DNA of 63,931 bases, counting the filler, from Hausera hauseri (taxonomy: Eukaryota), in NCBI GenBank assembly GCA_046269625.1. It is 12 parts of 12 records of this genome, joined end to end, with 100 filler letters (N's around TTAATTAATTAA, not from the genome) between each part and the next. Parts side by side here need not be neighbours in the genome. Positions count along the whole stretch, not along the records: positions 45,695 to 49,858 come from JBJURY010726547.1; 11 more parts are not named here. The stretch is one strand, 5' to 3'. A model generated the notes under the pieces. That model was given only the letters and a program-made list of their open reading frames with translations, had not been told where the DNA came from and did not search any database. The position numbers were made by a program, and so were the translations under genes. Below are positions 1 to 63,931 of this stretch, one piece after another (within the stretch, counting starts at the first letter, position 1; every line of letters begins with the position of its first letter).

Positions 1-151
1 AAAAAGGTCAATTTGGAATTCTGATCGATTTTTTGATTTTTTGATTCAGATTTTTGGGTAATTAAGAGATCCTAACAGACTGCTTATACTAGGCTTGTTT
101 AAAGCTTAAAATTTAGGCTATAACGCCTGACTTCCAGCATCACCAAATTGT

Positions 152-454
152 TTAATGTCTTTTTCTACCACCACCACATTGGTTTTTAACAATTTCTTTC
201 ATTGTGTCAATGGCATGATTCCTTATATTGGGTACTGTACCTAACATAATTTCTTTTAATGCTTCTCTTATGGTTTTCTTGTTAAATGTTGCATCGTTTG
301 CAGCTCTCAACGCAGCTGAACATACACTTTAAGCCACTGGTAAGCCAAATTTGATACCAAACATCAGTGTAAATATACATAATGTCTGCTTCCAATTACC
401 ACCATACTGTCGCCCAACAAAGTATAGTAAATCACCACCATATTGTGGTCTGCT
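152..454 (-). pseudogene. Second Polinton core-protein (PW-like) relic
   Basis: Manual translation gives SRPQYGGDLLYFVGRQYGGNWKQTL...GLPVA*...NKKTIREALK, then a frameshift to IRNHAIDTMKEIVKNQCGGGRKRH*. It aligns along its length with the 2948-3310 protein (NPQQSGELSYFVRKQYVSGWLRTL...AFPVL...KEHAL...KKQFAGSGLRKR). Not in the ORF track. Confidence 0.75.
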
Positions 455-867
455 CTAATTAGGTAAAAGTGACCGTTGTGCTGCACTTCTCTGATTGGTC
501 GGAAAATTATTTTTCCCCACCTGATTGGCTATTCCGAGAATTTCACTAAAATTTTCTCACGACTACCTTCTGGCCGAAAAGGAGTTCGAAAAATGGACTT
601 CGGAACGAGTGATATTGATAGCGTGTGACGAGTTGAGCAAAAGTTATTCGAGGAGCGGCTTACAGAAATATAAGGGAGAGGCGCTAGAATAGGAAGAAGC
701 AAAACAGAAAATGTGCCACGTATAACACAAAACATGTTTCTAGAATCAGAAAATGTGTACAAATGGTAAATCGATGTTGGCGAATCCAACGAACACTGTT
801 GCAATGTTGTCTGACCATGGGAACATGGAGAAAAATCGATGGGGAAATTTCAAAGTGGCAAAATTTC

Positions 868-1172
868 CCCTTGTACAAGGCAAACAGTGCTGGAAATGAG
901 TTGAGCACGTAGCCCATAAATAGTTGATTATTTCTTATTATAGCCACCTCACAATCAGACGATTGTAAGTCGGTGAAAAACGTCGTTGAAAATTGAAACT
1001 CAGCATTGTAAAATGTGTTTAAATCTGGTTTTGCTTAGCCCTTGCACAAGTCAGACTGGGTTGTGCACGTAGCCCACCATTAGTTGAGCATTTCATATTA
1101 AGCCGCCTCACGATTAGACGATTGTAAGTTGGCGACGGGGGTTGCGGCGTTGAAAATCATCATTGTAAAAAG
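868..1172. repeat. Imperfect direct repeat, two units about 170 bp apart (868-1018, 1038-1172), downstream of the Polinton protease
   Basis: cccttg(t/c)acaag...gcacgtagccca...tagttga...cctcac(a/g)at(c/t)agacgattgtaagt...cgttgaaaat...cattgtaaaa occurs twice. Confidence 0.75.
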
Positions 1173-1335
1173 TCAAGTTTTCGGTTTTTGTTTAATACAA
1201 AACGAACGAACTAAAACCGATAATTGGTTATTAAACGGAATTTCACACACATATACACCAAAAGCATTAACCTAACAACAACAAAATAATATATTTCACA
1301 AAACAGAAATCATTTAGTCATTGTTGTTGTTGCTC

Positions 1336-1709
1336 TCATAAAAGTGTTTGTAGCCACAAATAATAGTAATCTCCACATAGTGGAGTCATTGGATACTGAT
1401 AATGAAATCGGTTATATTCAACATGAAGTGATGATTGCCGTTCAAATTGAGAAACTAGCGATGACGAATAATAAAATCCGAACGGATGGAATACTCTGAC
1501 AACGGTCGGATGGACGTACACAGCAATCCAATGTTCTCCCGGCAACAACGAAGTGTGTGTATTAACAATAAAACAGCCTCCACCAGTTTGTCGTAAATCA
1601 TGCGGCACACGGTCCAGTGGAAACACGCCACGAGATTTCGCGCCGACGCGCAGTTTTCCGCAGTGACTGAGCTAAGTAGAACTAAATGTGAAAAACGTGA
1701 TTTAAGCAT
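1336..1709 (-). pseudogene. Adenain-like (C5) cysteine maturation protease
   Basis: RGVFPLD..., FIVNT...PGEHWIAV (catalytic His), FHPFG (normally FD(S/P)FG), Q...LCG (oxyanion Gln, catalytic Cys). The ATG at 1709 is out of frame with the 1336-1626 ORF. Confidence 0.88.
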
Positions 1710-1778
1710 AATAATAATCAAAATAAATTACTTCATAATAAGACGACGACGACGACACAGCGGATTTTATGTATTTTT

Positions 1779-2936
1779 TTATATAATAACGGTTCCGGTT
1801 TTCGTTATTTCAACCTCGGCATCAATTACACCGTAAATGTACATCACGGTAGACTTCTCCAACGCTTTAGCAAAGTGAACCTTCAGTCGTAGGTTTCTCT
1901 GCTGAGGTAGTTGAGTCCGTTCAACGTCATAATCTGGAGTCACGACAAAGGTAAAGAATGAATAGATGGACTTGAACAAATCCATCGATATGCCATTGTT
2001 GACATTTTTGTGCAGCAAACCCATGTTGCGCACGATAGATTGCATATATGTGCAAACATAGTCACCGGTCTCGAAATCCTGCTTGTATGTCTCAACTAAA
2101 TCCGCATTCCGACCCCAACTTATGTAATGCACATTGCTATAGGTAAACGTTTCCGAATCTGTGGTATAACTGCGCGTTTGTTGAACAGTCGTTTGAAATG
2201 TACCAAGCACAAAGTTCGGCAATCGCATGTCGCCAAACAACGCATCTTTGCAAAACGTAGTTGATCCTTTGGATATGGTGTAAAAGACGAGTTCTGTGCG
2301 TTGTAATGGGTAACAGGCATTTTGTGCTTCCAAGCCCAATCGATGTCAGATGAGCATACATGGTTCTACCTTTACACGACGTACGTATAATCGTGCCTCG
2401 GAAATTTTCAGTATGGGTTTGAGATTTGCAACGGCGGTTTTCAAACAAAAGACATTTTCGCTGCGTTTGAGCCGAATCATATCTTTAACATCGGGAAGTA
2501 AGTATTTCGGCTGATCGAAAAAGTCAAAGTACAGCGGTCCACACATTGCAAGGGCTTTTGATTCTGCCACCCATGCCTGACGGTTTGCTGCAGTGGTGGC
2601 ATATCCGATGGTTTTTGTCAAATGAGTCGTCAGAGCCATTTCAATGAATGCTTTGGTACTGTATAAACTGGTGTTGCCTTCAATTTTGACGCTGTTTATA
2701 GTCAGTGAAGGCTCCTGGAACATTGTGAGGTAATTGGCCGGTGTGACAGTGTCAAGTAGGGTATCGTTCAAATCGAGATATTCATTGGTCGATGCCATAA
2801 TGATAAATTAAATGTCAATGTTATCGTCCGTTGAAACCGAATCAACGGGGCAGATTTCTTCAAATGCTGCATTGTCAATAATAACTTATGGCGCGCCTTT
2901 GTAAAATATACACAACTCAGATTTTGCAGGTGCCAT
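1779..2936 (-). pseudogene. Polinton major capsid protein (double jelly-roll, hexon-like)
   Basis: One frame from ATG 2936: MAPAKSELCIF...EEICPVDS...DI*FII...EYLDLNDT..GPLYFDFFDQPKYLLPDV..ARLYVRRVKV..*HRL..YPLQRTE..LPNFVL..NLRLKVHFAKAL. Three in-frame stops; joins ORFs 2346-2798 and 1779-2339. Confidence 0.92.
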
Positions 2937-2947
2937 TTGACTGTCAA

Positions 2948-3310
2948 TCAACCAAAAATCATACGACGACGACGTCTGTTTATAGTTGAAAAGCTAGCTG
3001 ATCTACCAAGTTCACGTTTTCTCAAGCCACTCCCAGCGAATTGTTTTTTGACAGATTCAACGACTCCCGATGCATTGCTTTTTATTTCGGTCAAAGCGTG
3101 TTCCTTCAATGATGGTAAAATCGATTTGTTTTTATATAGTACATTCTGTGCTATTTTTTCTCCCACGGTTCCAATACGCTTCAACACTGGAAATGCTAAG
3201 CGCACCAATGTACGCAGCCATCCAGAAACATACTGTTTGCGGACGAAATACGACAGTTCACCGCTTTGTTGGGGATTACTGTAAATGGAAACGATTTCAG
3301 AATCAATCAT
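2948..3310 (-). CDS. Polinton PW-like basic core/DNA-packaging protein
   Basis: Lies between minor and major capsid genes. QxG/GSG protease-site-like motifs, amphipathic WLRTLVRLAFPVLK and an Arg-rich tail ending IFG. Confidence 0.8.
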   Translation of the reverse strand: MIDSEIVSIYSNPQQSGELSYFVRKQYVSGWLRTLVRLAFPVLKRIGTVGEKIAQNVLYKNKSILPSLKEHALTEIKSNASGVVESVKKQFAGSGLRKRELGRSASFSTINRRRRRMIFG

Positions 3311-3311
3311 T

Positions 3312-4199
3312 TTAGATTCGACGCATATAAAGAGTTAGACTGGTTATGGTACCGTACGGAAATTCAATAAGGTAACCCGCATCACATCGGATATTCATTT
3401 CAACATTGTTTATAGATGTAGATGCCACAGGTAGGTAAATTGGATTATCGAGCTTGACAGTGACATTGTCGCCAGTAGTGTACTTGCTGCTTTCCGGATA
3501 AATTGCAGGGAGTAGCAGTACACGTACTCCACCGACCAAAATTGGTTCGGTATCGTTCACGTAAATGTACATTTGACTTAGCCCAGTTTTCAGTTTGGGT
3601 TTAAGTGTTGCAACATGTACCGCCGCCGCCGTCGACGCCTCAAACCGCTGTTTTTCAAAACCCAATACCATGGCCAAAGCTTTGTCAAATGAAATATCCA
3701 CAATATCCTTAGACAGTTCAAATTTAATGTACCCATTTGCATCTGACTCGAAAACTTGAAATATTTCCTTGCATTTAAAGAAAAGTGTTGACAGAGATGT
3801 GCTACAGATTCGCAATAGACATTGTCTTCAATCGATACGTATGACGTTGACACCCTTTGGGCTGTATAGGTAAATTTCACCGTTGTCTGGTAATATACGG
3901 GACTTAATCAAAGAGCAACTGCATATTCACTTTTAATATCTTTACCTTGTACTCTGTATTGTGATTCCAAATTTCTGCGCCATATCAGAGTACCCAAAGG
4001 TGACAGTAAATTGAAAATCTGCCATAAAATGTAAGTTTTCTCCTAAAACAAAAACACTTATCTTGCCGTATAAACCGTAATTTGTACTGTTCGTGCAAAT
4101 GGCCGATTCTCCAACTGTTATTTTATTGTCAGTAAGTGTCAGAGGACAAGAATGTGTTTCTGTTTCAGTAACAGACTTGTTGTACTTTATTTTTTATTA
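3312..4199 (-). pseudogene. Polinton minor capsid (penton) paralogue 2
   Basis: C-terminal signature MYIYVNDTEPILVGG..LL...NPIYLPV..INNVEMNIRCDAG.LIEF..G...LTLYMRR. Frameshifted N-terminus (PLTL..NSWRIG) near 4100-4150. Confidence 0.8.
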
Positions 4200-5238
4200 T
4201 CAACAACGACGACGACGAAAATGTAGCATCAAATGTATCTTGGCTCTGAACAGAAATTTAATGGGTTTCCAAAATTCGTCTACTATATGCACGGAAATAC
4301 TGTGTACGACATTGTGAGACAACGATAAATACATGGGCCGGATGATATTTACATGAGCAGTTTGACCCGGTGTTATGTACGTTTCCGAATTCAGTCCAAT
4401 AGAAGCCAATAGTTGTTTACGATCTCCGCCAACATATACGGGTTCGGTTAGATCCGTTAAAATATTGAATCGATAAAATTCTTTGTAGAAACGTGGTTTG
4501 TGTTTAGAAATAATGGGCCGTCTGCCGCCGGTTTGACCGAATTCTCGTTTCTTAAAATCCAGATTCCATGCCAATATTTTACGAAAGGCAAAATATGTAA
4601 CATTATCATGTAGTGTAAACGAAATACGACCATCAGAGTTTAATTCAAATGTCTTGAGAGCCAATTTAGTTACAAATGTGATGGTTGCGCACAATTCTGT
4701 TTTTGTTTCCATAAGAAAACCATTTACATTTGTATGAGAGTAAAAGAATGATTCAGTCTTTTGCCAGTTCACTGTAATATCGGTAGTTTTCACGGCGTTT
4801 TTGGAAAATTTCAATATTTCACTAATTATACGATGTCCACCGAGCTGAAAACCCCATGCCTGAGCGTCGGCTAATGATTTAAATTGCAATTCAATCAGAT
4901 GTTTGTGTTTTAGCACCAATCTATTGTTTAAATGACAAATATAAACCGGGAAATATTGCCGCTTGTAAGTGCGAACGTGAAATGTTCCATTAGTCTCGGA
5001 CTAACTGCAAACGACTAGATTCAGGAGATTACCTTAGTAGAGTATAGCATATTCCATTGTTCTCACGTATTGTTATTGGTGAAAATGTAACTGTGAATTT
5101 CGTTAAGGCTACTTCCCAGGCTCCATGGCGTAAGTCGAGCGGCTGGTCCAACGTCATGATAAACCGTTTAGCGGTATTGTTGTTGTTGTTGTCATGTTCT
5201 AATAATATGTTACTATTAAGTACCAAATAAATGCTCAT
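4200..5238 (-). pseudogene. Polinton minor capsid (penton) paralogue 1
   Basis: N-terminus MSIYLVLNSN...NTAKRF..TLDQPLDL..AWEVALT (5029-5238). C-terminus NILTDLTEPVYVGG..QLL..PMYLSL...ISVHIVDE..PIKF...LMLHFRR (4200-4919). Disrupted between the two. Confidence 0.88.
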
Positions 5239-5585
5239 CACTCAATCTGCGATGCAAAAATTCAACTCGGTGTAATGTATCCGTGCCACTTGATTAGATA
5301 TTGTTTATTCGAACCTTTGACATGCGGACGTAGAATTTCCTGAATACGATATACATCGGGTTTCTGTGGCAGTACCTGCAGTTCCTGTTCGTAGAATTTA
5401 CCGCGTATTTCGTCACCGTTTTCATCCTCTAAAACGTACATGACAGGTGTTTGTTTTGTGTTGATTTCTGAAATGCGGAAAACCTCGTCGCTCCAGTTCT
5501 GAGTGAAATTCTTAATGAATGGTGTCGTACTTATTTTCGAAATACGTCCATAAGCAACGATTTTATATTTCGGGCGTTTAATTGC
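5238..5585 (-). pseudogene. Polinton retroviral-like integrase, C-terminal part with chromodomain
   Basis: Manual translation: PKYKI...RISK..PFIKNFTQNWSDEVFRI...TPVMYVLEDENGDEIRGKFYEQELQ...VYRIQEIL...QYLIKWHGY..PS*I. Not in the ORF track. Confidence 0.9.
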
Positions 5586-5685
5586 NNNNNNNNNNNNNNN
5601 NNNNNNNNNNNNNNNNNNNNNNNNNNNNNTTAATTAATTAANNNNNNNNNNNNNNNNNNNNNNNNNNNNNNNNNNNNNNNNNNNN
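5586..5685. other. Artificial contig linker (44 N + TTAATTAATTAA + 44 N). Identical linkers at 10136-10235, 15305-15404, 20772-20871, 24855-24954, 29078-29177, 39913-40012, 45595-45694, 49859-49958, 54197-54296, 59749-59848
   Basis: Exact 100-nt structure repeated 11 times. The 12-mer has stops in all six frames, and flanking sequences are unrelated. Confidence 0.98.
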
Positions 5686-5757
5686 CTTATTAAACCTATA
5701 TATAACATACAATCATTATTAAAACTAAATAACACAAACTAATAAACATTTATTCCA

Positions 5758-5992
5758 AACTAAATATTTTGTACATTAGCATTGATTCTACATGCTCTAC
5801 GCACTGTAAATCTCCCTCTCCGTTGTAAATGGAGAAATATAAACTAATTCTACCACACTGCGGACACTGAGTTTTGTTGTATCCACTGGCTTATGCACGG
5901 CAGGCAATATATGTGGGTACATCTGACTGGTCTGGCATGTGTAAAACGTATATTATCCTGACACAGAAGTCACACTGAAACAAACTGTACAT
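5758..5992 (-). pseudogene. RING-finger (C3HC4) gene relic, divergent from pPolB
   Basis: MYSLFQCDFC... / RPVRCTHIYCLPCISQWIQQ / TQCPQCGR...IYNGEG across two frameshifts. Resembles the RING at 47128-47598. Confidence 0.7.
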
Positions 5993-6220
5993 TGTTTAAT
6001 AATGCAACATATTGCAAATTTATATACTTTTAAATCCTGTAATTTTATTGGCTGAAATTTACTATTAATAAAGTATTATATTTTACAAAAGTGACAAATT
6101 ATTTCAAGTGAAAAAAATTGTATATTTTCTTTTTTTTTCTCTTTTTATGTCTTATTCTAGAATTGCCAATACAACTATTGCACCAGTCAAATAAACTCGC
6201 CGGACAATTGTGATGAAACA

Positions 6221-8900
6221 ATGGCCAAGTACTATGGCGTTCAATTGGACAAATAACAGTTTTTAATCTGCCTACAATGTGAGGTGATTTGTGGAGTACA
6301 ATTCCTAGAATTCAAGCATCGCCATCAAAATCACTTATCCTATTTCAAAAAATCAAAAAAGGTATTCTTAAAGGCCATATAAATATGATTAAAAGGCTAA
6401 ACAATTTGTTGCAGATCAGCAAGCAACAACATATATCTATCAAAAACCAACTACATCTACGAAAAAACAAGAAGTTAAACGGACAAAAAGCCGGATCACA
6501 ATGAAAATAAGAACCGTAAACTTGATGAACAGATAAAAAAGCCTGTACAGAAAATAAGACTCGATGTACAATCTGTTGTTGGTAATAATTATGTAAAGCT
6601 TTGTTTTGATGTTGCGCCTGACCAACTCATTTTTCTTAGATCACCCGAAGAAATTGTATTTATTTTACAGTTGTATGCTTCTCGATTTCCATCTTGTAAA
6701 ATTCAGTGCGGTCTTCAGATTCTATTTGAGAATACCGAAGGTGACTTTAAGGTGGCATATATTTCCCATAGAGCTGTACCATATGAGCAGTGTTATCCTG
6801 ATTTTGTAGCTGATAGTTTACGGGATAAAATTGAGAATTTTGCTGAAATGGGTAGTGGGTGAAAGGTGGTTAAAATATTGAAATACTCTTTTCATACAGT
6901 CAAAACTAGCCCACTACCCTACTTGTCTGGTAAGTCCTATATTCCAACTCCTGGAGCTTTAAAAAATGCTGCGGCTGTTTTAAACGTACAAAACGAGGAA
7001 ACTTTGTGTTTATTATATTCTATCCTGGCAGTGACCAAATATTCTCTCTTTGATTATCATAGGAATAGAGTAAGCAATTACATTCCTTATTTAAGTGAGC
7101 TGAAATATTCTGTGGATGACATGCCAATGAAAATATGCAATATAGGTAAATTTGAGAGGCAGAATCCACACTTGTCAATTAATGTTTTTCTGTTTCACGA
7201 TGAGGAAGATGTGGATTTTGATGAGGAGATAGTAAAAAATCCATTCGTCGATATTTTGTACCGCAGCAAAACTCCGAATGGTACTGTTGTTAACTTGCTG
7301 ATTCTGGAGAATGATGATCACTTTCCCTATGTTGCCGTACCCAATCTTAATAGACTGTTGAATATTAACAATAAGAAAATCCGTATTCAATGTAAACATT
7401 GGTGTGAAAAATGTTTACATAGGTTTAGGTATGATACGGGATATTTTAAGCATTTGCCTATGTGCAATTCGTCTGCCAAGTGCATGTCATTGCACAAAAT
7501 GCCCGAAAATAAGTTTTGAGTTTAAGGACGGGGCCAAATCTATAAGTCTGCCTTTCGTAGTATATGCTGACTTTGAATCTGTTCTATGTCCTGACGATAA
7601 AGTCAGGCATATTTGCCTGCTGCAGCCGGTCTCTTGTTAGTTTCACCAACAAGTATTGGATATAGGCAATGTGTAGGTGAAAATTCCATAGTTGAGTTTC
7701 TGGCCTGTTTAGCGGAAATTATTAAAAGATTATTTTTCCCATGGTATGGAAATGCGAAAAAACAGATGATCCCGGTAACACCTGCTGAATGGTTTCAGTT
7801 TATAAACGCCACAACATTTTACTTATGCCATGTAAGGGGCACTACATCTGTTATGGGTCACTGCCATGTTACAGGTAAATACTTAGGCCCAGTTTGTAAT
7901 CAGTGTAACTTGGCTCGTACGATTAGGGATAATTTACTTCATATTTTTTATAATTTGCGTGTATATGATCTTCATCATCTGAAAAGACGCATTAAGTCGG
8001 AAGTTGGGAATTAAGCGTGATTCCGCAAACAACTGAAAAGTTTCTAACAATGCAGGCAATGATTCTCTGCTCAGCAAAAAAGTCTGTATCTATTCGATTT
8101 CTCGACTAGTTGCAGTTTCTACCAGCTTCACTGAAGACTTTGGCTTTTAACTTATATAGTTACACATTTACTGAGTCGGCTTTTCATTCTGATATTAAGG
8201 GAAAAGGTATTTTTCCATATACTGCAGCCAAATCTTTCAGTGATTTGCAGTCTATTAAGGAGTTGCCACCGAAATGGGATGGAGTTAGTGATACCGATTA
8301 TGAGGAAGTTCAAATGACTTGGGTGAAATACAGTTGTAGCTGTCTTTTAGATTATATGTTGGTATACACGAAGCTCGACGTATACTTGTTAGGTGATGTT
8401 TTTGAACGGTTTAGAAAAGAGGTTAAGATGCAGGATGGTTTAGAAGCCGTAAATTTCCGGGTTTATCTTCGAAAACTGCACTGAAAACGAGCCAGTGTCA
8501 CGTTGAACTTATTCAAGACCCTGAGATGTATAATTTCTTTCAGTCGGGTATTCTCGGTGGCATGACTTTTGTAACTAAGCATAGGGTTGTGTCTGATGAA
8601 AGCACTAGTCTATTGTATATAGATGTAAATAATTTGTACTGCTGGGCTTTATCGCAACCACTGCCATTTGCGAATTTAGTATGAATATATGATGAGAATA
8701 AGTTAAACAGTCTAATTGAAAATTGCCCCATATTGACTGTGTTAGGGAAAAACGAGGCTTAGTCTTTGAAATCGACTTAAGCATTCCGGGTGACAAACAT
8801 GATAAGTTGGACTAATTGCTTTTAGCTCTAATTAATAAATGTCCTCCTGGTTCAAAAATTAAGAAATTGCTGCTTACACATGAGCGTAAGTCCAACTATG
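6221..8900 (+). pseudogene. Polinton protein-primed DNA polymerase B, lineage A (N-terminus to mid-polymerase domain)
   Basis: MAKYYG.., GSG*K, GKSYIPTP..LNVQN, VVYADFES (Exo I), endonuclease-VII-like GHCHVTGKYLGPVCNQCN, YNLRVYD, KGIFPY, YTKLDVYLL.DVFE.FR, YIDVNNLY, ending KLLLTHERKSNY. Many stops and frameshifts. Confidence 0.92.
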
Positions 8901-9418
8901 AGGTGCTGCGCCTAGATCCCTGAATAGATATGGTTCACTGTCCAGTCCTTTGCCATATATGCAATATGATGAGAGTTCATGATATTGGTATGCCGTTGTG
9001 CTGCTGTGCTGGGGATTAGGACTGCAACTCTGAACGGGACGCGGAATAGCCTCAAAGTCGCAATAGATAACTATTGGGACCTTGAGTTTCTTCTTGAACT
9101 CCTTGAATTCAATGTAGTCCTCATTGGGGAAATCTGGCCTGATACAATAATTGTTGCTGCAGTACATCTTGTGCTCTTTCAGCTTTAATACAGCTACATC
9201 GCCGCTGAAATTGGACATGCATAGTTTACATATTTCTATTTGTCCATGATGTTTCGTAATTTGTGACCTGACTAGCCGCTCAGTGTTTGATCCAAACATA
9301 ATGTTTCTTTTCTCCATCGTCTAGTAGCAGATCCCTATGGTCTTGCAATTCAGTGTCACATCTTTAGGGGATAGAATTTGTTCTCATCCAATCCCAAGAT
9401 ATTGATTCATATATTGTT
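8898..9418 (-). pseudogene. Inverted fragment of lineage B pPolB
   Basis: ERLVRSQITKHHGQIEICK..KVPIVIYCDFEA..SEPYLFR; closely similar to the 43670-44200 and 62700-63240 copies. Confidence 0.9.
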
Positions 9419-9619
9419 GTCAACATGTTGCATTTGTATTGCCAACATGCTGCATTTGTACATTTGTTTTAATGCATCAATTTCATGAACTTACCACGTA
9501 ATTTGATTGATTTAAGCAAAAACTTGCTCACATACGCACATGAATCCGTCATTATGCTACTTGTATTGTTATCGTATTGCATATGTATTATCAACGTGTT
9601 GCATTTGTCNNNNNNNNNN

Positions 9620-10060
9620 ATTTTCGAGTATTAAATTATTAGAATATTCGACTTGTTAACCGATATTCGAACTTTTGACGTCATAATCAGACTCCCCATT
9701 CATGATTTTCTATCTACCTACTCTTAAAGATTTGTCGATTTTTACACCCCTTGTCTTGAAAATCAAGTTAATTAAACCACACACATGTGAATTTTTCAAT
9801 GTTAGTTTACTCGGTAAGGATTCATCGAACGTGGTCCACTTTATTTTTATCCAAGGTTTTCACAGATGTAGAAGCGATTAAAACCATCAGATTCTTCGAA
9901 TATTGCGTGACTGATCGATTATTCGAGTTCTAATCGATAATTATTCGATTTTGAATAATGTATTCGAATATCTAACACCAGAATCGGATTTTCCACATAT
10001 GCTTTCCTATCTGTGTGCGCTTAAAGATTTATCGATTGTTGCACCCTTCTCTTTCAATTT
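9620..10060. repeat. TCGA/TTCGAA-rich dispersed repeat with internal duplication; homologous in inverted orientation to about 40880-41045
   Basis: The reverse complement of 9885-9930 (gaactcgaataatcgatcagtcacgcaatattcgaagaatctgatg) matches 40996-41041. cttaaagattt(g/a)tcgatt occurs at about 9723 and 10020. Confidence 0.65.
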
Positions 10061-10654
10061 CACCTTTTAAGATTACCCAATTAATTAACAAATAAGCACC
10101 GTTGAAGTACATAATATGTATTACACAATATTTACNNNNNNNNNNNNNNNNNNNNNNNNNNNNNNNNNNNNNNNNNNNNTTAATTAATTAANNNNNNNNN
10201 NNNNNNNNNNNNNNNNNNNNNNNNNNNNNNNNNNNCCGTTCCGTTCGGCTAGTCATCGGCCGAACCTTACGGAACCGTTGTCCGTTGGTTCATAACGCTT
10301 CCGCCGTCGTCAGAAACCATATGCCGATCCTCCGCCACTTTTTCCCCATCCCACCACGGGGCTTCCTTTCATCTGACGGACTTCGCACCTTTACCGCTCA
10401 ATGCACTATGCCCGCCCCATCATTTCTATGTGCCACACATGACCGTACACCATTTCTTTCTAACATACGCTTTTTCTCGTGCACTTTCCCTACTTCCGGG
10501 GTGCACCGTGCACCGTTCACCGTGCGTTTTTCGAAATCCTCTTCACCGAATCTACCAAGCCAGTACCTTTCTGCGCATCAGTCACGCTTTGTTCTGCTAC
10601 GGGAGGGGTACCCCGGGGGGTGGCGCGGGATCTGCATTTTTCCCCTACTTTCCA

Positions 10655-11853
10655 AACATGTCCGATTTGATTACAATAATAGCAAAATCTATTTTCATTC
10701 ATCATACTTACCTGAGTTGGATAGTTTCGAGCTACATGTCATCATTGTGCACAGATATTGCACTGCTTATGTTGTTGAATATAAGGTGGCATTAATACCG
10801 GCATTCTTTTAATTTTTGGACAAGGCTTAGTAATATGTCCAAATTTCTTACATTGGTTACACTAAATTGATCTTTTATAATTGACTTAATCTCTTTCTAA
10901 CACCACTACTTGTTGCTGCGTAGTCTGTGATCGAAGAGGATATCGTTTTTCCTCTTCTGGAGGGTTGATCCATTGTGTTCTATTCAGATTTGCTCCAGTA
11001 GCCATGTCTTTAATAGGGGTACCCATTCTTTGTGATTGCAAATTTGCCCTTATAGGTGATTTTACAGTATTTGGGTAAATAGTGGGAAACAAATTTTGAT
11101 TAACATTCTGGTTAGTGCCAACATTCCAACGAAGCGGATCCCAACGCGGTATCGAAGGAACTTGCCAACCGGCCTGTCCATATGATCACGAAGGAGTTCG
11201 CCAAGCCTGGATATACCGCCTAAAATTTTGATTTAAATCTTGAGGTCTAAAGTTACTGCTTGAAATTTGATTGCTATTAATTGAATTTTTATTAATTTGA
11301 TTTAATTTGTTCTCTACGTTTTCAAAATTTATTGCTTTTCATATTAGCTCATTTAAAGTAGAAACATCACTTTTAATTAGCTGTCTTTAGAGTTTAGGGC
11401 CATTAAGTCCAGTGATAAAACAATCTATTGAAATAGGCTCCAATGCGAAAATCTTAGGTGCACCTTTATCATCTTTGGCAGTATCTTCCTTCTCCAATGC
11501 TTCCTTGTATCGTTTACCAAGTAGTTAAAGAGCGAAAGCAAATTTATTAACAAATTCTCCTGGTAGTTGGACTCTAGACCGTAGACTTCTTAGTTTTGCA
11601 TTTGAAGATGGATCGGGATACATGTTTCTTCTAAGTACATCAACAAATTTATCCCAATTCATTTTCTCCTTTTTCTCAATTTGCAAGTAAGCTTGTAAAG
11701 CAGTTCCCGCCAAATGTGCAACTAAACGTTTAATTTTCTCCTTATCATTTTATTCTAATCCGTCTGCCGGCTCTGCGTATACTAACATAAAATCATCAAA
11801 TTCCGTGGTTTCCCGGAATAGCGTCCTAAGTTTAGGTTTGCAAATGTGGACAT
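10655..11853 (-). pseudogene. gag: Gypsy/Metaviridae-type LTR retrotransposon gag with three CCHC zinc knuckles
   Basis: Capsid: RYSG..EFDDFM...E*NDKEKIKRLVAHLAGTALQAY, LRSRVQLPGEFVNKF, DCFITGL..STLNELI. Knuckles: CNQCKKFGHITKPC, CNICAQ**HVARNY, CYYCNQIGHV (truncated). Confidence 0.88.
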
Positions 11854-12008
11854 TCTTTGTACTTGCGAATATATAAACTCTTCTGTAGGGGTGATAACAC
11901 TATGCTCAGTAACTTTTCTTATAGTGCTTTCGTTTACAATTACTTTTTCGTTGAATGACCTCTTCAACTTACTAGCCAGACCCGAAAATTTTCAAATTCG
12001 ACAATCGG

Positions 12009-12026
12009 GTCCTAGCGTGGTCGCCA
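12009..12026 (-). promoter_or_regulatory. Primer-binding site, tRNA-Arg type (TGGCGACCACGCTAGGAC)
   Basis: Begins TGG about 170 nt upstream of the gag ATG. Its complement GTCCTAGCGTGGTCGCCA resembles 3' ends of eukaryotic tRNA-Arg(TCG) plus CCA. Confidence 0.75.
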
Positions 12027-12691
12027 AATTTATGTTTGTTTCTAAGGTTATGGTAAACAGTACAACCTCCAAAGTCTAAATTAATTTATACAGCTAATTT
12101 AGTCTTTTCCCACACGTATTCTACCTTTTTCTTTTTTTAATATTCAAATAGGCCCACTTATCGAAAGGCAAACAAATGATTTTATCAATCAATTCAAAAA
12201 AATATTTTACAACCAACGGAACAATTGTGGCAATTTACCGAATCGTCCACGTATTACTCGGTACAATCAGACGATTTTGTCAGGCAGACGATTTTAGGGT
12301 CAAATAGTGCCTTTAGATATCAAAAAAATATATTACAATTAAGATCAAAATAAAAGGAAACAAATAATTATACCCACTGGTATTTCAAGTCAAACTTCAC
12401 TAGTGATTCCTTTTCTTATTTCTTGGATGATCACCACAACACTTGGTTATAATCGAATCGTGAAGAAATTGACGAAAACAACCATCAAACTTGAAACTGT
12501 TATAGAATCTATTTATTTATTTTACCAACACATGTATATATATACATATCTCATGCGGAAGAAAAATTAAAATCAATTACTGCAGCTATTATGCTCCTAA
12601 ACAATGTGATGCTATTTATCTAAAAATAATTACAAAAATAATTGCGACAGCTGCACAGTTTCCTGCCGCAATTACAATGCTGTCTTCAACA
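12027..12691 (-). repeat. Candidate LTR
   Basis: Non-coding stretch directly 5' of the PBS. Contains TATATA (about 12540) and AATAAA (about 12515) on the minus strand, with a possible TG start at 12691. No second copy in the window, so the boundary is uncertain. Confidence 0.4.
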
Positions 12692-12749
12692 TAAGGAGGG
12701 GCTTAAGATGGTATTTTCCACTAACGTCAGTAAAAAAATAACGGAGAGT

Positions 12750-15304
12750 CTAAAGTAATGGAATCTGTCCATGTGTACAAATCATCAGCAATTGGTATTT
12801 GATTGGATTGCTTTGCTATTGAAGCTTCATGGTAAAACTGGCTCAAATGTAAGGTAGCCATTTGAGGACTATCAGCATCTTTTAGGACACGTGGGGTATA
12901 AAAGGAAAAATCTCATGATGGATGTTCTAAGAAGGAAAGATCTGACCAGGAACAGTGGGGTATTGATGATGACAATTTATTTGAACATTTCGATATTACG
13001 TTAAGTATAAATTTAGAATGCCATGGTGGTAAGAGCCAGTTAAAATGGTATCTTTCTTTATAAATATCATATGCAATAAATACCATGTATTCGGCGTTCA
13101 TTTTGCCTGAAATATAATATTCATTAGTTTGAAATATGGATAAGAAAGATTTGAAGCCATGCTGGCTAAAATTAAGATCCATTTGGCCCAATAAGTGTAG
13201 AGGATAAGTGTAAAAGGTTGAGAAGGTACTGTGGATCGAAGGTTACTATTACCCTGCCAAATATGGCGCGTTGGATATGGGCCCTGCATAACGCAAAATC
13301 CAGTGAACCTTCCAAATCGTCCAATGCGATTCAGTGATAATGTTTATCAATGTTATCTATTTTCTCTCTTGGTCTTACATATGATTTGTATCTTATTGTT
13401 AATTGTTCATCAGGATCATTAGTAAGGTCGTCTAAATATATTTGAATAAGCAACGGCAAATTTCCTGAATAAGCTAAGGTATAGCCTACAAAAAGTAAGT
13501 TGCGAATTGAATAAGGATTAGGAGTGCGGATATAAGAACGTAATGCTTGAGTTGGAGGTTGTGGGAGCCAATCTAATTCCTTAAAGGATAGTTTTCCATT
13601 AGGTGATGTATGACAATATTGATACTAGAACTGAGTATTTACATATTCAAGTTCGAAATACAGAATGGATGTTTCCCTAGTTAAGATAGTCAATAATTCT
13701 GAATCCCAAATATATTCTGTTATCAAAAGTGATCTTTGAGACAATGCATAGAGCATAAATTTAGGGAATGGTGGTTTAAAAATTTCAGAGGTTGTGACGG
13801 AAATTTTGTAATGGCGAACAATTGCTCAGTAATTTGTTTTAAGTAGATGGGTCCATAACTATGGGACCAGTAAGAAATTAAAATGCGTCGATCATGTAAA
13901 CTATAGCTTTTATACTTATTTGGGATTGTAAATACAGAAGGATGTTTGGTGATTCTATAACGGAGTGTTCTATCCATACGCAGCGATCTATATACAGCGC
14001 GTGAATGTAGTACTTCATAGAGAAAAGGTATATGTGCGCTTGTAGGTAGGTAAATAAGTAGGCGGGGCATGTATTCTAAACTTGCAAATTGCAGGCTTTG
14101 TGCCATATTTCGAATTAATGGTGAATAAGTTAAAAAATGTTGTGATTGGGGGTAAGATTGAGAGGAAAGTAAGAGGAGGTGTAGGGGTGGGTGAAAATTA
14201 TTCGATAAACGCTCAATAGATGCTGATTCTGTTTCTATACCAATAGTGGAACACAGGTTCAATGATTGCTGTGGACACTGCATTTTCTTGGGGGTTATAG
14301 TAGATTTTGTCGGAGAAACTGATCGACCACTGGGATTTGTAGATGCCACTAAAAATAAAAGTGGTTATTATAAATACATGCCCGCACCTGAGAATAATAG
14401 GTCGTGGAAAATCTCAATTGTCATAAGACACTACTGTAAATATCATCATTTCGTCTGCCGGCAATTTCGTCGGGCGCGAAATAGTTTAACTTAAGGTTAA
14501 TATTATACGATGGTATGTTTTCATATTCATTAAGATATTGCGCATAGAATGTCTCGCTCGATTTTTTAAAATACACGGCGAGGGAAAAACATACTATGAT
14601 TAATATGTCTGAAATGATAATTACGACCACTTATATATAGAAGGGAGGCAATGAGTTTTGTTTAAATTTTACAAATGCACTAGTTGTTCAGGACGGTATA
14701 CGAGAGAAGAAATAAAAATCAAATTTTTGTTTCCAATTTGAAAAATTTTTAAAGAATAGTATGGGCTTATCCAAAAGCGTAGAAGTAACGAAACGTGTTG
14801 CATTGCGTCTGTGTTTTACTAGATTTAATAAAGATTGATTAGGTGTATTTTTAATTGTTGTAGTTTGGAGATTATGTTTCCTAAAAATAATTTGGCAGTT
14901 TAACGTAGTAACGCTTGGTTTTATGTGTGGTGATAACTTAGATGAGAATAAATGCTTTAAATTTAGTGTAGTATTAATTAGGATTCGATGTGAGGGATAT
15001 ACGAAAACTGCAAATTGAATTCGACATACTGAGGGTCGAAAATGAATATCTTCCTTTTTTACTACTATAAGCTGAGGCGAAGAAGGTCCAACAGACACCA
15101 ATCAATGTTTCCCTACATATGTGGCTTCCAACACTGGGGGGTTCCACCGTGTATGTAAATCGTCAATTGAAGAATAATGGATTGCTTTCCACAAAAATGA
15201 TCCTGATGTATAAAAAGATTGAACAAGGGGAATTAACCAATCATGTATGAAATATATATTTGTCTCAGATATCGGAATAGTAACTCGAATCCATGTTGGC
15301 TTAT
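12750..15304 (-). pseudogene. Decayed env-position membrane polyprotein of a retroelement (ectodomain - TM - Tyr tail - internal signal - ectodomain)
   Basis: Intronless ORF fragments 14688-15101, 14421-14630 (TM VVIIISDILIIVCFSLAVYF + KK, tail with YENI and IYSSV), hydrophobic PRPIILRCGHVFIITTFIF near 14350-14410, S/T-rich start of 13723-14349, then 13098-13289 and 12913-13191. Confidence 0.45.
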
Positions 15305-15841
15305 NNNNNNNNNNNNNNNNNNNNNNNNNNNNNNNNNNNNNNNNNNNNTTAATTAATTAANNNNNNNNNNNNNNNNNNNNNNNNNNNNNNNNNNNNNNNN
15401 NNNNCAGACTGAATGTACACAATTACATTAATTGGTCAGAGAGTTTCAGTATTGTGCCACTGATAATCAATGAAATTGTGCTAACTTGTGCTAACACATT
15501 CTAACCGTTATTAGAGACATTCATCCCTGTGCAACCAATGATGACATTGTCGATGTTAATTTTCATATTGTTTGTCATACTACTGTGGAATATTACGCTA
15601 TATCACAGCATAATTTTCGTTTAAAATGTAATCGTTAGATGACAATTTTACTTACGTTGGACACTAATTTAAACTAATGTGAATATTTTTATTTATTTCA
15701 GTATGGAGAATTTATACCGATCTTGATAATGAATGTTTAAAGCCATTTCATCATTTACTAAATAATTATTCATTGGTGTTCGGAGCCATGGAAGGACAAT
15801 ATGCCGGCAATAAACAAGGAAAAAGTAAATTATTGCTTCAG

Positions 15842-16004
15842 TGATTTAAAAAGGGGATTTGCATTTGTCGAATACAATGATCATAAATCAGCAGCGATTG
15901 TCATGAAGAAAATGATTGGTAATGGTATCCAATTGTGGGGTCATACGGTTGCTGTTGATTGGGCGGAACCAGAACGAAAGGTTTATGAGGAAATTATGTC
16001 GAAA
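15842..16004 (+). pseudogene. Isolated exon encoding part of RRM2 of an RBM47/A1CF/hnRNP-R-Q family protein
   Basis: RGFAFVEYNDHKSAA...IQLWGHTVAVDWAEPE...EEIMSK, bounded by cag| and |gtcagt. No other exons recognised. Confidence 0.75.
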
Positions 16005-16104
16005 GTCAGTTTCTTTTTCATATTTATATTACGTAGTTTATATGCAGTAGATTCACTATTGGATTTTTACTGGAGTAAATGAAACATTGCTTCATTTTAG
16101 CTCA

Positions 16105-16393
16105 GACAAAGTGTACAGTCAACGATTAGAAAATTTTATGTTGATTAATAATATGACAAACATTTTTTTTCGCAAATGAAGTTATTGTTATGAAATATTG
16201 AATTCAAAAATGTTATGTTACTTCACACTTCTTTAATTTCCCCACTTTCATCCAGAAGAATTTTGTTAATTAACAAAGTTTGTGACAAAGTGTACAGTCA
16301 ACGATTACAAAATTTTATGTTGATTAAAATATAGCAAACATTTTTTCGCAAATGAAGTTATTGTTATGAAATATTGAATTCAAAATGTTATGT
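16105..16393. repeat. About 112-bp direct repeat (16105-16218, 16284-16393)
   Basis: gacaaagtgtacagtcaacgatta...gaattcaaaatgttatgt twice, nearly identical. Confidence 0.9.
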
Positions 16394-16631
16394 ATGATCT
16401 GTCCTAAAAATGTATAAGTACATTTTCTCAAATTCTAAAACACTCATTCATCCGATTTAATACTTTAAATAAACTCGAAATGCCCTGAAGTTCTATATGA
16501 CTAACGTACATCATGGTTAGGTCGTTTTCCCAAAAACTTTTATGCTAATAAATAATATGAAAAAAAGATTTTGCAAGTAAGCTGAAATTATGAAATAAAA
16601 GGTTTTAAATGTATCGTATTTCCGAACTTCA

Positions 16632-16786
16632 GTTTTAACAAATTTTACAAAAGAAATGTTCAACAACTTTCTCATATTATTAATCATCATTATATTTTGT
16701 ATGTGTCTCTGATTATTTGTTATAAAAATGACCCATATTTACAGTAAAATCCCTCATTTATGGTACTTGTACAATATTCCCCACCT
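16632..16786 (-). repeat. Dispersed repeat, inverted copy of 39660-39912
   Basis: aatgacccatatttacagtaaaatccctcatttatggtacttgtacaatattccccacct is nearly the exact reverse complement of 39792-39851. Confidence 0.9.
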
Positions 16787-17880
16787 GCATGAGAAAATAT
16801 TGATGAATTAGCATAAGACATATTAATAGAACCCAATAAGCAGATCATCAGTGTGATCAGTAACGAGAACGGCTAATCATAACGATGCAGTATCATTTAC
16901 TGAATATTTTACTTTTCATTTTACATTAAGTATCGTTTTACTATTTTGCTATTTTCTCTCACTGTTCTCTCATCTTTCATACCAGTACCGGTTATAAACT
17001 TGCATAATTAATATGTCTCTATTTACTAGACTTACTATTTGTTGTCTAGTGACTCTCAGTCTGGATTTATAAATTATAAAATGATGGGTAGTGAAGTGAA
17101 TAAGTGCCTTATAGACTTAAATAATAAAAATTTATGAAATGTTCATGTACCATACTCATTTACATTTAATATTAATAATCACAACAAATTCAAGTGTCCA
17201 ATCCAAATGAAATTTCATGTTTATATTCATTCTTGTATTTCAGCCATATTGGAATGGGAACTTTTGAAGATGTTATCTTAAAAACTAATGACGATGACTT
17301 TCGTGGCCATTTAATTCGTTCGTTCATCGATTTGCACAAATGTAACTAATTGAGAACAGCCACCATTTTGTTATCATCAATTTCATGTAATCAAATTTTG
17401 TTGTGAAATAAAAAATTAGCCATTCAGTAACTTTCAGACCGCCTTGTACATACGAACAAAAAATGTTTCAAATATGCCAATCATAAAATATCAATAAATT
17501 GTATAATTGATTTTTACTTATCGAAAATATTCAATTAGATATGCAGAATTGTTAACAATTTTCGTTGAATTTTTATGATGCAAATTAAAATAATTCCATT
17601 GGATAATTTTAGTATGACAAAGACATTTCGTAGATATAAGTAAGTAGATTGGTATTTGTCTCTGTTAGTTTTAGTTCTACATTAAATGTGTTTGTTGTTG
17701 TTCTTATTACTTAATATGATCAGACGTTTCGTTGTGTTTGGCTGAAGATGTATCAGATTGTTGGCCACACAGATCTCGACCAGACCAAAATAAGATTTGA
17801 CTTCATCTGCTAATCATGTGCTGATCTACTAGAATGATTAATAGTAGTCATGGCGAATATTGATTTGTTGTATTTTGTAG

Positions 17881-18637
17881 GTGTGAAAAAGGTGCAATTG
17901 GCATTCAATTTCTGTGACTACTATGGTCAGTACGTGTGCGACAACGGTAAATGTGTACCAGATGGATATAATTATAGATGTGACTGCAACAAGGATTTCG
18001 TAGCCAGTAGTGATGGCAAATCATGTAAACGTAAGTCATAAGATAACATCCATGACCAGTTATGATCAAGTGTAACAGGACAAGTGGATTATTGCAGTCT
18101 GTATCAGAATATGTTGTGTCAGAATGGAAAATGTATCAATACGGCCAGTGATTATGAGTGTCAATGTGATAGGGGGTATTCTACATCATTTAACAAAAAG
18201 AAATGTACAAGTAATTTGCATAGAACTGTCGATGATGTAATCATTCGAGTATTGTGCAGGTATTTGTGATTTGTATTCAATGAGTCTCTGTCCAAATGGC
18301 CGCTGTGTACCACAACCATCAGGGGAGTATAGATGTGAATGTAACAGTGGCTATGCATCATTTGATAAAGGAAAGGATTGCCGTCGAATAATGAACGACG
18401 AATCAGGTAATTACAAGCTGTGTAATTTGATTATTATTTGTTGTGGAGTTGCAGAAGGGACAGTCAAGAAGTCAGGCAACACAAAGACACTGAATCATGG
18501 AACGGACTTTTGCTCGTACTCGTATTACAACAAACAATGCCAGGGGGGTGAATGCATAAATACAGGGGACAATTATAAATGTGAATGTTTACCGGGATTC
18601 CAGAATGACAAGAATGGACAGGCATGTATCAAATCAG
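17881..18637 (+). CDS. Host EGF-repeat (fibrillin/fibulin-like) protein, four exons: 17881-18030, 18079-18210, 18260-18406, 18455-18637; other exons not resolved
   Basis: One 6-Cys EGF-like module per exon (C..NGKC...Y.C.C..G.....C). GT-AG phase-1 introns of 48, 49 and 48 nt. Confidence 0.85.
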
Positions 18638-19427
18638 GTGGGTTATTTACTAACTAATGTGGATAAAAAACTGCATTCGAATACTATTGGAATATTTACT
18701 CATTATCAAATAGAAAATGTTTTATAATATATGATTGAATAAAATGTCACACAGGTGCAACAATTCTCATTGACTAGTTATGCAGCATTACAACATATAA
18801 AACACGGTTTGTGTGGCCACTGGCATCCATTTTGTGAAATGACGAATACATTCCATTCAGTAACTGCACTGAGGACGGATGATGCGGCATTATTGCGCTA
18901 ATTGATGAAATATTATAGCTAATATTGATTTTCTTGTTTAATTGTATTATTTAATTTCAAATATCAAATCAATTCGCAATGTAAATAATTAGATGTAAAT
19001 ATTTTACAACATTTTACAGATAACTCATGGCCATTTCAAAATTGTGTTACTCTTGTCATAACAAATGGAAACAACATTCTGACTGTCCAATGTTTGTCTA
19101 TAAATGGAAATGTTTATTTTGTGAAATGGTGGCTCATTCACTGGACTTGTTTTATTCAGTGAAAGTTTTCAATTGGTACTAAATATGACACAATATGTGA
19201 TTATAGAGTCATCTAGAAAGACGAGGATCTCATTATTATCCAATGAAATGACCTGAATATTGGAATATTTATAAAAATATGACAGAAAATGGCGACCAGT
19301 CATTTCAAATCCACTTTTGTATAACAAATAATAAAATATTTCACATAAATTCGTAAAAGTAATGTAATAAACAAATCAGATGTTTAACCGAATTTTCTTA
19401 GGTGTCAACATCAAAATAAATAATCGC

Positions 19428-19474
19428 TGTGTTTGTGTGTATGCATGTATGTGTGTATGCATGTGTGTGTGTGT
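19428..19474. repeat. Imperfect (TG)n microsatellite
   Basis: tgtgtttgtgtgtatgcatgtatgtgtg... seen directly. Confidence 0.85.
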
Positions 19475-21601
19475 ACTAAATGTCATCATCATCAATAAAC
19501 AAACTATCCGGCATTATCGTTCATATTTATTTTCTAGTAGCGTTATTTAACAGTTCTATTTTATATTTGTGTTTATCCGACTAATACATTCATAAATAAA
19601 TAAATTTTATCCGGATTAGTCTGGATTATGATGAACTATTTTCATTACTATTCGGTCATTTTTAAATATGACTTATTTGCACAAATCAATCATTTCACAA
19701 GGTCATTCAGTGATTTAAATGACATTACTCCAATAGATGATGACAATATTGATTATGACGTCAGATATATAATCCGCCATATTGCGCAACCAATACTATA
19801 AATCCATTTTTATTACAAATCGATTATTTTTATCAATCTATTATTCAAAATGTATAATTTCAATAACACCAACATCAAACTCATCACCTATTATAATGCT
19901 ACAGTAGTCATAAAGGGAGTAGACATTTATGCGGTATTCTATGCACCGAGAACATTTAAAAAGGGATGAAATTAGTTGACTATTCCATGAGAGTTGTTTA
20001 TGAGAATTTCAATACATTTTATAAGCATAAAACACACTCAGAATTTGTATCAGTTGTGTCGGCGATCTGAATACTGATATTGATGGTAATGAGGAGCATG
20101 ACATGGAACCCTTCATTTTTGACCAGGCATTTTCTCAAAGCGCTCCAATATTTATTAATTGAAAAGTTATATATTAACTAGATGAATGATGGACACAACC
20201 TCCTTGTACGAATGTTCCTCACCAGTAATGTCCTAATGTTTGACTTCCCTTTTCATCAGATGGTGGCCATATGGAATAATTTGAGTAGATTGCATTATCT
20301 GTTCTATCAAACATTTGAGACATACGCCGCAAATGCTATTCATTTACAACAAAATACAAATGTTGAATTTTTCTGGCCACAAGTCATAAATTAATCGATG
20401 ATAAGTAAGGTTATTAACGTGATAACGTTCACCTTGATTGCAAATATACTGCAACAATGTCACTATATTTAGTTGCATTTATCTCTACCATCAATCAATA
20501 ATTTTGGTGAGTGCAATTTGTATAATTATCATTGCTGTTCTTATTATTTCTGGTCATTCTTGTTTATCACGTACCTTTGTGTGTTTTTGACTATCTAGGT
20601 ACGATTTACGACTAATTCCTTGTTGAATCACATTTATGATCGATAAATCAATATTTATAGGCAGTAGTTTGTAAATATACAAATTTCAAATTACATATAG
20701 CCAAAACAACATTGGTCTATCAATATGTCCTTATTTCATTGGTTCTTGTTAGGATTTCAGGTATGCATACANNNNNNNNNNNNNNNNNNNNNNNNNNNNN
20801 NNNNNNNNNNNNNNNTTAATTAATTAANNNNNNNNNNNNNNNNNNNNNNNNNNNNNNNNNNNNNNNNNNNNATTTTGGATGACAATAAAAATTTTCTACA
20901 ACTGGTGTTTACTTTTCAATGAGTAATTTCAAACGATCCCATTCTGATTCAGTAGATATACCAGAGGGCGGATGTTTTCCAACCCTACCCAAGCTGGGTG
21001 ATGACGTGGACGGCGTGGATGCACACGTTGCCAACACTTGCAGAAATAGATATTGATTTGTAGTTTAGCGCAAATCGTTCCGGTCGACGCGTGTGATAAG
21101 TGGTAGTGATTCCTGGTGCAAATATTTCTGATGCGGAAGTTCAATCGGATGATGACACAGACTATATTGCAGCTGGGAACGATAAATGTCCACTTGATGA
21201 ATCGGATGTCGGTACGGATGATGACGATGTACCATTAGTCAATTATGTTCGTAGCAGCACAGATTCTGATTACGAAGTTCCTTTAGACAGGCTGATTCAA
21301 TCTGAAAGTCGATTATCCAACCAAAGAAACAAAAATGATCACAGTTTTCGTTGGCGTGCCATGAGTCAGCCAGTTATTGATACAGCTTGGAATGATGTAC
21401 TACCTTCTGGTTCAAATGAAACAGATATTCCAATTAATTACTTCGAGCAATTCTTGACAAATGATATGAAGCAGTTGATAGTCACCGAAACAAATGCTTA
21501 TGCTGTTCAAAATAGTTCAAGTTTTAGAACTGTGTAAACTGTGGAGAAATATATCGGATTCTTACTGCGAATGTGTATAGTACACGTACCTTGCTATAGA
21601 C

Positions 21602-23082
21602 CAATGATGGGCAAACAACGACCCGCGAGCCAACTCCGGACCGGGGAAAGGTTCAATGCGGCCCGCCGCATATTTTGTAATAATAATTAAAAATAGCAAT
21701 GACACTCAGTGTTAAAATAATAGGTTTTAATACGAGTTGAAAAGGTGGAGTAATATTGCGAATTTTGATTTATATATGATACGTTACTAATTGCGTCATC
21801 TGACTTGAAACTTTCGCAAGCGCAGTAAACACAGTTTGCATGCATACGATCGTTAAAGGGACCAACAAGAGGGTCATAAATTTTTCGAAGGTCTATCAAT
21901 TTTGAACGTACCTACATCAAGAATGGAGCGACAGAAGGAGCTCCAAGTATCATAGGGATGTCTGGATTTGTTGGGATTTTTAATCAAAATTACCCCGAGA
22001 ACAATGTTGTTTTTCTACATTGCATCATACATTAATACATCTTATGAAAAAAAGCATTGAATATAAAACCTGTCCTCGATGTAATTGTAAAGCTTGTAAA
22101 TACTATTCGATCCCGTGGGCTTACTCACAGACAATTTCAAGAGTTCCTTAATTCCATGCAATCTGAATACACCGATGTACTGTACAACACGAAAGTAAGA
22201 TGGCTTAGTACAGGACGCGTCTTCGAGCGAGTTTGGCAACTAAAAGACGAAATAGTATCTTTCTTCCATGAGAAAAAATTGTCTGCGGAATGTGAAATTT
22301 TAGAAGATTCAGCATGGCTCTCGGATTTTGCATTTTTCACAGATCTAATCTGTCACATGAACAAATTAGATATTAAGATACCAGGAAAAAATCAATTTAT
22401 TGACGATATCTGAGGGTCACCTTAAAGGTTTCAAACAACAACTTGTTCTATTTGCCAATCAGCTAGCTAAAAAGGACTTGTCTCATTTCACGAGGCTAAA
22501 TTCACTGACTGTTGTGAAGGATGATATGCTTAGGAATAATGAAGATAACTTGAAGAAATTTCATGGCGAATTTGAAAAAATTTTAAGACTTCAGGGCCTT
22601 TTAATGTGGACTGTGAAGTAGTGAAACCAGACCTGCAGATTGAATTAACTGAACTCCAATCTAATAATCATCTCAAACAATTATTTATAAATGTTCCAAA
22701 ATTAGAGTTCTACAAAGGCTTGTCGAAATCCACTTTTCCAAATTTAATATCTCATGCTCAGAGAATTTGTTCAATGTTTGCATCTTCATATATTGGTGAG
22801 CAGCTTTTTTCAATAAGAAAAATTAGAAAAAGCTGTGTAAGAAATAGATTGACAGATGAACACTTCAGTTCACTCTTAAGAATAACTACGTCCCTATTTG
22901 AACCAGATTATGATGAACTATTATCAAAACTCTCGCAGCTTCATACATCGCATTAGTTTAATTTTGTTATAATAAAAAAGTCTTGCTCACTTACCATATT
23001 TTTTAATAAAAAATTATTATGGCCCGTCAAAATTTTTTCTTTTAGTTTTTGGACCGCTCCTAAAAAAGTTTGCCTATCAATG
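21602..23082 (+). mobile_element. hAT (Buster/SPIN/Charlie-like) element, internally deleted, 1481 bp
   Basis: 15-bp TIRs caatgatgggcaaac / gtttgcctatcaatg. 8-bp TSD CTATAGAC at 21594-21601 and 23083-23090 with central TA. Confidence 0.95.
21926..22956 (+). pseudogene. hAT transposase, C-terminal portion (GTF2IRD2/SPIN-like)
   Basis: TEGAPS (TDGA), LHCIIH, RGLTHRQFQEFL, VRWLS, FASSYIGEQLFS, RNRLTDEH. Frameshifted. Confidence 0.92.
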
Positions 23083-24954
23083 CTATAGACTGTTCTGATC
23101 AAAGGATTTGATATATAACGCTATTGCCGATTACATGAGTCTCAAGGAATTTGAAGATATGTTAGTATATTCATTCATTTCAATAATACCAAAGTCGTAG
23201 CAAATCAAAAGGGCCCGTCTTATGATCCACTTTTCAAGATTCGACCACTCCTTGAGAAGTTGCGTCATCATAGTCTCCAGGTAACTCCAGAACAGACAGT
23301 CCGTTGATAAACAGATGATTTGCTTTAAAAGTAAAAATAGAATTCGACAGTATTTAGAACAACAAGCCTAAGAGATGGGGCTTTAAAGCGTCGGTCAGAT
23401 GTTGTGCACGTACTGGCCTTACACATTACTTTGTTGTTGACTATCAATCTACCGACTTCGTCATTCTCTTATACAAGATACGTCAACAACAGAAGAACTG
23501 CAACATATATTTTGACAACCGGTTCAACTTTCCGGAACTCCAGCTGAAACTGAAACATCTTGGCTTCCATTCAATTAGTACACTCAAAGCAAACAAGGAA
23601 CGTCGGTTCTATGATGCAAAAGTGGATGCAAACAGTGGACTATGTATCATCCGATGGTTTGATAGCCGTGCGATTCAAATTTCATCGTCACACGTTAGGA
23701 TTGAAACCATAAAGTTGGTGAAACGATGGGATACCAAGGCCAAGAGGTTGACTGAAGTGCAATGTCCAGCTGCTGTGGTCGAGTACAGCATAAACATGGG
23801 TGGCGTGGACCTGTTCGACATGCTGGCTGCCATGTATTGTGTTGACCACAAGAGTCTCAAGTGGTCCCGGCTCATTTTCTACTGGGTTCTGAACGTTACC
23901 TATGTTAACAGCTAGATTCTGCATCGCCTGTACTGTAGTCGACGTGGTGTTCCAGGAAAAGACATATTGGATCTCTTTGGCTTTGTGACGAACGTATCAC
24001 AAGACTTGATCATGGTCAACAAGCCAGGACCCACACAGGAACGAAAGCGTGACCGTCTGCCCTTTGCAACAACAACAGAGAATGACGAACCAAACATGGA
24101 AAAGTTACAACAGGAAAGATCTGTAATAGCTGCACTTTTGACAGAAGTTCGGCTTGCCAATGTTGGACATTTGTCACAGCAAGAATCTGACAAAGACGGC
24201 TGCCGACTGAGTAAAACATCAATAATTCGTACTTCGTGCATAAAATGTAGAGTTTTCTTGTGCCTGACTGCAGATAAACAGTGCTACATTGATTATCACA
24301 CAAAGCTATAAGCCGTAAGAACCGACAAATTAGCAGAGTTGTTATGTAGAACTGATATTGTTTGGTCATTATCATTTGGTCATTATTTTGCTCATGTAAC
24401 TAATGAAATTTAATGTAAACACGAGATTACTGATTTGTCCCCCACCAGCGTCATTTGCACTACATATTTAAAAAAAACTATGTTAGCGAATTGTTTTTCA
24501 TCTGTCTTTGCATGTAATGTGCTAATGTAATTTTGTATATACCGCAATACTGTCGATATCATTCACCGTACAACTGCCAGTATTGTCAATAATTTACATC
24601 TTGTACACAACTGTCTTTTGAAGAACTGTTGAGTTGTTTCCTACGTCAATATAGTGTATTAACTATGTAAAGTTCGTCTGTCAGATTGTTGTACCATCAC
24701 TTTTTCTCCATATGTGACCATTGTTGCCATATGGCAACATTGAATAATTTGCATAACATGATAAAATAAATGTTGTTTCATATCTGACAGCTCACAGAGA
24801 TCAGGTTAAGTAGAAAAATGTACTGGAAAAAATTTTCCTCATCATATAAAAATTNNNNNNNNNNNNNNNNNNNNNNNNNNNNNNNNNNNNNNNNNNNNTT
24901 AATTAATTAANNNNNNNNNNNNNNNNNNNNNNNNNNNNNNNNNNNNNNNNNNNN

Positions 24955-25690
24955 GAAACTGCTCATGACGCATGAACCCAAATCGAATTACGTGGTTCAT
25001 TGGCGTCTGCTGCAGTTTTACATGCAGCTCGCTGTACGTGTCATACAGCTGCATCGTGCAATCCGCTTCAATCAGGTGCCTATTTTCAAGGCGTACATCG
25101 ATTGAAATTCCGGGAAACAAGCCGCAGCTTGTACAAGGTTCAAAAAGGATTATTACAGTTGAAAAATAATTCTCTTTACAGGAAAATAGTAGAGAACCTC
25201 AAAAAGCGTCTCAATGTGCGCCTGTGAAACAACGAAAAGCAACTGGTTACGTACACCATCAAGGCTCAGTTCAGGCGGTCAATGCACATTGACGACGGAT
25301 TAGTTGCCGTGCTTCTCAACAGGGAAGAAGTAGTACTGGACCGGCCAAGCTACATCGGGCAAGTAGTACTGGACCTGAGCAAGTTGCGGATATATGAGCT
25401 GCAGTATCGCGACTTGGCACGTTACCGGAAAATGTTTGACAGCTGCAATACTGACATATTTGCTGGTGACACAAACAGTTTTTTCCTACGGCTGAAAAAC
25501 GTCAATTGCAAACAGCTACTGCAGAAAATGCAGTCAGATGAATTACTGGACATGTCCAACTACTCACCGGATCATCCGTTGTACAGCAGCGCGATCACCA
25601 ATAAAATCGGCTGCTTCAACGATAAAAGTAAAGGCTGCGTCCGGTATTGGAATGGATATTCCTACGCCCAAGGTGCTACAGTCTTCTGAC
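24955..25690 (+). pseudogene. pPolB C-terminal polymerase fragment (more GC-rich, lineage-A-like)
   Basis: KLLMTHEPKSNYVVHWRLLQ, LKNNSLYRKIVEN (motif B), PSYIGQVVLDLSK, FAGDTNSFF (motif C), DMSNY..DHPLY..NKIGCFND. Confidence 0.9.
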
Positions 25691-28600
25691 GAACTGTGAA
25701 CTGTTCTCGTATGCCGATTATTCTTCAATGATGGTGTACCTCCACTTCTCAATACTCAACTTCTTCGACATACCGAACATTTAATGGGAATTTATATAAC
25801 AATCTGAGGAGTGAGTTCGTAGGGCGGTTTGGTAAAGTTACCCAGCGCCTGTTATATCGTCATTATTTATGAAGTTCCCTAAACGTAGGAATTGATAAAA
25901 TGAATATTGATGTGGCGAAAGGAGATAAGAATCTTATTACGATAAGAATGAAATTAGTTAGCCTGGTGCTTGGGTAGTATATGGTCTTAAGAACGTAAAT
26001 ATAGGATCATATGGATTTAACCATTGTATTACGTGAATGGTATTATGATGAACTGAATAATTGATGAAGTCAGATATCATAGTGTAATCGGGTCATGAAC
26101 GTTTATATTAATTATTGTACAATGATGTTAATAGATAGTATTTGTAGGTATTGAGCAAGAAATTATCGCTATTTACAAGATCAAAGGGAATAGATTTATG
26201 AAAAGAAGGCACGCTGAACGAAAGGGGTTATACACGATAAAAGAGAAATGCATAACCGATAACGCAATAAATCTAAAAGGTATCCATACAAGGAATGAAT
26301 TATTTACTGTGATTGTCTCCTATAAACCGACACATACTAAAATTTAGGATTGACTAATTTTCTTAAGTCTTGTCTTACGTTTATGTTATATTAGTACTCA
26401 TATTGTCATTTATATTAACTCAATTGTCTTAAGGGTATATTTAATACGGATATTCCCTATCATAAACATTTCCACCATCCGTTATTCTATCGAATCACCC
26501 ACATCTTACCGAATTTACGAACTCTGAACAAACAATCAAGAGATAGAGTTCTATTATAATTAATGTCCTACGTAATGTCATCATCGACAAGATCATATAT
26601 AATTTTGGGATAAATTTGTACTGTTATTGGCACCCATTGGCCAGGACGAATACCAACAACAAAAGAGGAGAAAAAATGATAATTTCCCAATGGAGACAAG
26701 CCTGATATCAATAAAAGATCCTACTATTTCGCTGATGATTCTATTTGAAATTCATGCTAATATTCACAAAAATCCTCTAATCACTTCACCGCATTTCCGC
26801 ACCGCGAAAACCTTCATTGAAAATGGCGTAATGTTATTCTTCTGCTTCAAATTCCCAAACGTTAATAAAGTGAATTTTCAGACCAGTACTCGTTATTCAT
26901 CTGAAAATTTTTTCGAACAATCATTATTACCAGATACTGCAACGGATCACATTGGGTACATAATTATTCATTACCCTATTGAATGTTTTTATGATCACTG
27001 TCCATATTAATACTAAATACAATGTAATAATTATCCCCCTATTACATAATACTACTGAGGCTACATTACACATGATAATGTTAATGAAAGATGAACACGA
27101 TTTCGATCATTATCCTCAGATTCAGTCAATTCTATTCTTTCTCTGCAACGACTCAAAAATTGAATGTATAGATCCAGCCCTTATTAGGTATCGACTAAAG
27201 TAACAACCCCTAATCATAAGATTCAACGCCATATCTCCCCGTTTACATATATGCTTCTCATTTGCAACTTTTTCCATTTTATGTCTATCTTTATTCCCAT
27301 TCTATCATCATCTCTTTATTTATCACAAATCCAATTTGAGATTGATACACTTCGACCGTACATAAATCATCACCAACTAAACGCATTTATATTGACTATT
27401 ATACACATATTTCAGGATTTCTTTATCCGAATTTCGCCTTTATTTATATAATTCAAAATATACATATCTAACCAACTCCGCGCGGGAATGTTACATGACA
27501 TCGACATTACTCCAAATAACTTTTCTTATATCTACCCTCGTCCATTTCATCCCGATAAAATCCCAAATTATCCTCCTCCGCAACCGTTTTATTCAAGTTA
27601 TTAATCTTTAATTTTCCAGCCACAAAATATAATTTATAGATTACCCTCAAATCTGGATATCAATTCATACCAATGAATAAGGTAATCGAAACAAACTCAG
27701 ACTTAAAGGTAAATGATCATAAGCAAACTACTCAAGACAAAAACAACAATAAACAATTCAACACGATAACTAACTTCCTTATCATTAAATGAGACCAATA
27801 ACCGTTCTGTTCGTGTACTTTTACTCAGAGACGACCCAGCACATTCATCACCGTGTCATCTACTGCTTCATTCGCCCTCGTCATCTTAGTCCTTGATCTC
27901 GTAATTTTCCACATGTGCAGCATCCTTAGCTGTTATCGACTCAGAAAAGGTCATTGCATTCTTTCGAAAACTGAAGTTGACTCGGTTATTCTGTGTCATC
28001 ATTATCCTCTCGCTATATCGGCTTTGTAAACTCCGTCTCGGTGATAGGTGTATGTTACATGCTCTTTCCATTCCATTTCGTAAAGCAAGATCAACATCTG
28101 GAGCACGAATGGTACTCGTCTTTCCATAAATTAATACATGGAAGAGGTTCCGTTGTTCCCCAATAGTGAATCGAAATTTTTATTTATAAAGATTTATTGA
28201 ATAATTAACAATACATGTCTAACATAAAAATGTAAAATACGTGACCCGCTTTATTCCATTATCATGCATATTTATCAATGACAAATAATTACCATTATTT
28301 GCTCCCATAACATTATTTGTCTCGGCAGTGTTTTCCATAGTGTGAGTATGACGATCGTTGTCTAGATGAACACACGTTTGTAATTCAAAGTTTCGAAGTA
28401 TTGATGACGATTCTACTGGGTTTAATTTGAATTGATATTGGCAATTTATCTGATGGGTGCTAAATGCTATATCTAATAATTAACAAATAATAGCCTTTAC
28501 TCACTCTCTAATGAGTAAATCTTCTGCTAAACTTGACAGACTTTCAAGTAAAATATTTGTAAAAGTTTATTTGTCGTGTCGTGCGAATGGTCATGAACGT

Positions 28601-29347
28601 TTATATACGTCGATTTTAATTTTAGTAAGTTCGCAATTGTGCCGTATTCATTCTATATTTCAATTTCAAAAATAGAATTTCGCTATTATTGCGTAAATTT
28701 CAAAAATAGAATTTTGCTATTGTTGCGTAAATGTTCTATTTTAATATATCTTACAAATTGATCACAAACTCACAAACCGACCCTCCAAATTTTTTAAACC
28801 ACAAAGCTGTTACCAAGCTGGGCACACGTTCATTGGGTACACGTTCCCGTACAAAGAGCAGGTGGATAAAAATGCCCATCATGTGGGGCTTACAGGAAAA
28901 ACAAAACAAAAGTATTTAAATGTTAATAGTCAAAATTAAAACAAAATTTTAATTGTCATTGTGAGTTGACTATTTTGTCAAAAACAAAACAAAATGTTTA
29001 TTGTCATTGTGAGTTGATTGTTTAAGGGGTCGTAACAATACAAAACGCACATATACTGGCAGTTCGAAATCGAATAANNNNNNNNNNNNNNNNNNNNNNN
29101 NNNNNNNNNNNNNNNNNNNNNTTAATTAATTAANNNNNNNNNNNNNNNNNNNNNNNNNNNNNNNNNNNNNNNNNNNNACAAATTTTCCAAATTTAAATCA
29201 GATTTGCAATATTACCTTAAAAATTTAATTAATTAATTTTAATTAAATTTTTTTTAGATGATCCCAAATTACAATCTTAGTTTAAATTTAAATTTACAAT
29301 TGTATCTGATTTAAATTTATAACTTCTGTTATCAATTATATCCTCAC

Positions 29348-30325
29348 AAACAGATTGCATTTTCTCTTCATCGTTGATCTAGACGTGTCAGTGCTCTTGT
29401 AATGAGATATAACATGTTTGGATAGCTATGTAGACGGGCCGGCAAAAGGGTATGCCGTTTCTGTCACGGTTCCGGCTTTCCGCTGAAAATTTCCGAATGT
29501 GCGATATCTCAGCTCCAAAGCGTCCGATGGAGTTGGTTTAGATATCGTTCGATTCGACTCAATGAGACGCGTCGAATTAATCCGATATGGACGGCATTGG
29601 ACCGTACGGACCGGAGTTATGAGTAGAAACTTGAGCAAATGGATATAAAGTCAGCTCGGAGATTCATTGCATATAATCTGTACTGGGCATACATACATTT
29701 TGATCGCTCATATTTACTGTGTATATGTAAAAATTTTTATATACACATTGCTCAACAACTATTGATGTGAGGCACATGGATTCAGATACGTTGAAATATG
29801 GTCTTTTGTTTGCACCATCACTCGACTCTATACCATGCGTGGTTGTGTGTCCATATATCTTAATATTCTAAAGGACTCAATTTCTCACTTCTCAACTTAG
29901 ATGAGTCAGTCGCCCACGAACTTTACATCCATTCTATTTTTCTCCTCATTACCTTCTCAATCATGCGTTAACCGACTCATCATTCACTGCGTGTACTGAA
30001 TTATTAGACATTTCCCGATTCTCAAATAACTTTTTTAGTCAATTTTCTACTTATAACTCCGGTCTGTATGCTCCAATGTCATTCATATTGGATTCATTCA
30101 GCTCATCTCATTGGTACGAATCGAACGATATCATTACCAACGGCCTAGGACTCTTTAGAGCTGAGAAATTGCACATCCTGGAAATTTTCACCGAAAAATC
30201 GGAACTGTGCCGGAACCAGCATACCCTTTGGCGGCTTGTCTGTAAAGTTATCCAAACACACCATATACCATTAGAACCGCGCTGACACACCTAGGTCAAC
30301 TGTGAAAAGAAAAATGCAATATGTT
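29348..30325. mobile_element. Foldback/MITE-like element with about 300-bp diverged inverted arms (29348-29645, 30030-30325)
   Basis: Arms align as reverse complements, e.g. gatatcgttcgattcg / cgaatcgaacgatatc, ccggagttat / ataactccgg, gtttggata / tatccaaac. Confidence 0.75.
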
Positions 30326-31863
30326 TCTTGGTTCCGACGCAATTCCCAAAGGCCATTTTTCCTTTAAGGTCAATTTTTCAACCTAATGAGCAGATTTTCG
30401 CAATTTATAAAAATTTTCACGTGCACATAATGGACAAATACCATTTTCACCACAAAAATTGCATAATGCAACGTGCCTTGTGCTCAAAATTGTGCACAAT
30501 GTACCGGAAATACGTATATTTTTACTGTAAGTTGCACAATTCGACCAGAAATAACAAAAGCTGCCACGTGACCGGAAGTGGGGGTCGGGCTATGGTGTGC
30601 CAGAACCGGCATTTTCCTACTATTTTACTAATATTGAAACAACATAATCTAATCCAGATCATTTTTCATAGTCTCTGTAATCTCAAATAATTTTCTGTCA
30701 TCTCGCGGAAATCAATAACATCAAATGAAACTATTTCTTCAAAAGGAATTTTATGCGCAATAACGAGTCTTCTTCTACATTGGTTCATAATATGTTCTCT
30801 TCATGTCGTATTGGTAGCATCGGACTGAAAATTTCATTTAATCAGTCTTTTAGTGAATTTATTCAGTAGGCATGGCCCTATGCTGTAATAGTTTTTTACC
30901 TTCCATATACTTTTATTACGAATGGTATTTCTGTTTAAACAAATCACACACAGATACACATGCACACACACATTCCAGAACCTAACGGATTTTTGTCACA
31001 AAACGAAATGATAGCTGTGATTTCCCTTTAGGGTCGACATAAATTCATTAATTGTTTCATCATCGCAACCTAATCATGGTTTGCCAAGAACGGACCAAGC
31101 ACGACAACAATGAAGTCATGTGTGATGGATATTGCAAAAGGTTTACACAATTGCTCCAACTCCTGAACGGAGTATGACTTGCATTGATCATCATTATTTC
31201 TACTTTTCTGCTGTGTTACGAAGTGCCGTTGCAATATTAATACTTTTAACTAATCTCAAAATGAAAAGGCAGAATGTCTTTTTAGACGAATTGATAACAC
31301 TTCCAAAATAATCTGAAACAAGTTGTTCCCGTTCTAGATGCAATAGCAAATGTATGAGTTTATCTGAATGTTCTGTTCGGAGTTTTATTAGGAATTCATT
31401 GAACTCGTTGTGCTTAATTCTTCTATATCTATATTATTATTATTGCCACAAAAATCGAATTTGGCATGACATTAATCCATGTGTGTGTCTGTATGCAAAA
31501 GTACTGCGTCAATATGCCAGTGTGTTTGTATAATAAGGTATTTTAATAAATATCCCTAAGATATTTTTCTGTTTGAAATAACGTACGTTTTAAAATATAC
31601 GTCAATGCAAATGATTTTTAATTTAGTCGATTTCTTGCCTTGAAGTACCTTCATAAATTCAACCGGATGAATAATCATGGATTAGTCATCCAAACACGAT
31701 CATATTTTAACTATAAATATCAAATAAAATCATTTATTAATAAAAATACAGTCATCTGGTTAATGTTGACAAACCGAATTCAAATAATTCGTAAAGCATG
31801 TATCTATAGGGAGATACGATTTCTAGAAGACCAAAATGAATCTCGTAAATCTGATTTAACTCA

Positions 31864-34800
31864 TTATTCGTTTGTCAAACAGTCTATAACTCGTCGAAAG
31901 CAGATTTCTTTAACCCACTGGCTGATGAATAAATTATTATCGTTTACTATTTTCGATATCAAATGTTTCTCCATATTCCTCCGTTGTTGTAAGGAACCCG
32001 AATTGATATTGTCCACAATATACCGATTCAATGGATCCTCCTTCATCGATTCGATCGTTTCATTGTATCTGTCTAGAACCCAATTAAAGATGAAGTCGAA
32101 TTCTGTGTTCAATTTTTCACAATAATCACCGGTTTGTGCTTTGGATTTCGGTTGAAAATTACTCTGTTGAGCCATCAATAAATTATGGGCACCATCGATG
32201 ATCAAAAACAGAACATCGACATCGGTAAATTGTTGATTCGATTGTTGTGTATCGAGCGATTTCGGCGAGACGAACTGTTCGGTCGTTTTGTTGGATATTG
32301 GGGCAATGAAAGACCGACTTTGATACGTGTCTGCCTTAATGTCAGTTTGTGACGAATAGTGATGTTCTTTGGGCTGAATACTGAAGATGTTCGAAGTTGG
32401 TTTATTGATCATCTCGGGAGAACTATGGAGATTGGAAGCTTGGGCAAAATTTAAACTCTTGGGATTATATCGACAACCAATATTGGAGAGTTTTGTTTGG
32501 ACAAGATTATGAAGTAATTCGATGGATGTTTTGATTTGGGATATTTCGTTACTCTGTTCATCGAGTTTCTTAATGATCATCATTAGTGATGAGTCATCCA
32601 GTGGGACAACACTGGTTTTACTAACGATATTATCATCATTCGACATAGCCATAGATGGTCGAATTTTTGTATCGATAACTTTAACCGACGCCATGGGTTT
32701 AGACGCTTGTTCGTTATCCTCAGAAAATGTCTCCTCCGTATAATTCAGAATCTCAGCCGTGGCATGAGCATAATTCACCGGGGTCTTAGTGTGCACCTTT
32801 TCCAGATTTTTCGTCAGGGTAAATTCAAACTTTTCGGCGCTTTTAAAACTGACTTTCTTTTCAACGATAGATTCCGTACGAGTTACAATACTCGATTCGC
32901 TGGCATTATCGACAACTTCCGGCTTTTTCATTTTATCGATATAATTTCGATACAGCTTCCCCATTTGACTGAAATTTGCTGGGATGAAATTTTCATCCAA
33001 TGCTTGAAACATGTACTTCGCCTGGCCGAGTTCGTTGTTAATGATATGGGCTAATATTTCAAAACAAAACCCATCGAGATCTTTTTTAGCTTGTCGACAT
33101 TGGTGGATGTTGACTGCGACCGAACTCATGAGTTCCTTTTCCAAATCGTCCAGTTCCTTAACGATTTCTTCAAACAATGCCATATTGATATCGACGCCAT
33201 ATGAAGTTGTGTTGATAATAAATTCGATCAAATCTCGAATACTGGACGAGCCAGATGCAATCGGGGTTTTCCATATCGGATATTCTCGGGACAGTTTGTC
33301 AATTAAAGACATGTTGGGACTGCGTTGTATCAGTGGTTGATTATTGACCATTACTAGGGATGTCAGTTCCGCTCTTGCTGGTTCCAGCATTGGTAGTTGA
33401 GCTTTACTTTCAACTGCGGAAGTTTTGATAATGTCCTTCGTTTTCTTAACTCTGCTGTCTGTGATTAAGGAAAATCCTGGAATTGAAAAATCCGAGAGTT
33501 TAACTTGTTTTTCTCTATCATCTCGCGGCTTTTCGGACGACTTAGATACAGCTCGATCGTTGTCAGTGCTTTGTCGTTTTGGTGAAAGTGGTTTCCCATT
33601 CTGAACGGCTGTTAATAACTTTGAACTTTCTGTATCGATTTCTTGGGCATTGTACGGTTTCATAGGTTTCTTTCCTTTGTTGGAAACATTTGAACTGCTT
33701 CTTGATTTCGATCTTTGGGAATTTCTTGATGTTCTTTTATGCACAGACGGTTTGTCATGAGATTCAAGAATGACGTAATCGTCCGCGAGTTGTTTCGTTG
33801 ATTTCTGAGACTTTTTCATATTATCTTTTGGCTTAACATCATCGTAAATGCTTCTGGAATTGTCCGTGTTGTTTTTCTTGGGAGGTGTCTTTGGTTTACC
33901 TTTTTTCAACTTTCGAGATTGCCCATCAAAACTTTTAGTACTTTCTATACTGCTTGTCCTTGAACGACCTTTTCCTTTCTTTTTCTTAGACTTTTTACCC
34001 TTCTTTTTTTTCTTGCCAGATCTTTGATCATCAGAACTTTCCTTCGAACCCTTTCGTCGTACAGCTTTATGTTTTTTACTTCTTGATATCTCAGTCTTTT
34101 GCGTGTCATCTGGAATTTGGTCATCTTCAGTATTAACACTACTTGCAGAACTTTCTCTGGCCAATGTTCTCGCAGTATCTGGTTGTTCCTGTTTAGGTTC
34201 TTCTGTTTCATCTAATGATTTGGGGCGTGCCGACTGCCTTATAATTATTTCCCCTATGACTACGGATTCGTGTGTTTCTCGCCTACCTGTAGTTGTACTT
34301 TCAATACTTTCCTGTGTCTTACTATATTTCTTAACTATTGTACCTGGTTGTTGTATCGATTGTTTACTCATCTCTGTATCGTCTAAAGATCTAGGACGTT
34401 GTGATGATCTAACAAATCTTCCCTCATCTGATACTGATTCTGGAATTTCTCGCCTACTCGGAGCTTTACTCTCGATAATATCATCCAACTTTCTTACTGT
34501 ACTCCTTGGATCTCGCTGCACAGATTCTTTAGACCTCCTCGTGTCATCTAGCGATTTGTGATGTGATGCTTTTACAAATGTGTCTTCCACTGTCTCCGAC
34601 TCGCGAGTTATTTGCCTTACTAATGCTTTACTATCGACAGTATCATCTTGTGTCTCATTCATGGTTTTTATTGTACTTCTTGGTTCTTGTTGTACAGATT
34701 GTTTAGACTTTCCCGTATCATCCATAGATTTGTGGTGTGATGCTTTTATTACTGTTTCCTCTGTTGACACCGATTCGCGAGTTATTCTCCTGCTTGGTGC

Positions 34801-37800
34801 TTTACTCTCGACGGTACTGTCTTGTATGTCATTGAATGATTTTACAGTATTTCGTGGTTGTACTTCTGGCTGCACAAATTGTTTAGATTTCCCCGTACCA
34901 TTTACAGATTTGTAATGTGATATATTTACTATTGTCTCTTCGATCGACGTCGATTTTCGAATTTTCAAACCGGGTGCTATTTTAGTTTCTGTAATATCTT
35001 CCTGTGTTTTACTCAATGTCTTTACAATACCTTTTGGTTCTTCTTGTGCAGATTGCTGAAGCTTTGTTACATCTTCAGTAGGAATTTGACTCTGCGACAG
35101 TTGTCCAATCCTTTCATCGTTTGCACGTGATTTACGAGGTTTCTTCACTGGTGGTGTTTGCCTTTCAACCGTATCAGCTGGCGTTCCTGTGATTGACAAC
35201 TCTGTCTTCGAAGGATTCACACCAGAATCTGAAGGAACACCATTTGCAGTTATAATACGAGATATTGTTTTCCTTTCTTCAACAACCGTTATTTTTACCT
35301 TAGAATCATTGTCATCTAAGTCGGTCATTTCATTGGATTTCATACTCCCTGGACGTTTCGATGTCTTTCTTTCTTCCTTTGCTTTCCTTGGTTCTACTTT
35401 TTGGACTTCAGTAGTACTCATTCTCATACGATGTATATCATCTTTCTTATCGGCATTTGGAACCGCATGTCCTGGTTTGGCCACTAAATTCACATCATCT
35501 GTTTTATTCATACCGATTAGTGTACCAGATTCAGACGATTCTGAGCTTACATTTCGATTGGTTACTTCAATGACTTCAGTCGATGAAACTTTCTTTTGAA
35601 TAACCAGTCCTGCACTTCTTGGTGGTTCGTCAACATTTTCCTTTTGTGGACTTGGCTGGGTCGAAGGCGATTTTTGGACTTTACTCGGTTTTTTAATATT
35701 TTCCTTGGAGTTACTTCTTTCAGATTGAGATGACTTTTTCTTCACTAATGATGGTGCCGGTGCCGTGTGTTTGGAACAATCGTGCTTACGAATCACTCGC
35801 TGTTCACTTCCTGAACTAAATGAATCTAACGATTTGGATCTGGGCTTTGATATCTTTTTAGCTGACATTTTAGGTGATTGTATGTCTTTATTATCAGTCA
35901 TAGCACTTGGTTCGGATATTTTTTCAGCAATGTTACTAAGATAATAGTCTGTTAATGATATTGGTCTCCCTTGACTATTCCATTCAATGACAATCTGATC
36001 CAATTGCTTCATTTTGTCATTTATGATTTCCTCGATGACTTCTAAACAAACTAAATTCAGAGAACTCGTTTTCTGTGTAATAGACACCACAAATGCACAA
36101 GTTCTCAACAGTTCGTTCTTCAGTTCACCTATAATCGCTGCAATTTCGACCATATCCCTCGTACCACTATCAATGTTCACACTTATAATCAATTCAACGA
36201 TTTCTGCGATCATTTTCCTGGCCTTCTTTATGGCACCATGCCAGTTATGAGTATTCAATTCAGGATCCTCGAAAAGTTTTGTTATTTTCTTTTCCACCGA
36301 ATACGGTCTTGATAATGGATTCTTACTAGTTTTCAACTCAATCATCATTGTCTGAACAATTCGCTTTATGATGCATTTTGGAAGAACTGCTGGGGAACTG
36401 TTGATATTTCTGTTTTTCCGCTGCATGGATGACGATGCCAATGAACTAGTAGTTATGTTTGAATACGGTGTGTCAACGGCGTTATATTCTGATTTCATAA
36501 CGGGTATAACATTTTGCATTTGCGATGAATGCATGGATTGGATTGTCTCCTGAACACCAGATGGAATAAAAATTTCTTCCGTTGATTTACTCATTCGCCT
36601 AACATCTGGGATCGTTGGTTTCATAGATGCAAAATAATTTATTGACTCCTCAGATCCCATTGATGGAATTTTAGGGGTCACATTACTCTCGACATTCTTC
36701 GTAAAACTCAATTTTCCTGTTATAGCTAATGATTGTCTACTGAAATCATCGGCAAAATCATTGATGTCTTTTAGAGTTTCGGTGAATTCAATAACCGATG
36801 GCCCTTTCGTTCCATCAGTAACTAATTCCTTGATATTTTCATAAATGAGAGACGTGGCTTTAGCGAGTCCATCATCTTCAGTAATTATATCCGGTACTTT
36901 AGATGTATCTAACAGAGATTTCTTCGTACTTGGTAGTCTTGATAGTTTTGGAATGCCCATGGATACCTTTGATTCTTCATCACCCTTTAGTTCATCCTGA
37001 GACATCTTACTTCCGGTCTGAGGTGCAGACTTTGATCCGGGTTGTTGTTGTCTGTTTGGTTTTGGATCATTCACAGGTAACGTTTTTGTATCATCTTTCT
37101 TACGTGAAGATTTTATCGTTGATGATGGCTTAGTTGTCTCTTCTGAAACCCTACTTAGCATTCGTGACTGTTTTAGATCTTCAACAGGTATTCTCATAGC
37201 AATCTCATCAAAAAACGTCACATGATCGTCAGCATTTGGTAATCGTTTTTCTGGATATTCCTTTAATGGTCCAACATGGGCAAATCGCTCACTGTCATCA
37301 AAATCGACTATTCGTTTGGACACCTCCTGTCTCATAGCATTTTGTTCTGCTTCAATGAAAAGCTTGTTTAGTTTTTCAGATGATTTTGTTCTGGGTAAAT
37401 TGAAGAAAACATTTGGTTTTTCACCCGGTGATACATGAGATTTGTATTCGGATGATGATTGATCTGTCGATTCTTTTGATTCAGTGGATCTTCTTGATTT
37501 GATGTTCACTTGTGCTTTTGAGGGTACGATATCGACTGAAACATTTGACTCACCCGAAACGGAAATATTCGGGTTCTCGTCTTTCGATGATGGTTTTGGC
37601 GATTTCCTTGACTCAGAATCTTCTGTTAATAATGTCTGTTCCTTAACTGATGTTGCATTAGCTGATGGATCGGAGATAATTACATTGGGTTTATAATCTA
37701 TCAGAGATTTTTCTCCATATTTCTTGGTTGACAACATATTCCGAAGTTTTGAAGGTTTCTTTTCATTTTCGAGTGAGTCAAATTCGGCAGCAAATGGTAT

Positions 37801-39261
37801 ATCTACTTTTGATGGCTTAGTCGAACTTTTCCGAGTAAAATTTTCAAATATTTGCTGAAGTTTAAACTTTTTATGATCTTCTTCAGGACTTGGAATGATA
37901 GGCTTTTCATCTGTGATGTAATGTTCGACATTATCGAATGATGGTCTTGAGAAATGTTTTACCAGCAATGTACCTTGTACTGCAGGTTCCGGCAATTTTA
38001 CTGGTTCAACGTATATTGTTTCCCCCGATACTGAGTCATCGAACTCGTCCGAAAACGGTATATGCCTTGAACCGGGTGGATCTCTTTTAAGTTTGTACTT
38101 TTTATCTTCTGCAGTACCATCGAATTCGGTAGAAAACGGCAGTTTCTGACTCTTCTTTGAGAATCTAATGTCAAAAAATTGATCGGTCAATTGTGGTTTT
38201 GGCAGGGGATTTCTGACTTCCGTATAAATTTCATCATCGCTCCTCGATCTTTCTTTTACTTTCCCTTTACCAAAGTCAAATTCGAAACTCCCTCTACTTT
38301 TACTCGTTAACAATTCTCCCGGCTCTTGGACGATATCCACACTACCTTTACTTCTGCTCTTTACTAACTCACCAGGCTCTTGAATAAAGTTCTCGCTGCT
38401 TTTACTAATACAGACGAAATTTGGGTTTATCTTAAAATAGTTCTTCCCCAACCCTTTATTCAGTGTTTTGTCTTCAAAGAAATCGTCAGAACCATTATTT
38501 CTGTTGCACAGCTCTCTCAATGGTGAATCGTCATCACTCATACTGGACCGTTTTTCATTTGGTTCAATGGATTCCATTACGGTATTATTTTGTGATACGG
38601 ATAAAAAGAGTACATCGGCCGTGTGCGTTGTACTGCAGAATTCCGGAACTGCCACGTCACTAGTGTTTCGACTTATAAAAGAAACTGTTTCGTTGGACTC
38701 GTTAAATCCGGGAAATATTGGCAAAGCAACGTCCTCAGTCGCATGTTGCAATATTTCCTTGTTTATTAAATTCAAAAATTTCTCTTTCTTTTTATGCTGA
38801 TCCGAACTTTCGAGAATACCAAAAGACTGTCTATCGAATTGGACATTAATGATGTTCTTATCATTGTTGTCTTGCTTCAGAGTTATTTTCATATCACACG
38901 ATGACTTACATAAGTCATCATTTAGGTCGGTTTTAGACATCTTACTTTTCCGATTCACATGACCTTGAACTCTCGGATTCGTCAATTCAAATTCAATACT
39001 CGTAAACGTTGTCGTATCGGAAAGACTCAATGATTCGAAAATTGAATCATCAATTGATGAGTAGAGTTTACGAGATTCGTTATCAAATGAATAATCCTTG
39101 TTCTTACTGATTGTTTTTGGTCGGGTTCGTTCCGAATGATGTCGAGACGGAAATCGGGCTTTCATTTTCAAATAAACAAAATGAGGCAAAGATTGTTTCA
39201 ATCTGCTCATATAAACTTGATTGTTTAACGTTGGAGTACTTTCACATTTCGTTTCATCCAT
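31864..39261 (-). CDS. Large intronless Ser/Lys/Glu-rich, mostly disordered protein (2465 aa), function unknown
   Basis: Uninterrupted 7.4-kb ORF in an AT-rich genome, with internal repeats, a Lys-rich basic tract and helical islands. Minus-strand AATAAA near 31735. Confidence 0.85.
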   Translation of the reverse strand: MDETKCESTPTLNNQVYMSRLKQSLPHFVYLKMKARFPSRHHSERTRPKTISKNKDYSFDNESRKLYSSIDDSIFESLSLSDTTTFTSIEFELTNPRVQGHVNRKSKMSKTDLNDDLCKSSCDMKITLKQDNNDKNIINVQFDRQSFGILESSDQHKKKEKFLNLINKEILQHATEDVALPIFPGFNESNETVSFISRNTSDVAVPEFCSTTHTADVLFLSVSQNNTVMESIEPNEKRSSMSDDDSPLRELCNRNNGSDDFFEDKTLNKGLGKNYFKINPNFVCISKSSENFIQEPGELVKSRSKGSVDIVQEPGELLTSKSRGSFEFDFGKGKVKERSRSDDEIYTEVRNPLPKPQLTDQFFDIRFSKKSQKLPFSTEFDGTAEDKKYKLKRDPPGSRHIPFSDEFDDSVSGETIYVEPVKLPEPAVQGTLLVKHFSRPSFDNVEHYITDEKPIIPSPEEDHKKFKLQQIFENFTRKSSTKPSKVDIPFAAEFDSLENEKKPSKLRNMLSTKKYGEKSLIDYKPNVIISDPSANATSVKEQTLLTEDSESRKSPKPSSKDENPNISVSGESNVSVDIVPSKAQVNIKSRRSTESKESTDQSSSEYKSHVSPGEKPNVFFNLPRTKSSEKLNKLFIEAEQNAMRQEVSKRIVDFDDSERFAHVGPLKEYPEKRLPNADDHVTFFDEIAMRIPVEDLKQSRMLSRVSEETTKPSSTIKSSRKKDDTKTLPVNDPKPNRQQQPGSKSAPQTGSKMSQDELKGDEESKVSMGIPKLSRLPSTKKSLLDTSKVPDIITEDDGLAKATSLIYENIKELVTDGTKGPSVIEFTETLKDINDFADDFSRQSLAITGKLSFTKNVESNVTPKIPSMGSEESINYFASMKPTIPDVRRMSKSTEEIFIPSGVQETIQSMHSSQMQNVIPVMKSEYNAVDTPYSNITTSSLASSSMQRKNRNINSSPAVLPKCIIKRIVQTMMIELKTSKNPLSRPYSVEKKITKLFEDPELNTHNWHGAIKKARKMIAEIVELIISVNIDSGTRDMVEIAAIIGELKNELLRTCAFVVSITQKTSSLNLVCLEVIEEIINDKMKQLDQIVIEWNSQGRPISLTDYYLSNIAEKISEPSAMTDNKDIQSPKMSAKKISKPRSKSLDSFSSGSEQRVIRKHDCSKHTAPAPSLVKKKSSQSERSNSKENIKKPSKVQKSPSTQPSPQKENVDEPPRSAGLVIQKKVSSTEVIEVTNRNVSSESSESGTLIGMNKTDDVNLVAKPGHAVPNADKKDDIHRMRMSTTEVQKVEPRKAKEERKTSKRPGSMKSNEMTDLDDNDSKVKITVVEERKTISRIITANGVPSDSGVNPSKTELSITGTPADTVERQTPPVKKPRKSRANDERIGQLSQSQIPTEDVTKLQQSAQEEPKGIVKTLSKTQEDITETKIAPGLKIRKSTSIEETIVNISHYKSVNGTGKSKQFVQPEVQPRNTVKSFNDIQDSTVESKAPSRRITRESVSTEETVIKASHHKSMDDTGKSKQSVQQEPRSTIKTMNETQDDTVDSKALVRQITRESETVEDTFVKASHHKSLDDTRRSKESVQRDPRSTVRKLDDIIESKAPSRREIPESVSDEGRFVRSSQRPRSLDDTEMSKQSIQQPGTIVKKYSKTQESIESTTTGRRETHESVVIGEIIIRQSARPKSLDETEEPKQEQPDTARTLARESSASSVNTEDDQIPDDTQKTEISRSKKHKAVRRKGSKESSDDQRSGKKKKKGKKSKKKKGKGRSRTSSIESTKSFDGQSRKLKKGKPKTPPKKNNTDNSRSIYDDVKPKDNMKKSQKSTKQLADDYVILESHDKPSVHKRTSRNSQRSKSRSSSNVSNKGKKPMKPYNAQEIDTESSKLLTAVQNGKPLSPKRQSTDNDRAVSKSSEKPRDDREKQVKLSDFSIPGFSLITDSRVKKTKDIIKTSAVESKAQLPMLEPARAELTSLVMVNNQPLIQRSPNMSLIDKLSREYPIWKTPIASGSSSIRDLIEFIINTTSYGVDINMALFEEIVKELDDLEKELMSSVAVNIHQCRQAKKDLDGFCFEILAHIINNELGQAKYMFQALDENFIPANFSQMGKLYRNYIDKMKKPEVVDNASESSIVTRTESIVEKKVSFKSAEKFEFTLTKNLEKVHTKTPVNYAHATAEILNYTEETFSEDNEQASKPMASVKVIDTKIRPSMAMSNDDNIVSKTSVVPLDDSSLMMIIKKLDEQSNEISQIKTSIELLHNLVQTKLSNIGCRYNPKSLNFAQASNLHSSPEMINKPTSNIFSIQPKEHHYSSQTDIKADTYQSRSFIAPISNKTTEQFVSPKSLDTQQSNQQFTDVDVLFLIIDGAHNLLMAQQSNFQPKSKAQTGDYCEKLNTEFDFIFNWVLDRYNETIESMKEDPLNRYIVDNINSGSLQQRRNMEKHLISKIVNDNNLFISQWVKEICFRRVIDCLTNE
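34190..35060 (-). repeat. Five coding tandem repeats of about 55-60 aa within the 2465-aa ORF
   Basis: Units such as KQSVQQEPRSTIK...ESKAPSRR.TRES...EET.IKASHHKSLDDT..S. Confidence 0.85.
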
Positions 39262-39659
39262 GTTTTTTCAACAGATCTAATAGAAATATCTTGTCACAAT
39301 CCAGAAGTACTTCAATGTTTCGTAAAATAACATGGTGATGATTAAAATTTCTCAGTAGCCAAATGGCTATTTACATGGAATTTCATATTATGTTGTTAAT
39401 CAATATTCTATGTATGATACGAACTGCATTGTTGGTGGTTTAAGTACAATTTAGAACTGTTGTTGAACATATACAGTGAAAAACCAATATGTTACCCGTG
39501 TCAATTTAGATTGATATCCAGAAAAAGTTTTTAGATGTAGAGTTAGAATGAGACATAATAATAAATATTGTCTTCAACTGAACAATATGCCATTAATGTT
39601 TATCATTAAATAAACGGCTTCAGTTCAAAATCCAAAAGTATTTTTAACAAGACAACGAA

Positions 39660-39912
39660 TTTTACTGTAAATATGGGTCATTTTTACAACAAATAATCAG
39701 AGAGACATGCAAAATATAATGATGATTAATAATATGAGAAAATTGTTGAACATTTCTGTTGTGGAATTTGTTAAAATTTATAATTCAATGAAGGTGGGGA
39801 ATATTGTACAAGTACCATAAATGAGGGATTTTACGGTAAATATGGGTCATTTTTATAACAAATAATCAGAGAGACATGCAAAATATAATGATGATTAATA
39901 ATATGAGAAAAT
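39660..39912. repeat. Tandemly duplicated repeat (period about 170 bp) at contig end
   Basis: ttttac(t/g)gtaaatatgggtcattttta...cagagagacatgcaaaatataatgatgattaataatatgagaaaat twice. Confidence 0.85.
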
Positions 39913-40012
39913 NNNNNNNNNNNNNNNNNNNNNNNNNNNNNNNNNNNNNNNNNNNNTTAATTAATTAANNNNNNNNNNNNNNNNNNNNNNNNNNNNNNNN
40001 NNNNNNNNNNNN

Positions 40013-41100
40013 ATCGGATTTCCGCTATTTCCAATATTAATGATTAGCACCCGGCACCAGGCGCAATTGAGTGCAAAATCGATTCTCTATGTGAATGTGC
40101 AATTAGAATTTAAATCGATCAATTGGTTTTCGAATAAATGGCAACTGAGACAGACTTCCCGCAGGCCTTTCTGGCATAAAATAAAAATGGATAATTTTGA
40201 TCCGGGGCAAGTACTGCTCGGCAGTACATACGGTGCACTACCAAATGGGAAATGCTAAATGCTGGGGTATCTTTGGCACGGTTGCCATGGCACTTTTACA
40301 CTTTTCACATATTTGTTGCTGTACGTCCTAGGAATGTTCGAATCGACCGGGACTAAGTGCAGGTGGATACAGCATGCCGCGATTCATCTTGATATGCACT
40401 GTGCAGGTGCGCAGCACATGTGGAAGTGTGTAAAAATCAATTATATCGGTTTTCCGATAATTCCAATATTGATTATTAGCACATGGGACCGCGTGGAGTC
40501 GATAGGAAACTCGGGGCACTATACGAATGTGCAGTTATAATTTCAATCGATCAAGTCGATTTCGAATAATATCGATCCAAAGTGGAACTGAGACAGACTT
40601 ACCGCAGGTTTTTAGGTCCTAAGAAATCAAATTCGATACAATATTTAGCGGGGACAGATAGGAAGTCGAGTATGGCCATCTCGAATATCGTGTCAAATAT
40701 TCGAAATTCTAAAATTTTGGCCCGAATATCGAATATCGAACCTTTTGAAAAATCTAACAACGCCATTCGATTTCTCATGTCCGAATACCCCTTATGCATT
40801 AAACTTATTCCACGAAAATGTAATATATATGTACAAAATCAATATTTCAAATTAAGCAAAATGTGCATTTAAAGCCCAGTGAAGCAAAAATCGATAAATC
40901 TAACAGCGGTGCTGGATAGGAACCCCCATGTAATGAATAGAAATATGATGTCAGATATTCGAATTCCAGCTTCCGAGTCGCATATTTAGCTATTCGAACT
41001 CGAAAACTCGATCAATCATATGTTATTCGAAGAATCTGATGCGCGAAAACCTATAGGGCAATCAATATCAGTGCGGTGCAGCGCACCGCGGTGTATTAAA
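40013..41100. repeat. Non-coding TCGA-rich region with about 430-bp-period direct repeat; candidate Polinton lineage B terminal region
   Basis: 40013-40165 recurs at 40444-40608 (ttccaatatt..attagcac...aatcgatcaa...aactgagacagactt.ccgcagg). Lies downstream of the pPolB stop. Confidence 0.55.
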
Positions 41101-41129
41101 ACAAAGTTTAATAACAAGTAATTATTATA

Positions 41130-41890
41130 GCAGGGTAGCATATAGGTAATATATGTGATATGTGTAATACATAGGCGATATGTATAATATAGGCATCAAT
41201 TGGGTAAAAAATATAGGTATGTTATAGATAATTATGAGTAATATGCGCTTAGAGTGAACTAAATAGGTGCATAGAGTTAACTATATAGCCGTATAGAGTT
41301 AGCTAAATAGGCATATAGGGTTAAATATATAGTTGTATAGTTAATTAAATAGGGTCAAACAATTACACTCATATTATTTAAATAATACCCATATTACTTG
41401 TATTTTACCCACACAGACAAACACACGCACACAACATATGATTTAGACAATTCATTTCCAAAATTGCTTCATTTTGCAGGCACACACAGACTAACACACA
41501 CTACCTATATTTTAGCTATATATTCCTCGCATATTACCTATATATTCTGTCCCTATTCCTCATATTTTACCAATATATTTTCCTATACTCTTATATATTC
41601 CTCATATTTTCCATATATTTCTCACATATTCCCTATAATCCTCATACATTCCTTTCTTTATCCCTTTTTGTTCCCTATATTTCTCACATATTACCTATAA
41701 TCATCATATATTCCCTTGTTATTCCCTTCTTATTCCCCATAATCCTGTTATATTTTTAATAATCCTGCTACATTCATTTCTCATTCCTTACTATCCTCCA
41801 TAATCCTCATACATTCCGTCCTTATTCCCTATAATCCTCCCATAATCCTTTAGCTATACCTTTCCCATATAGTATTTTACACACATACAC
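41130..41890. repeat. Low-complexity subterminal region with inverted strand bias (G/A-rich, then C/T-rich)
   Basis: tataggtaatatatgtg on the left versus catatattacctata on the right; degenerate ataatcct/ttccctat units. Confidence 0.6.
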
Positions 41891-42087
41891 ACTATAAAAA
41901 GTGTTTGCATTACGCCAAAGTTTTATTTATATGAAATAAATGTGTTATGAAATTAGTTCGCCTTATCCTACATAGTAGTTACTTAGTTTTACTTGGCTTT
42001 ATCCTATATCCAACATCACTTGATAAAGAAGACAACACGATATTTTATACAAGATTTATTAAACAAAGAATAACAATATGTACACAT

Positions 42088-45000
42088 TTACAATGCCACA
42101 TGTCCGTGAGGTAGTGTGCTTATTCCATAACCCAGGATCTGCCTTTTGTCGTCCATCCAATCTAGGTTCTTCTTCTGTAATGTTACTGTCTCAATCTTAT
42201 GATCCCTAGACTGGATCCTTTGCATCTCCGATATGATGCGAGGCTGCTCATGCAGAACTCTCACATAATCTACAAAAGTTATCTTCTTGGCTAAGGTAGC
42301 CCTTTGAACGCCCTTACCTATCTTTTTGATCCGACCGCATACATCAATTGCATACATTTTGAACCTCAGAGCTACAAATCTCAAGATGATTGCTCCATTC
42401 ACCTCGTCTTTAAATTTCCCAAGGACTTTCTTGTTGGTAATTGAATAGTTGGGATGATCATTAGGATAGTCAGACGTATCCATATGCTGTGCCAACTTAG
42501 CAAAGTCCTCATAAATGTCCTCAGTATGGATCTGATAGATGAAACTATCAGTATCCATATACATCAGCTGTATGGACTTGAATGTGGGAACCATGATGTC
42601 ATAGTGGAATTCGTACATTAGGGTCTTTGACAGGTCGAAGATTGCCATACCAACACATATGGGCTTGTTGAATTGCAAGGATGTTTTCAGCACATGGAGG
42701 CTGACCAAGTTCTCCGCATATATGATGCTCCTGTGGAAATTTGGCTTGGCAATGAGATTCTTTGCCCGCTTCCACTCAGAGACGAGTTCAATGTTGATCC
42801 ATTTGCAGAGATTTTCCATGGTCTTGCCAAAAACGCTGTTCTTGTAGAGCTTAAACTGTTCCTTCTCAAAGTCGTTCTTGGCATTGGTCCGCAGCTTTGT
42901 ATTGAGATCCAATGCATAGCTCTTTATCGTAACATCCCTGAAACTCTCAAAGACATCCGTCAGAAGCAACACGTCCATCTTGAGATATATGTTGCTGTTT
43001 TCTCCTAATGTTCGTCATTGGAATGCATGCCAGACGTTCTGAGCACGCTGGTAGTCCATATCACTGATATCGCAATCTGAGAGGATATTGTAAAAGTCCT
43101 TCTTGGCCGGCAGTGAGTTTCCAGAGTTTCCCGTGATGTTATATAGTCATAGGAAAACACGCCCTTCCTCTTGACGAGGTCAAATGTAGTGGGGAAGAAC
43201 CGCTTCGTCTCCTTGAGTTCTTCTGCAGGCAGGTTCTTCACTAAACTGTCAAGTGAAGACGAAATAAAACGGAAACTGTCTACGAAGCGAAGCCTGATTC
43301 TTCCAACATGCTTCGTAAATGTGATGCATTTTTCCTCACTATTAGGGATCACATCAATGTTTCCTTCAATGCAGCCCAGTTCCCGAACAATGATATGAGA
43401 ATCATATCCACTGAGATTATGGAACATTACAGGCACATATGTATATGTTTTGCAACGTAGATTGCAATTGTTGCATGCCGCGCCTCGATATTTGTCTGTA
43501 AAATGGAAATGATCCCTGATTTTATAATTATCCTTAGTGAATGATTTGGAACACAAGTAACATGCTGTTGCCTTGCGCCATTCTTCTTGCATTTTCGACA
43601 TGTTCATTGTATCCTTATGCTGCTGCTGCATATCTCCAATCCTATGAGCCATATCTTCAAATAGTTTCATGAAATGAGCTGCTGCGCCTGGACCCCTAAA
43701 TAGATAGGGTTCACTGTCCAGTCCTTTGGCATACATGCAATATGAGGAGAGCTCATGATGTTGGTATGCCGTTGTGCTGCTATGTTGTGGATTAGGACTG
43801 CAACTCTGAACTGGGTGCAGGATCGCTTCAAAGTCGTAATAGATAACTATTGGGACCTTGATCTTCTTCTCGAACTCCTTGAATTCGATGTAGTCCTCTT
43901 TGGGAAATTCTGGCCTGATACAATAATTATTGTTGCAGTATATCTTGTGTTCTTTCAGCTTCTCCACAGCTACATCGCCGCTGAAACGGGACAAGCATCG
44001 TTTACATATTTCTATTTGTCCATGATGTTTCGTAATTTGTGATCTGACTAGCCGCTCAAAATATTTGATCGAAACATGATGCTTCTTTTCTCCATCGTCT
44101 AATAGGACCAGATCCCTATGATCTTCCAAATTAGCATCGCACATCTGCAGGGGATAGAATTTGCCTCCTCGTCCAAAATTCGAGATATTGATGGACATGT
44201 TGACTTTTCCAAATTTTTTGACATCATCTAAGGATGGAGGGAACTTGATACATTGGAAGTCATAGTTGTGCTGCACATCTTTATATAGCTAAACCCCTGA
44301 AGCATGATTTTGATCCGTTACGAGTATTGATAGAATGGCATACATGAAACACATGTTGTCATTGTTATGGTCATTGACACATGCATTTTTATTAGCGATC
44401 CAATCAGGGAACTGAATATATGAACTGCCCCGAATAGGAGAGTACTTGTGAACATACACAAGCAATCTCTTGATGGTTGCCAGAGTCCATCCGCTTTTCT
44501 TATATTGACTCTCCCCGGCTTCACGGATCAGCTTCTCGTGCGCCTCTTGCATCCATTCTGCTAAATTGGTGTTTTCCAATATGGGTCTATTTTTGGTCTT
44601 GAAGGCCCTATTGGATTCTTCGGCATCAACATTGATGTACGTGGCCTCCAGTTTCATATTCACTTTAAGGGCTTTGAGCTCCGCCATGTTGTTTTGAAGA
44701 ATTTCCTCTGTCTCGTCCTTTTTTATAAAAGGAAGTATTGGAGGGTTGTTTGCCCAGTTGCCTCAATAACATATCTGCAACATTTTCTCTTTAATGCTGC
44801 TGCATCAACTGGCCGCTGCCTTTGGCTTTTTGATGGAGCATCTTCTGCTGCTGCTATGCGTTTTAGTCCTGCGTCGGACCTTGCTGCCAAAGCAGGCTGT
44901 ACAACTAGCTGTGCTGCCGAAGCAGTCTGTTCTGCCAAAGCAGGATGCTGCTCTTTAAATATGACCTTCTTTGACTTTGACTTGAAGTCTGTCAAATGGG

Positions 45001-45208
45001 CAATATGATCTTCGTAAAACTGCATGTATTCTCCATCACATACAGCCTCACATCCTGGGCAAATATAACAGAAAATACTATTGAATTTGTATCCATAGTA
45101 GCTCCTCATGGTATTGTGACAGTTCTGAGGGTTGTGTATTACACATGTACAATACACGTATGAACTGCATCTTTGATTTTGCTTAGACATGGAGGTCATT
45201 ATTAACAT
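42088..45208 (-). pseudogene. Polinton pPolB lineage B, near full length with internal deletion
   Basis: ORFs 44723-45208, 44289-44687, 43005-44276, 42088-42978. Motifs KSGWT, GSSYI, YYDFEA, RDHFHFTDKYRGAACNNCN, FHNLSGYDSH, FVDSFRF, KLYKNSVFGK, YMDTDS, GKFKDE, DDKR. Confidence 0.95.
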
Positions 45209-45694
45209 AGTGGTATGGAATATTTGTTTTTCAACTTGGTGAAGGAAATGAGGTGTTATTTATGGGCATTTTAAGAGTCTTCATATTTGGTCTGGCACAC
45301 TACCTCACATATAGAGCATATATACTACTCAGCCCTGTTGTATAGATGGCTGAAGTATTTCTGTATAATATTATGTCAATTTTCAGGCTCGTGGATTTGA
45401 GCCAAGCACTGTTTGTATAGATTGCACATCTAAAAATCAACCAATTATTCGAGGAGCACAAATAAAAATCTCACCATTTGTGGAAGTGATTTGTAAATAA
45501 TTAAACATAGCCATATCAATGCATACTGCCTCATTTATAAATTTTTTTAAATTTTCGAACATTCTAGAACACTTTGTTTTAATGCATCAAATAANNNNNN
45601 NNNNNNNNNNNNNNNNNNNNNNNNNNNNNNNNNNNNNNTTAATTAATTAANNNNNNNNNNNNNNNNNNNNNNNNNNNNNNNNNNNNNNNNNNNN

Positions 45695-46818
45695 ACATAA
45701 TGAAAGTGTTCATCATTCTCAAGAATAAGTAAGTTCACTACAGAACCATTCGGATTTTTGCTACGGTATAAAATATCTACGAATGGATTTTTCACTATGT
45801 CCTCATCAAAGTCAACATCATCCTCATTATGATACAAGAAGACATTAATTGAAAGCTGCGGATTTTGCCTCTCAAATTTAGGAATATTACAAATTTTCAT
45901 TGGCATGTCTTCTGCGGAATAATTTAGTTCACCTAAATAAGGAGTGTAATTGCTTACTCTATTTCTATGAGAATAATCAAAGAGAGAATATTTTGTCACA
46001 GCTAGTATGGAGTACAGGAAGCACAAATGGTCGTTGTTCTGCACATTAATAACAGCTGTTGCATTTCGTAAAGCTTCAGGTGTTTGAATGTATGATCTGC
46101 CAGACAAGTAGGGTAGTGGGCTTGTCTTAACAATATGGAAACAATACTTCAAGATCTTCACTATTTTCCACCCACTACCCATTTCTGCAAAATTCTCAAT
46201 TTGTTTACTTAAACTATCAGCTACTGTTTGCGGGTAAGAATCCTCATATGGTACTGCTCTGTGTGAAATGTATGCCTCTTTGAAATCACCTTCAGAATTC
46301 TCAAAAAGAATCTCAAGACCATATTGAACCTTACAAGAGGAGAAACGAGACGTGTACATGTGAAAGGTACTTAGTATTTCCTCAGGTGGTCGAACAGAAA
46401 TAAGATGGTCGGGCGCCACATCAAAACACAAACGCACATAATTATTTCCAAGAACAGTATGCACATTAAGTTTTGTGTTATTAACAGTTTGTTGTCTTTG
46501 TTTCTTCATGGACTGATTAGGCTGGTTCTGTGTCCTTTTGTTTGTCTGTTTAACTGGTTGGGACGTTGATTGTTGGTTTGCTGATTGTTGGAATGGCAAT
46601 TGTTGTTCCATGACAAATTGTTTCGCCAAGTTTATCATTTCCTTGTGTTCTCGAACAATATTCTTTTTGGGTTTGGTGAAGAATGTGAGGTGCTGATGTT
46701 GGTGTCGGAATGTTGGGAATGTTTGACCTGATATGACATAACAGGTTGGACAAACATAAAATTGTCGTCCATCGATTTTTGTACCATAATATTTTGCCAT
46801 GGTTTCCTCACATGACAC
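45695..46818 (-). CDS. Polinton pPolB lineage A, intact N-terminal about 375 aa, cut by contig end
   Basis: Open frame homologous to 6221-7330 (MAKYYG, ENFAEMGSGWK, GRSYIQTP, INVQNND.LCFLYSIL, FERQNP.LSINVF). Confidence 0.92.
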
Positions 46819-47127
46819 TGGTGAATGAATCTCAGCAGTGCAGTAATTGAAATTGCAGTTCTATATAATATTAAATAAAGAAATGAAGAAAAATAAACAT
46901 ACCATTTTGTAGTTATAATTTGAAAGTCACTTAAAATGTATATCAACACTTTATTTATACTAAAATTTAACCAATAGAATTTAACCAATCAAAAGTAGCG
47001 AATGAAAATGTAGGATATAAATAGAATAACATAAATAATATGTTGTGTTTTGCAAATAGTTACTTATAAAGTAATGAAAGACATTTATGATACAAAGACA
47101 TTTATTATACAAATATTGTACAAGAGA

Positions 47128-47598
47128 TTAAATGTTTTCTTCATCATCATCTAACCATTTTTCGAGACCGACTTTTGTTAGATTTGTAATCTGAGTGACT
47201 GCAATAGCTTGAGCATTGTTATTGTATATTATAACTCTGTTACTTTGTAACCGACAATCTGTACATTCATGTAATCCAGAGTCTATGAAACAATTAATGC
47301 ATGTCTGATGCGTCGTATTGAAGCAACCGTATATTCTGACAGTGTATCCGATCGAATTGCCGAAGCAAAGTGGACATTCATTGTTTTGGACTTCCTTCAG
47401 TTTGTTGATGTTACATTGCGATACATGTTTACCATTTGAATTGAAGATGTCCACAATGTTATTTTGGTTTCGACACATGGGACATGACTGTTTGTGTTTA
47501 GACCATTGCACAAAACAGTTCAGACAATGATGGTGGGTGCATCCAAGTAAACGGATGTTGTAGGAAGTACAATTGTTAAGACAGATTGAACAAAACAT
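47128..47598 (-). CDS. Tandem double RING-finger protein (putative E3 ubiquitin ligase), Polinton accessory gene
   Basis: CSIC..CTHHHCLNC..W..CPMCR, then CPLC..GC....HQTCINC....CTDCR. Upstream of and co-oriented with pPolB. Confidence 0.85.
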   Translation of the reverse strand: MFCSICLNNCTSYNIRLLGCTHHHCLNCFVQWSKHKQSCPMCRNQNNIVDIFNSNGKHVSQCNINKLKEVQNNECPLCFGNSIGYTVRIYGCFNTTHQTCINCFIDSGLHECTDCRLQSNRVIIYNNNAQAIAVTQITNLTKVGLEKWLDDDEENI

Positions 47599-47865
47599 GT
47601 TGATGAAAAAAGAGAAATTATATTTGATTAATAACAGATATATAGTAAGTTGTAACCAATAGAAATGTGTGTGTGTGAGCTAAATAGTTTTGTTAAAGAC
47701 TTGTATTAATGTCTTATTTAGTTTTGTCTTGTATAGTTATATTAAGACAGGCAGACACATACAAATAAGGAAAATTGTCTACATAGACAAAACTATTGTC
47801 ACAACATTATATTTTGTTGATCAAAATATTTAATATAACACAACGTAATTTGTATGATTTGTTAA

Positions 47866-47969
47866 TATTTTACATTTAATATATTGCAATATAATAAACA
47901 TATTACGTTGCGGTATATTTTTCATTTAATATATTGCAATACAATAAACATATTACGTTGCGGTATATT
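47866..47969. repeat. 50-bp tandem duplication between divergent genes
   Basis: catttaatatattgcaata(t/c)aataaacatattacgttgcggtatatt twice. Confidence 0.9.
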
Positions 47970-48033
47970 ACGTAGAGTATATAAGGAAGTGTTTGTCATT
48001 TGTTTGTTAGTTTTACAAAATTCATTTGAACAA

Positions 48034-48216
48034 ATGTCGAAAATTACAATATCTGAAAAGGTAAAGCAACAAATGATTGTTGCCGGAATGGAGGAACAAA
48101 GAAAGGAATATATACCAGAAAGAAGTGATGATAGTTCGTCAGTGCAGATACCGGATTATGAACCGAGGGACATCGATGTAGCAAAGGATAATGGTAATGT
48201 TGTATGTCAATATTAA
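48034..48216 (+). CDS. Short acidic ORF, possibly the frameshifted 5' part of the downstream gene
   Basis: MSKITISEKVKQQMIVAGMEEQRKEYIPE...DYEPRDID; overlaps the 48204 ORF. Confidence 0.4.
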   Translation: MSKITISEKVKQQMIVAGMEEQRKEYIPERSDDSSSVQIPDYEPRDIDVAKDNGNVVCQY

Positions 48217-49211
48217 ATATAATACATAATATTTTAGAAACAGCAACAACAACAACATTGAAAGAAAACTTGACACAGGAAGTCATAGCCGCAGCGCAAG
48301 CAACTGGTAATTTAAATTTTATTTTACAAATGAACTTGAAGGTACATTTAGATACTGCAGTGGACTTGGATATAATTCGAGAAGATTTGGAAGTCAGCGA
48401 TGATGATTTCTTATCGGATATATCATCAGTGCAAAGAACAGAAGAAAAGGAAATTGTAATGAAGAAGCCATCAGTTGTTTGTGAGGCACGGATAACAAAA
48501 GAAAGGCGGCAAGTTTTGCAGAAGGCGTGCGAAGCAGCGAATAATTCTATGGAAAAACAAGAAGTGAGAAATAAGTTAATTGAGAAGTGGAATAAGGAGT
48601 ACCATCGAAGGCGCAAGGCACCAGTTAGTTTGAAAATGAAGGAAGTGCCGATGGATTGTGTCAGTGACCCGAAGCTTAGTGTAAACCTGAATAAGCGGTT
48701 TGAAATTAAGCCAAAGGTGAAAGAAACAACAGATTCGGCAAAAATGGTTCAGATGAAAGAACATAATAGGCGGTTGGAAGCAGAATTGAAGAAGGTGAAG
48801 TTGCAGAACACGCATTTCCAGAGTAGGCTTGAAGAGCAAGCAAAAGAAATTTATAGGTATATCAAAATGTTAAACAAGGTGAAGAAGAATGTGGAGACGC
48901 AGACGAATGTTGAGGTAAAGGGGAAGGTTGTTGGTTCATGTTTTAGTATTGCCAAGCTGGTGGAGGGAAAGCGAAAGGATTTAGGAATGCAAACTGAAAA
49001 GGTGAATGAAGAAGATAGGCGTTGTATGATGAGAAAGTGTGGTATACAAACGGAGAAGGTAGATATGGTTGGAATGTCTACACAAACCAGTCTTTGCAGT
49101 TGTGAAAAGGGGGTGCAAACGGATGATGATGAAGGAAAGAAGAATGATGGCAAGATGACGACTGTGTACAACAATTGTCGCATTGTACACAAGAATTATT
49201 ATTATAAATAG
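48204..49211 (+). CDS. Coiled-coil protein with five TQT/xQT (LC8 dynein light chain-type) motifs, Polinton accessory gene
   Basis: Coiled coil KEHNRRLEAELKKVKLQNTHFQSRLEEQAKEI, followed by KNVETQT, DLGMQTE, KCGIQTE, GMSTQTS, EKGVQTD. Confidence 0.75.
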   Translation: MSILNIIHNILETATTTTLKENLTQEVIAAAQATGNLNFILQMNLKVHLDTAVDLDIIREDLEVSDDDFLSDISSVQRTEEKEIVMKKPSVVCEARITKERRQVLQKACEAANNSMEKQEVRNKLIEKWNKEYHRRRKAPVSLKMKEVPMDCVSDPKLSVNLNKRFEIKPKVKETTDSAKMVQMKEHNRRLEAELKKVKLQNTHFQSRLEEQAKEIYRYIKMLNKVKKNVETQTNVEVKGKVVGSCFSIAKLVEGKRKDLGMQTEKVNEEDRRCMMRKCGIQTEKVDMVGMSTQTSLCSCEKGVQTDDDEGKKNDGKMTTVYNNCRIVHKNYYYK

Positions 49212-51024
49212 ATGTGTATATTTTTATTTCTTTGTAAATAGATGTGTTTATTTTTAGTTCTTTGTAAATAAATGGTATGTTTTCGTCTTCAGTGTTTTGT
49301 TTTCGTGAATGTAATGAAATTTTGTGATATATAACGTATAAATATGAGATTAATGTAACAGAAATAATGTAAAGGAATATAAGTGTATTTAATTCAAGTA
49401 AATAAGTAATAGATTAATTTGTTTTAAATAATATTTGTTATTGTTTAAATAATATTTGTTAACGTATAAATAATGTTGATAAAATTGAAGAAGATGGGTA
49501 TAAAATATATGTTTAATTCGCACAATATAATAAAGCATATAGAAATATAAGAAGGTTAAAATTGTTTTAAGTTATCATAATCTTATAGCATCGTTTAGGA
49601 GGGAAATTTTAAAAAGTTTAACAATAAGTAGGTACAAATTAGAAGGTGTACGTTTGAAAGGAAGAGGTATATAATGAAATTTGTGTGCCTGTGTGTATGG
49701 GTTTTATATTATATACTACTGTTGTATTAGTAAGTATAATAGGGAATGGAAATTTTTCAATGAAAAATTTATGTAGAAAAATTTTTTCATAAAATGAGCG
49801 GATATAACTGAAATGAATTTTTTAATAAAATGACAATTTTGGAAAATTTTTCGAAAATNNNNNNNNNNNNNNNNNNNNNNNNNNNNNNNNNNNNNNNNNN
49901 NNTTAATTAATTAANNNNNNNNNNNNNNNNNNNNNNNNNNNNNNNNNNNNNNNNNNNNTGTTATTATTCACTTTTCAGATATTCGACAATCAGGATTTAG
50001 CAATCATAAGGAATCACGGTAAGTGCTTTTTATTTTACAAGCTCACATTTATTTGCAGACAGGAAATGGGAGTAAGTACTTTTCTTTTTTTTTATTTACA
50101 CTACTTAATTGTCAGTTCATTCAGGTTGTGTTCATATCGATCAATACCTCGTATTGTATAGGTCATTAATTTGGTTATTTGATTATATTTTGTTTTCTTG
50201 CTTGTTCATTAGTTATTAATTAACATTTTATTGATAATATTGATAGCGTAGTCGATATATAAAACATTTATTAATACATATTGTAATAGGACCTTTTAAT
50301 TAAGATTAAAAGTCAGGTTCCCCTATTTTCTTACGGTCATAAAAACCTTGAATTTAAATTGTCATAATTAAGGGTACGACACTAGTGTTCCTCCTAGTGT
50401 TCGACCTCACTAAGATCAAATAGCTCAACAGGCAATCCCCACAGGCTGCCCGTGGGAATAAGTAAATTCCTTTGGCTTGGTAGAAGAAGAAATCCCAAGT
50501 CACATATTCGAATTTGAGTAAGTATAAGTTTGAGGTTGAGAAACCCAAACCTTTTCTAAACTTTTTAAACTTATCAATATAAAACACAACAAACTCCGCT
50601 AGTACAAAATTTATAAATAAACATTTTAGAAATAAAACTATATATTTTTGTTAAATATTTTTGTATCACTTTCAATGGATTATATTTAATTTTTAGACTA
50701 AAATGACAACAAATGAAATCGCCAAGATATTAGCCATAAAAGAAAAATTGACATACTAAAATTGATAGATAAAGAGACAAACTTGAAATATCAAAAAATT
50801 TGGAACTTCTCGTTCCACATGAAGTTTATTGATTTCTAAAAGGCAGAAAATTAATATTCGAGACAAAAATACGGATTCTCGAGTTATATGAGTTTAATAA
50901 AATTGCTTAAAAATCACTGCCAATGATGATTAGTTATAAACAAATTAAATGACCGTGAAGCAAAAAAGCAACACATCAGACCAATTTTATATCAAAATTT
51001 GTTCTGTAAATAAANNNNNNNNNN

Positions 51025-52930
51025 CAATTGACGCATTTGAAGTATAACAGTTGCTCTCATGAAGGTCTCATGAGATACAGTATATAAAATCTGTTGCTTT
51101 GTTAGTAATATCAGAGGCCTTAACAAATTATAGAAAACTATAAGGACAAAAAATTGTCTTCGAATTTCACGCAAAAATACCTGGAATGACCAATGTGCGT
51201 CAATTGACTCAAGCAGCCGGACAACATAATCATTACATATATTAATGCTCTATGCCATATCAGTTTCTATCTAAAAATATTTTGCGGAAACTATCAAACA
51301 TAGTTCAGAACTAAGACATCTATTTTTACTTGGTACAAATGTTTGCCAGATACTTTCCGCAGACTGAACGCATGTATTTGTCACATCTGGTAATTGTGTG
51401 GTTTGCGTAACAGTTTGTTTTGATCCCGCAGTTTACGCATTTTGACAGTTTCTCATCAGGTATCTGTGTATCTGCCGAGGTGTTTCTTGCCTGCCTTAGC
51501 TCCTGAGACAGCTGGTATAAGAAATGCCTTCTTGAGATAGAACTGCTCGTCTTCTTTTTGAATATCATCCATGCATTTATTGATGCCAAATCCAGAATAT
51601 TGCAGAAAATGGACAATTCAATCGTCAACAAGCAGCCTTTGTAGACATATGTCGGCACATGGAGTCCAACATATCAACACCACACTTGTTTTTATTATAG
51701 TATAGAATACTTTCAGTCTTCATTTTTCCCTCAGACTGACAAACCGCTCCTTTATGAAGTGTGGACAGAACTGCGACTGACATATGTTGCTTTGTCTGAT
51801 ATCGAACAAGATTCATTGATCTACTAGCATAGAAAGTCGTCTCGTGCAGTCTCAACTTAGTTTAAGGTGGCAATTCTCTGCGATTGAACCGTATGTTGAA
51901 ACCTAAGGAAGTACGTTTTGCAAGCAGTTTCTAATCCAGATCACGACTGGTGAAAAATTATTGAGAGCAATGTTGTAGCTGCGGTTCATATATGGTTCTG
52001 TCAGGGATATAGCCGCATGTATTCCCATACTACCGACTCTGTCGTCATATTTTGTGGTGTATAGCTTGTTTTTCAGACAGTATTTTGAATTCAGTTAAGC
52101 GAGTACCCTAAACTTGATACCAAATTTATCAGGTTTATTTGACACGTACTGCGTGAACTAGCATGTAACCTTCGTTGCTGCTCGTCTACAGTAAGTGATT
52201 CCTGTGGTACGTAGCTTTTATGACTATTTTCGACAAAGCGTGACAACACCCATGTCATAAGACAAATTTATCATTATTTCAGCATAACGATTTCTAGACA
52301 TAATATCTCGAACTGCTGCATATTCCTAGGTTTCAGACCATAACATAATCATGGGAAAGTTTTAGGCATCCATTAAACTTCTTAGATCAGTAGTCCGATG
52401 AACGCCTCTAATTCCTCTTCTGTTACTTCCCATAATGGGCCTGACATCCGGACAAATTCAACTGTGCACCGCTGAAAATGACGTAGAAACCCAATATCAA
52501 TTATGAGCTTTCAATTTGCGTCTCTAAATTACAACAATGTGTCACGCCACCTTTTGCAGTAAAGACGTTCTGTGATTGCAATCGACCACATGCTTCACGC
52601 TCTGATTTCAGATTGTCATTATCCGTTCGGAATTTATACCCAAGCAATTGTCTAAAATGCTTCTGTGATGGTAAAGGTGTATCGAAATTTGTAATGGAGT
52701 AGTTCATGGCAACTGGAATTTCATTACAGATGTGAGGTGCATTAATGTAATGACTTTGTTTGTTTTTATTTCAATATTTTCGTCGATTTTTGGTATTTAC
52801 AAGATACAAATTCAGTCTGATAAAAGTTAAGTAACCGTTGGATGAATGTTGATTGTTTCTACAGATCATCATCATCTGACTCATAACTGAAGAGTCAGAT
52901 GAATACAACCACAATTTCTAAATTTCTGTG
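51025..52930 (-). mobile_element. Second piggyBac (PGBD4-like) relic, heavily decayed
   Basis: QYVSNKPDKFGIKF, YYNKNKCGVDMLD, NILDLASINAW, ISRRHFLYQLSQEL, Cys-rich tail. Acidic N-terminus near 52870; subterminal gcgtcaattgac motifs at 51025 and 51198. Confidence 0.85.
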
Positions 52931-54296
52931 ATTTCCTTGTGTGGCTTCTAATCTATTATATAACTTCCCAAGAGATAACAGTAATTCGATGAGTGGTAAT
53001 TGACAATTTGATTGTGGCAATGATATAATTAGTGAAATTTATTCCAGTTTGATTATAATCAAACAATAATTAACTATTCTGTTAGGACAGTTTTAGCGGA
53101 TAAAAATTTAGTAAATTTCAACAGTACAAAAAAGCGGCTATTTTATTAATTAATACTTAATTAATTTAATTTAAACCTGCACTGTTTTCTCTGCTATATA
53201 TCATTCTGGTTTGCCCACCTTGTCCTTTAATATTAAGATTCAATCTTGATCAACGGTGTTTCGTATGATATCTTGATGAGTTCTTTTCCGAATGTGGTGG
53301 CTTTGGTCAAACTTGCACGAGGAGAATATTCTGTAACACCGAATAATTTTCAATAATTTTCTGTTAAGCTTCTCTTAATTTTGTGTTGGTAAATCCTCTG
53401 TAGGAAATTTATACTTTCTCGATAGAATTAATTTGCGGAAAATTTTCGTTTCGTAAGAATGATAGTGGAAATATTGCTTTCAAATTTCGTTATGACACTA
53501 ACGGTTGCTATTGAATAGTAATAATTGTCGTAAAATCAACTGAGAACACTTACGACAATCGTTGCAGCAACTGTCTAGAATCTTGTTCAACTTCTTTAAG
53601 AAAAAATAAAATCGTAGTAATTATGGGGATTTCTAGTTCTGTTAATGGTTTATATACCGTTTCTGAATACAATTATCAAATTTGAATTATCAAAATCAGA
53701 CTGTAATTATTTGAAACCTGACTACTGCCTACGGTTGAATTTTCAAAATTACTCAGTTTTAATAATTGTCGTTCGGAATTCCATAGTAGGGTCTATCTGT
53801 ATTTTCAAAATTGCCCGTAATTATCGATCGTGGCAATTTCGTTTTTTCATTGCAAGTTCGGGCAGACTACGTAGTTTAAATTCAAAATTGAGCAATTGTT
53901 CGAATTGATAATTGCGTTTTGGATTTATAGATTTCCTGTAATTGGTGTCTTGGGAAACCCGTTGGGTACGGGAATTAATTAACTGAAATTTTGAATATAT
54001 TTCAAATCTAATATATAAACATATTTTTTGATATTTTTTACAGTACAGAAATTCTTATTTTTGCTGTTTTTCACAATATGCATACTCTTGGAGCAATACT
54101 AGATAAGGTTCAATACAATAATACCTTGCATTTTCGGAAAGGACAATAAAGTAGAATTACTTCTCCGCTATCTCGCGACAAAATGTTCTAGATGAANNNN
54201 NNNNNNNNNNNNNNNNNNNNNNNNNNNNNNNNNNNNNNNNTTAATTAATTAANNNNNNNNNNNNNNNNNNNNNNNNNNNNNNNNNNNNNNNNNNNN

Positions 54297-56152
54297 AACA
54301 TATATCGTTCTGCTCTGGGAAGTATTTGTTCCTCATGAGTTTCGACGTAAGGGTAATATTCTTCTTCTTTAATGTTCGATAGCCATTTTTCGTCACCATA
54401 AATTTCAAGATCGTAATCCAAGTTGGTCAGAGGAATTTCGAATTGTCTGGTGTAATTAAGTGTTGGTTCATGACGGAATAAGTTTCTTCTTCCATGTCTA
54501 CGCTTGTATATACATATAGCAATAATCACTGCTATAACAAGTATAATATTAGTGGGTAACACGATTACCATTAGCAAGAGTTTATGGTAATTTGATTGTA
54601 GTCCCTGTAATGGCTCAACTAATGGTAACATGGTTTTTAATGTTTCGTTGTTCTTAGAAAAGTCTGTGGATATTTTAAAAACAAATCTTCCTCTCTTCAT
54701 TATTTCATTGAGTGTGGGGAATTTGAATAATAAATTTACTCCCTTTTTGAGTGTAGTGACTTCGAATAAGGCAACTGTTTTCAATCTTCGTAGTGGATCA
54801 TAATAAGGCAACTGATGATGGGCTAGATAAGGATAGCCTGATATTAATTGGGCGCACTCGACGTGTGTGCTGGTAATTAAGAAACAGGCGTCATTTGTAT
54901 TTTCCAATGTGACTATAAAATCAGGATCTGGCAGACTGAATATTACACGATCAGGTCTTACTTGTACATAAATTTCCAATGGTTTAAAGAAAATAAACTG
55001 GATGCGTTCTGGTGCTTGCCTTATTCCTGCTATTAGGTATGGAATCTGATTATGAACTGAGTAATGAAAACTGCTTAACCAAAAGGTATTTGGACAGGAT
55101 GATTGGAGCTGCAGCGTGAGAAGTATCTGTCGATTATTTCGTTTCGTGCACGATATTGGAGGTCGGGGGCTTGTGACCTCTATGTTATAAAGCTCGTCAG
55201 TATATTGTTTTGCGGTGCATGAGAGAGCATAACTAACTTTACTAATTCGTAGTGCTACTACTAGGATTCCTTTATCATTGAATATCTTTGCTCCAATACG
55301 TTTATTATCTTCGATTGAAGGCGCACACGGTATCATTGGTGCTTTTCTTTCTCTTCCAGTTACCGTACGTCGCCATATAGCATTTACAAGGCGAAACATA
55401 GCGAAGATCAATAAATATTCTTGGTCAGGTCGTGTATATATGCAAGTTGATCGATTATGTTCTCGGAAATAGTAAACATCATTTTGTCCAAAAGTTGTAT
55501 CAGCATATCGTGTAGTTATTTGCATTATTCTTCCTTTTGGAATCTTTCTATCCCATTCAATTGGTAAGCATGGCTTTTTATAATCGGGTTGGCCTATAAA
55601 TACTCTATCTTCTAGGAATAATGTGTCGATTTTGGTTAACTCTTTCTGTTCGGGTGAATTGTCCGTTAGAGATAACATAACGGTTTTTGGTTTTAGTGGT
55701 ATCGTTATTTTGAATGTTCGATCTTCATAGAGAGGTGAATTTTTATCCTCTGACATATGAATTTGCACCGAATAAATAGTTCCAGGCATAACTTTACAAC
55801 AATTTTCCCCATAGAAAGACGTAGTCGTACATAGCATTTTTTCTTCTCTATATAATATTAACGTTCCCCAGTTTTCGTTCATTGTTTTATTACTATTTAT
55901 CCCAATTCGTGGATTGAGGAATCTCAGGGATAAGCAGTTTCTTGTGTGATTATATTGAATGTACAGATCTCCTGGAGTAATACCTTGTATATCCCACGGT
56001 TCTATTTTTGGGATTCTCTTCAATTATTTCATGAAATCCGAAAACGTATTCGATGATACATTTGTTGTTTTCATTGAGTTTACTGTTGGATTTGTAAATG
56101 AATCTGGTATGCAACAGACCAATATACCCATTGGTAATAACATTCTGCGGGG
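54297..56152 (-). CDS. Module 2: signal-like PRRMLLPMGILVCCIPDSFT, paralogous ectodomain with an extra domain, TM, Tyr-rich tail; one stop at 56024
   Basis: YNHTRNCL..CCKV.PG.IYS, YALSCTAK..YNIE..NRQILLTLQ..CPNTFW and PERIQFIFFKPL match module 1. TM LLLMVIVLPTNIILVIAVIIAICIY + KRR. Confidence 0.75.
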
Positions 56153-58027
56153 TTATGATTCGTGTTTAATCCGTGATAGTTGGGTCTGGACAGGTCTTTT
56201 AGTTTTTCGGTGGCTTTTAACGTATAATAATACTACCCACACTAATATAAAAATAAGAACAACAATAGGTGCAACTATTATTAGTAACAAATGTCTATCA
56301 TCTTGTTTTGTTGTCTTACTGAATGTTTGGTTCTTCACTATTGTCTTATTTTCGTCTGGTATTACTTGCCGTTCCATATGGGCATCAAATCGTTTACCGG
56401 GCGTAGTTATATGACACAATGCTATCGTTTTTTGTTGGTATATTATTTGTATAATGTAAAGACATTGGGGTTTCAGACTGTCACAACTAATAAATGTATC
56501 TTTAAATAGTGAACATTTAACCGTATCATCATCAAATGATATCATATAATTGTTATTAGGGAAGTTAAACATGGCATTTCTGTCATTTACTTGATAGGAA
56601 ATATTCAAAGGAGTAAATCGAATCGTTTGAATATGTTCAGGAAGTTGTAGACCGTCATAAGATGCATGTAATGGTGAATTGAATGTATTAAAATAAGTTG
56701 TACTGCTCCAAAACATATTGAGACACGGAGACAGCATTTGCAAGGTCATCAATATTTGTCTGTCATTACCTGACACACAGATTCCCGAAGGTTCCATACT
56801 GGAATATTCTATATTATAATCCCCATCATTTGTCAATTTTGCTGTGCATGTTATTGTATACGTGACATTTTTTGTTCTAGGGGTGATTCTCATAATTCCA
56901 TTGGAATTGTCTACATCTGCATTTATTGGTCGATCATATTCGGGTGTTAAACGACATTCATCGTTATTTTCTTTAATGGGTTTGTCCGCTTTTACTCTTG
57001 TTATAATTGGTTTGATAGTTGTTGTTCCTGTAGGTATCGTAATAAAGATAGTTTGTTGGAAGGTGATATTGTGGCCAAATCCATTTGTTCGCATAGTGAT
57101 TTGATATAATTGAAAGGTAAGGGAATAAGTGTATCCTTGAGTAACCAAACAACATTTATTATCCTTTAATTCCGAATGCACGACAGAGATAGGCCTATTT
57201 TCTTCAAACATTGTTATTGCTTCTCTTTCTTGACCACTCAACCCTCTTACATGAGTTATCATTAAGCATTTTCTCTTGGAATTATAATAAATTGAAAAAA
57301 CCTTAAAAACAAATCGACTATTATTATCTAAATCCAAACGTGCATTTTCTAATAATTTTGAATAATCTTGATATACAGTATGCAGTTCCCGCCCTTGGTC
57401 GGAATTTGAGATCAGGGTTTGATTCAGATAAGGTGTAGTGGTTGTTCGTGCCAAAACATTGGTCATGCATAACGCTAATATACATGAGAACAAAGTAATT
57501 CTTCCAAACTGCGGTTGTACATTCTGGTATTGTTGATTTACCGAATCACTTTCTTCATCTTGTTGGTTGTTCGATTTAAAGATGTTCTTGCTCGCGATAG
57601 GTTCCTTACTTGCTGTAGAGTTTATATTCAGGCTATTTTTATCGAGCTGAACCTCTATCGCAAGATTCGAGTTATTCAATTCATTGTGATTTACGTCGGT
57701 GGTAGAGTTCTCTTCTTCTTCTAATACTGGTTTTAAACTAACTTTATTCTCTTTGGTAAGTTTTGGGAGGAGTTCAATTAATTTGTCGATATTCTCTTCC
57801 ATTCTATTCCAAGCTTTCTTATTTCTGGTAGGTCCTCTGAATTTCTTTTTCTTTCTTAAATAATGCTTTATATTAATCGTATGCATCGCCATTTCTATCA
57901 AGTACCATTGGTAAGGCAATTTTGTCGACAATGCTGCTCTTTGCGGTATTTTAGCCAAATATTTTATCATACGTGCCTCATCTCCCGATAATAAATCTAC
58001 TTGGGTTAGTCCTAGATAAGCCATCAC
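56153..58027 (-). CDS. Module 1: internal signal (FGRITLFSCILALCMTNVLA), Cys-containing FN3-like ectodomain, TM (LLLIIVAPIVVLIFILVWVVLLYV)
   Basis: Hydrophobic segments, several N-x-S/T sequons, paralogy to module 2. Confidence 0.75.
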   Translation of the reverse strand: MMAYLGLTQVDLLSGDEARMIKYLAKIPQRAALSTKLPYQWYLIEMAMHTINIKHYLRKKKKFRGPTRNKKAWNRMEENIDKLIELLPKLTKENKVSLKPVLEEEENSTTDVNHNELNNSNLAIEVQLDKNSLNINSTASKEPIASKNIFKSNNQQDEESDSVNQQYQNVQPQFGRITLFSCILALCMTNVLARTTTTPYLNQTLISNSDQGRELHTVYQDYSKLLENARLDLDNNSRFVFKVFSIYYNSKRKCLMITHVRGLSGQEREAITMFEENRPISVVHSELKDNKCCLVTQGYTYSLTFQLYQITMRTNGFGHNITFQQTIFITIPTGTTTIKPIITRVKADKPIKENNDECRLTPEYDRPINADVDNSNGIMRITPRTKNVTYTITCTAKLTNDGDYNIEYSSMEPSGICVSGNDRQILMTLQMLSPCLNMFWSSTTYFNTFNSPLHASYDGLQLPEHIQTIRFTPLNISYQVNDRNAMFNFPNNNYMISFDDDTVKCSLFKDTFISCDSLKPQCLYIIQIIYQQKTIALCHITTPGKRFDAHMERQVIPDENKTIVKNQTFSKTTKQDDRHLLLIIVAPIVVLIFILVWVVLLYVKSHRKTKRPVQTQLSRIKHES

Positions 58028-59944
58028 CCTATTAATCCATCTGGTGTCATAAACTACTTTACTATCTATCCCGTATTTTTGGGCAAGTAGATCTATTCTC
58101 TCATCGCGTAATTGTACTAAACGGTAGTAAATCTCCAGCGTGCTGGCTTGTGTTCAATTCTTATTTCCTTAGGTTGATCCTTATTTCTGTTGTAACTATA
58201 GAAAAGAATCTTTATCATGTATTGACGAACTTCTTCTGTATCTAAATCAGGTGTCAGTAAAAAATTATTGATATGGAAATAATCCACAACTCGTTGTAAC
58301 GTACTCTGTTGGTAATATTCATTAACACTATAAAAGGAAGTGACATATTGACTTTTAATCTATGCTACTACACTATGGGATATGTTGAGGTGGTCTGTTC
58401 CTAACTCCCACAACACTTGGTACACCCATCTATCCATTTCTGGAGTTGGTTCGGATAGGGCCTCTAGACCCTTGTATAATAGTCTAGCACAAATAAGTCT
58501 ACTGTGGGTTACCTTGCTTGCTGGTGTCAAAGTATCTAATAATTTAATCTTACAACACCTTAGATTTGGCGTATTAGGATTTTCTTCGGCACTGATTCCT
58601 CTGTTGACCAAGATATCTGAGTAATTATCGAAGCATCTTCTCATCATGTCGTAACACTCGAAATCAAAACACACGATTGGATTTCTTACTCTATATCTCT
58701 CCATGTCATAGAGATAGTTCAACATCGCCTGTCTTTCTCCGGTAATTTCAACATTCTCTTCCGCTATGCTATGAATGAATAATCTTTGCCATTCTCTTTT
58801 TATAGTTTGTTCCTTTTCCCATTCTTCAACGTTGGCATAATATACACTCCAGACAGAGTCGCATGTTTTATTAATTTCTTTTTGGGCTTTTTTCAACGTT
58901 ATCTGTTGTTAGGATTCAGTTCCTTCTGTTGGTTGATTAAATCCTTTATTAAAATCCCTAATTATGGTTTGAGTCATTCGCTTATATCTGGAACACCTCA
59001 AATAGCCTTGAAACTCTAGTTTGGTATTGTTAAATGCTTTAATACACAAATACATTTGTGCACATTGCTTTATAGTAGGCTTATGTATTTTTATTTGGTG
59101 TAATAGGCGAGTCGTCCAAATTTTATTTCTGTATTCTTCTTTACCATAGCCATATCTATGTGCTGAGGCCACGATTTTCTTATCATAATACTCCCGTATT
59201 CGTAATCTATAGACAGCTTCAGGGTATTGGCTTCTTTCATAAATTTCTTTTTCCATTTGTAAATGCGGCATATCACTATTCATCCTCGTTCGTGTATTAT
59301 AAAGGTATCTACTTTGTGCTCTTAATCATTCTCTATCAAGATGTACTATTCCTATCGCTAACTTGTCCATAAAGTATCCATCATACAATATTTCTACTTC
59401 ATGCCGAATTTCTTCCAGTAATTGTAAATTTGATTTTACTAATGTCTTATAATACTCTGTTCTTTCCATAATGTCAGTAACTGCTTCGATTAATTCTATC
59501 GTAAGGGGTTCGTCTTCTAGTCCGGCCTCCCATAATAACCAATCTATCCATATATTTCTCTTATATTCCTCAGTATTGTTCTCGATATTCTGAATTTTAT
59601 GAGTCCACAATCCATTAATTATATGATCGTTGCCGCAATCTTTTATTAATTCGTCAAGGATTTCTTTATCATGAATTGAAATTTTTAATCGTTTAGGCCT
59701 ATGTAGGGCTGTATTAAGTAACTGATATAGGGATATGTCCCATGTTATNNNNNNNNNNNNNNNNNNNNNNNNNNNNNNNNNNNNNNNNNNNNTTAATTAA
59801 TTAANNNNNNNNNNNNNNNNNNNNNNNNNNNNNNNNNNNNNNNNNNNNGCTGCCTGTATTTCATACCCAATACATTCTATCTATATAATTCCTATATCAC
59901 ATACATACTCCCCGTGTATTACCTGAATATTACACATGTTAGCT

Positions 59945-60330
59945 AAATATTACTTGTATTTTACACACATGCGCACATACATACATATCTGAGCTATACA
60001 TTTTCCAAAGTTAGTTGCATTTTACATACACCCACACAGGCAAACACACAGACATATATCTGAGCTCTACCTTTTCTCACGTTAGTTGCACTTTATATTC
60101 ACAGACGTGCACATGCACACCATATATCTTAATCATTCATTTCTCAAGTTACTCGCATTTACCCCCACCACCACTCCCCACACGCACACAAACAACTCAC
60201 AAGACATCTTAATTATTCATTTCTCGAGTTACTCGCATTTTACTCACACACAGACAAAACCCACACACGAGACATATATTTGAGCCAATTCATTTCCAAA
60301 GTTGATTACATTTTATATGCACACACACAC
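59945..60330. repeat. Degenerate CA-rich tandem repeats (about 60-70 bp), subterminal to lineage B pPolB; related to 41395-41460
   Basis: Recurring gcattt(t)ac...cacacagaca...catatat.tgagc / ttaat.attcatttctc.agttactcgcattt. Confidence 0.7.
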
Positions 60331-60527
60331 TATTAAAGTGTTTAGGGTTATGCCAAAGTTATATTGTTATGAAATAAATGTGTTATAAAATTATTTGGTC
60401 TTATCTTACATAGTAGTTATTTAGTTTTACTTGGCCTTATCCTATATCCCACATTACTTGATCAAGAAGATAACACGATAGCTCTATACAAGATTTATTA
60501 AACAAAGAATAACAATATGTACATATG

Positions 60528-63500
60528 TACAATGCCACATGTCCGTGAGGTAATATATGGATTCCATCACTCAGGATCTGCCTCTTGTCATCCATTCAAT
60601 CTAGGATTTTCTTCTGTAATGTTACTGTCTCAATGTTTTGATCCATAGACTGGATCCTTCGCATCGCTGATATGATGTGAGTCTGTTCATGCAGAACTCT
60701 CACATAATCCGCAAAAGTGATCTTCTTGGCTAAGGTAGCCCTTTGAACTCTTTTGGCTCGCTTCTTTACCTGACCACTTACATCGATGGCGTACAGTTTT
60801 GATCTCAACGCCACGAAACGGATGATGATCTTCCCATTCACCTCGTCTTTAAATTTCCCAAGGACCTTTTTGTTGGTAATTGAATAGTTGAGATGATCCT
60901 TCGAATAGTCAAACGTATCCATATGCTGTGCCAACTTAGCAAAGTCCTCATAAATGTCCTCAGTATGGATCTGATAGATGAAACTATCAATATCCATATA
61001 CACAAGCTGCATGAACTTGAATGTGGGGAACATGATGTCATAGTGGAATTTGTACATCAGGGTCTTTAACAGGTCCAGTATTGCCATACCCACATATATG
61101 GGCTTGTTGAATTGCAAAGATGTTTTCAGCATATGGATGCTGACCAAGTTCTCCGCATATATGGTGTTGCTGTGGAAATTGGGCTTGGCAATGAGCTTCT
61201 TTGCTCGCTTCCACTCAGAGACCAGTTCGATGTTGATTCTGTTGCGGATATTCTCCATGATCTTGCCAAAAACGCTGTTAATGTACAGCTTGAATTGATC
61301 CATCTCAAAGTCGTTTTTGGCATTGATACGCAGCTTAGTATTGAGATCTATGTATGGCTGCAGCCACATGGACTGGTTAAACTGCAGGGCTCTATGGACC
61401 TTAGTAATGCGGAGTCCATTCCTGACTGCCTGATGGAGATTTATGTAGTGGACTACATACCTCTCCCTACTATCCAGATGGCAGAGCAGCTTTCTATGTT
61501 TTCCATGAGGCGTAGACTTGCTCTCAGGGACGAAAGGCAGCTGTTGATGCCTTGTGTAAATAAAAGCCGGATATTCCATATCTACCTCCAGTATGTAGCC
61601 CGTATCTCCACTGGGATCCGGGTCCAGTATAAAAATGTTTTCAGTATGCTCGACCCACTTGAAGTTATCATATAAAAATGGGATGCTCATTGCACATCCA
61701 TACAAGTTGTTGGCATCCAGGTATGATATATATGAGGATTCCTGGGATGGATCATACTAGGCCATACAATTGTTGTTAACTTCACTATACCGTTGTCTGG
61801 TCTGGCATATTCTGCTTCTAATGCGTCTCTCAATCATGAGGATCATGTCGTAATCCTTTATGATCTGCAGCCTGATACCTGTATAGCGCAGCATAGCTGC
61901 CAAACTCGTCCCTGGAGTCGAAAAGAAATGAGCTGGATCCAATGTGTGGCTCTTTATCGTAACATCCCTGAAACTCTCAAAGACATCCGTCAACAGCAGC
62001 ACGTTTGTCTTGGGGTACATTTCGCTGTATTCTCTTAATGTTCGGCATTGGAATGCATGCCAGACGTTCTGAGCATGCTGGTGGTCCTCATCATTAATAT
62101 CGCAATCACAGAGAAATTGTAAAAGTCCTTGGCCGTCAATGAGGTCTCATCCAGTGTTTCCCATGAAGCTGTATAGTTATAGGGAAACACGCCTTTCCTC
62201 TTGACGAGGTCAAATACAGTGGGAAAAAACCGCTTCGTATCCTTGAGTTCTTCTGCAGGGAGTGTCTTCATTAAACTGTCAAGTGGAGACGACATGAAAC
62301 GGAAACTGTCTATAAAGCGAAGCCTGATTTTCCCAACATGCTTGGTAAATGTGATTTATTATTCCTTACTATTAGGGATCATATCAATGTTTCCTTCAAT
62401 GTTTCCCAGTTCCCAAACAATGAAGTTGGAATCATAGCCACTGAGATTATGGAACACCACAGCACATATATACATGTTTTGCAGAGTAGATTGCAGTTGT
62501 TGCATGCCGCACCCCGATATTTGCCTGTAAAATGACAATGATCCCTGACTTTATGATTCTCCTTAGTGAATGATTTGGGGAACAAGTAACATGCTGTTGC
62601 CTTGCGCCAGTTTTCTTCTTGCTGCTTCGACATGCTCATTGTATCCTTATGCTGCTGCTGCATATCGCCAATCCTATGAGCCATATCTTCAAGTCGTTTC
62701 ATGAAATGTGTTGCTGCGCCTGGACCCCTGAATAGATATGGTTCACTGTCCAGTCTTTTGGCATACATGCAATATGATGAGAGCTCATGATATTGGTATG
62801 CCGTTGTGCAGCTATGTTGAGGACTAGGAGTGCAGCTGTGAGTCGGCCGGAGAATAGCTTCAAAGTCACAATAGACGACAATTGGGACCTTGATCATTTT
62901 CTCGAACTCCTTGAATTCAATATAGTCCTCCTCGGGAAATTCTGGCCTGATACAATAATTGTTTTTGCATTACATCTTGTGCTCTTCAAGCTTGTCCACT
63001 GCAGTGTCACCGCGAAAATGGGACAAGCATTGTTTACATATTTCGATTCTTTCCTTATGTTTCGTAATTTGGGATCTGACTGGACGTTCAAAGTTCTTTA
63101 TACAGATGAAATGCCTCTTTTCACCGTCATCTAGTAGGAGCAGATCCCTATGATCTTCCAATTAAGAGTTACATATCTGCAGGGGATAGAATTTGTCTTC
63201 ATCATCCAATCCAAAGATGTTAATGGACATGTTGTTGATTCGCCCCAATTTTTTGACTTCATCTATGGATGGCGGGAATGTGATACATTGGAAGTCATAG
63301 TTGTGCTGCAAATCATTATATAGCCAAACTCGATCAGCTGCATGCTTTTGACCCCGTAGGAGTTTACATAAAATGGCATACATGAAACACTTGTTGTCAT
63401 TATTAAGGACATTGATACATGCTTTTTATTAGCGATTTAATCAGGGAGCAGAATATAGGAACTACCCCGCATGGGAGAGTACTTGTGAACATACACAAGC

Positions 63501-63931
63501 AATCTCTTGATGGTTGACAGAATCCATCCACTCTTCTTATCCTGGCTGTCATCGGCTTCATGGATCAGTTTAGCATGCTATTCATGCAGCCATTCTACTA
63601 TATTGGTGGTTTCAAAAATGGATATATTTTTGGTCCTGAAGGCCCTTTTGGACTCTTCGCCATCAACATTGACGTATGACCTCAAGTTTCATATAGACCT
63701 TAAGGGCCTTGAGCTCAACTATGTTGTCCTGGCGAATCCCTATTGTTTCTTCCTCTCTGTACTCCAGGAACTCCTTGATGGCTGTTTGACCAGCTGCATC
63801 AATGACATATTTGCGCACTTTTCTCTTTGATGCAGGAGCATTAACTGACCGCTGTCTTTGGCGTTTTGATGGAGCCGCTACCCCTGATGGGCCTGATGCG
63901 CATTTTAGTCCTGCAACTGGATGTGGTACTG
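60528..63931 (-). pseudogene. Polinton pPolB lineage B, second copy, decayed; retains motif A segment
   Basis: YLDANNLYG, GYILEVD, KLYINSVFGK, YMDIDS, GKFKDE, RDHCHFTGKYRGAACNNCN. Colinear with 42088-44900, including the 3' flank 60320-60530 matching 41880-42090. Confidence 0.95.

Follow-up and report, generated by a model that had tools for sequence, protein, structure and literature searches.

What do two membrane-protein ORFs do directly upstream of the PBS and gag of a retrotransposon? This question is raised by one 5.07-kb contig (JBJURY010345713.1, 10236-15304) from the genome of the animal Hausera hauseri (GCA_046269625.1). The contig is part of the window, that is, the whole stretch of 63,931 nt analysed here, which consists of 12 separate animal contigs and 11 artificial linkers; all positions refer to the window. 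An initial annotation had read the region as a membrane-protein polyprotein at the 3′ end of one retroelement that shares an LTR with the next.

Arrangement of the contig

On the minus strand, ORF-A, ORF-B, about 600 nt of non-coding sequence, a PBS, a gag and an insert follow one another (Table 1). The ectodomain, TM, YENI/IYSSV tail, hydrophobic signal, S/T stalk, second ectodomain, non-coding stretch, PBS and gag named in the initial annotation were each located. Its anatomy is thereby confirmed, but the region is not one continuous reading frame, and the TM of ORF-B had been overlooked.

The coding signal of ORF-A and ORF-B on the minus strand is above chance: the cheapest reading path from 15304 to 12622 costs 16, compared with 36.1 ± 3.8 in Markov-resampled controls, none of which (0 of 200) was as low. 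An antisense ORF suggested by a skew switch was rejected, as the plus-strand frames are closed across both ORFs. The stop at 14423 terminates ORF-A, and 11 more stops, three of them in ORF-A (15104, 14690 and 14633) and eight in ORF-B, are found together with three frame changes. Because ORF-A is closed by an in-frame stop before ORF-B begins in this copy, the proposed single polyprotein is unproven. RNA structure near the ORF-A stop shows nothing special (z = 0.29).

Both are decayed type-I membrane ORFs. The ORF-A ectodomain is Cys-poor, and its cytoplasmic tail of 48 aa contains six Tyr and two YxxPhi motifs (YENI and YSSV) and ends with SSVL before the stop; the YxxPhi and class-I PDZ-type assignments follow the usual motif definitions. 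Strict ITIM or ITAM motifs are absent from all tails examined. The ORF-B ectodomain has six Cys and one sequon. FN3-like motifs seen by eye in ORF-B found no support, since Pfam fn3 gave no match, and nor did a short ORF-A/ORF-B similarity, also seen by eye (z = 1.3, 33 of 300 shuffles).

Table 1. Features of the contig and its adjoining linkers, in window positions
Feature	Position	Strand	Remarks
Artificial contig linker, N44-TTAATTAATTAA-N44	15305-15404		Not biology
ORF-A, 3′ part	14421-15302	-	293 codons; 5′ end removed by contig end
ORF-A TM	14630-14574	-	Mean hydropathy 3.0
YENI motif, ORF-A tail	14525-14514	-
IYSSV motif, ORF-A tail	14441-14427	-
ORF-B	12622-14403	-	~590 codons; frame pieces about 14403-13790, 13774-13195, 13190-12622
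ORF-B signal-like hydrophobic segment	~14400-14345	-	Broken by stops 14370 and 14367
ORF-B S/T stalk	14343-14284	-	Short; 20 aa, S/T = 9/20
ORF-B C-terminal TM	12678-12622	-	Hydropathy 2.8
Non-coding stretch with putative 3′ UTR and (shared) LTR	12027-12621	-	LTR limits are candidates
Candidate polypurine tract	12124-12138	-	15-nt pure purine run, sole such run in the non-coding stretch
Candidate short LTR	12033-12114	-	82 nt, TGT...ACA, internal TATAAA
PBS, tRNA-Arg(UCG/UCU)	12010-12026	-	11/12 bases vs Arg_UCG_UCU 3′ ends (PMC13524379 supplement 1)
Decayed Ty3/gypsy-type gag	10650-11853	-	Capsid region and knuckles; 9 stops and, near 11810, one frame change
GC-rich (55%) high-copy element	10236-10649		Inside third zinc knuckle; extends to contig end
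Second artificial linker of the same kind	10136-10235		Not biology

Candidate LTR, gag and related copies

No coding signal was detected on the minus strand between 12621 and 12027 (103 of 200 controls were equally low). The minus strand of the entire window contains 11 purine runs like the candidate polypurine tract, which gives a chance of ~10% that one falls within 600 nt, and the candidate tract sits 10 nt ahead of the TG of the candidate LTR; both points weigh against a shared LTR with cargo upstream. Upstream of the 82-nt candidate, 15 of 18 nucleotides are purines, the highest proportion among the TG starts listed. Candidates of up to ~600 nt stand beside it, and no second LTR copy was found within the window. 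The PBS is unique within the window and lies ~160 nt upstream of the gag ATG; scans with its pattern returned either nothing or fortuitous matches in GC-rich DNA of prokaryotes or phages.

The gag matches Pfam Ty3_capsid (E = 6e-4, 19.7 bits) and Retrotrans_gag (E = 6.6e-4, 20.3 bits), in both cases, as a decayed copy, below the curated cut-offs (29.1 and 24.1, respectively). Its three CX2CX4HX4C-type knuckles, at residues 325, 358 and 384 of the protein (P0007), are intact, degenerate and cut by the insert, respectively. In X1, a public run that contains 0.49 of the sampled words and probably derives from another individual or a relative, the insert reaches depths of 10,000-47,000, and nine contigs continue with different letters at 10650. 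The insert end at 10650 might be a Polinton-type terminus, a reading that the literature consulted did not confirm.

Contigs of X1 cover all 30 of 30 bins of the locus (4029 records, mostly 80-95% identity), and none spans the whole stretch. Many diverged copies of both ORF-A and ORF-B are found among them, so the locus is not the single-copy host flank that the initial annotation had regarded as fatal to its reading. Two contigs match ORF-B at about 84-87% identity; one has 732 nt and a depth of 54, the other 318 nt and a depth of 57.5. This depth of 54-57 compares with 3-7 for the shallowest contigs listed. At position 12596, the best of 10 contigs has 87 nt to its end, which suffices to reach from the ORF-B TM into the non-coding stretch. 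Among the sites listed, the median per-site depth is 65 in ORF-B (n = 23), 72 in the non-coding stretch (n = 5), 293 in ORF-A (n = 4) and 1150 in gag (n = 9), where summed contig depth does not equal copy number. The non-coding depth is thus close to that of ORF-B, and just upstream of the PBS (12054-12071) it is 58-72; the LTR-side DNA tracks ORF-B. The ~18-fold greater depth of gag suggests that most gag-like copies lack a recognisable ORF-B, which counts against the ORFs being cargo.

Several lesions of this copy are not present in the X1 contigs that cover them. The 40 differences listed (with 717 further) include 37 coding sites, five of which are located in stop codons (expected 1.6%, P = 3e-4); in the membrane ORFs alone, three of 29 listed sites are in stop codons (P = 0.006). 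The X1 contigs also vary in length at the three frame changes of ORF-B.

Origin of the membrane ORFs

We favor, with a probability of about 0.55, the reading that the contig holds the 3′ end of an LTR retrotransposon that carries cargo and shares one LTR with the next element. It would then be an old and decayed junction at which Ty3/gypsy-type LTR retrotransposons of an animal genome lie in tandem. The 3′ end of the upstream element would carry two intron-free type-I membrane genes at the usual position of env-like cargo, followed by the purine tract and the one shared LTR, and then by the PBS and gag of a downstream element of the same or a related family. ORF-A and ORF-B would lie, as we infer, inside an LTR pair. 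The order of 3′ cargo, polypurine tract, LTR, PBS and gag on one strand argues for this reading, as do the absence of intron-sized gaps over 2.7 kb of ORF-A/B and the similar stop density in the membrane ORFs (11/880) and gag (9/394, P = 0.22). The shared LTR proposed at first is consistent with the common strand, the similar decay and the purine tract before TG..CA. On the other side, neither pol nor a second LTR nor a target-site duplication was found within the contig, which ends inside the insert at 10236, and gag differs from ORF-A/B in base composition at four-fold sites (P = 0.0045), which fits different histories. Between the two arrangements originally offered, tandem insertion and collapsed assembly, the shared-LTR tandem fits; a straightforward collapsed consensus is improbable, given that this copy has lesions which the X1 contigs covering them lack.

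It is unlikely, although the composition difference is in its favor, that the gag element (5′ LTR-PBS-gag) is nested in or beside another mobile element, such as a Polinton/adintovirus-like one, that carries ORF-A/B. Polinton-like DNA abounds in this genome, where other contigs match pPolB at E = 5e-6 and adenain at E = 0.0065, the contig studied already shows nesting at 10650, and the silent-site composition of ORF-A/B is closer to that of the ORFs at 54-60 kb (P = 0.051). However, Polinton genes are absent from this contig, the depth just upstream of the PBS is ORF-B-like and not gag-like, and nesting is further disfavored by the purine tract, the same-strand order and the similar decay.

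Less likely still, ORF-A/B could be multi-copy, intron-free host surface receptors or variable antigens (or retrocopies), downstream of which a retrotransposon landed by chance. Their receptor-like topology and Tyr-rich tail are reminiscent of host adhesion or immune receptors; in addition, an unrelated tandem pair elsewhere in the window (P0001 and P0008, mutual E = 3e-29) has frames that look intact, and long single-frame ORFs of host-like character (2466 aa) occur in the genome. Yet Pfam, PDB and Atlas gave no match to any receptor family, the decay of ORF-A/B matches that of the adjoining gag, and the depth of 54-57 in collapsed, near-identical contigs points to a young mobile subfamily. 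An assembly chimera, i.e., a short-read join of two copies via a shared LTR that would make the tandem unreal and could leave the cargo standing, is improbable: the contigs are short and both contig ends break in high-copy DNA, but an 82-nt LTR is below typical read size, and the contig center is the most diverged, low-depth part with private lesions, unlike a collapsed consensus.

If ORF-A/B do lie inside such elements, they would add to the known retrotransposon uses of the cell surface and constitute a new, concrete protein family; as host or DNA-element genes, they would be an orphan multi-copy membrane-gene family beside an ordinary decayed retrotransposon.

Comparison with known systems

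In PMC13524379, a recent survey of 1,512 env-carrying invertebrate Ty3/gypsy elements, only F-type and gB-type envelopes are described; known env baits were used, so membrane cargo unrelated to them would escape it. According to its supplement 1, several annelid elements with env, and one from a collembolan, have a tRNA-Arg(UCG/UCU) PBS. Our locus shares with such elements this PBS and an ORF for a membrane glycoprotein at what is presumed to be the 3′ end, but it has two tandem type-I ORFs instead of one env, without Pfam match. Its gag has CCHC knuckles, unlike insect errantiviral gags as described in PMC2577118. The ENV-GAG-POL type of oribatid mites (PMC13524379) was rejected, since env there lies ahead of gag and downstream of the PBS, whereas here the PBS lies between ORF-B and gag.

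In line with the remark in the initial annotation that no fusogen motif is recognisable, no hallmark of F, gB or FAST proteins was seen in the sequences of ORF-A/B analysed here. ORF-B has no R-x-[KR]-R, no ectodomain hydrophobic segment >1.5 and no Pfam or PDB match, and the F-type hallmarks are absent from the 3′ part of ORF-A that was examined (the 5′ part is missing). As for gB, which is defined by a class III fold of five domains and by conserved cysteine bridges, ORF-B has just its six ectodomain Cys and no Pfam match, and the model of the ORF-A ectodomain has a pLDDT of 33. The locus would resemble MDG1-group elements in their env-independent membrane cargo (sORF2/FAST-like; bioRxiv 10.1101/2025.03.14.642691), and the Mdg1 lineage has a tRNA-Arg PBS (PMC3286476). 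A FAST-like fusogen was rejected, however: sORF2 is 60-210 aa with a myristoylated ectodomain of 10-50 aa, and ORF-A/B are far larger.

Animal LTR elements are known to carry ORF3 cargo other than env (PMC5408684). Like bdelloid Vesta, Juno and TelKA, which have extra family-specific 3′ ORFs, some with TM and without known homolog, the locus would carry cargo of its own, but the TM ORF3s of those elements are 210-230 aa (PMC5408684), whereas ORF-A, with at least 293 aa and a Tyr-rich tail, and ORF-B, with ~590 aa, have large ectodomains. LTR elements that stand in tandem with a single LTR between them, including two-family hybrids, are common according to reports on Tf1/Tf2 (PMC11042837) and rice (PMC11899658). 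Our contig would likewise show the inside of an element, one LTR, a PBS and gag along a single strand; unlike in those tandems, the outer LTRs and pol lie beyond the contig, and the tandem is deduced. Among open papers and bioRxiv main texts, no match was found for two-membrane-ORF elements of this kind.

No relatives were found for ORF-A, gag or the first piece of ORF-B in a protein database, nor in IMG/VR, JGI metagenomes, GTDB, Atlas, PHROGs or Rfam, and PDB sequences gave no homolog (best E = 0.16). Among 1.84 billion representatives, P0008 had one match, P0010, which was rejected as a spurious low-complexity repeat. These blank searches do not show novelty, since the collections probably lack the host, given that even gag was unmatched. 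Single-sequence AlphaFold models were unusable (pLDDT 39.6 for P0008 and 33.1 for the ORF-A ectodomain); a fold search with the P0008 model gave helix matches and one Ig-like beta-galactosidase domain (Z = 5.2), and BFVD gave nothing at E < 0.001.

Should ORF-A/B be cargo, their most likely role, at less than even odds, would be that of two separate surface proteins for attachment or adhesion rather than classical fusogens, as their topology would suggest, with few sequons and a fold that is not assignable. ORF-A might be sorted to cell contacts via its YxxPhi motifs and class-I PDZ-type C-terminus, and might there help capsids pass between cells; a receptor-mimic role and neutral captured genes are the alternatives. 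More doubtful is the proposal that a two-gene cassette at the Ty3/gypsy env position, with large Cys-poor type-I proteins and a Tyr/PDZ-type tail, unlike F, gB and FAST, represents a new envelope substitute (for cell-contact transfer) or a retrotransposed receptor mimic, of which the 54-58 kb pair would be a second cassette.

The initial annotation had likened the locus to 54297-59748 and regarded such arrays as retroelement cargo. The likeness survives in topology: the pair at 54297-58153 (P0001 and P0008) also runs from a signal through ectodomain, TM and tail to one in-frame stop, after which a second signal, ectodomain and TM follow, with one Tyr-rich tail. It does not extend to homology, as ORF-A/B and the 54-60 kb ORFs share no blastp match, shuffle z ≤0.4 and hhalign probability ≤0.2%, values of low power given single decayed sequences and a two-row profile. 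The extension to cargo is not upheld, as the 54-60 kb region lies on another contig, where PBS, gag and pol were not detected. It is worth noting that the Tyr-rich tail belongs to the second protein of the 54-58 kb pair and to the first (ORF-A) here, and that P0001 and P0008 have 13 Cys each and 10 and 5 sequons, more than ORF-A/B.

Anatomy of two membrane ORFs ahead of a PBS and gag

The contig at 10236-15304 (5,069 nt) holds a real and multi-copy feature, a decayed retrotransposon junction behind two orphan membrane genes, ORF-A and ORF-B. The minus-strand order given in the initial annotation (ectodomain, TM, Tyr-motif tail, signal, stalk, second ectodomain, non-coding stretch, PBS and gag) was recovered with each part located, and is extended by a C-terminal TM in ORF-B. 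The coding signal of both ORFs is real. The lowest path cost (stops plus frame changes) along 15304-12622 is 16 on the minus strand, compared with 36.1 ± 3.8 in 200 controls (0/200 as low), and 41 on the plus strand. In ORF-B, two stops break the signal-like segment, the S/T stalk is 20 aa long (S/T 9/20), and the ectodomain has 6 Cys and 1 sequon. The ORF-A tail, in which no strict ITIM or ITAM was found, ends in SSVL, which we take to be a class-I PDZ-type ending.

The description of the region as a polyprotein is unproven; in this copy a stop ends ORF-A. This stop and the PDZ-type residues before it favour two separate proteins. The contig at 54-60 kb likewise has one in-frame stop between tail and next signal, and the pattern of tail, stop and signal could reflect a broken polyprotein as well as a bicistronic cassette.

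Between the ORF-B end and the PBS lie some 600 nt of non-coding DNA. The PBS is unique within the window and stands ahead of gag, as had been claimed. On the plus strand of 11854-12621, the stop-and-shift cost is somewhat low, at 7 versus 13.6 ± 2.3 for minus-strand-derived controls, but this strand shows no clean ORF. Gag contains three CCHC-type arrays, the third cut at 10650, past which nine contigs of X1, a public sequencing run, carry other letters. The insert (10236-10649), sitting in this third zinc knuckle, is CpG-rich and very high-copy (55% GC, X1 depth 10,000-47,000), and its end, a putative Polinton-type terminus, begins AGTAG like Polinton termini. The element downstream of the PBS behaves as, and probably is, a Ty3/gypsy retrotransposon (PMC2577118 is a source for zinc-knuckle counts per lineage).

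Features of the contig at 10236-15304
Feature	Position	Strand	Remarks
ORF-A	contig end to stop at 14423	minus	293 codons, 3 internal stops
ORF-A TM	14630-14574	minus	
ORF-A tail			48 aa, six Tyr, two YxxPhi (YENI, YSSV), C-terminus SSVL
ORF-B	starts ~20 codons or less past ORF-A	minus	three frame pieces
ORF-B C-terminal TM	12678-12622	minus	absent from the initial annotation
PBS	12026-12010	minus	11/12 bases match tRNA-Arg(UCG/UCU) ends as given in PMC13524379, supplement 1
gag	start 11853	minus	Pfam Ty3_capsid, Retrotrans_gag, E about 6e-4, below cut-off

Copy number and decay in X1

X1 contains 0.49 of the sampled words, and 4,029 of its contigs at 80% identity cover 30 of 30 bins. Per site, the median depth is 1150 in gag (9 sites), 762 in the leader (2 sites), 72 in the non-coding stretch (5 sites), 65 in ORF-B (23 sites) and 293 in ORF-A (4 sites), with 3-7 for the lowest-depth contigs among those listed; because summed depth is not copy number, these values are orders of magnitude only. 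Two contigs over ORF-B, of 732 nt (depth 54) and 318 nt (depth 57.5) at about 84-87% identity, suggest a collapsed young subfamily. Among the 40 of 757 difference rows listed, the window differs from every X1 contig; the stop that ends ORF-A is not in these rows. Stop codons of the contig copy account for 5 of the 37 listed coding rows (P = 3e-4); 29 of these rows lie in the membrane ORFs, where stop codons account for 3 (P = 0.006), and length differences occur at all three ORF-B frame-change sites. Stop density is alike in the membrane ORFs (11/880) and gag (9/394; P = 0.22). The depths and lesion differences thus place ORF-A and ORF-B in a repeated family, with several lesions private to this old copy. 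A single-copy host flank, the case that had been named as refuting, is not what X1 reveals, both ORFs being multi-copy.

Relation to an LTR element and possible function

ORF-A and ORF-B are likely retroelement cargo, and we assign a probability of about 0.55 to their lying at the 3′ end of an LTR element that shares one LTR with the next. Strand and order match cargo, PPT, LTR, PBS and gag. The sole 15-nt purine run in the non-coding stretch (12138-12124) is followed by a TGT...ACA stretch of 82 nt ending 6 nt before the PBS. X1 depth directly upstream of the PBS (58-72) is ORF-B-like, not gag-like, and 10 X1 contigs at 12596 are long enough (best 87 nt) to link the ORF-B end with the non-coding DNA. 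Shared-LTR tandems, including two-family hybrids, are common according to PMC11042837 and PMC11899658. Against this reading, pol, a second LTR and a target-site duplication are absent from the contig, no X1 contig spans it, and such a purine run is expected by chance at about 10% (11 on the minus strand in 63 kb). The candidate LTR is also shorter than those of Culex Mag elements (119-304 nt in PMC3286476).

The silent-site composition of ORF-A and ORF-B is unlike that of gag (P = 0.0045), and gag depth is about 18 times that of ORF-B, both also counting against the shared-LTR arrangement. It is unlikely that the ORFs sit in another mobile element with the gag element nested beside it. A host gene family, here a multi-copy one, is somewhat less probable, and an assembly chimera is the least probable.

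Beyond the topology, repetition and decay directly shown, we infer that the LTR element would have a pair of large surface proteins, each crossing the membrane once, expressed from the 3′ end. The YxxPhi motifs and PDZ-type tail of ORF-A could direct sorting to endocytic or junctional membranes, and both proteins might act in attachment or adhesion during cell-to-cell capsid transfer, a tentative best guess given cargo status; receptor mimicry and neutral captured genes are alternatives. Neither a furin motif nor an internal fusion-peptide-like segment was found in ORF-B, and its Cys are few, so its sequence makes a classical F or gB fusogen unlikely. The reported lack of a recognisable fusogen motif applies to ORF-B, ORF-A being incomplete and less testable. 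Structure models of the ORF-A ectodomain and of P0008, an ORF at 54-60 kb, are of low confidence (pLDDT 33-40).

No homologs of ORF-A or ORF-B were found in any sequence collection searched; gag likewise lacks matches there, so these blanks say little. F-type and gB-type env (PMC13524379), sORF2/FAST (bioRxiv 10.1101/2025.03.14.642691) and the short bdelloid TM ORF3s (PMC5408684) are all unlike this cargo. An element with two such membrane ORFs was not found in the literature, subscription papers and bioRxiv supplements lying outside the search, and a new env-substitute cassette is doubtful.

The 54-60 kb ORFs and the remaining contigs

The window is not a single locus: 12 contigs of 4-11 kb each are joined by 11 identical linkers (N44-TTAATTAATTAA-N44), and 54297-59748 belongs to a different contig. 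Its paralogous type-I membrane ORFs P0001 and P0008 (54297-58153, minus strand; E = 3e-29 and shuffle z 24.7 for the pair) have one in-frame stop between them. They are predicted to be beta-rich at low confidence; P0001 has a ~205-aa N-terminal part ahead of the internal signal, and P0008 a tail of 69+ aa with 7 Tyr. No credible homolog was found in 1.84 billion representatives. The claim that 54297-59748 mirrors ORF-A and ORF-B is borne out in topology, with no homology detected (no blastp E below 1.2, no shuffle z above 0.4, hhalign probability 0.2% or less in 3/4 pieces tested). This contig has no copy of the tRNA-Arg PBS and no gag or pol match, and the likeness is topological only, so the extension of retroelement cargo to these ORFs was not sustained. 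Directly upstream of P0001, a 463-codon frame with 2 stops (58360-59748, minus strand), having no Pfam match and no significant PHROG match, may reveal the element type of this contig.

The remaining contigs carry Polinton-type pPolB, adenain, piggyBac-type transposase, EGF exons and RRM exons, a content that indicates an animal source. Polinton/adintovirus-like pieces lie on 6 of the 12 contigs (1-10135, 24955-25690, 40013-49858 and 59849-63931) and comprise pPolB with an endonuclease VII-like domain, adenain and a RING protein, as well as capsid-like pieces that, like some of the PolB ones, were identified only by eye or through DNA similarity. Such DNA seems unusually abundant in the host genome. 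Host exons at 15762-16079 and 18241-18657 (plus strand) encode a divergent RRM, presumably hnRNP Q/A1CF-like, and EGF-domain repeats. A piggyBac-type transposase piece and, by eye, hAT-like pieces are present at 20872-24854. An uninterrupted 2466-aa ORF (31864-39267, minus strand), S/T/K/E-rich and without a Pfam match, has internal repeats of 162-174 nt near 34400-34830. A repeat of ~120-170 nt (94-98% identity) on two contigs (16633-16790 and 39659-39912), in tandem on one, is probably a small transposon or a satellite, of recent origin.

Follow-up and report, generated by a model that had tools for sequence, protein, structure and literature searches.

Multivalent LC8 scaffolds such as ASCIZ/ATMIN, Nup159, Chica, Pac11 and Panoramix carry several QT-anchored sites joined by mixed linkers, and a duplex-scaffold model has been put forward for clients of this kind (PMC10046861, in part); the same text calls the TQT anchor typical of LC8 sites, and none of the multivalent partners in its Fig. 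1C legend is viral. LC8 sites are also described in disordered regions beside coiled coils (PMC3078936, in part). Rabies P, Ebola VP35 and HPIV3 P, which are polymerase cofactors of RNA viruses, combine an oligomerising coiled coil with an LC8 motif in a disordered region and use LC8 structurally, as a brace (PMC8615749, in part). For Polintons, long N-terminal regions and endonuclease insertions are described in the protein-primed polymerase pPolB (PMC11161782, in part), and coral polintoviruses hold many uncharacterised genes (PMC11131425, in part). Adintoviruses typically carry host-modulating genes upstream of PolB, where the Oncoid/Adintoc genes lie beside a Cys-rich gene, being motif-driven and probably host-modulating (PMC8502044, in part). 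In nematode Mavericks, intron-bearing cargo genes, captured from hosts and including wasp and krma, occupy a variable Maverick/Polinton region (bioRxiv 10.1101/2022.07.12.499685, in part).

The gene analysed here, below called the target, shares with the multivalent scaffolds several QT-anchored sites with mixed linkers and a tail that is modelled with low confidence and probably disordered, adjoining a coiled coil predicted to dimerise; unlike them, it lies beside a Polinton polymerase, and no sequence homology between them was found. A sequence-only reading had likened it to ASCIZ, and the likeness holds for the multivalent LC8-client-like layout but not for descent, ASCIZ/ATMIN homology being rejected in view of the missing zinc fingers, with no C2H2 Pfam match in the 9 members scanned, no CxxC and no sequence homology. 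With rabies P, Ebola VP35 and HPIV3 P it shares the pairing of coiled coil and LC8 motif, and LC8 is proposed to serve likewise as a structural brace, whereas the target is a probable accessory gene of a DNA element, in a family with NLS-like motifs and as many as five clustered sites. Its place upstream of PolB beside a Cys-rich gene and its motif-driven, probably host-modulating character recall Oncoid/Adintoc. Oncoid membership was rejected, since LxCxE, CR1 and paired CxxC matched nowhere in the target, its exon 1 or P0001-P0009, and the four family motifs were not found in the part of the PMC8502044 supplement examined; the family may be Adintoc. Like wasp and krma, the target appears intron-bearing and placed in a variable region, but no protease, kinase or ubiquitin-like domain was detected in it.

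The window, a stretch of 63,931 nt from Hausera hauseri, is made up of 12 contigs, with the same artificial spacer of 100 nt (44 N, a 12-nt linker, 44 N) between each and the next. Since the contigs are artificially joined, neighbourhood claims across any spacer are unsupported, and only the contig at 45695-49858 (4,164 bp) counts as linkage.

5586, 10136, 15305, 20772, 24855, 29078, 39913, 45595, 49859, 54197 and 59749: starts of the artificial spacers
45595..45694: left artificial spacer of the target contig, the left limit of provable linkage
49859..49958: right artificial spacer of the target contig, the right limit of provable linkage

Three genes lie on this contig, namely a cut pPolB frame, a RING gene and the target gene. 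Linkage of the target to the pPolB at 42088-45208 was rejected because that polymerase is on a different contig, and capsid-like pieces are likewise separated from the target by artificial 100-nt spacers. No second copy of the target gene was found within the window. RRM and EGF exons are present on other contigs of the window, indicating an animal host.

45697..46800, minus strand: N-terminal 368 aa of what we read as a Polinton-type protein-primed DNA polymerase B, an open frame cut by the contig end
47128..47598, minus strand: RING-finger gene, 156 aa, matching PF13639 with E 1.8e-7, which passes the curated cut-off
47865..47969: 50-bp tandem duplication in the divergent promoter region

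The cut frame on the minus strand, in our reading the N-terminal portion of a Polinton pPolB, shares 61% identity with a broken copy at 6221-7330, which continues into PF02945-like (endonuclease VII-like) and PF03175-like (PolB-like) pieces, each below its curated cut-off. It is also 30% identical to part of the pPolB at 43005-45208, which passes PF03175. The RING gene lies upstream of pPolB in the same direction, and the target is transcribed divergently about 1.2 kb upstream of PolB. At the second pPolB copy, about 210 bp are common across the pPolB start and the upstream region, with 67% identity, and beyond them lies a frameshifted, inverted RING-like remnant; the common upstream stretch and this remnant suggest that the DNA upstream of pPolB belongs to the element and holds accessory genes that vary, as is reported for adintoviruses (PMC8502044, in part). 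A search for terminal repeats on the target contig (4.2 kb, cut inside pPolB) found none, and the contig carries none of the integrase, ATPase, protease and capsid genes. The Polinton linkage proposed earlier is supported by the pPolB N-terminus on the same contig, but only within 45695-49858, where terminal repeats were not found, and for the family as a whole the linkage comes from this one 4.2-kb contig.

The 335-aa ORF at 48204-49211 on the plus strand is present as first described, with five QT motifs after a coiled coil. Its start at 48204 is probably wrong, as that ATG falls inside a predicted intron; the upstream ATG at 48034, followed by a short intron, is probably the true start.

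47978 and 48007..48012, plus strand: TATA-like box and initiator-like element, about 31 nt apart (predicted promoter)
48034..48193, plus strand: predicted exon 1, 53 codons, an open frame in which both listed variants are synonymous third-position changes
48194..48237, plus strand: predicted 44-nt AT-rich GT..AG intron, one of 15 frame-keeping splice pairs
48238..49211, plus strand: predicted exon 2, with conserved core, coiled coil, QT tail and stop
49267..49272, plus strand: polyadenylation-signal-like hexamer

The intron at 48194-48237 was picked among the 15 splice pairs for its AT-rich acceptor, and the resulting gene model predicts a protein of 377 aa. We take the elements at 47978..48012 to be a promoter from their spacing, which is that of Pol II promoters; a bacterial promoter scan of the region was set aside as irrelevant to a eukaryote. 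Exon 1 has no convincing counterpart in the homologue N-termini.

Within the protein, numbered along the 335-aa ORF, five regions precede, follow or adjoin the QT motifs.

48357..48431, plus strand: VDLD stretch, SIM-like, with an acidic Ser/Asp patch (aa 52-76)
48462..48617, plus strand: NLS-like motif of bipartite type that leads into a basic helix (aa 87-138), helix pLDDT about 90
48651..48722, plus strand: most conserved family motif (aa 150-173), with invariant alignment columns
48732..48893, plus strand: coiled coil (aa 177-230), predicted to be a parallel in-register homodimer
49164..49208, plus strand: C-terminal Asn/Ser-Cys, Tyr/His-rich motif, found in the target, 5 of 6 homologue clusters and fragment P0009

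AlphaFold2, run with 9 sequences, gives a mean pLDDT of 56 and a pTM of 0.22, with confident helices at about aa 100-130 and 180-230, while the QT tail (aa 235-335) stays below pLDDT 50, which with so shallow an alignment is a mere proxy for disorder. The helix right before the QT motifs reaches pLDDT of about 90 and shows a clear heptad, in which 75% of the a/d positions are hydrophobic and two a positions hold Asn. Modelled as a pair, aa 95-240 are predicted to form a parallel coiled coil, in register across aa 177-230, with a homodimer score of 0.54 against 0.00 for the best control, at least 87% of contacts agreeing between runs and pLDDT of at least 61. The homodimer mark was reached by 21/30 solved pairs and 0/23 single chains from microbes and by 17/29 pairs (animals 7/16) and 0/30 single chains from eukaryotes, with only 1/7 eukaryotic pairs lacking an older solved relative reaching it; the pass may reflect likeness to solved coiled coils. 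The coiled coil placed before the motif cluster by the sequence-only reading is supported by both the heptad and the predicted parallel homodimer.

The labels SIM, for the VDLD stretch, and NLS, for the basic motif at aa 87-138, are putative. SIM-like and bipartite-NLS-like regular expressions each match the target and 3 of the 6 homologue clusters, each missing the other 3. The acidic and NLS-like motifs speak for a nuclear location and not for a trafficking role. The C-terminal Asn/Ser-Cys plus Tyr/His/Asn-rich motif stands at the C-termini of P0003-P0009 and is modelled as a low-confidence beta-hairpin.

The QT motifs have their Gln at aa 233, 263, 282, 294 and 305, spaced by 30, 19, 12 and 11 residues. 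Every Gln was scored against the LC8 consensus of PMC3078936 (in part), with Arg at -3 also allowed; the threshold of 3/5 and the tail boundary were set after viewing the sequences.

48885..48908, plus strand: QT motif 1, NVETQTN, TQT anchor, 2/5 of consensus
48975..48998, plus strand: QT motif 2, DLGMQTE, 3/5 of consensus
49032..49055, plus strand: QT motif 3, KCGIQTE, 3/5 of consensus
49068..49091, plus strand: QT motif 4, GMSTQTS, TQT anchor, 2/5 of consensus
49101..49124, plus strand: QT motif 5, EKGVQTD, 4/5 of consensus

All five Gln in the last 110 aa of the target precede Thr. Five QT within 80 aa arose in 6/100,000 whole-protein shuffles, and five QT in 0/100,000 shuffles of the last 110 aa; a chance cluster was rejected at these frequencies. 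Recent DNA tandem duplication was rejected as the origin of the motifs as well: pairwise identity of the motif-coding DNA is only 8-14/24 nt and Tandem Repeats Finder reports no array under them, implying that the QT pattern is kept at the protein level. The claim of five LC8-type motifs stands in part, three of the five reaching at least 3/5 of the consensus, whereas motifs 1 and 4 have poor flanks and none of the five fits the strict [KR]xTQT, which occurs once in cluster P0001/P0007. That type is one of two LC8 motif classes and hence not obligatory (PMC3078936, in part), and QT motif 5 is close to the gephyrin LC8 site as quoted in PMC12057147 (in part).

The motifs recur in relatives. An exhaustive phmmer search returned 6 homologue clusters (E 5.5e-13 to 9.7e-5, 31-42% identity, 269-386 aa), all of them unnamed proteins on 1.0-5.2 kb contigs from ENA. 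The acidic patch, the basic stretch, the core at aa 150-173 and the coiled coil are common to the family, with the C-terminal Asn/Ser-Cys in 5/6; judged on these sequences, the target family is real, conserved and unnamed. No Pfam family passed the cut-off for the target or the 9 scanned members, and no significant match to the family came from the PHROGs, PDB-sequence, Atlas or BFVD fold searches, the pTM 0.22 model making the fold search uninformative. A word-index protein search with the ORF accepted 0/979 candidates, the index being insensitive here and missing most members of its own query alignment; with profile A1 it yielded 1/7,012, an already known family member, and among short proteins 1/346, the C-terminal fragment P0009. 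Locus searches of viral contigs, metagenome contigs and prokaryote genomes found no relative, and neither did pPolB queries of the viral contigs.

Sites scoring at least 3/5 number 3 in the tail of the target (tail shuffle P 3e-4; whole-protein shuffle P 0.01), 3 in P0007, two of them 5/5 (tail shuffle P 3e-4), and 5 in P0006 (0/10,000 tail shuffles). P0008 and P0005 have 2 each (tail shuffle P 0.012 and 0.03) and P0003 has 1 (P 0.07), the whole-protein shuffle not being significant for any of these three; the almost tail-less P0002 has 0. P0001 and P0004 were omitted from the shuffles as near-duplicates of P0007 and P0008. The other ORFs of the window, about 9,100 aa in all, give a background of 6 such sites. 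At least two consensus-fitting sites are thus counted in the target (3 of 5 motifs) and in 4/6 homologue clusters, so the LC8-type sites are kept in the family.

A different purpose for the QT-type repeats, for example as a spacer of self-pairing beta-strands that acts together with the C-terminal Asn-Cys motif, would explain why no strict KxTQT occurs in the target and why several homologue sites deviate, and LC8 motif prediction yields known false positives (PMC12057147, in part). We consider it distinctly unlikely, because in the homologues not only the anchor but also the flanking Asp/Lys and Asp/Glu positions recur, as in the two 5/5 sites of P0007, and because the repeats sit in a low-confidence, disordered-like setting beside a coiled coil. 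LC8 binding is the preferred reading, and from its sequence the target tail probably binds LC8.

In a variant survey, four public runs (4/10 listed) were compared with the contig; the best-matching run may be the window's own source. Among 40 variants listed, with 378 more recorded, 11, from independent runs, are coding, 10 of them synonymous and 1 changing Glu to Asp, and none of these 11 falls in the motif tail. The coding indels listed, a 2+1 insertion and a deletion of 3 nt in the linker that joins motifs 2 and 3, amount to net whole codons. In run X1 the target gene occurs in identical and in about 87%-identical versions, as expected of a repeated gene. Variant-bearing contigs in X1 number 1-14 over the target against 17-112 over pPolB, which means that the target would be present in no more than a minority of related elements. 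Summed contig depth drops from pPolB through RING to the target, although depth cannot rank genes and is not usable as copy number.

Among the loose ends listed, with 832 more recorded, 5 records in X1 match the upstream region and then diverge at 48000, and 1 contig in X4 matches the 3' flank and diverges at the stop codon, 49209. This edge divergence is a hint of an exchangeable accessory-gene slot, coincidence being possible. Common stretches flank the target gene at 47919-48000 and 49209-49455. No public-run piece spans the whole target contig. Two joints in X2, 47885-49285 and 48253-46865, were set aside as single contigs, the first with only 20 letters on its short side, and uncovered bins in X3 and X4 were not used.

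These observations weigh on the idea of a lineage-specific host LC8-client gene, either captured cargo or a neighbour of a Polinton insertion, that does host work. The probable intron and Pol II promoter would fit it, as would the host origin of intron-bearing Maverick cargo, the intact frame with synonymous variation, the terminal repeat that was not found and the smaller number of variant-bearing contigs over the target in X1. Set against it are the lack of a named host protein or family in any search, the several divergent versions within one run and, as a hint from the loose ends listed, the contigs that match the flanks but diverge at 48000 and 49209, and we judge a host gene unlikely. 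An element-borne target gene is the reading we prefer and hold to be likely.

Taking the evidence together, the best explanation of the whole is that of a Polinton accessory gene for a nuclear, LC8-zipped coiled-coil dimer scaffold, a tentative account to which we give slightly less than an even chance; the nuclear scaffold role of the protein is by itself somewhat likely. In the proposed mechanism, an animal Polinton (Maverick/adintovirus-like) would carry, in the variable stretch upstream of its pPolB, an accessory gene for a protein whose dimer is nucleated by its parallel coiled coil. Host LC8 (DYNLL/Cut up) dimers, bound at the paired QT sites, would zip both disordered tails together as a duplex; this would stiffen the rod and display the conserved C-terminal motif pairwise. 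With its acidic, SIM-like and basic features, the N-terminal half would engage host chromatin or transcription proteins, favouring the element, and the stiffened rod would act in the nucleus, with the conserved core and C-terminal motif engaging host partners.

Of the three roles that the sequence-only reading had offered, the LC8-stabilised dimer fits best, while the sponge and the trafficking adaptor are less likely. As a sponge, the protein would be a counter-silencing decoy titrating LC8 from host complexes such as transposon-silencing assemblies, for which the multivalency of the QT tail and the NLS-like motif would be suited; the conserved core and C-terminal motif would then be needless, only 1-5 sites per protein would face an abundant hub, and a Panoramix-like LC8-dependent pathway in the host is presupposed, which makes this role very unlikely. 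In favour of a decoy, LC8/Cut up dimerises the PICTS silencing complex in Drosophila (PMC7861614, in part). As an adaptor, the protein would link element particles or DNA to dynein via LC8; viral LC8 clients exist, and by its charge counts the basic helix could bind DNA. Clients, however, compete with the dynein intermediate chain for one LC8 groove, those of rabies, Ebola and HPIV3 use LC8 structurally, and the gene does not lie in a virion module and carries NLS-like motifs, leaving the adaptor highly improbable.

The earlier view that no such gene had been described for Polintons agrees with literature searches, which found no Polinton/Maverick LC8 client in the literature covered, most subscription papers being outside their reach; 'LC8' in a giant-virus preprint is a strain name, not a protein. 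The principle of a viral LC8 client is known, and the family, its valency and its setting are new. Most Polinton accessory genes have no assigned function, and this family offers a testable host partner, LC8, together with a scaffold mechanism. If nuclear and element-borne, the protein would connect a large DNA transposon or virus with a hub that flies use for transposon silencing. A broader and doubtful extension is that animal Polintons have an exchangeable accessory slot, in which one undescribed family would be a multivalent, LC8-zipped nuclear scaffold rewiring host chromatin control or countering LC8-dependent transposon silencing; within the reach of the literature searches, no LC8-recruiting Polinton protein would have been described before it.

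Other contigs of the window hold further element-like sequence.

6221-8681 (plus strand), 8898-9360 (minus strand), 25141-25641 (plus strand), 42088-45208 (minus strand) and 60530-63676 (minus strand): further pPolB fragments, at least 5, of two divergent types and mostly broken

The contig at 5686-10135 has two different pPolB fragments head to head. A run of short ORFs at 1779-4712 on the minus strand, with no Pfam or PHROGs match, presumably resembles Polinton major capsid, pX-like and penton genes. On the minus strand at 54297-58024, two tandem ORFs of 623 aa and more than 528 aa appear by eye to be paralogues; both have a membrane-like segment at the C-terminus, neither has a significant Pfam match, and they are possibly viral-type glycoproteins. 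An uninterrupted low-complexity ORF of 2,465 aa with internal repeats of about 162-174 nt spans 31864-39261 on the minus strand. The short ORF at 24012-24311 on the plus strand, without a Pfam match, ends in a Cys-rich tail that we take to be like those of piggyBac transposases.

Follow-up and report, generated by a model that had tools for sequence, protein, structure and literature searches.

A decayed, many-variant reading frame of Hausera hauseri in which two paralogous, predicted membrane units share one frame

Introduction

What kind of genetic element would carry, in one intronless frame, two successive membrane proteins that resemble each other? This question is raised by positions 54297-59748 of the window analysed here, a stretch of 63,931 nucleotides of the Hausera hauseri assembly GCA_046269625.1. 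A preliminary description had read this 5,452-nt piece as a cryptic polyprotein encoding a tandem array of receptor-like glycoproteins, and as the cargo of a giant LTR retroelement or an unknown endogenous virus. In this work, its observation was confirmed and its interpretation partly supported.

Results

A single coding path with five stops and one frame change

The piece is a single minus-strand coding path from end to end. As initially described, it is interrupted by five stops, TGA at 59328-59326, TAA at 58911-58909, TAG at 58362-58360, and TAA at 56155-56153 and 56026-56024, and by one frame change near 58150, where both reading frames are free of stops over 58153-58120. About 136 stops per frame are expected from the composition of the piece, and the best path with one frame change has 5; the 200 shuffles averaged 115 stops, and none had fewer than 99. 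The claimed absence of introns also holds. The coding strand is A-rich (38-41% A at most codon positions). No slippery heptamer is found within the overlap, the single pattern match lying at 58083, and none of the contig differences listed is an indel there. That each stop could have come from a sense codon by one C>T step, as remarked earlier, is uninformative because every stop codon starts with T; moreover, the differences that other copies have at three stops are of another kind than this first-base change. The supposed contig edges are in fact two of the 11 identical 100-nt spacers that join the pieces of the window. The path is open at either edge, and the proposed continuation is borne out insofar as the frame is open at 54297, but an open frame is no proof of a third unit.

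The first part of the frame (58120-59748, minus strand) comprises 543 codons of helix-like composition with three in-frame stops and is open at the piece edge. Hydropathy reveals no hydrophobic segment in it, in agreement with the soluble N-terminal region proposed earlier. It has no Pfam match above cut-off and no match among PDB sequences. Its 'IVCFDFEC' stretch is reminiscent of exonuclease motif I, a reading that found no support when set against the polymerase relics of the window itself. After the overlap with the frame change (58120-58153), a soluble region extends to the first signal (57509-58153) with a basic patch (48% K+R at 57800-57862) and an acidic, Asn-rich linker.

Two paralogous units

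The final 1,070 codons, on the minus strand throughout, are predicted to form two units. Each would start with an internal signal, continue with three or four beta-sandwich domains and end with a transmembrane helix followed by a basic tail. Their claimed paralogy is clear, with 65 of 192 residues identical (34% over 192 aa, E 5e-29). Hydropathy analysis yields two strong transmembrane segments; of the two signals, the first is good and the second weak. Two additional weak hydrophobic windows within ectodomain 2 also exceed the cut-off. The predicted signal 1 (57446-57508, hydropathy 1.89) has small residues at -3/-1, as the signal-peptidase rule has it; it starts without a Met and is therefore internal to the frame. 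Ectodomain 1 (56300-57445) is predicted to contain three beta-sandwich domains (57026-57343, 56651-56968 and 56381-56653), with 11 Cys residues and 7 N-glycosylation sequons. It is followed by transmembrane helix 1 (56219-56290, hydropathy 3.58) and by a basic, 21-residue cytosolic tail that ends at the inter-unit stop (56153-56218), a stop not common to other copies. The predicted signal 2 (56093-56143, hydropathy 1.76) is weak and has its own Met at the start; separate initiation is therefore possible. A short S/T stalk, which contains the stop at 56026-56024, and ectodomain 2 follow (54587-56092), with 12 Cys residues and four predicted beta-sandwich domains (55685-55978, 55331-55618, 55016-55333 and 54746-55018). 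The S/T stalks announced by the preliminary description are thus present but short (21% S+T over 38 aa in unit 2). Beyond transmembrane helix 2 (54509-54580, hydropathy 3.04), cytosolic tail 2 (54297-54508) consists of a basic stop-transfer sequence and a stretch open at the piece edge; of its 70 residues, 8 are Tyr, one of them in a YxxQ. The reading frame is the same on either side of the inter-unit stop: one frame runs across successive signal-ectodomain-transmembrane units, as in viral polyproteins processed by signal peptidase.

Predicted folds of the ectodomains

Fold searches suggest, with modest confidence, that the ectodomains are Ig/FN3-like and unlike any known fusogen fold, which is what had been claimed for them. 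FN3 chains came first or tied first (Foldseek E 1.7e-4 and 6.1e-4), and herpes gB first appeared at rank 35 (E 0.088, with a low-confidence model). Structure comparisons of the two low-confidence models gave Z 6.0 with an FN3 chain for one and Z 7.3 with CD45 for the other, both at rmsd 3.1 over 80 aligned residues. The best Z values for the two models were 6.0 and 7.5, non-FN3 sandwiches (C2, glycosidase Ig domains) being tied. The models are weak, with mean pLDDT values of 34.8 and 55.1; the second was built on a three-row alignment of natural stretches. In three of 21 domain comparisons, pairs taken from different units beat 500 of 500 shuffles (z 5.6, 34 and 19).

None of the seven single domains matches a Pfam FN3 family at E values up to 10. 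The L-x-P/G-x-x-Y motif of an FN3 strand occurs in five of the seven, a count that is circular because the pattern was written after the domains had been seen. Class I cytokine receptors have a C-x(9-10)-C-x-W pattern and a Box1 after the transmembrane helix. By eye, both are absent here, the four shared Cys being spaced by 35, 22 and 17; WSXWS, another motif of these receptors, has no match, and neither transmembrane helix is followed by a Pro-rich box. With these motifs absent and FN3/Ig sandwiches being generic, the 'receptor mimic' label is a guess.

Searches for relatives

No relative was found in Pfam, PHROGs, PDB sequences, phage records or Rfam. In a collection of 5.8 billion proteins, none of 3,501 candidates for unit 2 and none of 1,739 candidates for the longer proteins was related. 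The Atlas gave no usable match for unit 2, and three unnamed clusters at 0.75-0.80 stayed below lead level. Candidates from viral contigs (0 of 7, 0 of 30 and 0 of 6), metagenome contigs (0 of 153 and 0 of 185) and prokaryote genomes (0 of 112) included no relative. A 2,467-aa ORF of the window had none either (0 of 6,218 candidates). Two matches were judged to be due to chance: a helical repeat protein (E 1.7e-4), the sole match in 1.84 billion representatives, and a seeded 39-aa match to a Prevotellaceae contig, one of 77 prokaryote-genome candidates. Judging by titles and abstract openings, none of the literature searched describes a mobile-element polyprotein with an FN3 array.

A family of many variants

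Matching contigs were found in two public runs from two studies with two organism labels, 10,505 of 15,501,002 in one and 1,585 of 9,551,390 in the other; those listed are at most 510 nt long, and contig depth is no measure of copy number. They fill all 30 bins of the piece at 80-100% identity, mostly 80-95%. Many diverged copies, a feature looked for in LTR retroelements, are thus seen from these contig matches. In both runs, at least 99% of contig depth departs from this copy in the first base of the stops at 56155 and 58911; at 58361 it departs in the middle base. The inter-unit stop at 56155 is covered by 31 and 12 contigs, at least 99% of whose depth differs. The preliminary description would have been contradicted by copies that keep the stops; at three of the five stops, the contigs of both runs do not. 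Among the 40 best-supported of 1,448 differences, the 37 outside the frame-change zone fall on codon positions 1, 2 and 3 in numbers of 8, 14 and 15 (p 0.31 versus even), a spread indistinguishable from even, as neutral decay of this copy would predict. Changes across the family are rich in transitions (ratios 4.7 and 4.3), versus 28:12 in the same 40 differences (p 0.054). We conclude that the piece is a decayed copy from a family of many variants, in which one frame holds both units, since three of its five stops, including the inter-unit one, are absent in at least 99% of the depth.

The surrounding window

Pfam and motif patterns detected no RT, RNase H, integrase, protease or CCHC knuckle on this 5.4-kb internal piece, nor does it harbour an LTR, a target-site duplication, a capsid or a viral core gene. 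No LTR-like or terminal repeat was found around it, no decayed continuation across either bordering spacer, and no similarity to the rest of the window. Polinton-like polymerase relics, 78-87% alike to one another, are present on several other pieces (Pfam DNA_pol_B_2 at 43008-44288), and the neighbouring piece (59849-63931) is one of them. The pPolB, integrase and capsid genes and the terminal inverted repeats of Polintons are absent from 54297-59748, such features lying beyond the spacers. One relic adjoins RING and coiled-coil ORFs, and the window shows a host with many Polinton-like elements bearing cargo genes. Yet another piece has short exons encoding EGF repeats near 17900-18650.

Discussion

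The explanation that we favour, with a probability of about 0.5, is that a giant retroelement-type provirus carried this piece, a decayed family copy, as its surface-protein module, and that host signal peptidase would cut the polyprotein of the provirus into individual type-I membrane proteins with Ig/FN3-like folds. The predicted topology is a cytosolic block, signal 1, lumenal ectodomain 1, the first transmembrane helix and a 25-residue cytosolic loop, and then signal 2, ectodomain 2, the second transmembrane helix and a Tyr-rich tail. Based on hydropathy and the -3/-1 rule, host signal peptidase would cut after each internal signal. The two units probably arose by tandem duplication, with one domain gained or lost, and their products might have a role in cell attachment or dampen the signalling of the host, and would not themselves be the fusogen. 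We infer that the carrier is a giant retroelement-type provirus; it would copy itself through RNA, because the production of several membrane proteins from one ORF is a habit of one-mRNA elements. Weighing against this explanation are the negative search of the piece for RT, integrase and LTRs, the fusogen type of env in the precedents cited below, the weak models, the weak signal 2 with its own Met, and the many Polinton-like elements of this host. It is tempting to go further and to see here an undescribed lineage of giant endogenous virus-like elements, present at high copy in an invertebrate, whose single polyprotein yields a series of receptor look-alikes of FN3 type, both captured and duplicated, that rewire host cell adhesion or immune signalling; one of them would have a tyrosine-rich tail of the signalling type. 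This extension is doubtful.

Alternatively, a large DNA element, either a Polinton/Maverick-like one or a large DNA virus that had integrated, might have amplified the same decayed polyprotein as its cargo. The polymerase relics on several pieces, including the adjoining one, point that way; however, the spacers between pieces are identical and adjacency is therefore no linkage, and the polyprotein piece has no similarity to any other part of the window. To our knowledge, signal-peptidase polyproteins are not a usual feature of Polinton/Maverick-like elements and large DNA viruses, and we consider this origin unlikely. It seems quite unlikely that the piece derives from an enveloped RNA virus (nidovirus-like or large flavi-like) whose region for the structural polyprotein was integrated and then amplified. 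The units would then be attachment or companion glycoproteins, with the fusogen further on. The succession of basic patch, internal signal, glycoprotein, transmembrane segment, signal and glycoprotein matches the layout of such polyproteins, the coding strand is A-rich, and the 3' region of about 4,000 aa described for a planarian nidovirus is comparable (PMC6211748). Nevertheless, thousands of variants over a wide identity range call for an amplifying carrier, neither an RdRp nor a viral relative was found in the collections searched, and the domains look FN3/Ig-like, not FN2.

A host multigene family is more improbable still. The piece would then be a pseudogene of an intronless, fast-evolving, four-pass receptor or adhesion protein with uncleaved signals; its FN3/Ig ectodomains and Tyr-rich tail would suit a host protein, many variants are also seen in expanded receptor families, and signal cleavage is a prediction. 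Conversely, 5.4 kb run without an intron, as opposed to the short exons on another piece, the first signal comes only after more than 750 soluble residues, and no host relative occurs among 1.84 billion representatives. Finally, the stops might be functional, in tandem separate genes or by programmed read-through, and the stop at 56155 indeed comes directly after tail 1, four codons before the initial Met of signal 2. In both runs, at least 99% of contig depth lacks it and two further stops; this reading is contradicted at three of the five stops, because other copies read another letter there, and is highly improbable.

If the provirus reading is true, transposon-like elements would use a strategy of receptor capture known from large DNA viruses, and a high-copy element would provide the host with new surface proteins. 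As far as the cited papers describe them, the membrane proteins of retroelements are fusogens; duplicated FN3/Ig-type surface proteins in one frame would differ. In any case, the analysis points to an abundant repeat family, and the protein collections searched contain no match to its surface units.

Comparison with known systems

The F, gB or phlebovirus-like fusion machinery described for errantiviruses and for Atlas virus, which is of BEL/Pao type, contrasts with the two paralogous Ig/FN3-like strings found here. What is alike is that retroelement frames free membrane glycoproteins by internal signals in errantiviruses (PMC13524379) and in Atlas virus, whose Gn-Gc-like env gives two glycoproteins (PMC9094657). 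GAG-ENV-POL errantiviruses provide a precedent for an env between GAG and POL (PMC13524379), and giant high-copy LTR elements one for an env in frame inside a 4,873-aa polyprotein (PMC6431247). In the passages on both precedents, env is an F- or gB-type fusogen, and in PMC13524379 the words 'fibronectin' and 'immunoglobulin' occur 0 times. Burro and GYPSM1, the giant Ty3/Gypsy LTR elements of planarians, resemble the proposed carrier in their thousands of copies, their giant polyprotein with host-like domains, their membrane glycoprotein in frame, and their decayed fragments with stops and frameshifts in a related species (PMC6431247). Compared by description, they differ in that their env is a fusogen of the gypsy F-like type and the passages concerned list no FN3 array; the additional domains of Burro (BIR, ankyrin, BCL2, MATH) are cytosolic, unlike the ectodomain arrays found here (PMC6431247).

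As described, the planarian secretory cell nidovirus resembles our piece in that one huge ORF is predicted to be processed by signal peptidase and includes captured modules of extracellular type as well as a Thr-rich stretch, its 3' region of about 4,000 aa combining predicted signal-peptidase sites with FN2 domains (PMC6211748). Unlike our piece, it is an exogenous RNA virus and carries FN2 modules (PMC6211748); it has no genomic family of many variants, and no sequence match to it was found. FN3-rich host receptors (the gp130 family, ROS1/Sevenless, CD45 and contactins), which head the fold searches for the ectodomains, likewise combine a tandem beta-sandwich ectodomain, one transmembrane helix and a Tyr-bearing tail. 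They differ from the units by an identity of 7-15%, no Pfam fn3 match and no WSXWS here. The cytokine decoy receptors of poxviruses, in the part of the source consulted (PMC5998005), can be grouped with them as a likeness. Host receptors and poxvirus decoys are encoded by separate genes, whereas here the corresponding modules are units of a polyprotein.

Reading frame and protein layout

The coding path occupies a whole piece between two spacers (window positions 54297-59748, minus strand). Frame 1 spans 59748-58120 and contains three stops, and frame 2 spans 58153-54297 and contains two, against about 136 stops per frame expected from base composition. If a single frame change is allowed, the best path meets five stops, and each of 200 shuffles met at least 99. 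The path is genuine and far above chance, and it mostly matches the preliminary description, whose frame change and five stops (TGA at 59328-59326, TAA at 58911-58909, TAG at 58362-58360, TAA at 56155-56153 and 56026-56024) were all recovered where it had placed them. Its remark that each stop lies one C>T step from a sense codon is uninformative, because all stop codons begin with T. Neither continuation of the frame beyond either flanking spacer nor terminal repeats around the piece were seen.

The product begins with a soluble block of about 757 codons with helix-like composition, the first 543 of which contain no hydrophobic segment. A basic patch lies 100 residues before signal 1. Two units follow on the same minus strand, each comprising a signal, an ectodomain, a TM helix and a basic tail. 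Signal 1 lacks an initial Met; the weaker signal 2 has one. The units share 34% identity over 192 aa (E 5e-29). With seven domains cut and 21 pairs tested, three pairs, all cross-unit, scored above 500 of 500 shuffles (z 5.6, 34 and 19); unit 1 contains three domains, all of which recur in unit 2 alongside a fourth. Tail 2 carries eight Tyr in 70 residues and a single YxxQ, which is within chance expectation.

Sequence variants in public runs

Two public runs of unrecorded kind, from two studies with two organism labels, contain the stretch (word shares 0.33 and 0.09); the first of them may be near to the source of the window. At an 80% identity cut-off, 10,505 of 15,501,002 contigs match in the first run and 1,585 of 9,551,390 in the second, covering all 30 bins. 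Contigs of the first run spread over wide identity classes (740 at >=99%, 2,075 at 95-99%, 4,439 at 90-95% and 3,251 below 90%), and thus many sequence variants of the stretch exist. Contig depth in both runs is distinct from copy number, and genomic dispersal is beyond the reach of these counts. Depth in the first run falls sharply at 57960-57990 (79-238, versus thousands nearby), which suggests that most other copies differ from this one there in length or sequence.

We examined 40 of 1,448 difference rows, picked by support and not at random; they cover three of the five stops, with no indel among them at the frame-change site. Stop codons differ at 56155 (31 + 12 contigs), 58361 (23 + 14) and 58911 (23 + 4), with the differing letter in at least 99% of depth at each. 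The differing base is the first in two of these stops and the middle one in the third; where the first base differs, no stop is possible in those copies. That the stops are functional is highly improbable. At the key junction between the units, where the 56155 stop lies, the polyprotein reading is directly supported, as a single family frame crosses it. The units are paralogous and this copy has decayed.

Outside the frame-change zone, 37 of the 40 rows are spread evenly over codon positions 1/2/3 (8/14/15; p 0.31), as expected if this copy decayed neutrally, in rows picked by support. Family-wide transition ratios of 4.7 and 4.3 to 1, versus 28:12 in the 40 rows (p 0.054), hint weakly that coding constrains the copies.

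Predicted fold and relatives

Unit 2 modelled alone (mean pLDDT 34.8) and ectodomain 1 modelled from an alignment with two natural unit 2 stretches (mean pLDDT 55.1) were both predicted as strings of beta-sandwiches. Foldseek ranked fibronectin type III (FN3) tandems top (E 6.1e-4 for one model, 1.7e-4 for the other), with ROS1, contactin and gp130 chains near the top and CSL Ig-like chains interspersed; the viral structure that matched best also bears an FN3 label. VIA-align gave Z of 6.0 and as high as 7.5; sandwiches of C2, filamin and glycosidase type tied with these. An Ig/FN3-like fold is a fair prediction for the ectodomain domains. None of seven single domains matched an FN3 profile, and the WSXWS motif is absent; assignment to any named receptor family is unsupported.

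No relatives of the membrane units were found in Pfam, PHROGs, PDB sequences, the 5.8-billion and 1.84-billion collections or Atlas, nor in viral, metagenome or prokaryote contigs or phage records; two isolated database matches were put down to chance. The first 543 codons, searched against Pfam and PDB, matched nothing there. This lack of relatives is weak evidence of novelty, since those collections contain few animal repeats. The listings from our literature searches included no mobile-element polyprotein with an FN3 array.

Other parts of the window

Eleven identical 100-nt spacers, each a 12-nt word that puts a stop in every frame, flanked by two runs of 44 N (starting at 5586, 10136, 15305, 20772, 24855, 29078, 39913, 45595, 49859, 54197 and 59749), split the window into 12 pieces of 4.0-10.7 kb. 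The window likely consists of joined contigs whose order carries no linkage, and therefore nothing past a spacer counts as a proven neighbour.

At least three decayed copies of a Polinton-like protein-primed polymerase, 80-87% alike, lie at 41874-44872 (with Pfam DNA_pol_B_2 at 43008-44288), 60310-63914 and 8898-9419, and 24956-25689 looks like a further relic. Related GT-rich repeats of 70-80 nt downstream of both polymerase relics (59947-60332 and 41391-41520) are perhaps Polinton subterminal repeats. Related ORFs at 45643-49211 and 6531-7519 (78% DNA identity) are similar to the N-terminal region of Polinton polymerases; next to one of them lie two ORFs, one for a RING finger (47128-47679, Pfam E 1.7e-7) and the other for a coiled coil (48198-49211). 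Broken minus-strand ORFs at 1779-5000 are reminiscent of the capsid proteins of Polintons, both major and minor, with no Pfam or PHROGs match. Transposase relics at 21100-24311 and 22576-22956 are of piggyBac type (DDE_Tnp_1_7, E 1.7e-13) and hAT (E 6.5e-6), and about 51300-52560 is piggyBac-like by eye. An uninterrupted minus-strand ORF of 2,467 codons (31864-39267), rich in Ser, Lys and Glu, contains repeats near 34348-35055 and a pair of helical blocks that look alike; no Pfam match or relative was found. Host-like exons are an RRM exon at 15762-16005 and, at about 17900-18650, several short exons that encode EGF repeats and are separated by small introns. The polymerase and transposase relics together with these exons point to an AT-rich animal, probably an invertebrate, as the host.

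Mechanism and carrier

The predicted topology starts with a cytosolic block, after which signal 1 leads into the ER; ectodomain 1, TM1 and a 25-residue loop come next, and then signal 2, ectodomain 2, TM2 and the tail. Signal peptidase would release two type-I glycoproteins, which might serve in attachment or host modulation. Flavi-, alpha- and bunyaviruses make several membrane proteins from one start. The same is predicted for a planarian nidovirus (PMC6211748). Elements that are translated from a single mRNA typically have such a one-start frame.

The frame and its breaks in the preliminary description stand; carrier and function we infer. A giant retroelement-type provirus would be the best fit (probability about 0.5), favoured because membrane proteins delivered in one frame are combined with many genomic variants. 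Carriage of the units as cargo by a DNA element seems unlikely, their origin in an amplified RNA-virus insert less probable, and their descent from a host receptor family less probable again.

For the favoured provirus, GAG-ENV-POL errantiviruses are one precedent (PMC13524379) and Burro elements another. Burro, a giant planarian Ty3/Gypsy LTR element, is a piRNA target in planarians together with Polintons (PMC8532177). It occurs in thousands of copies, with env in frame within a 4,873-aa polyprotein (PMC6431247).
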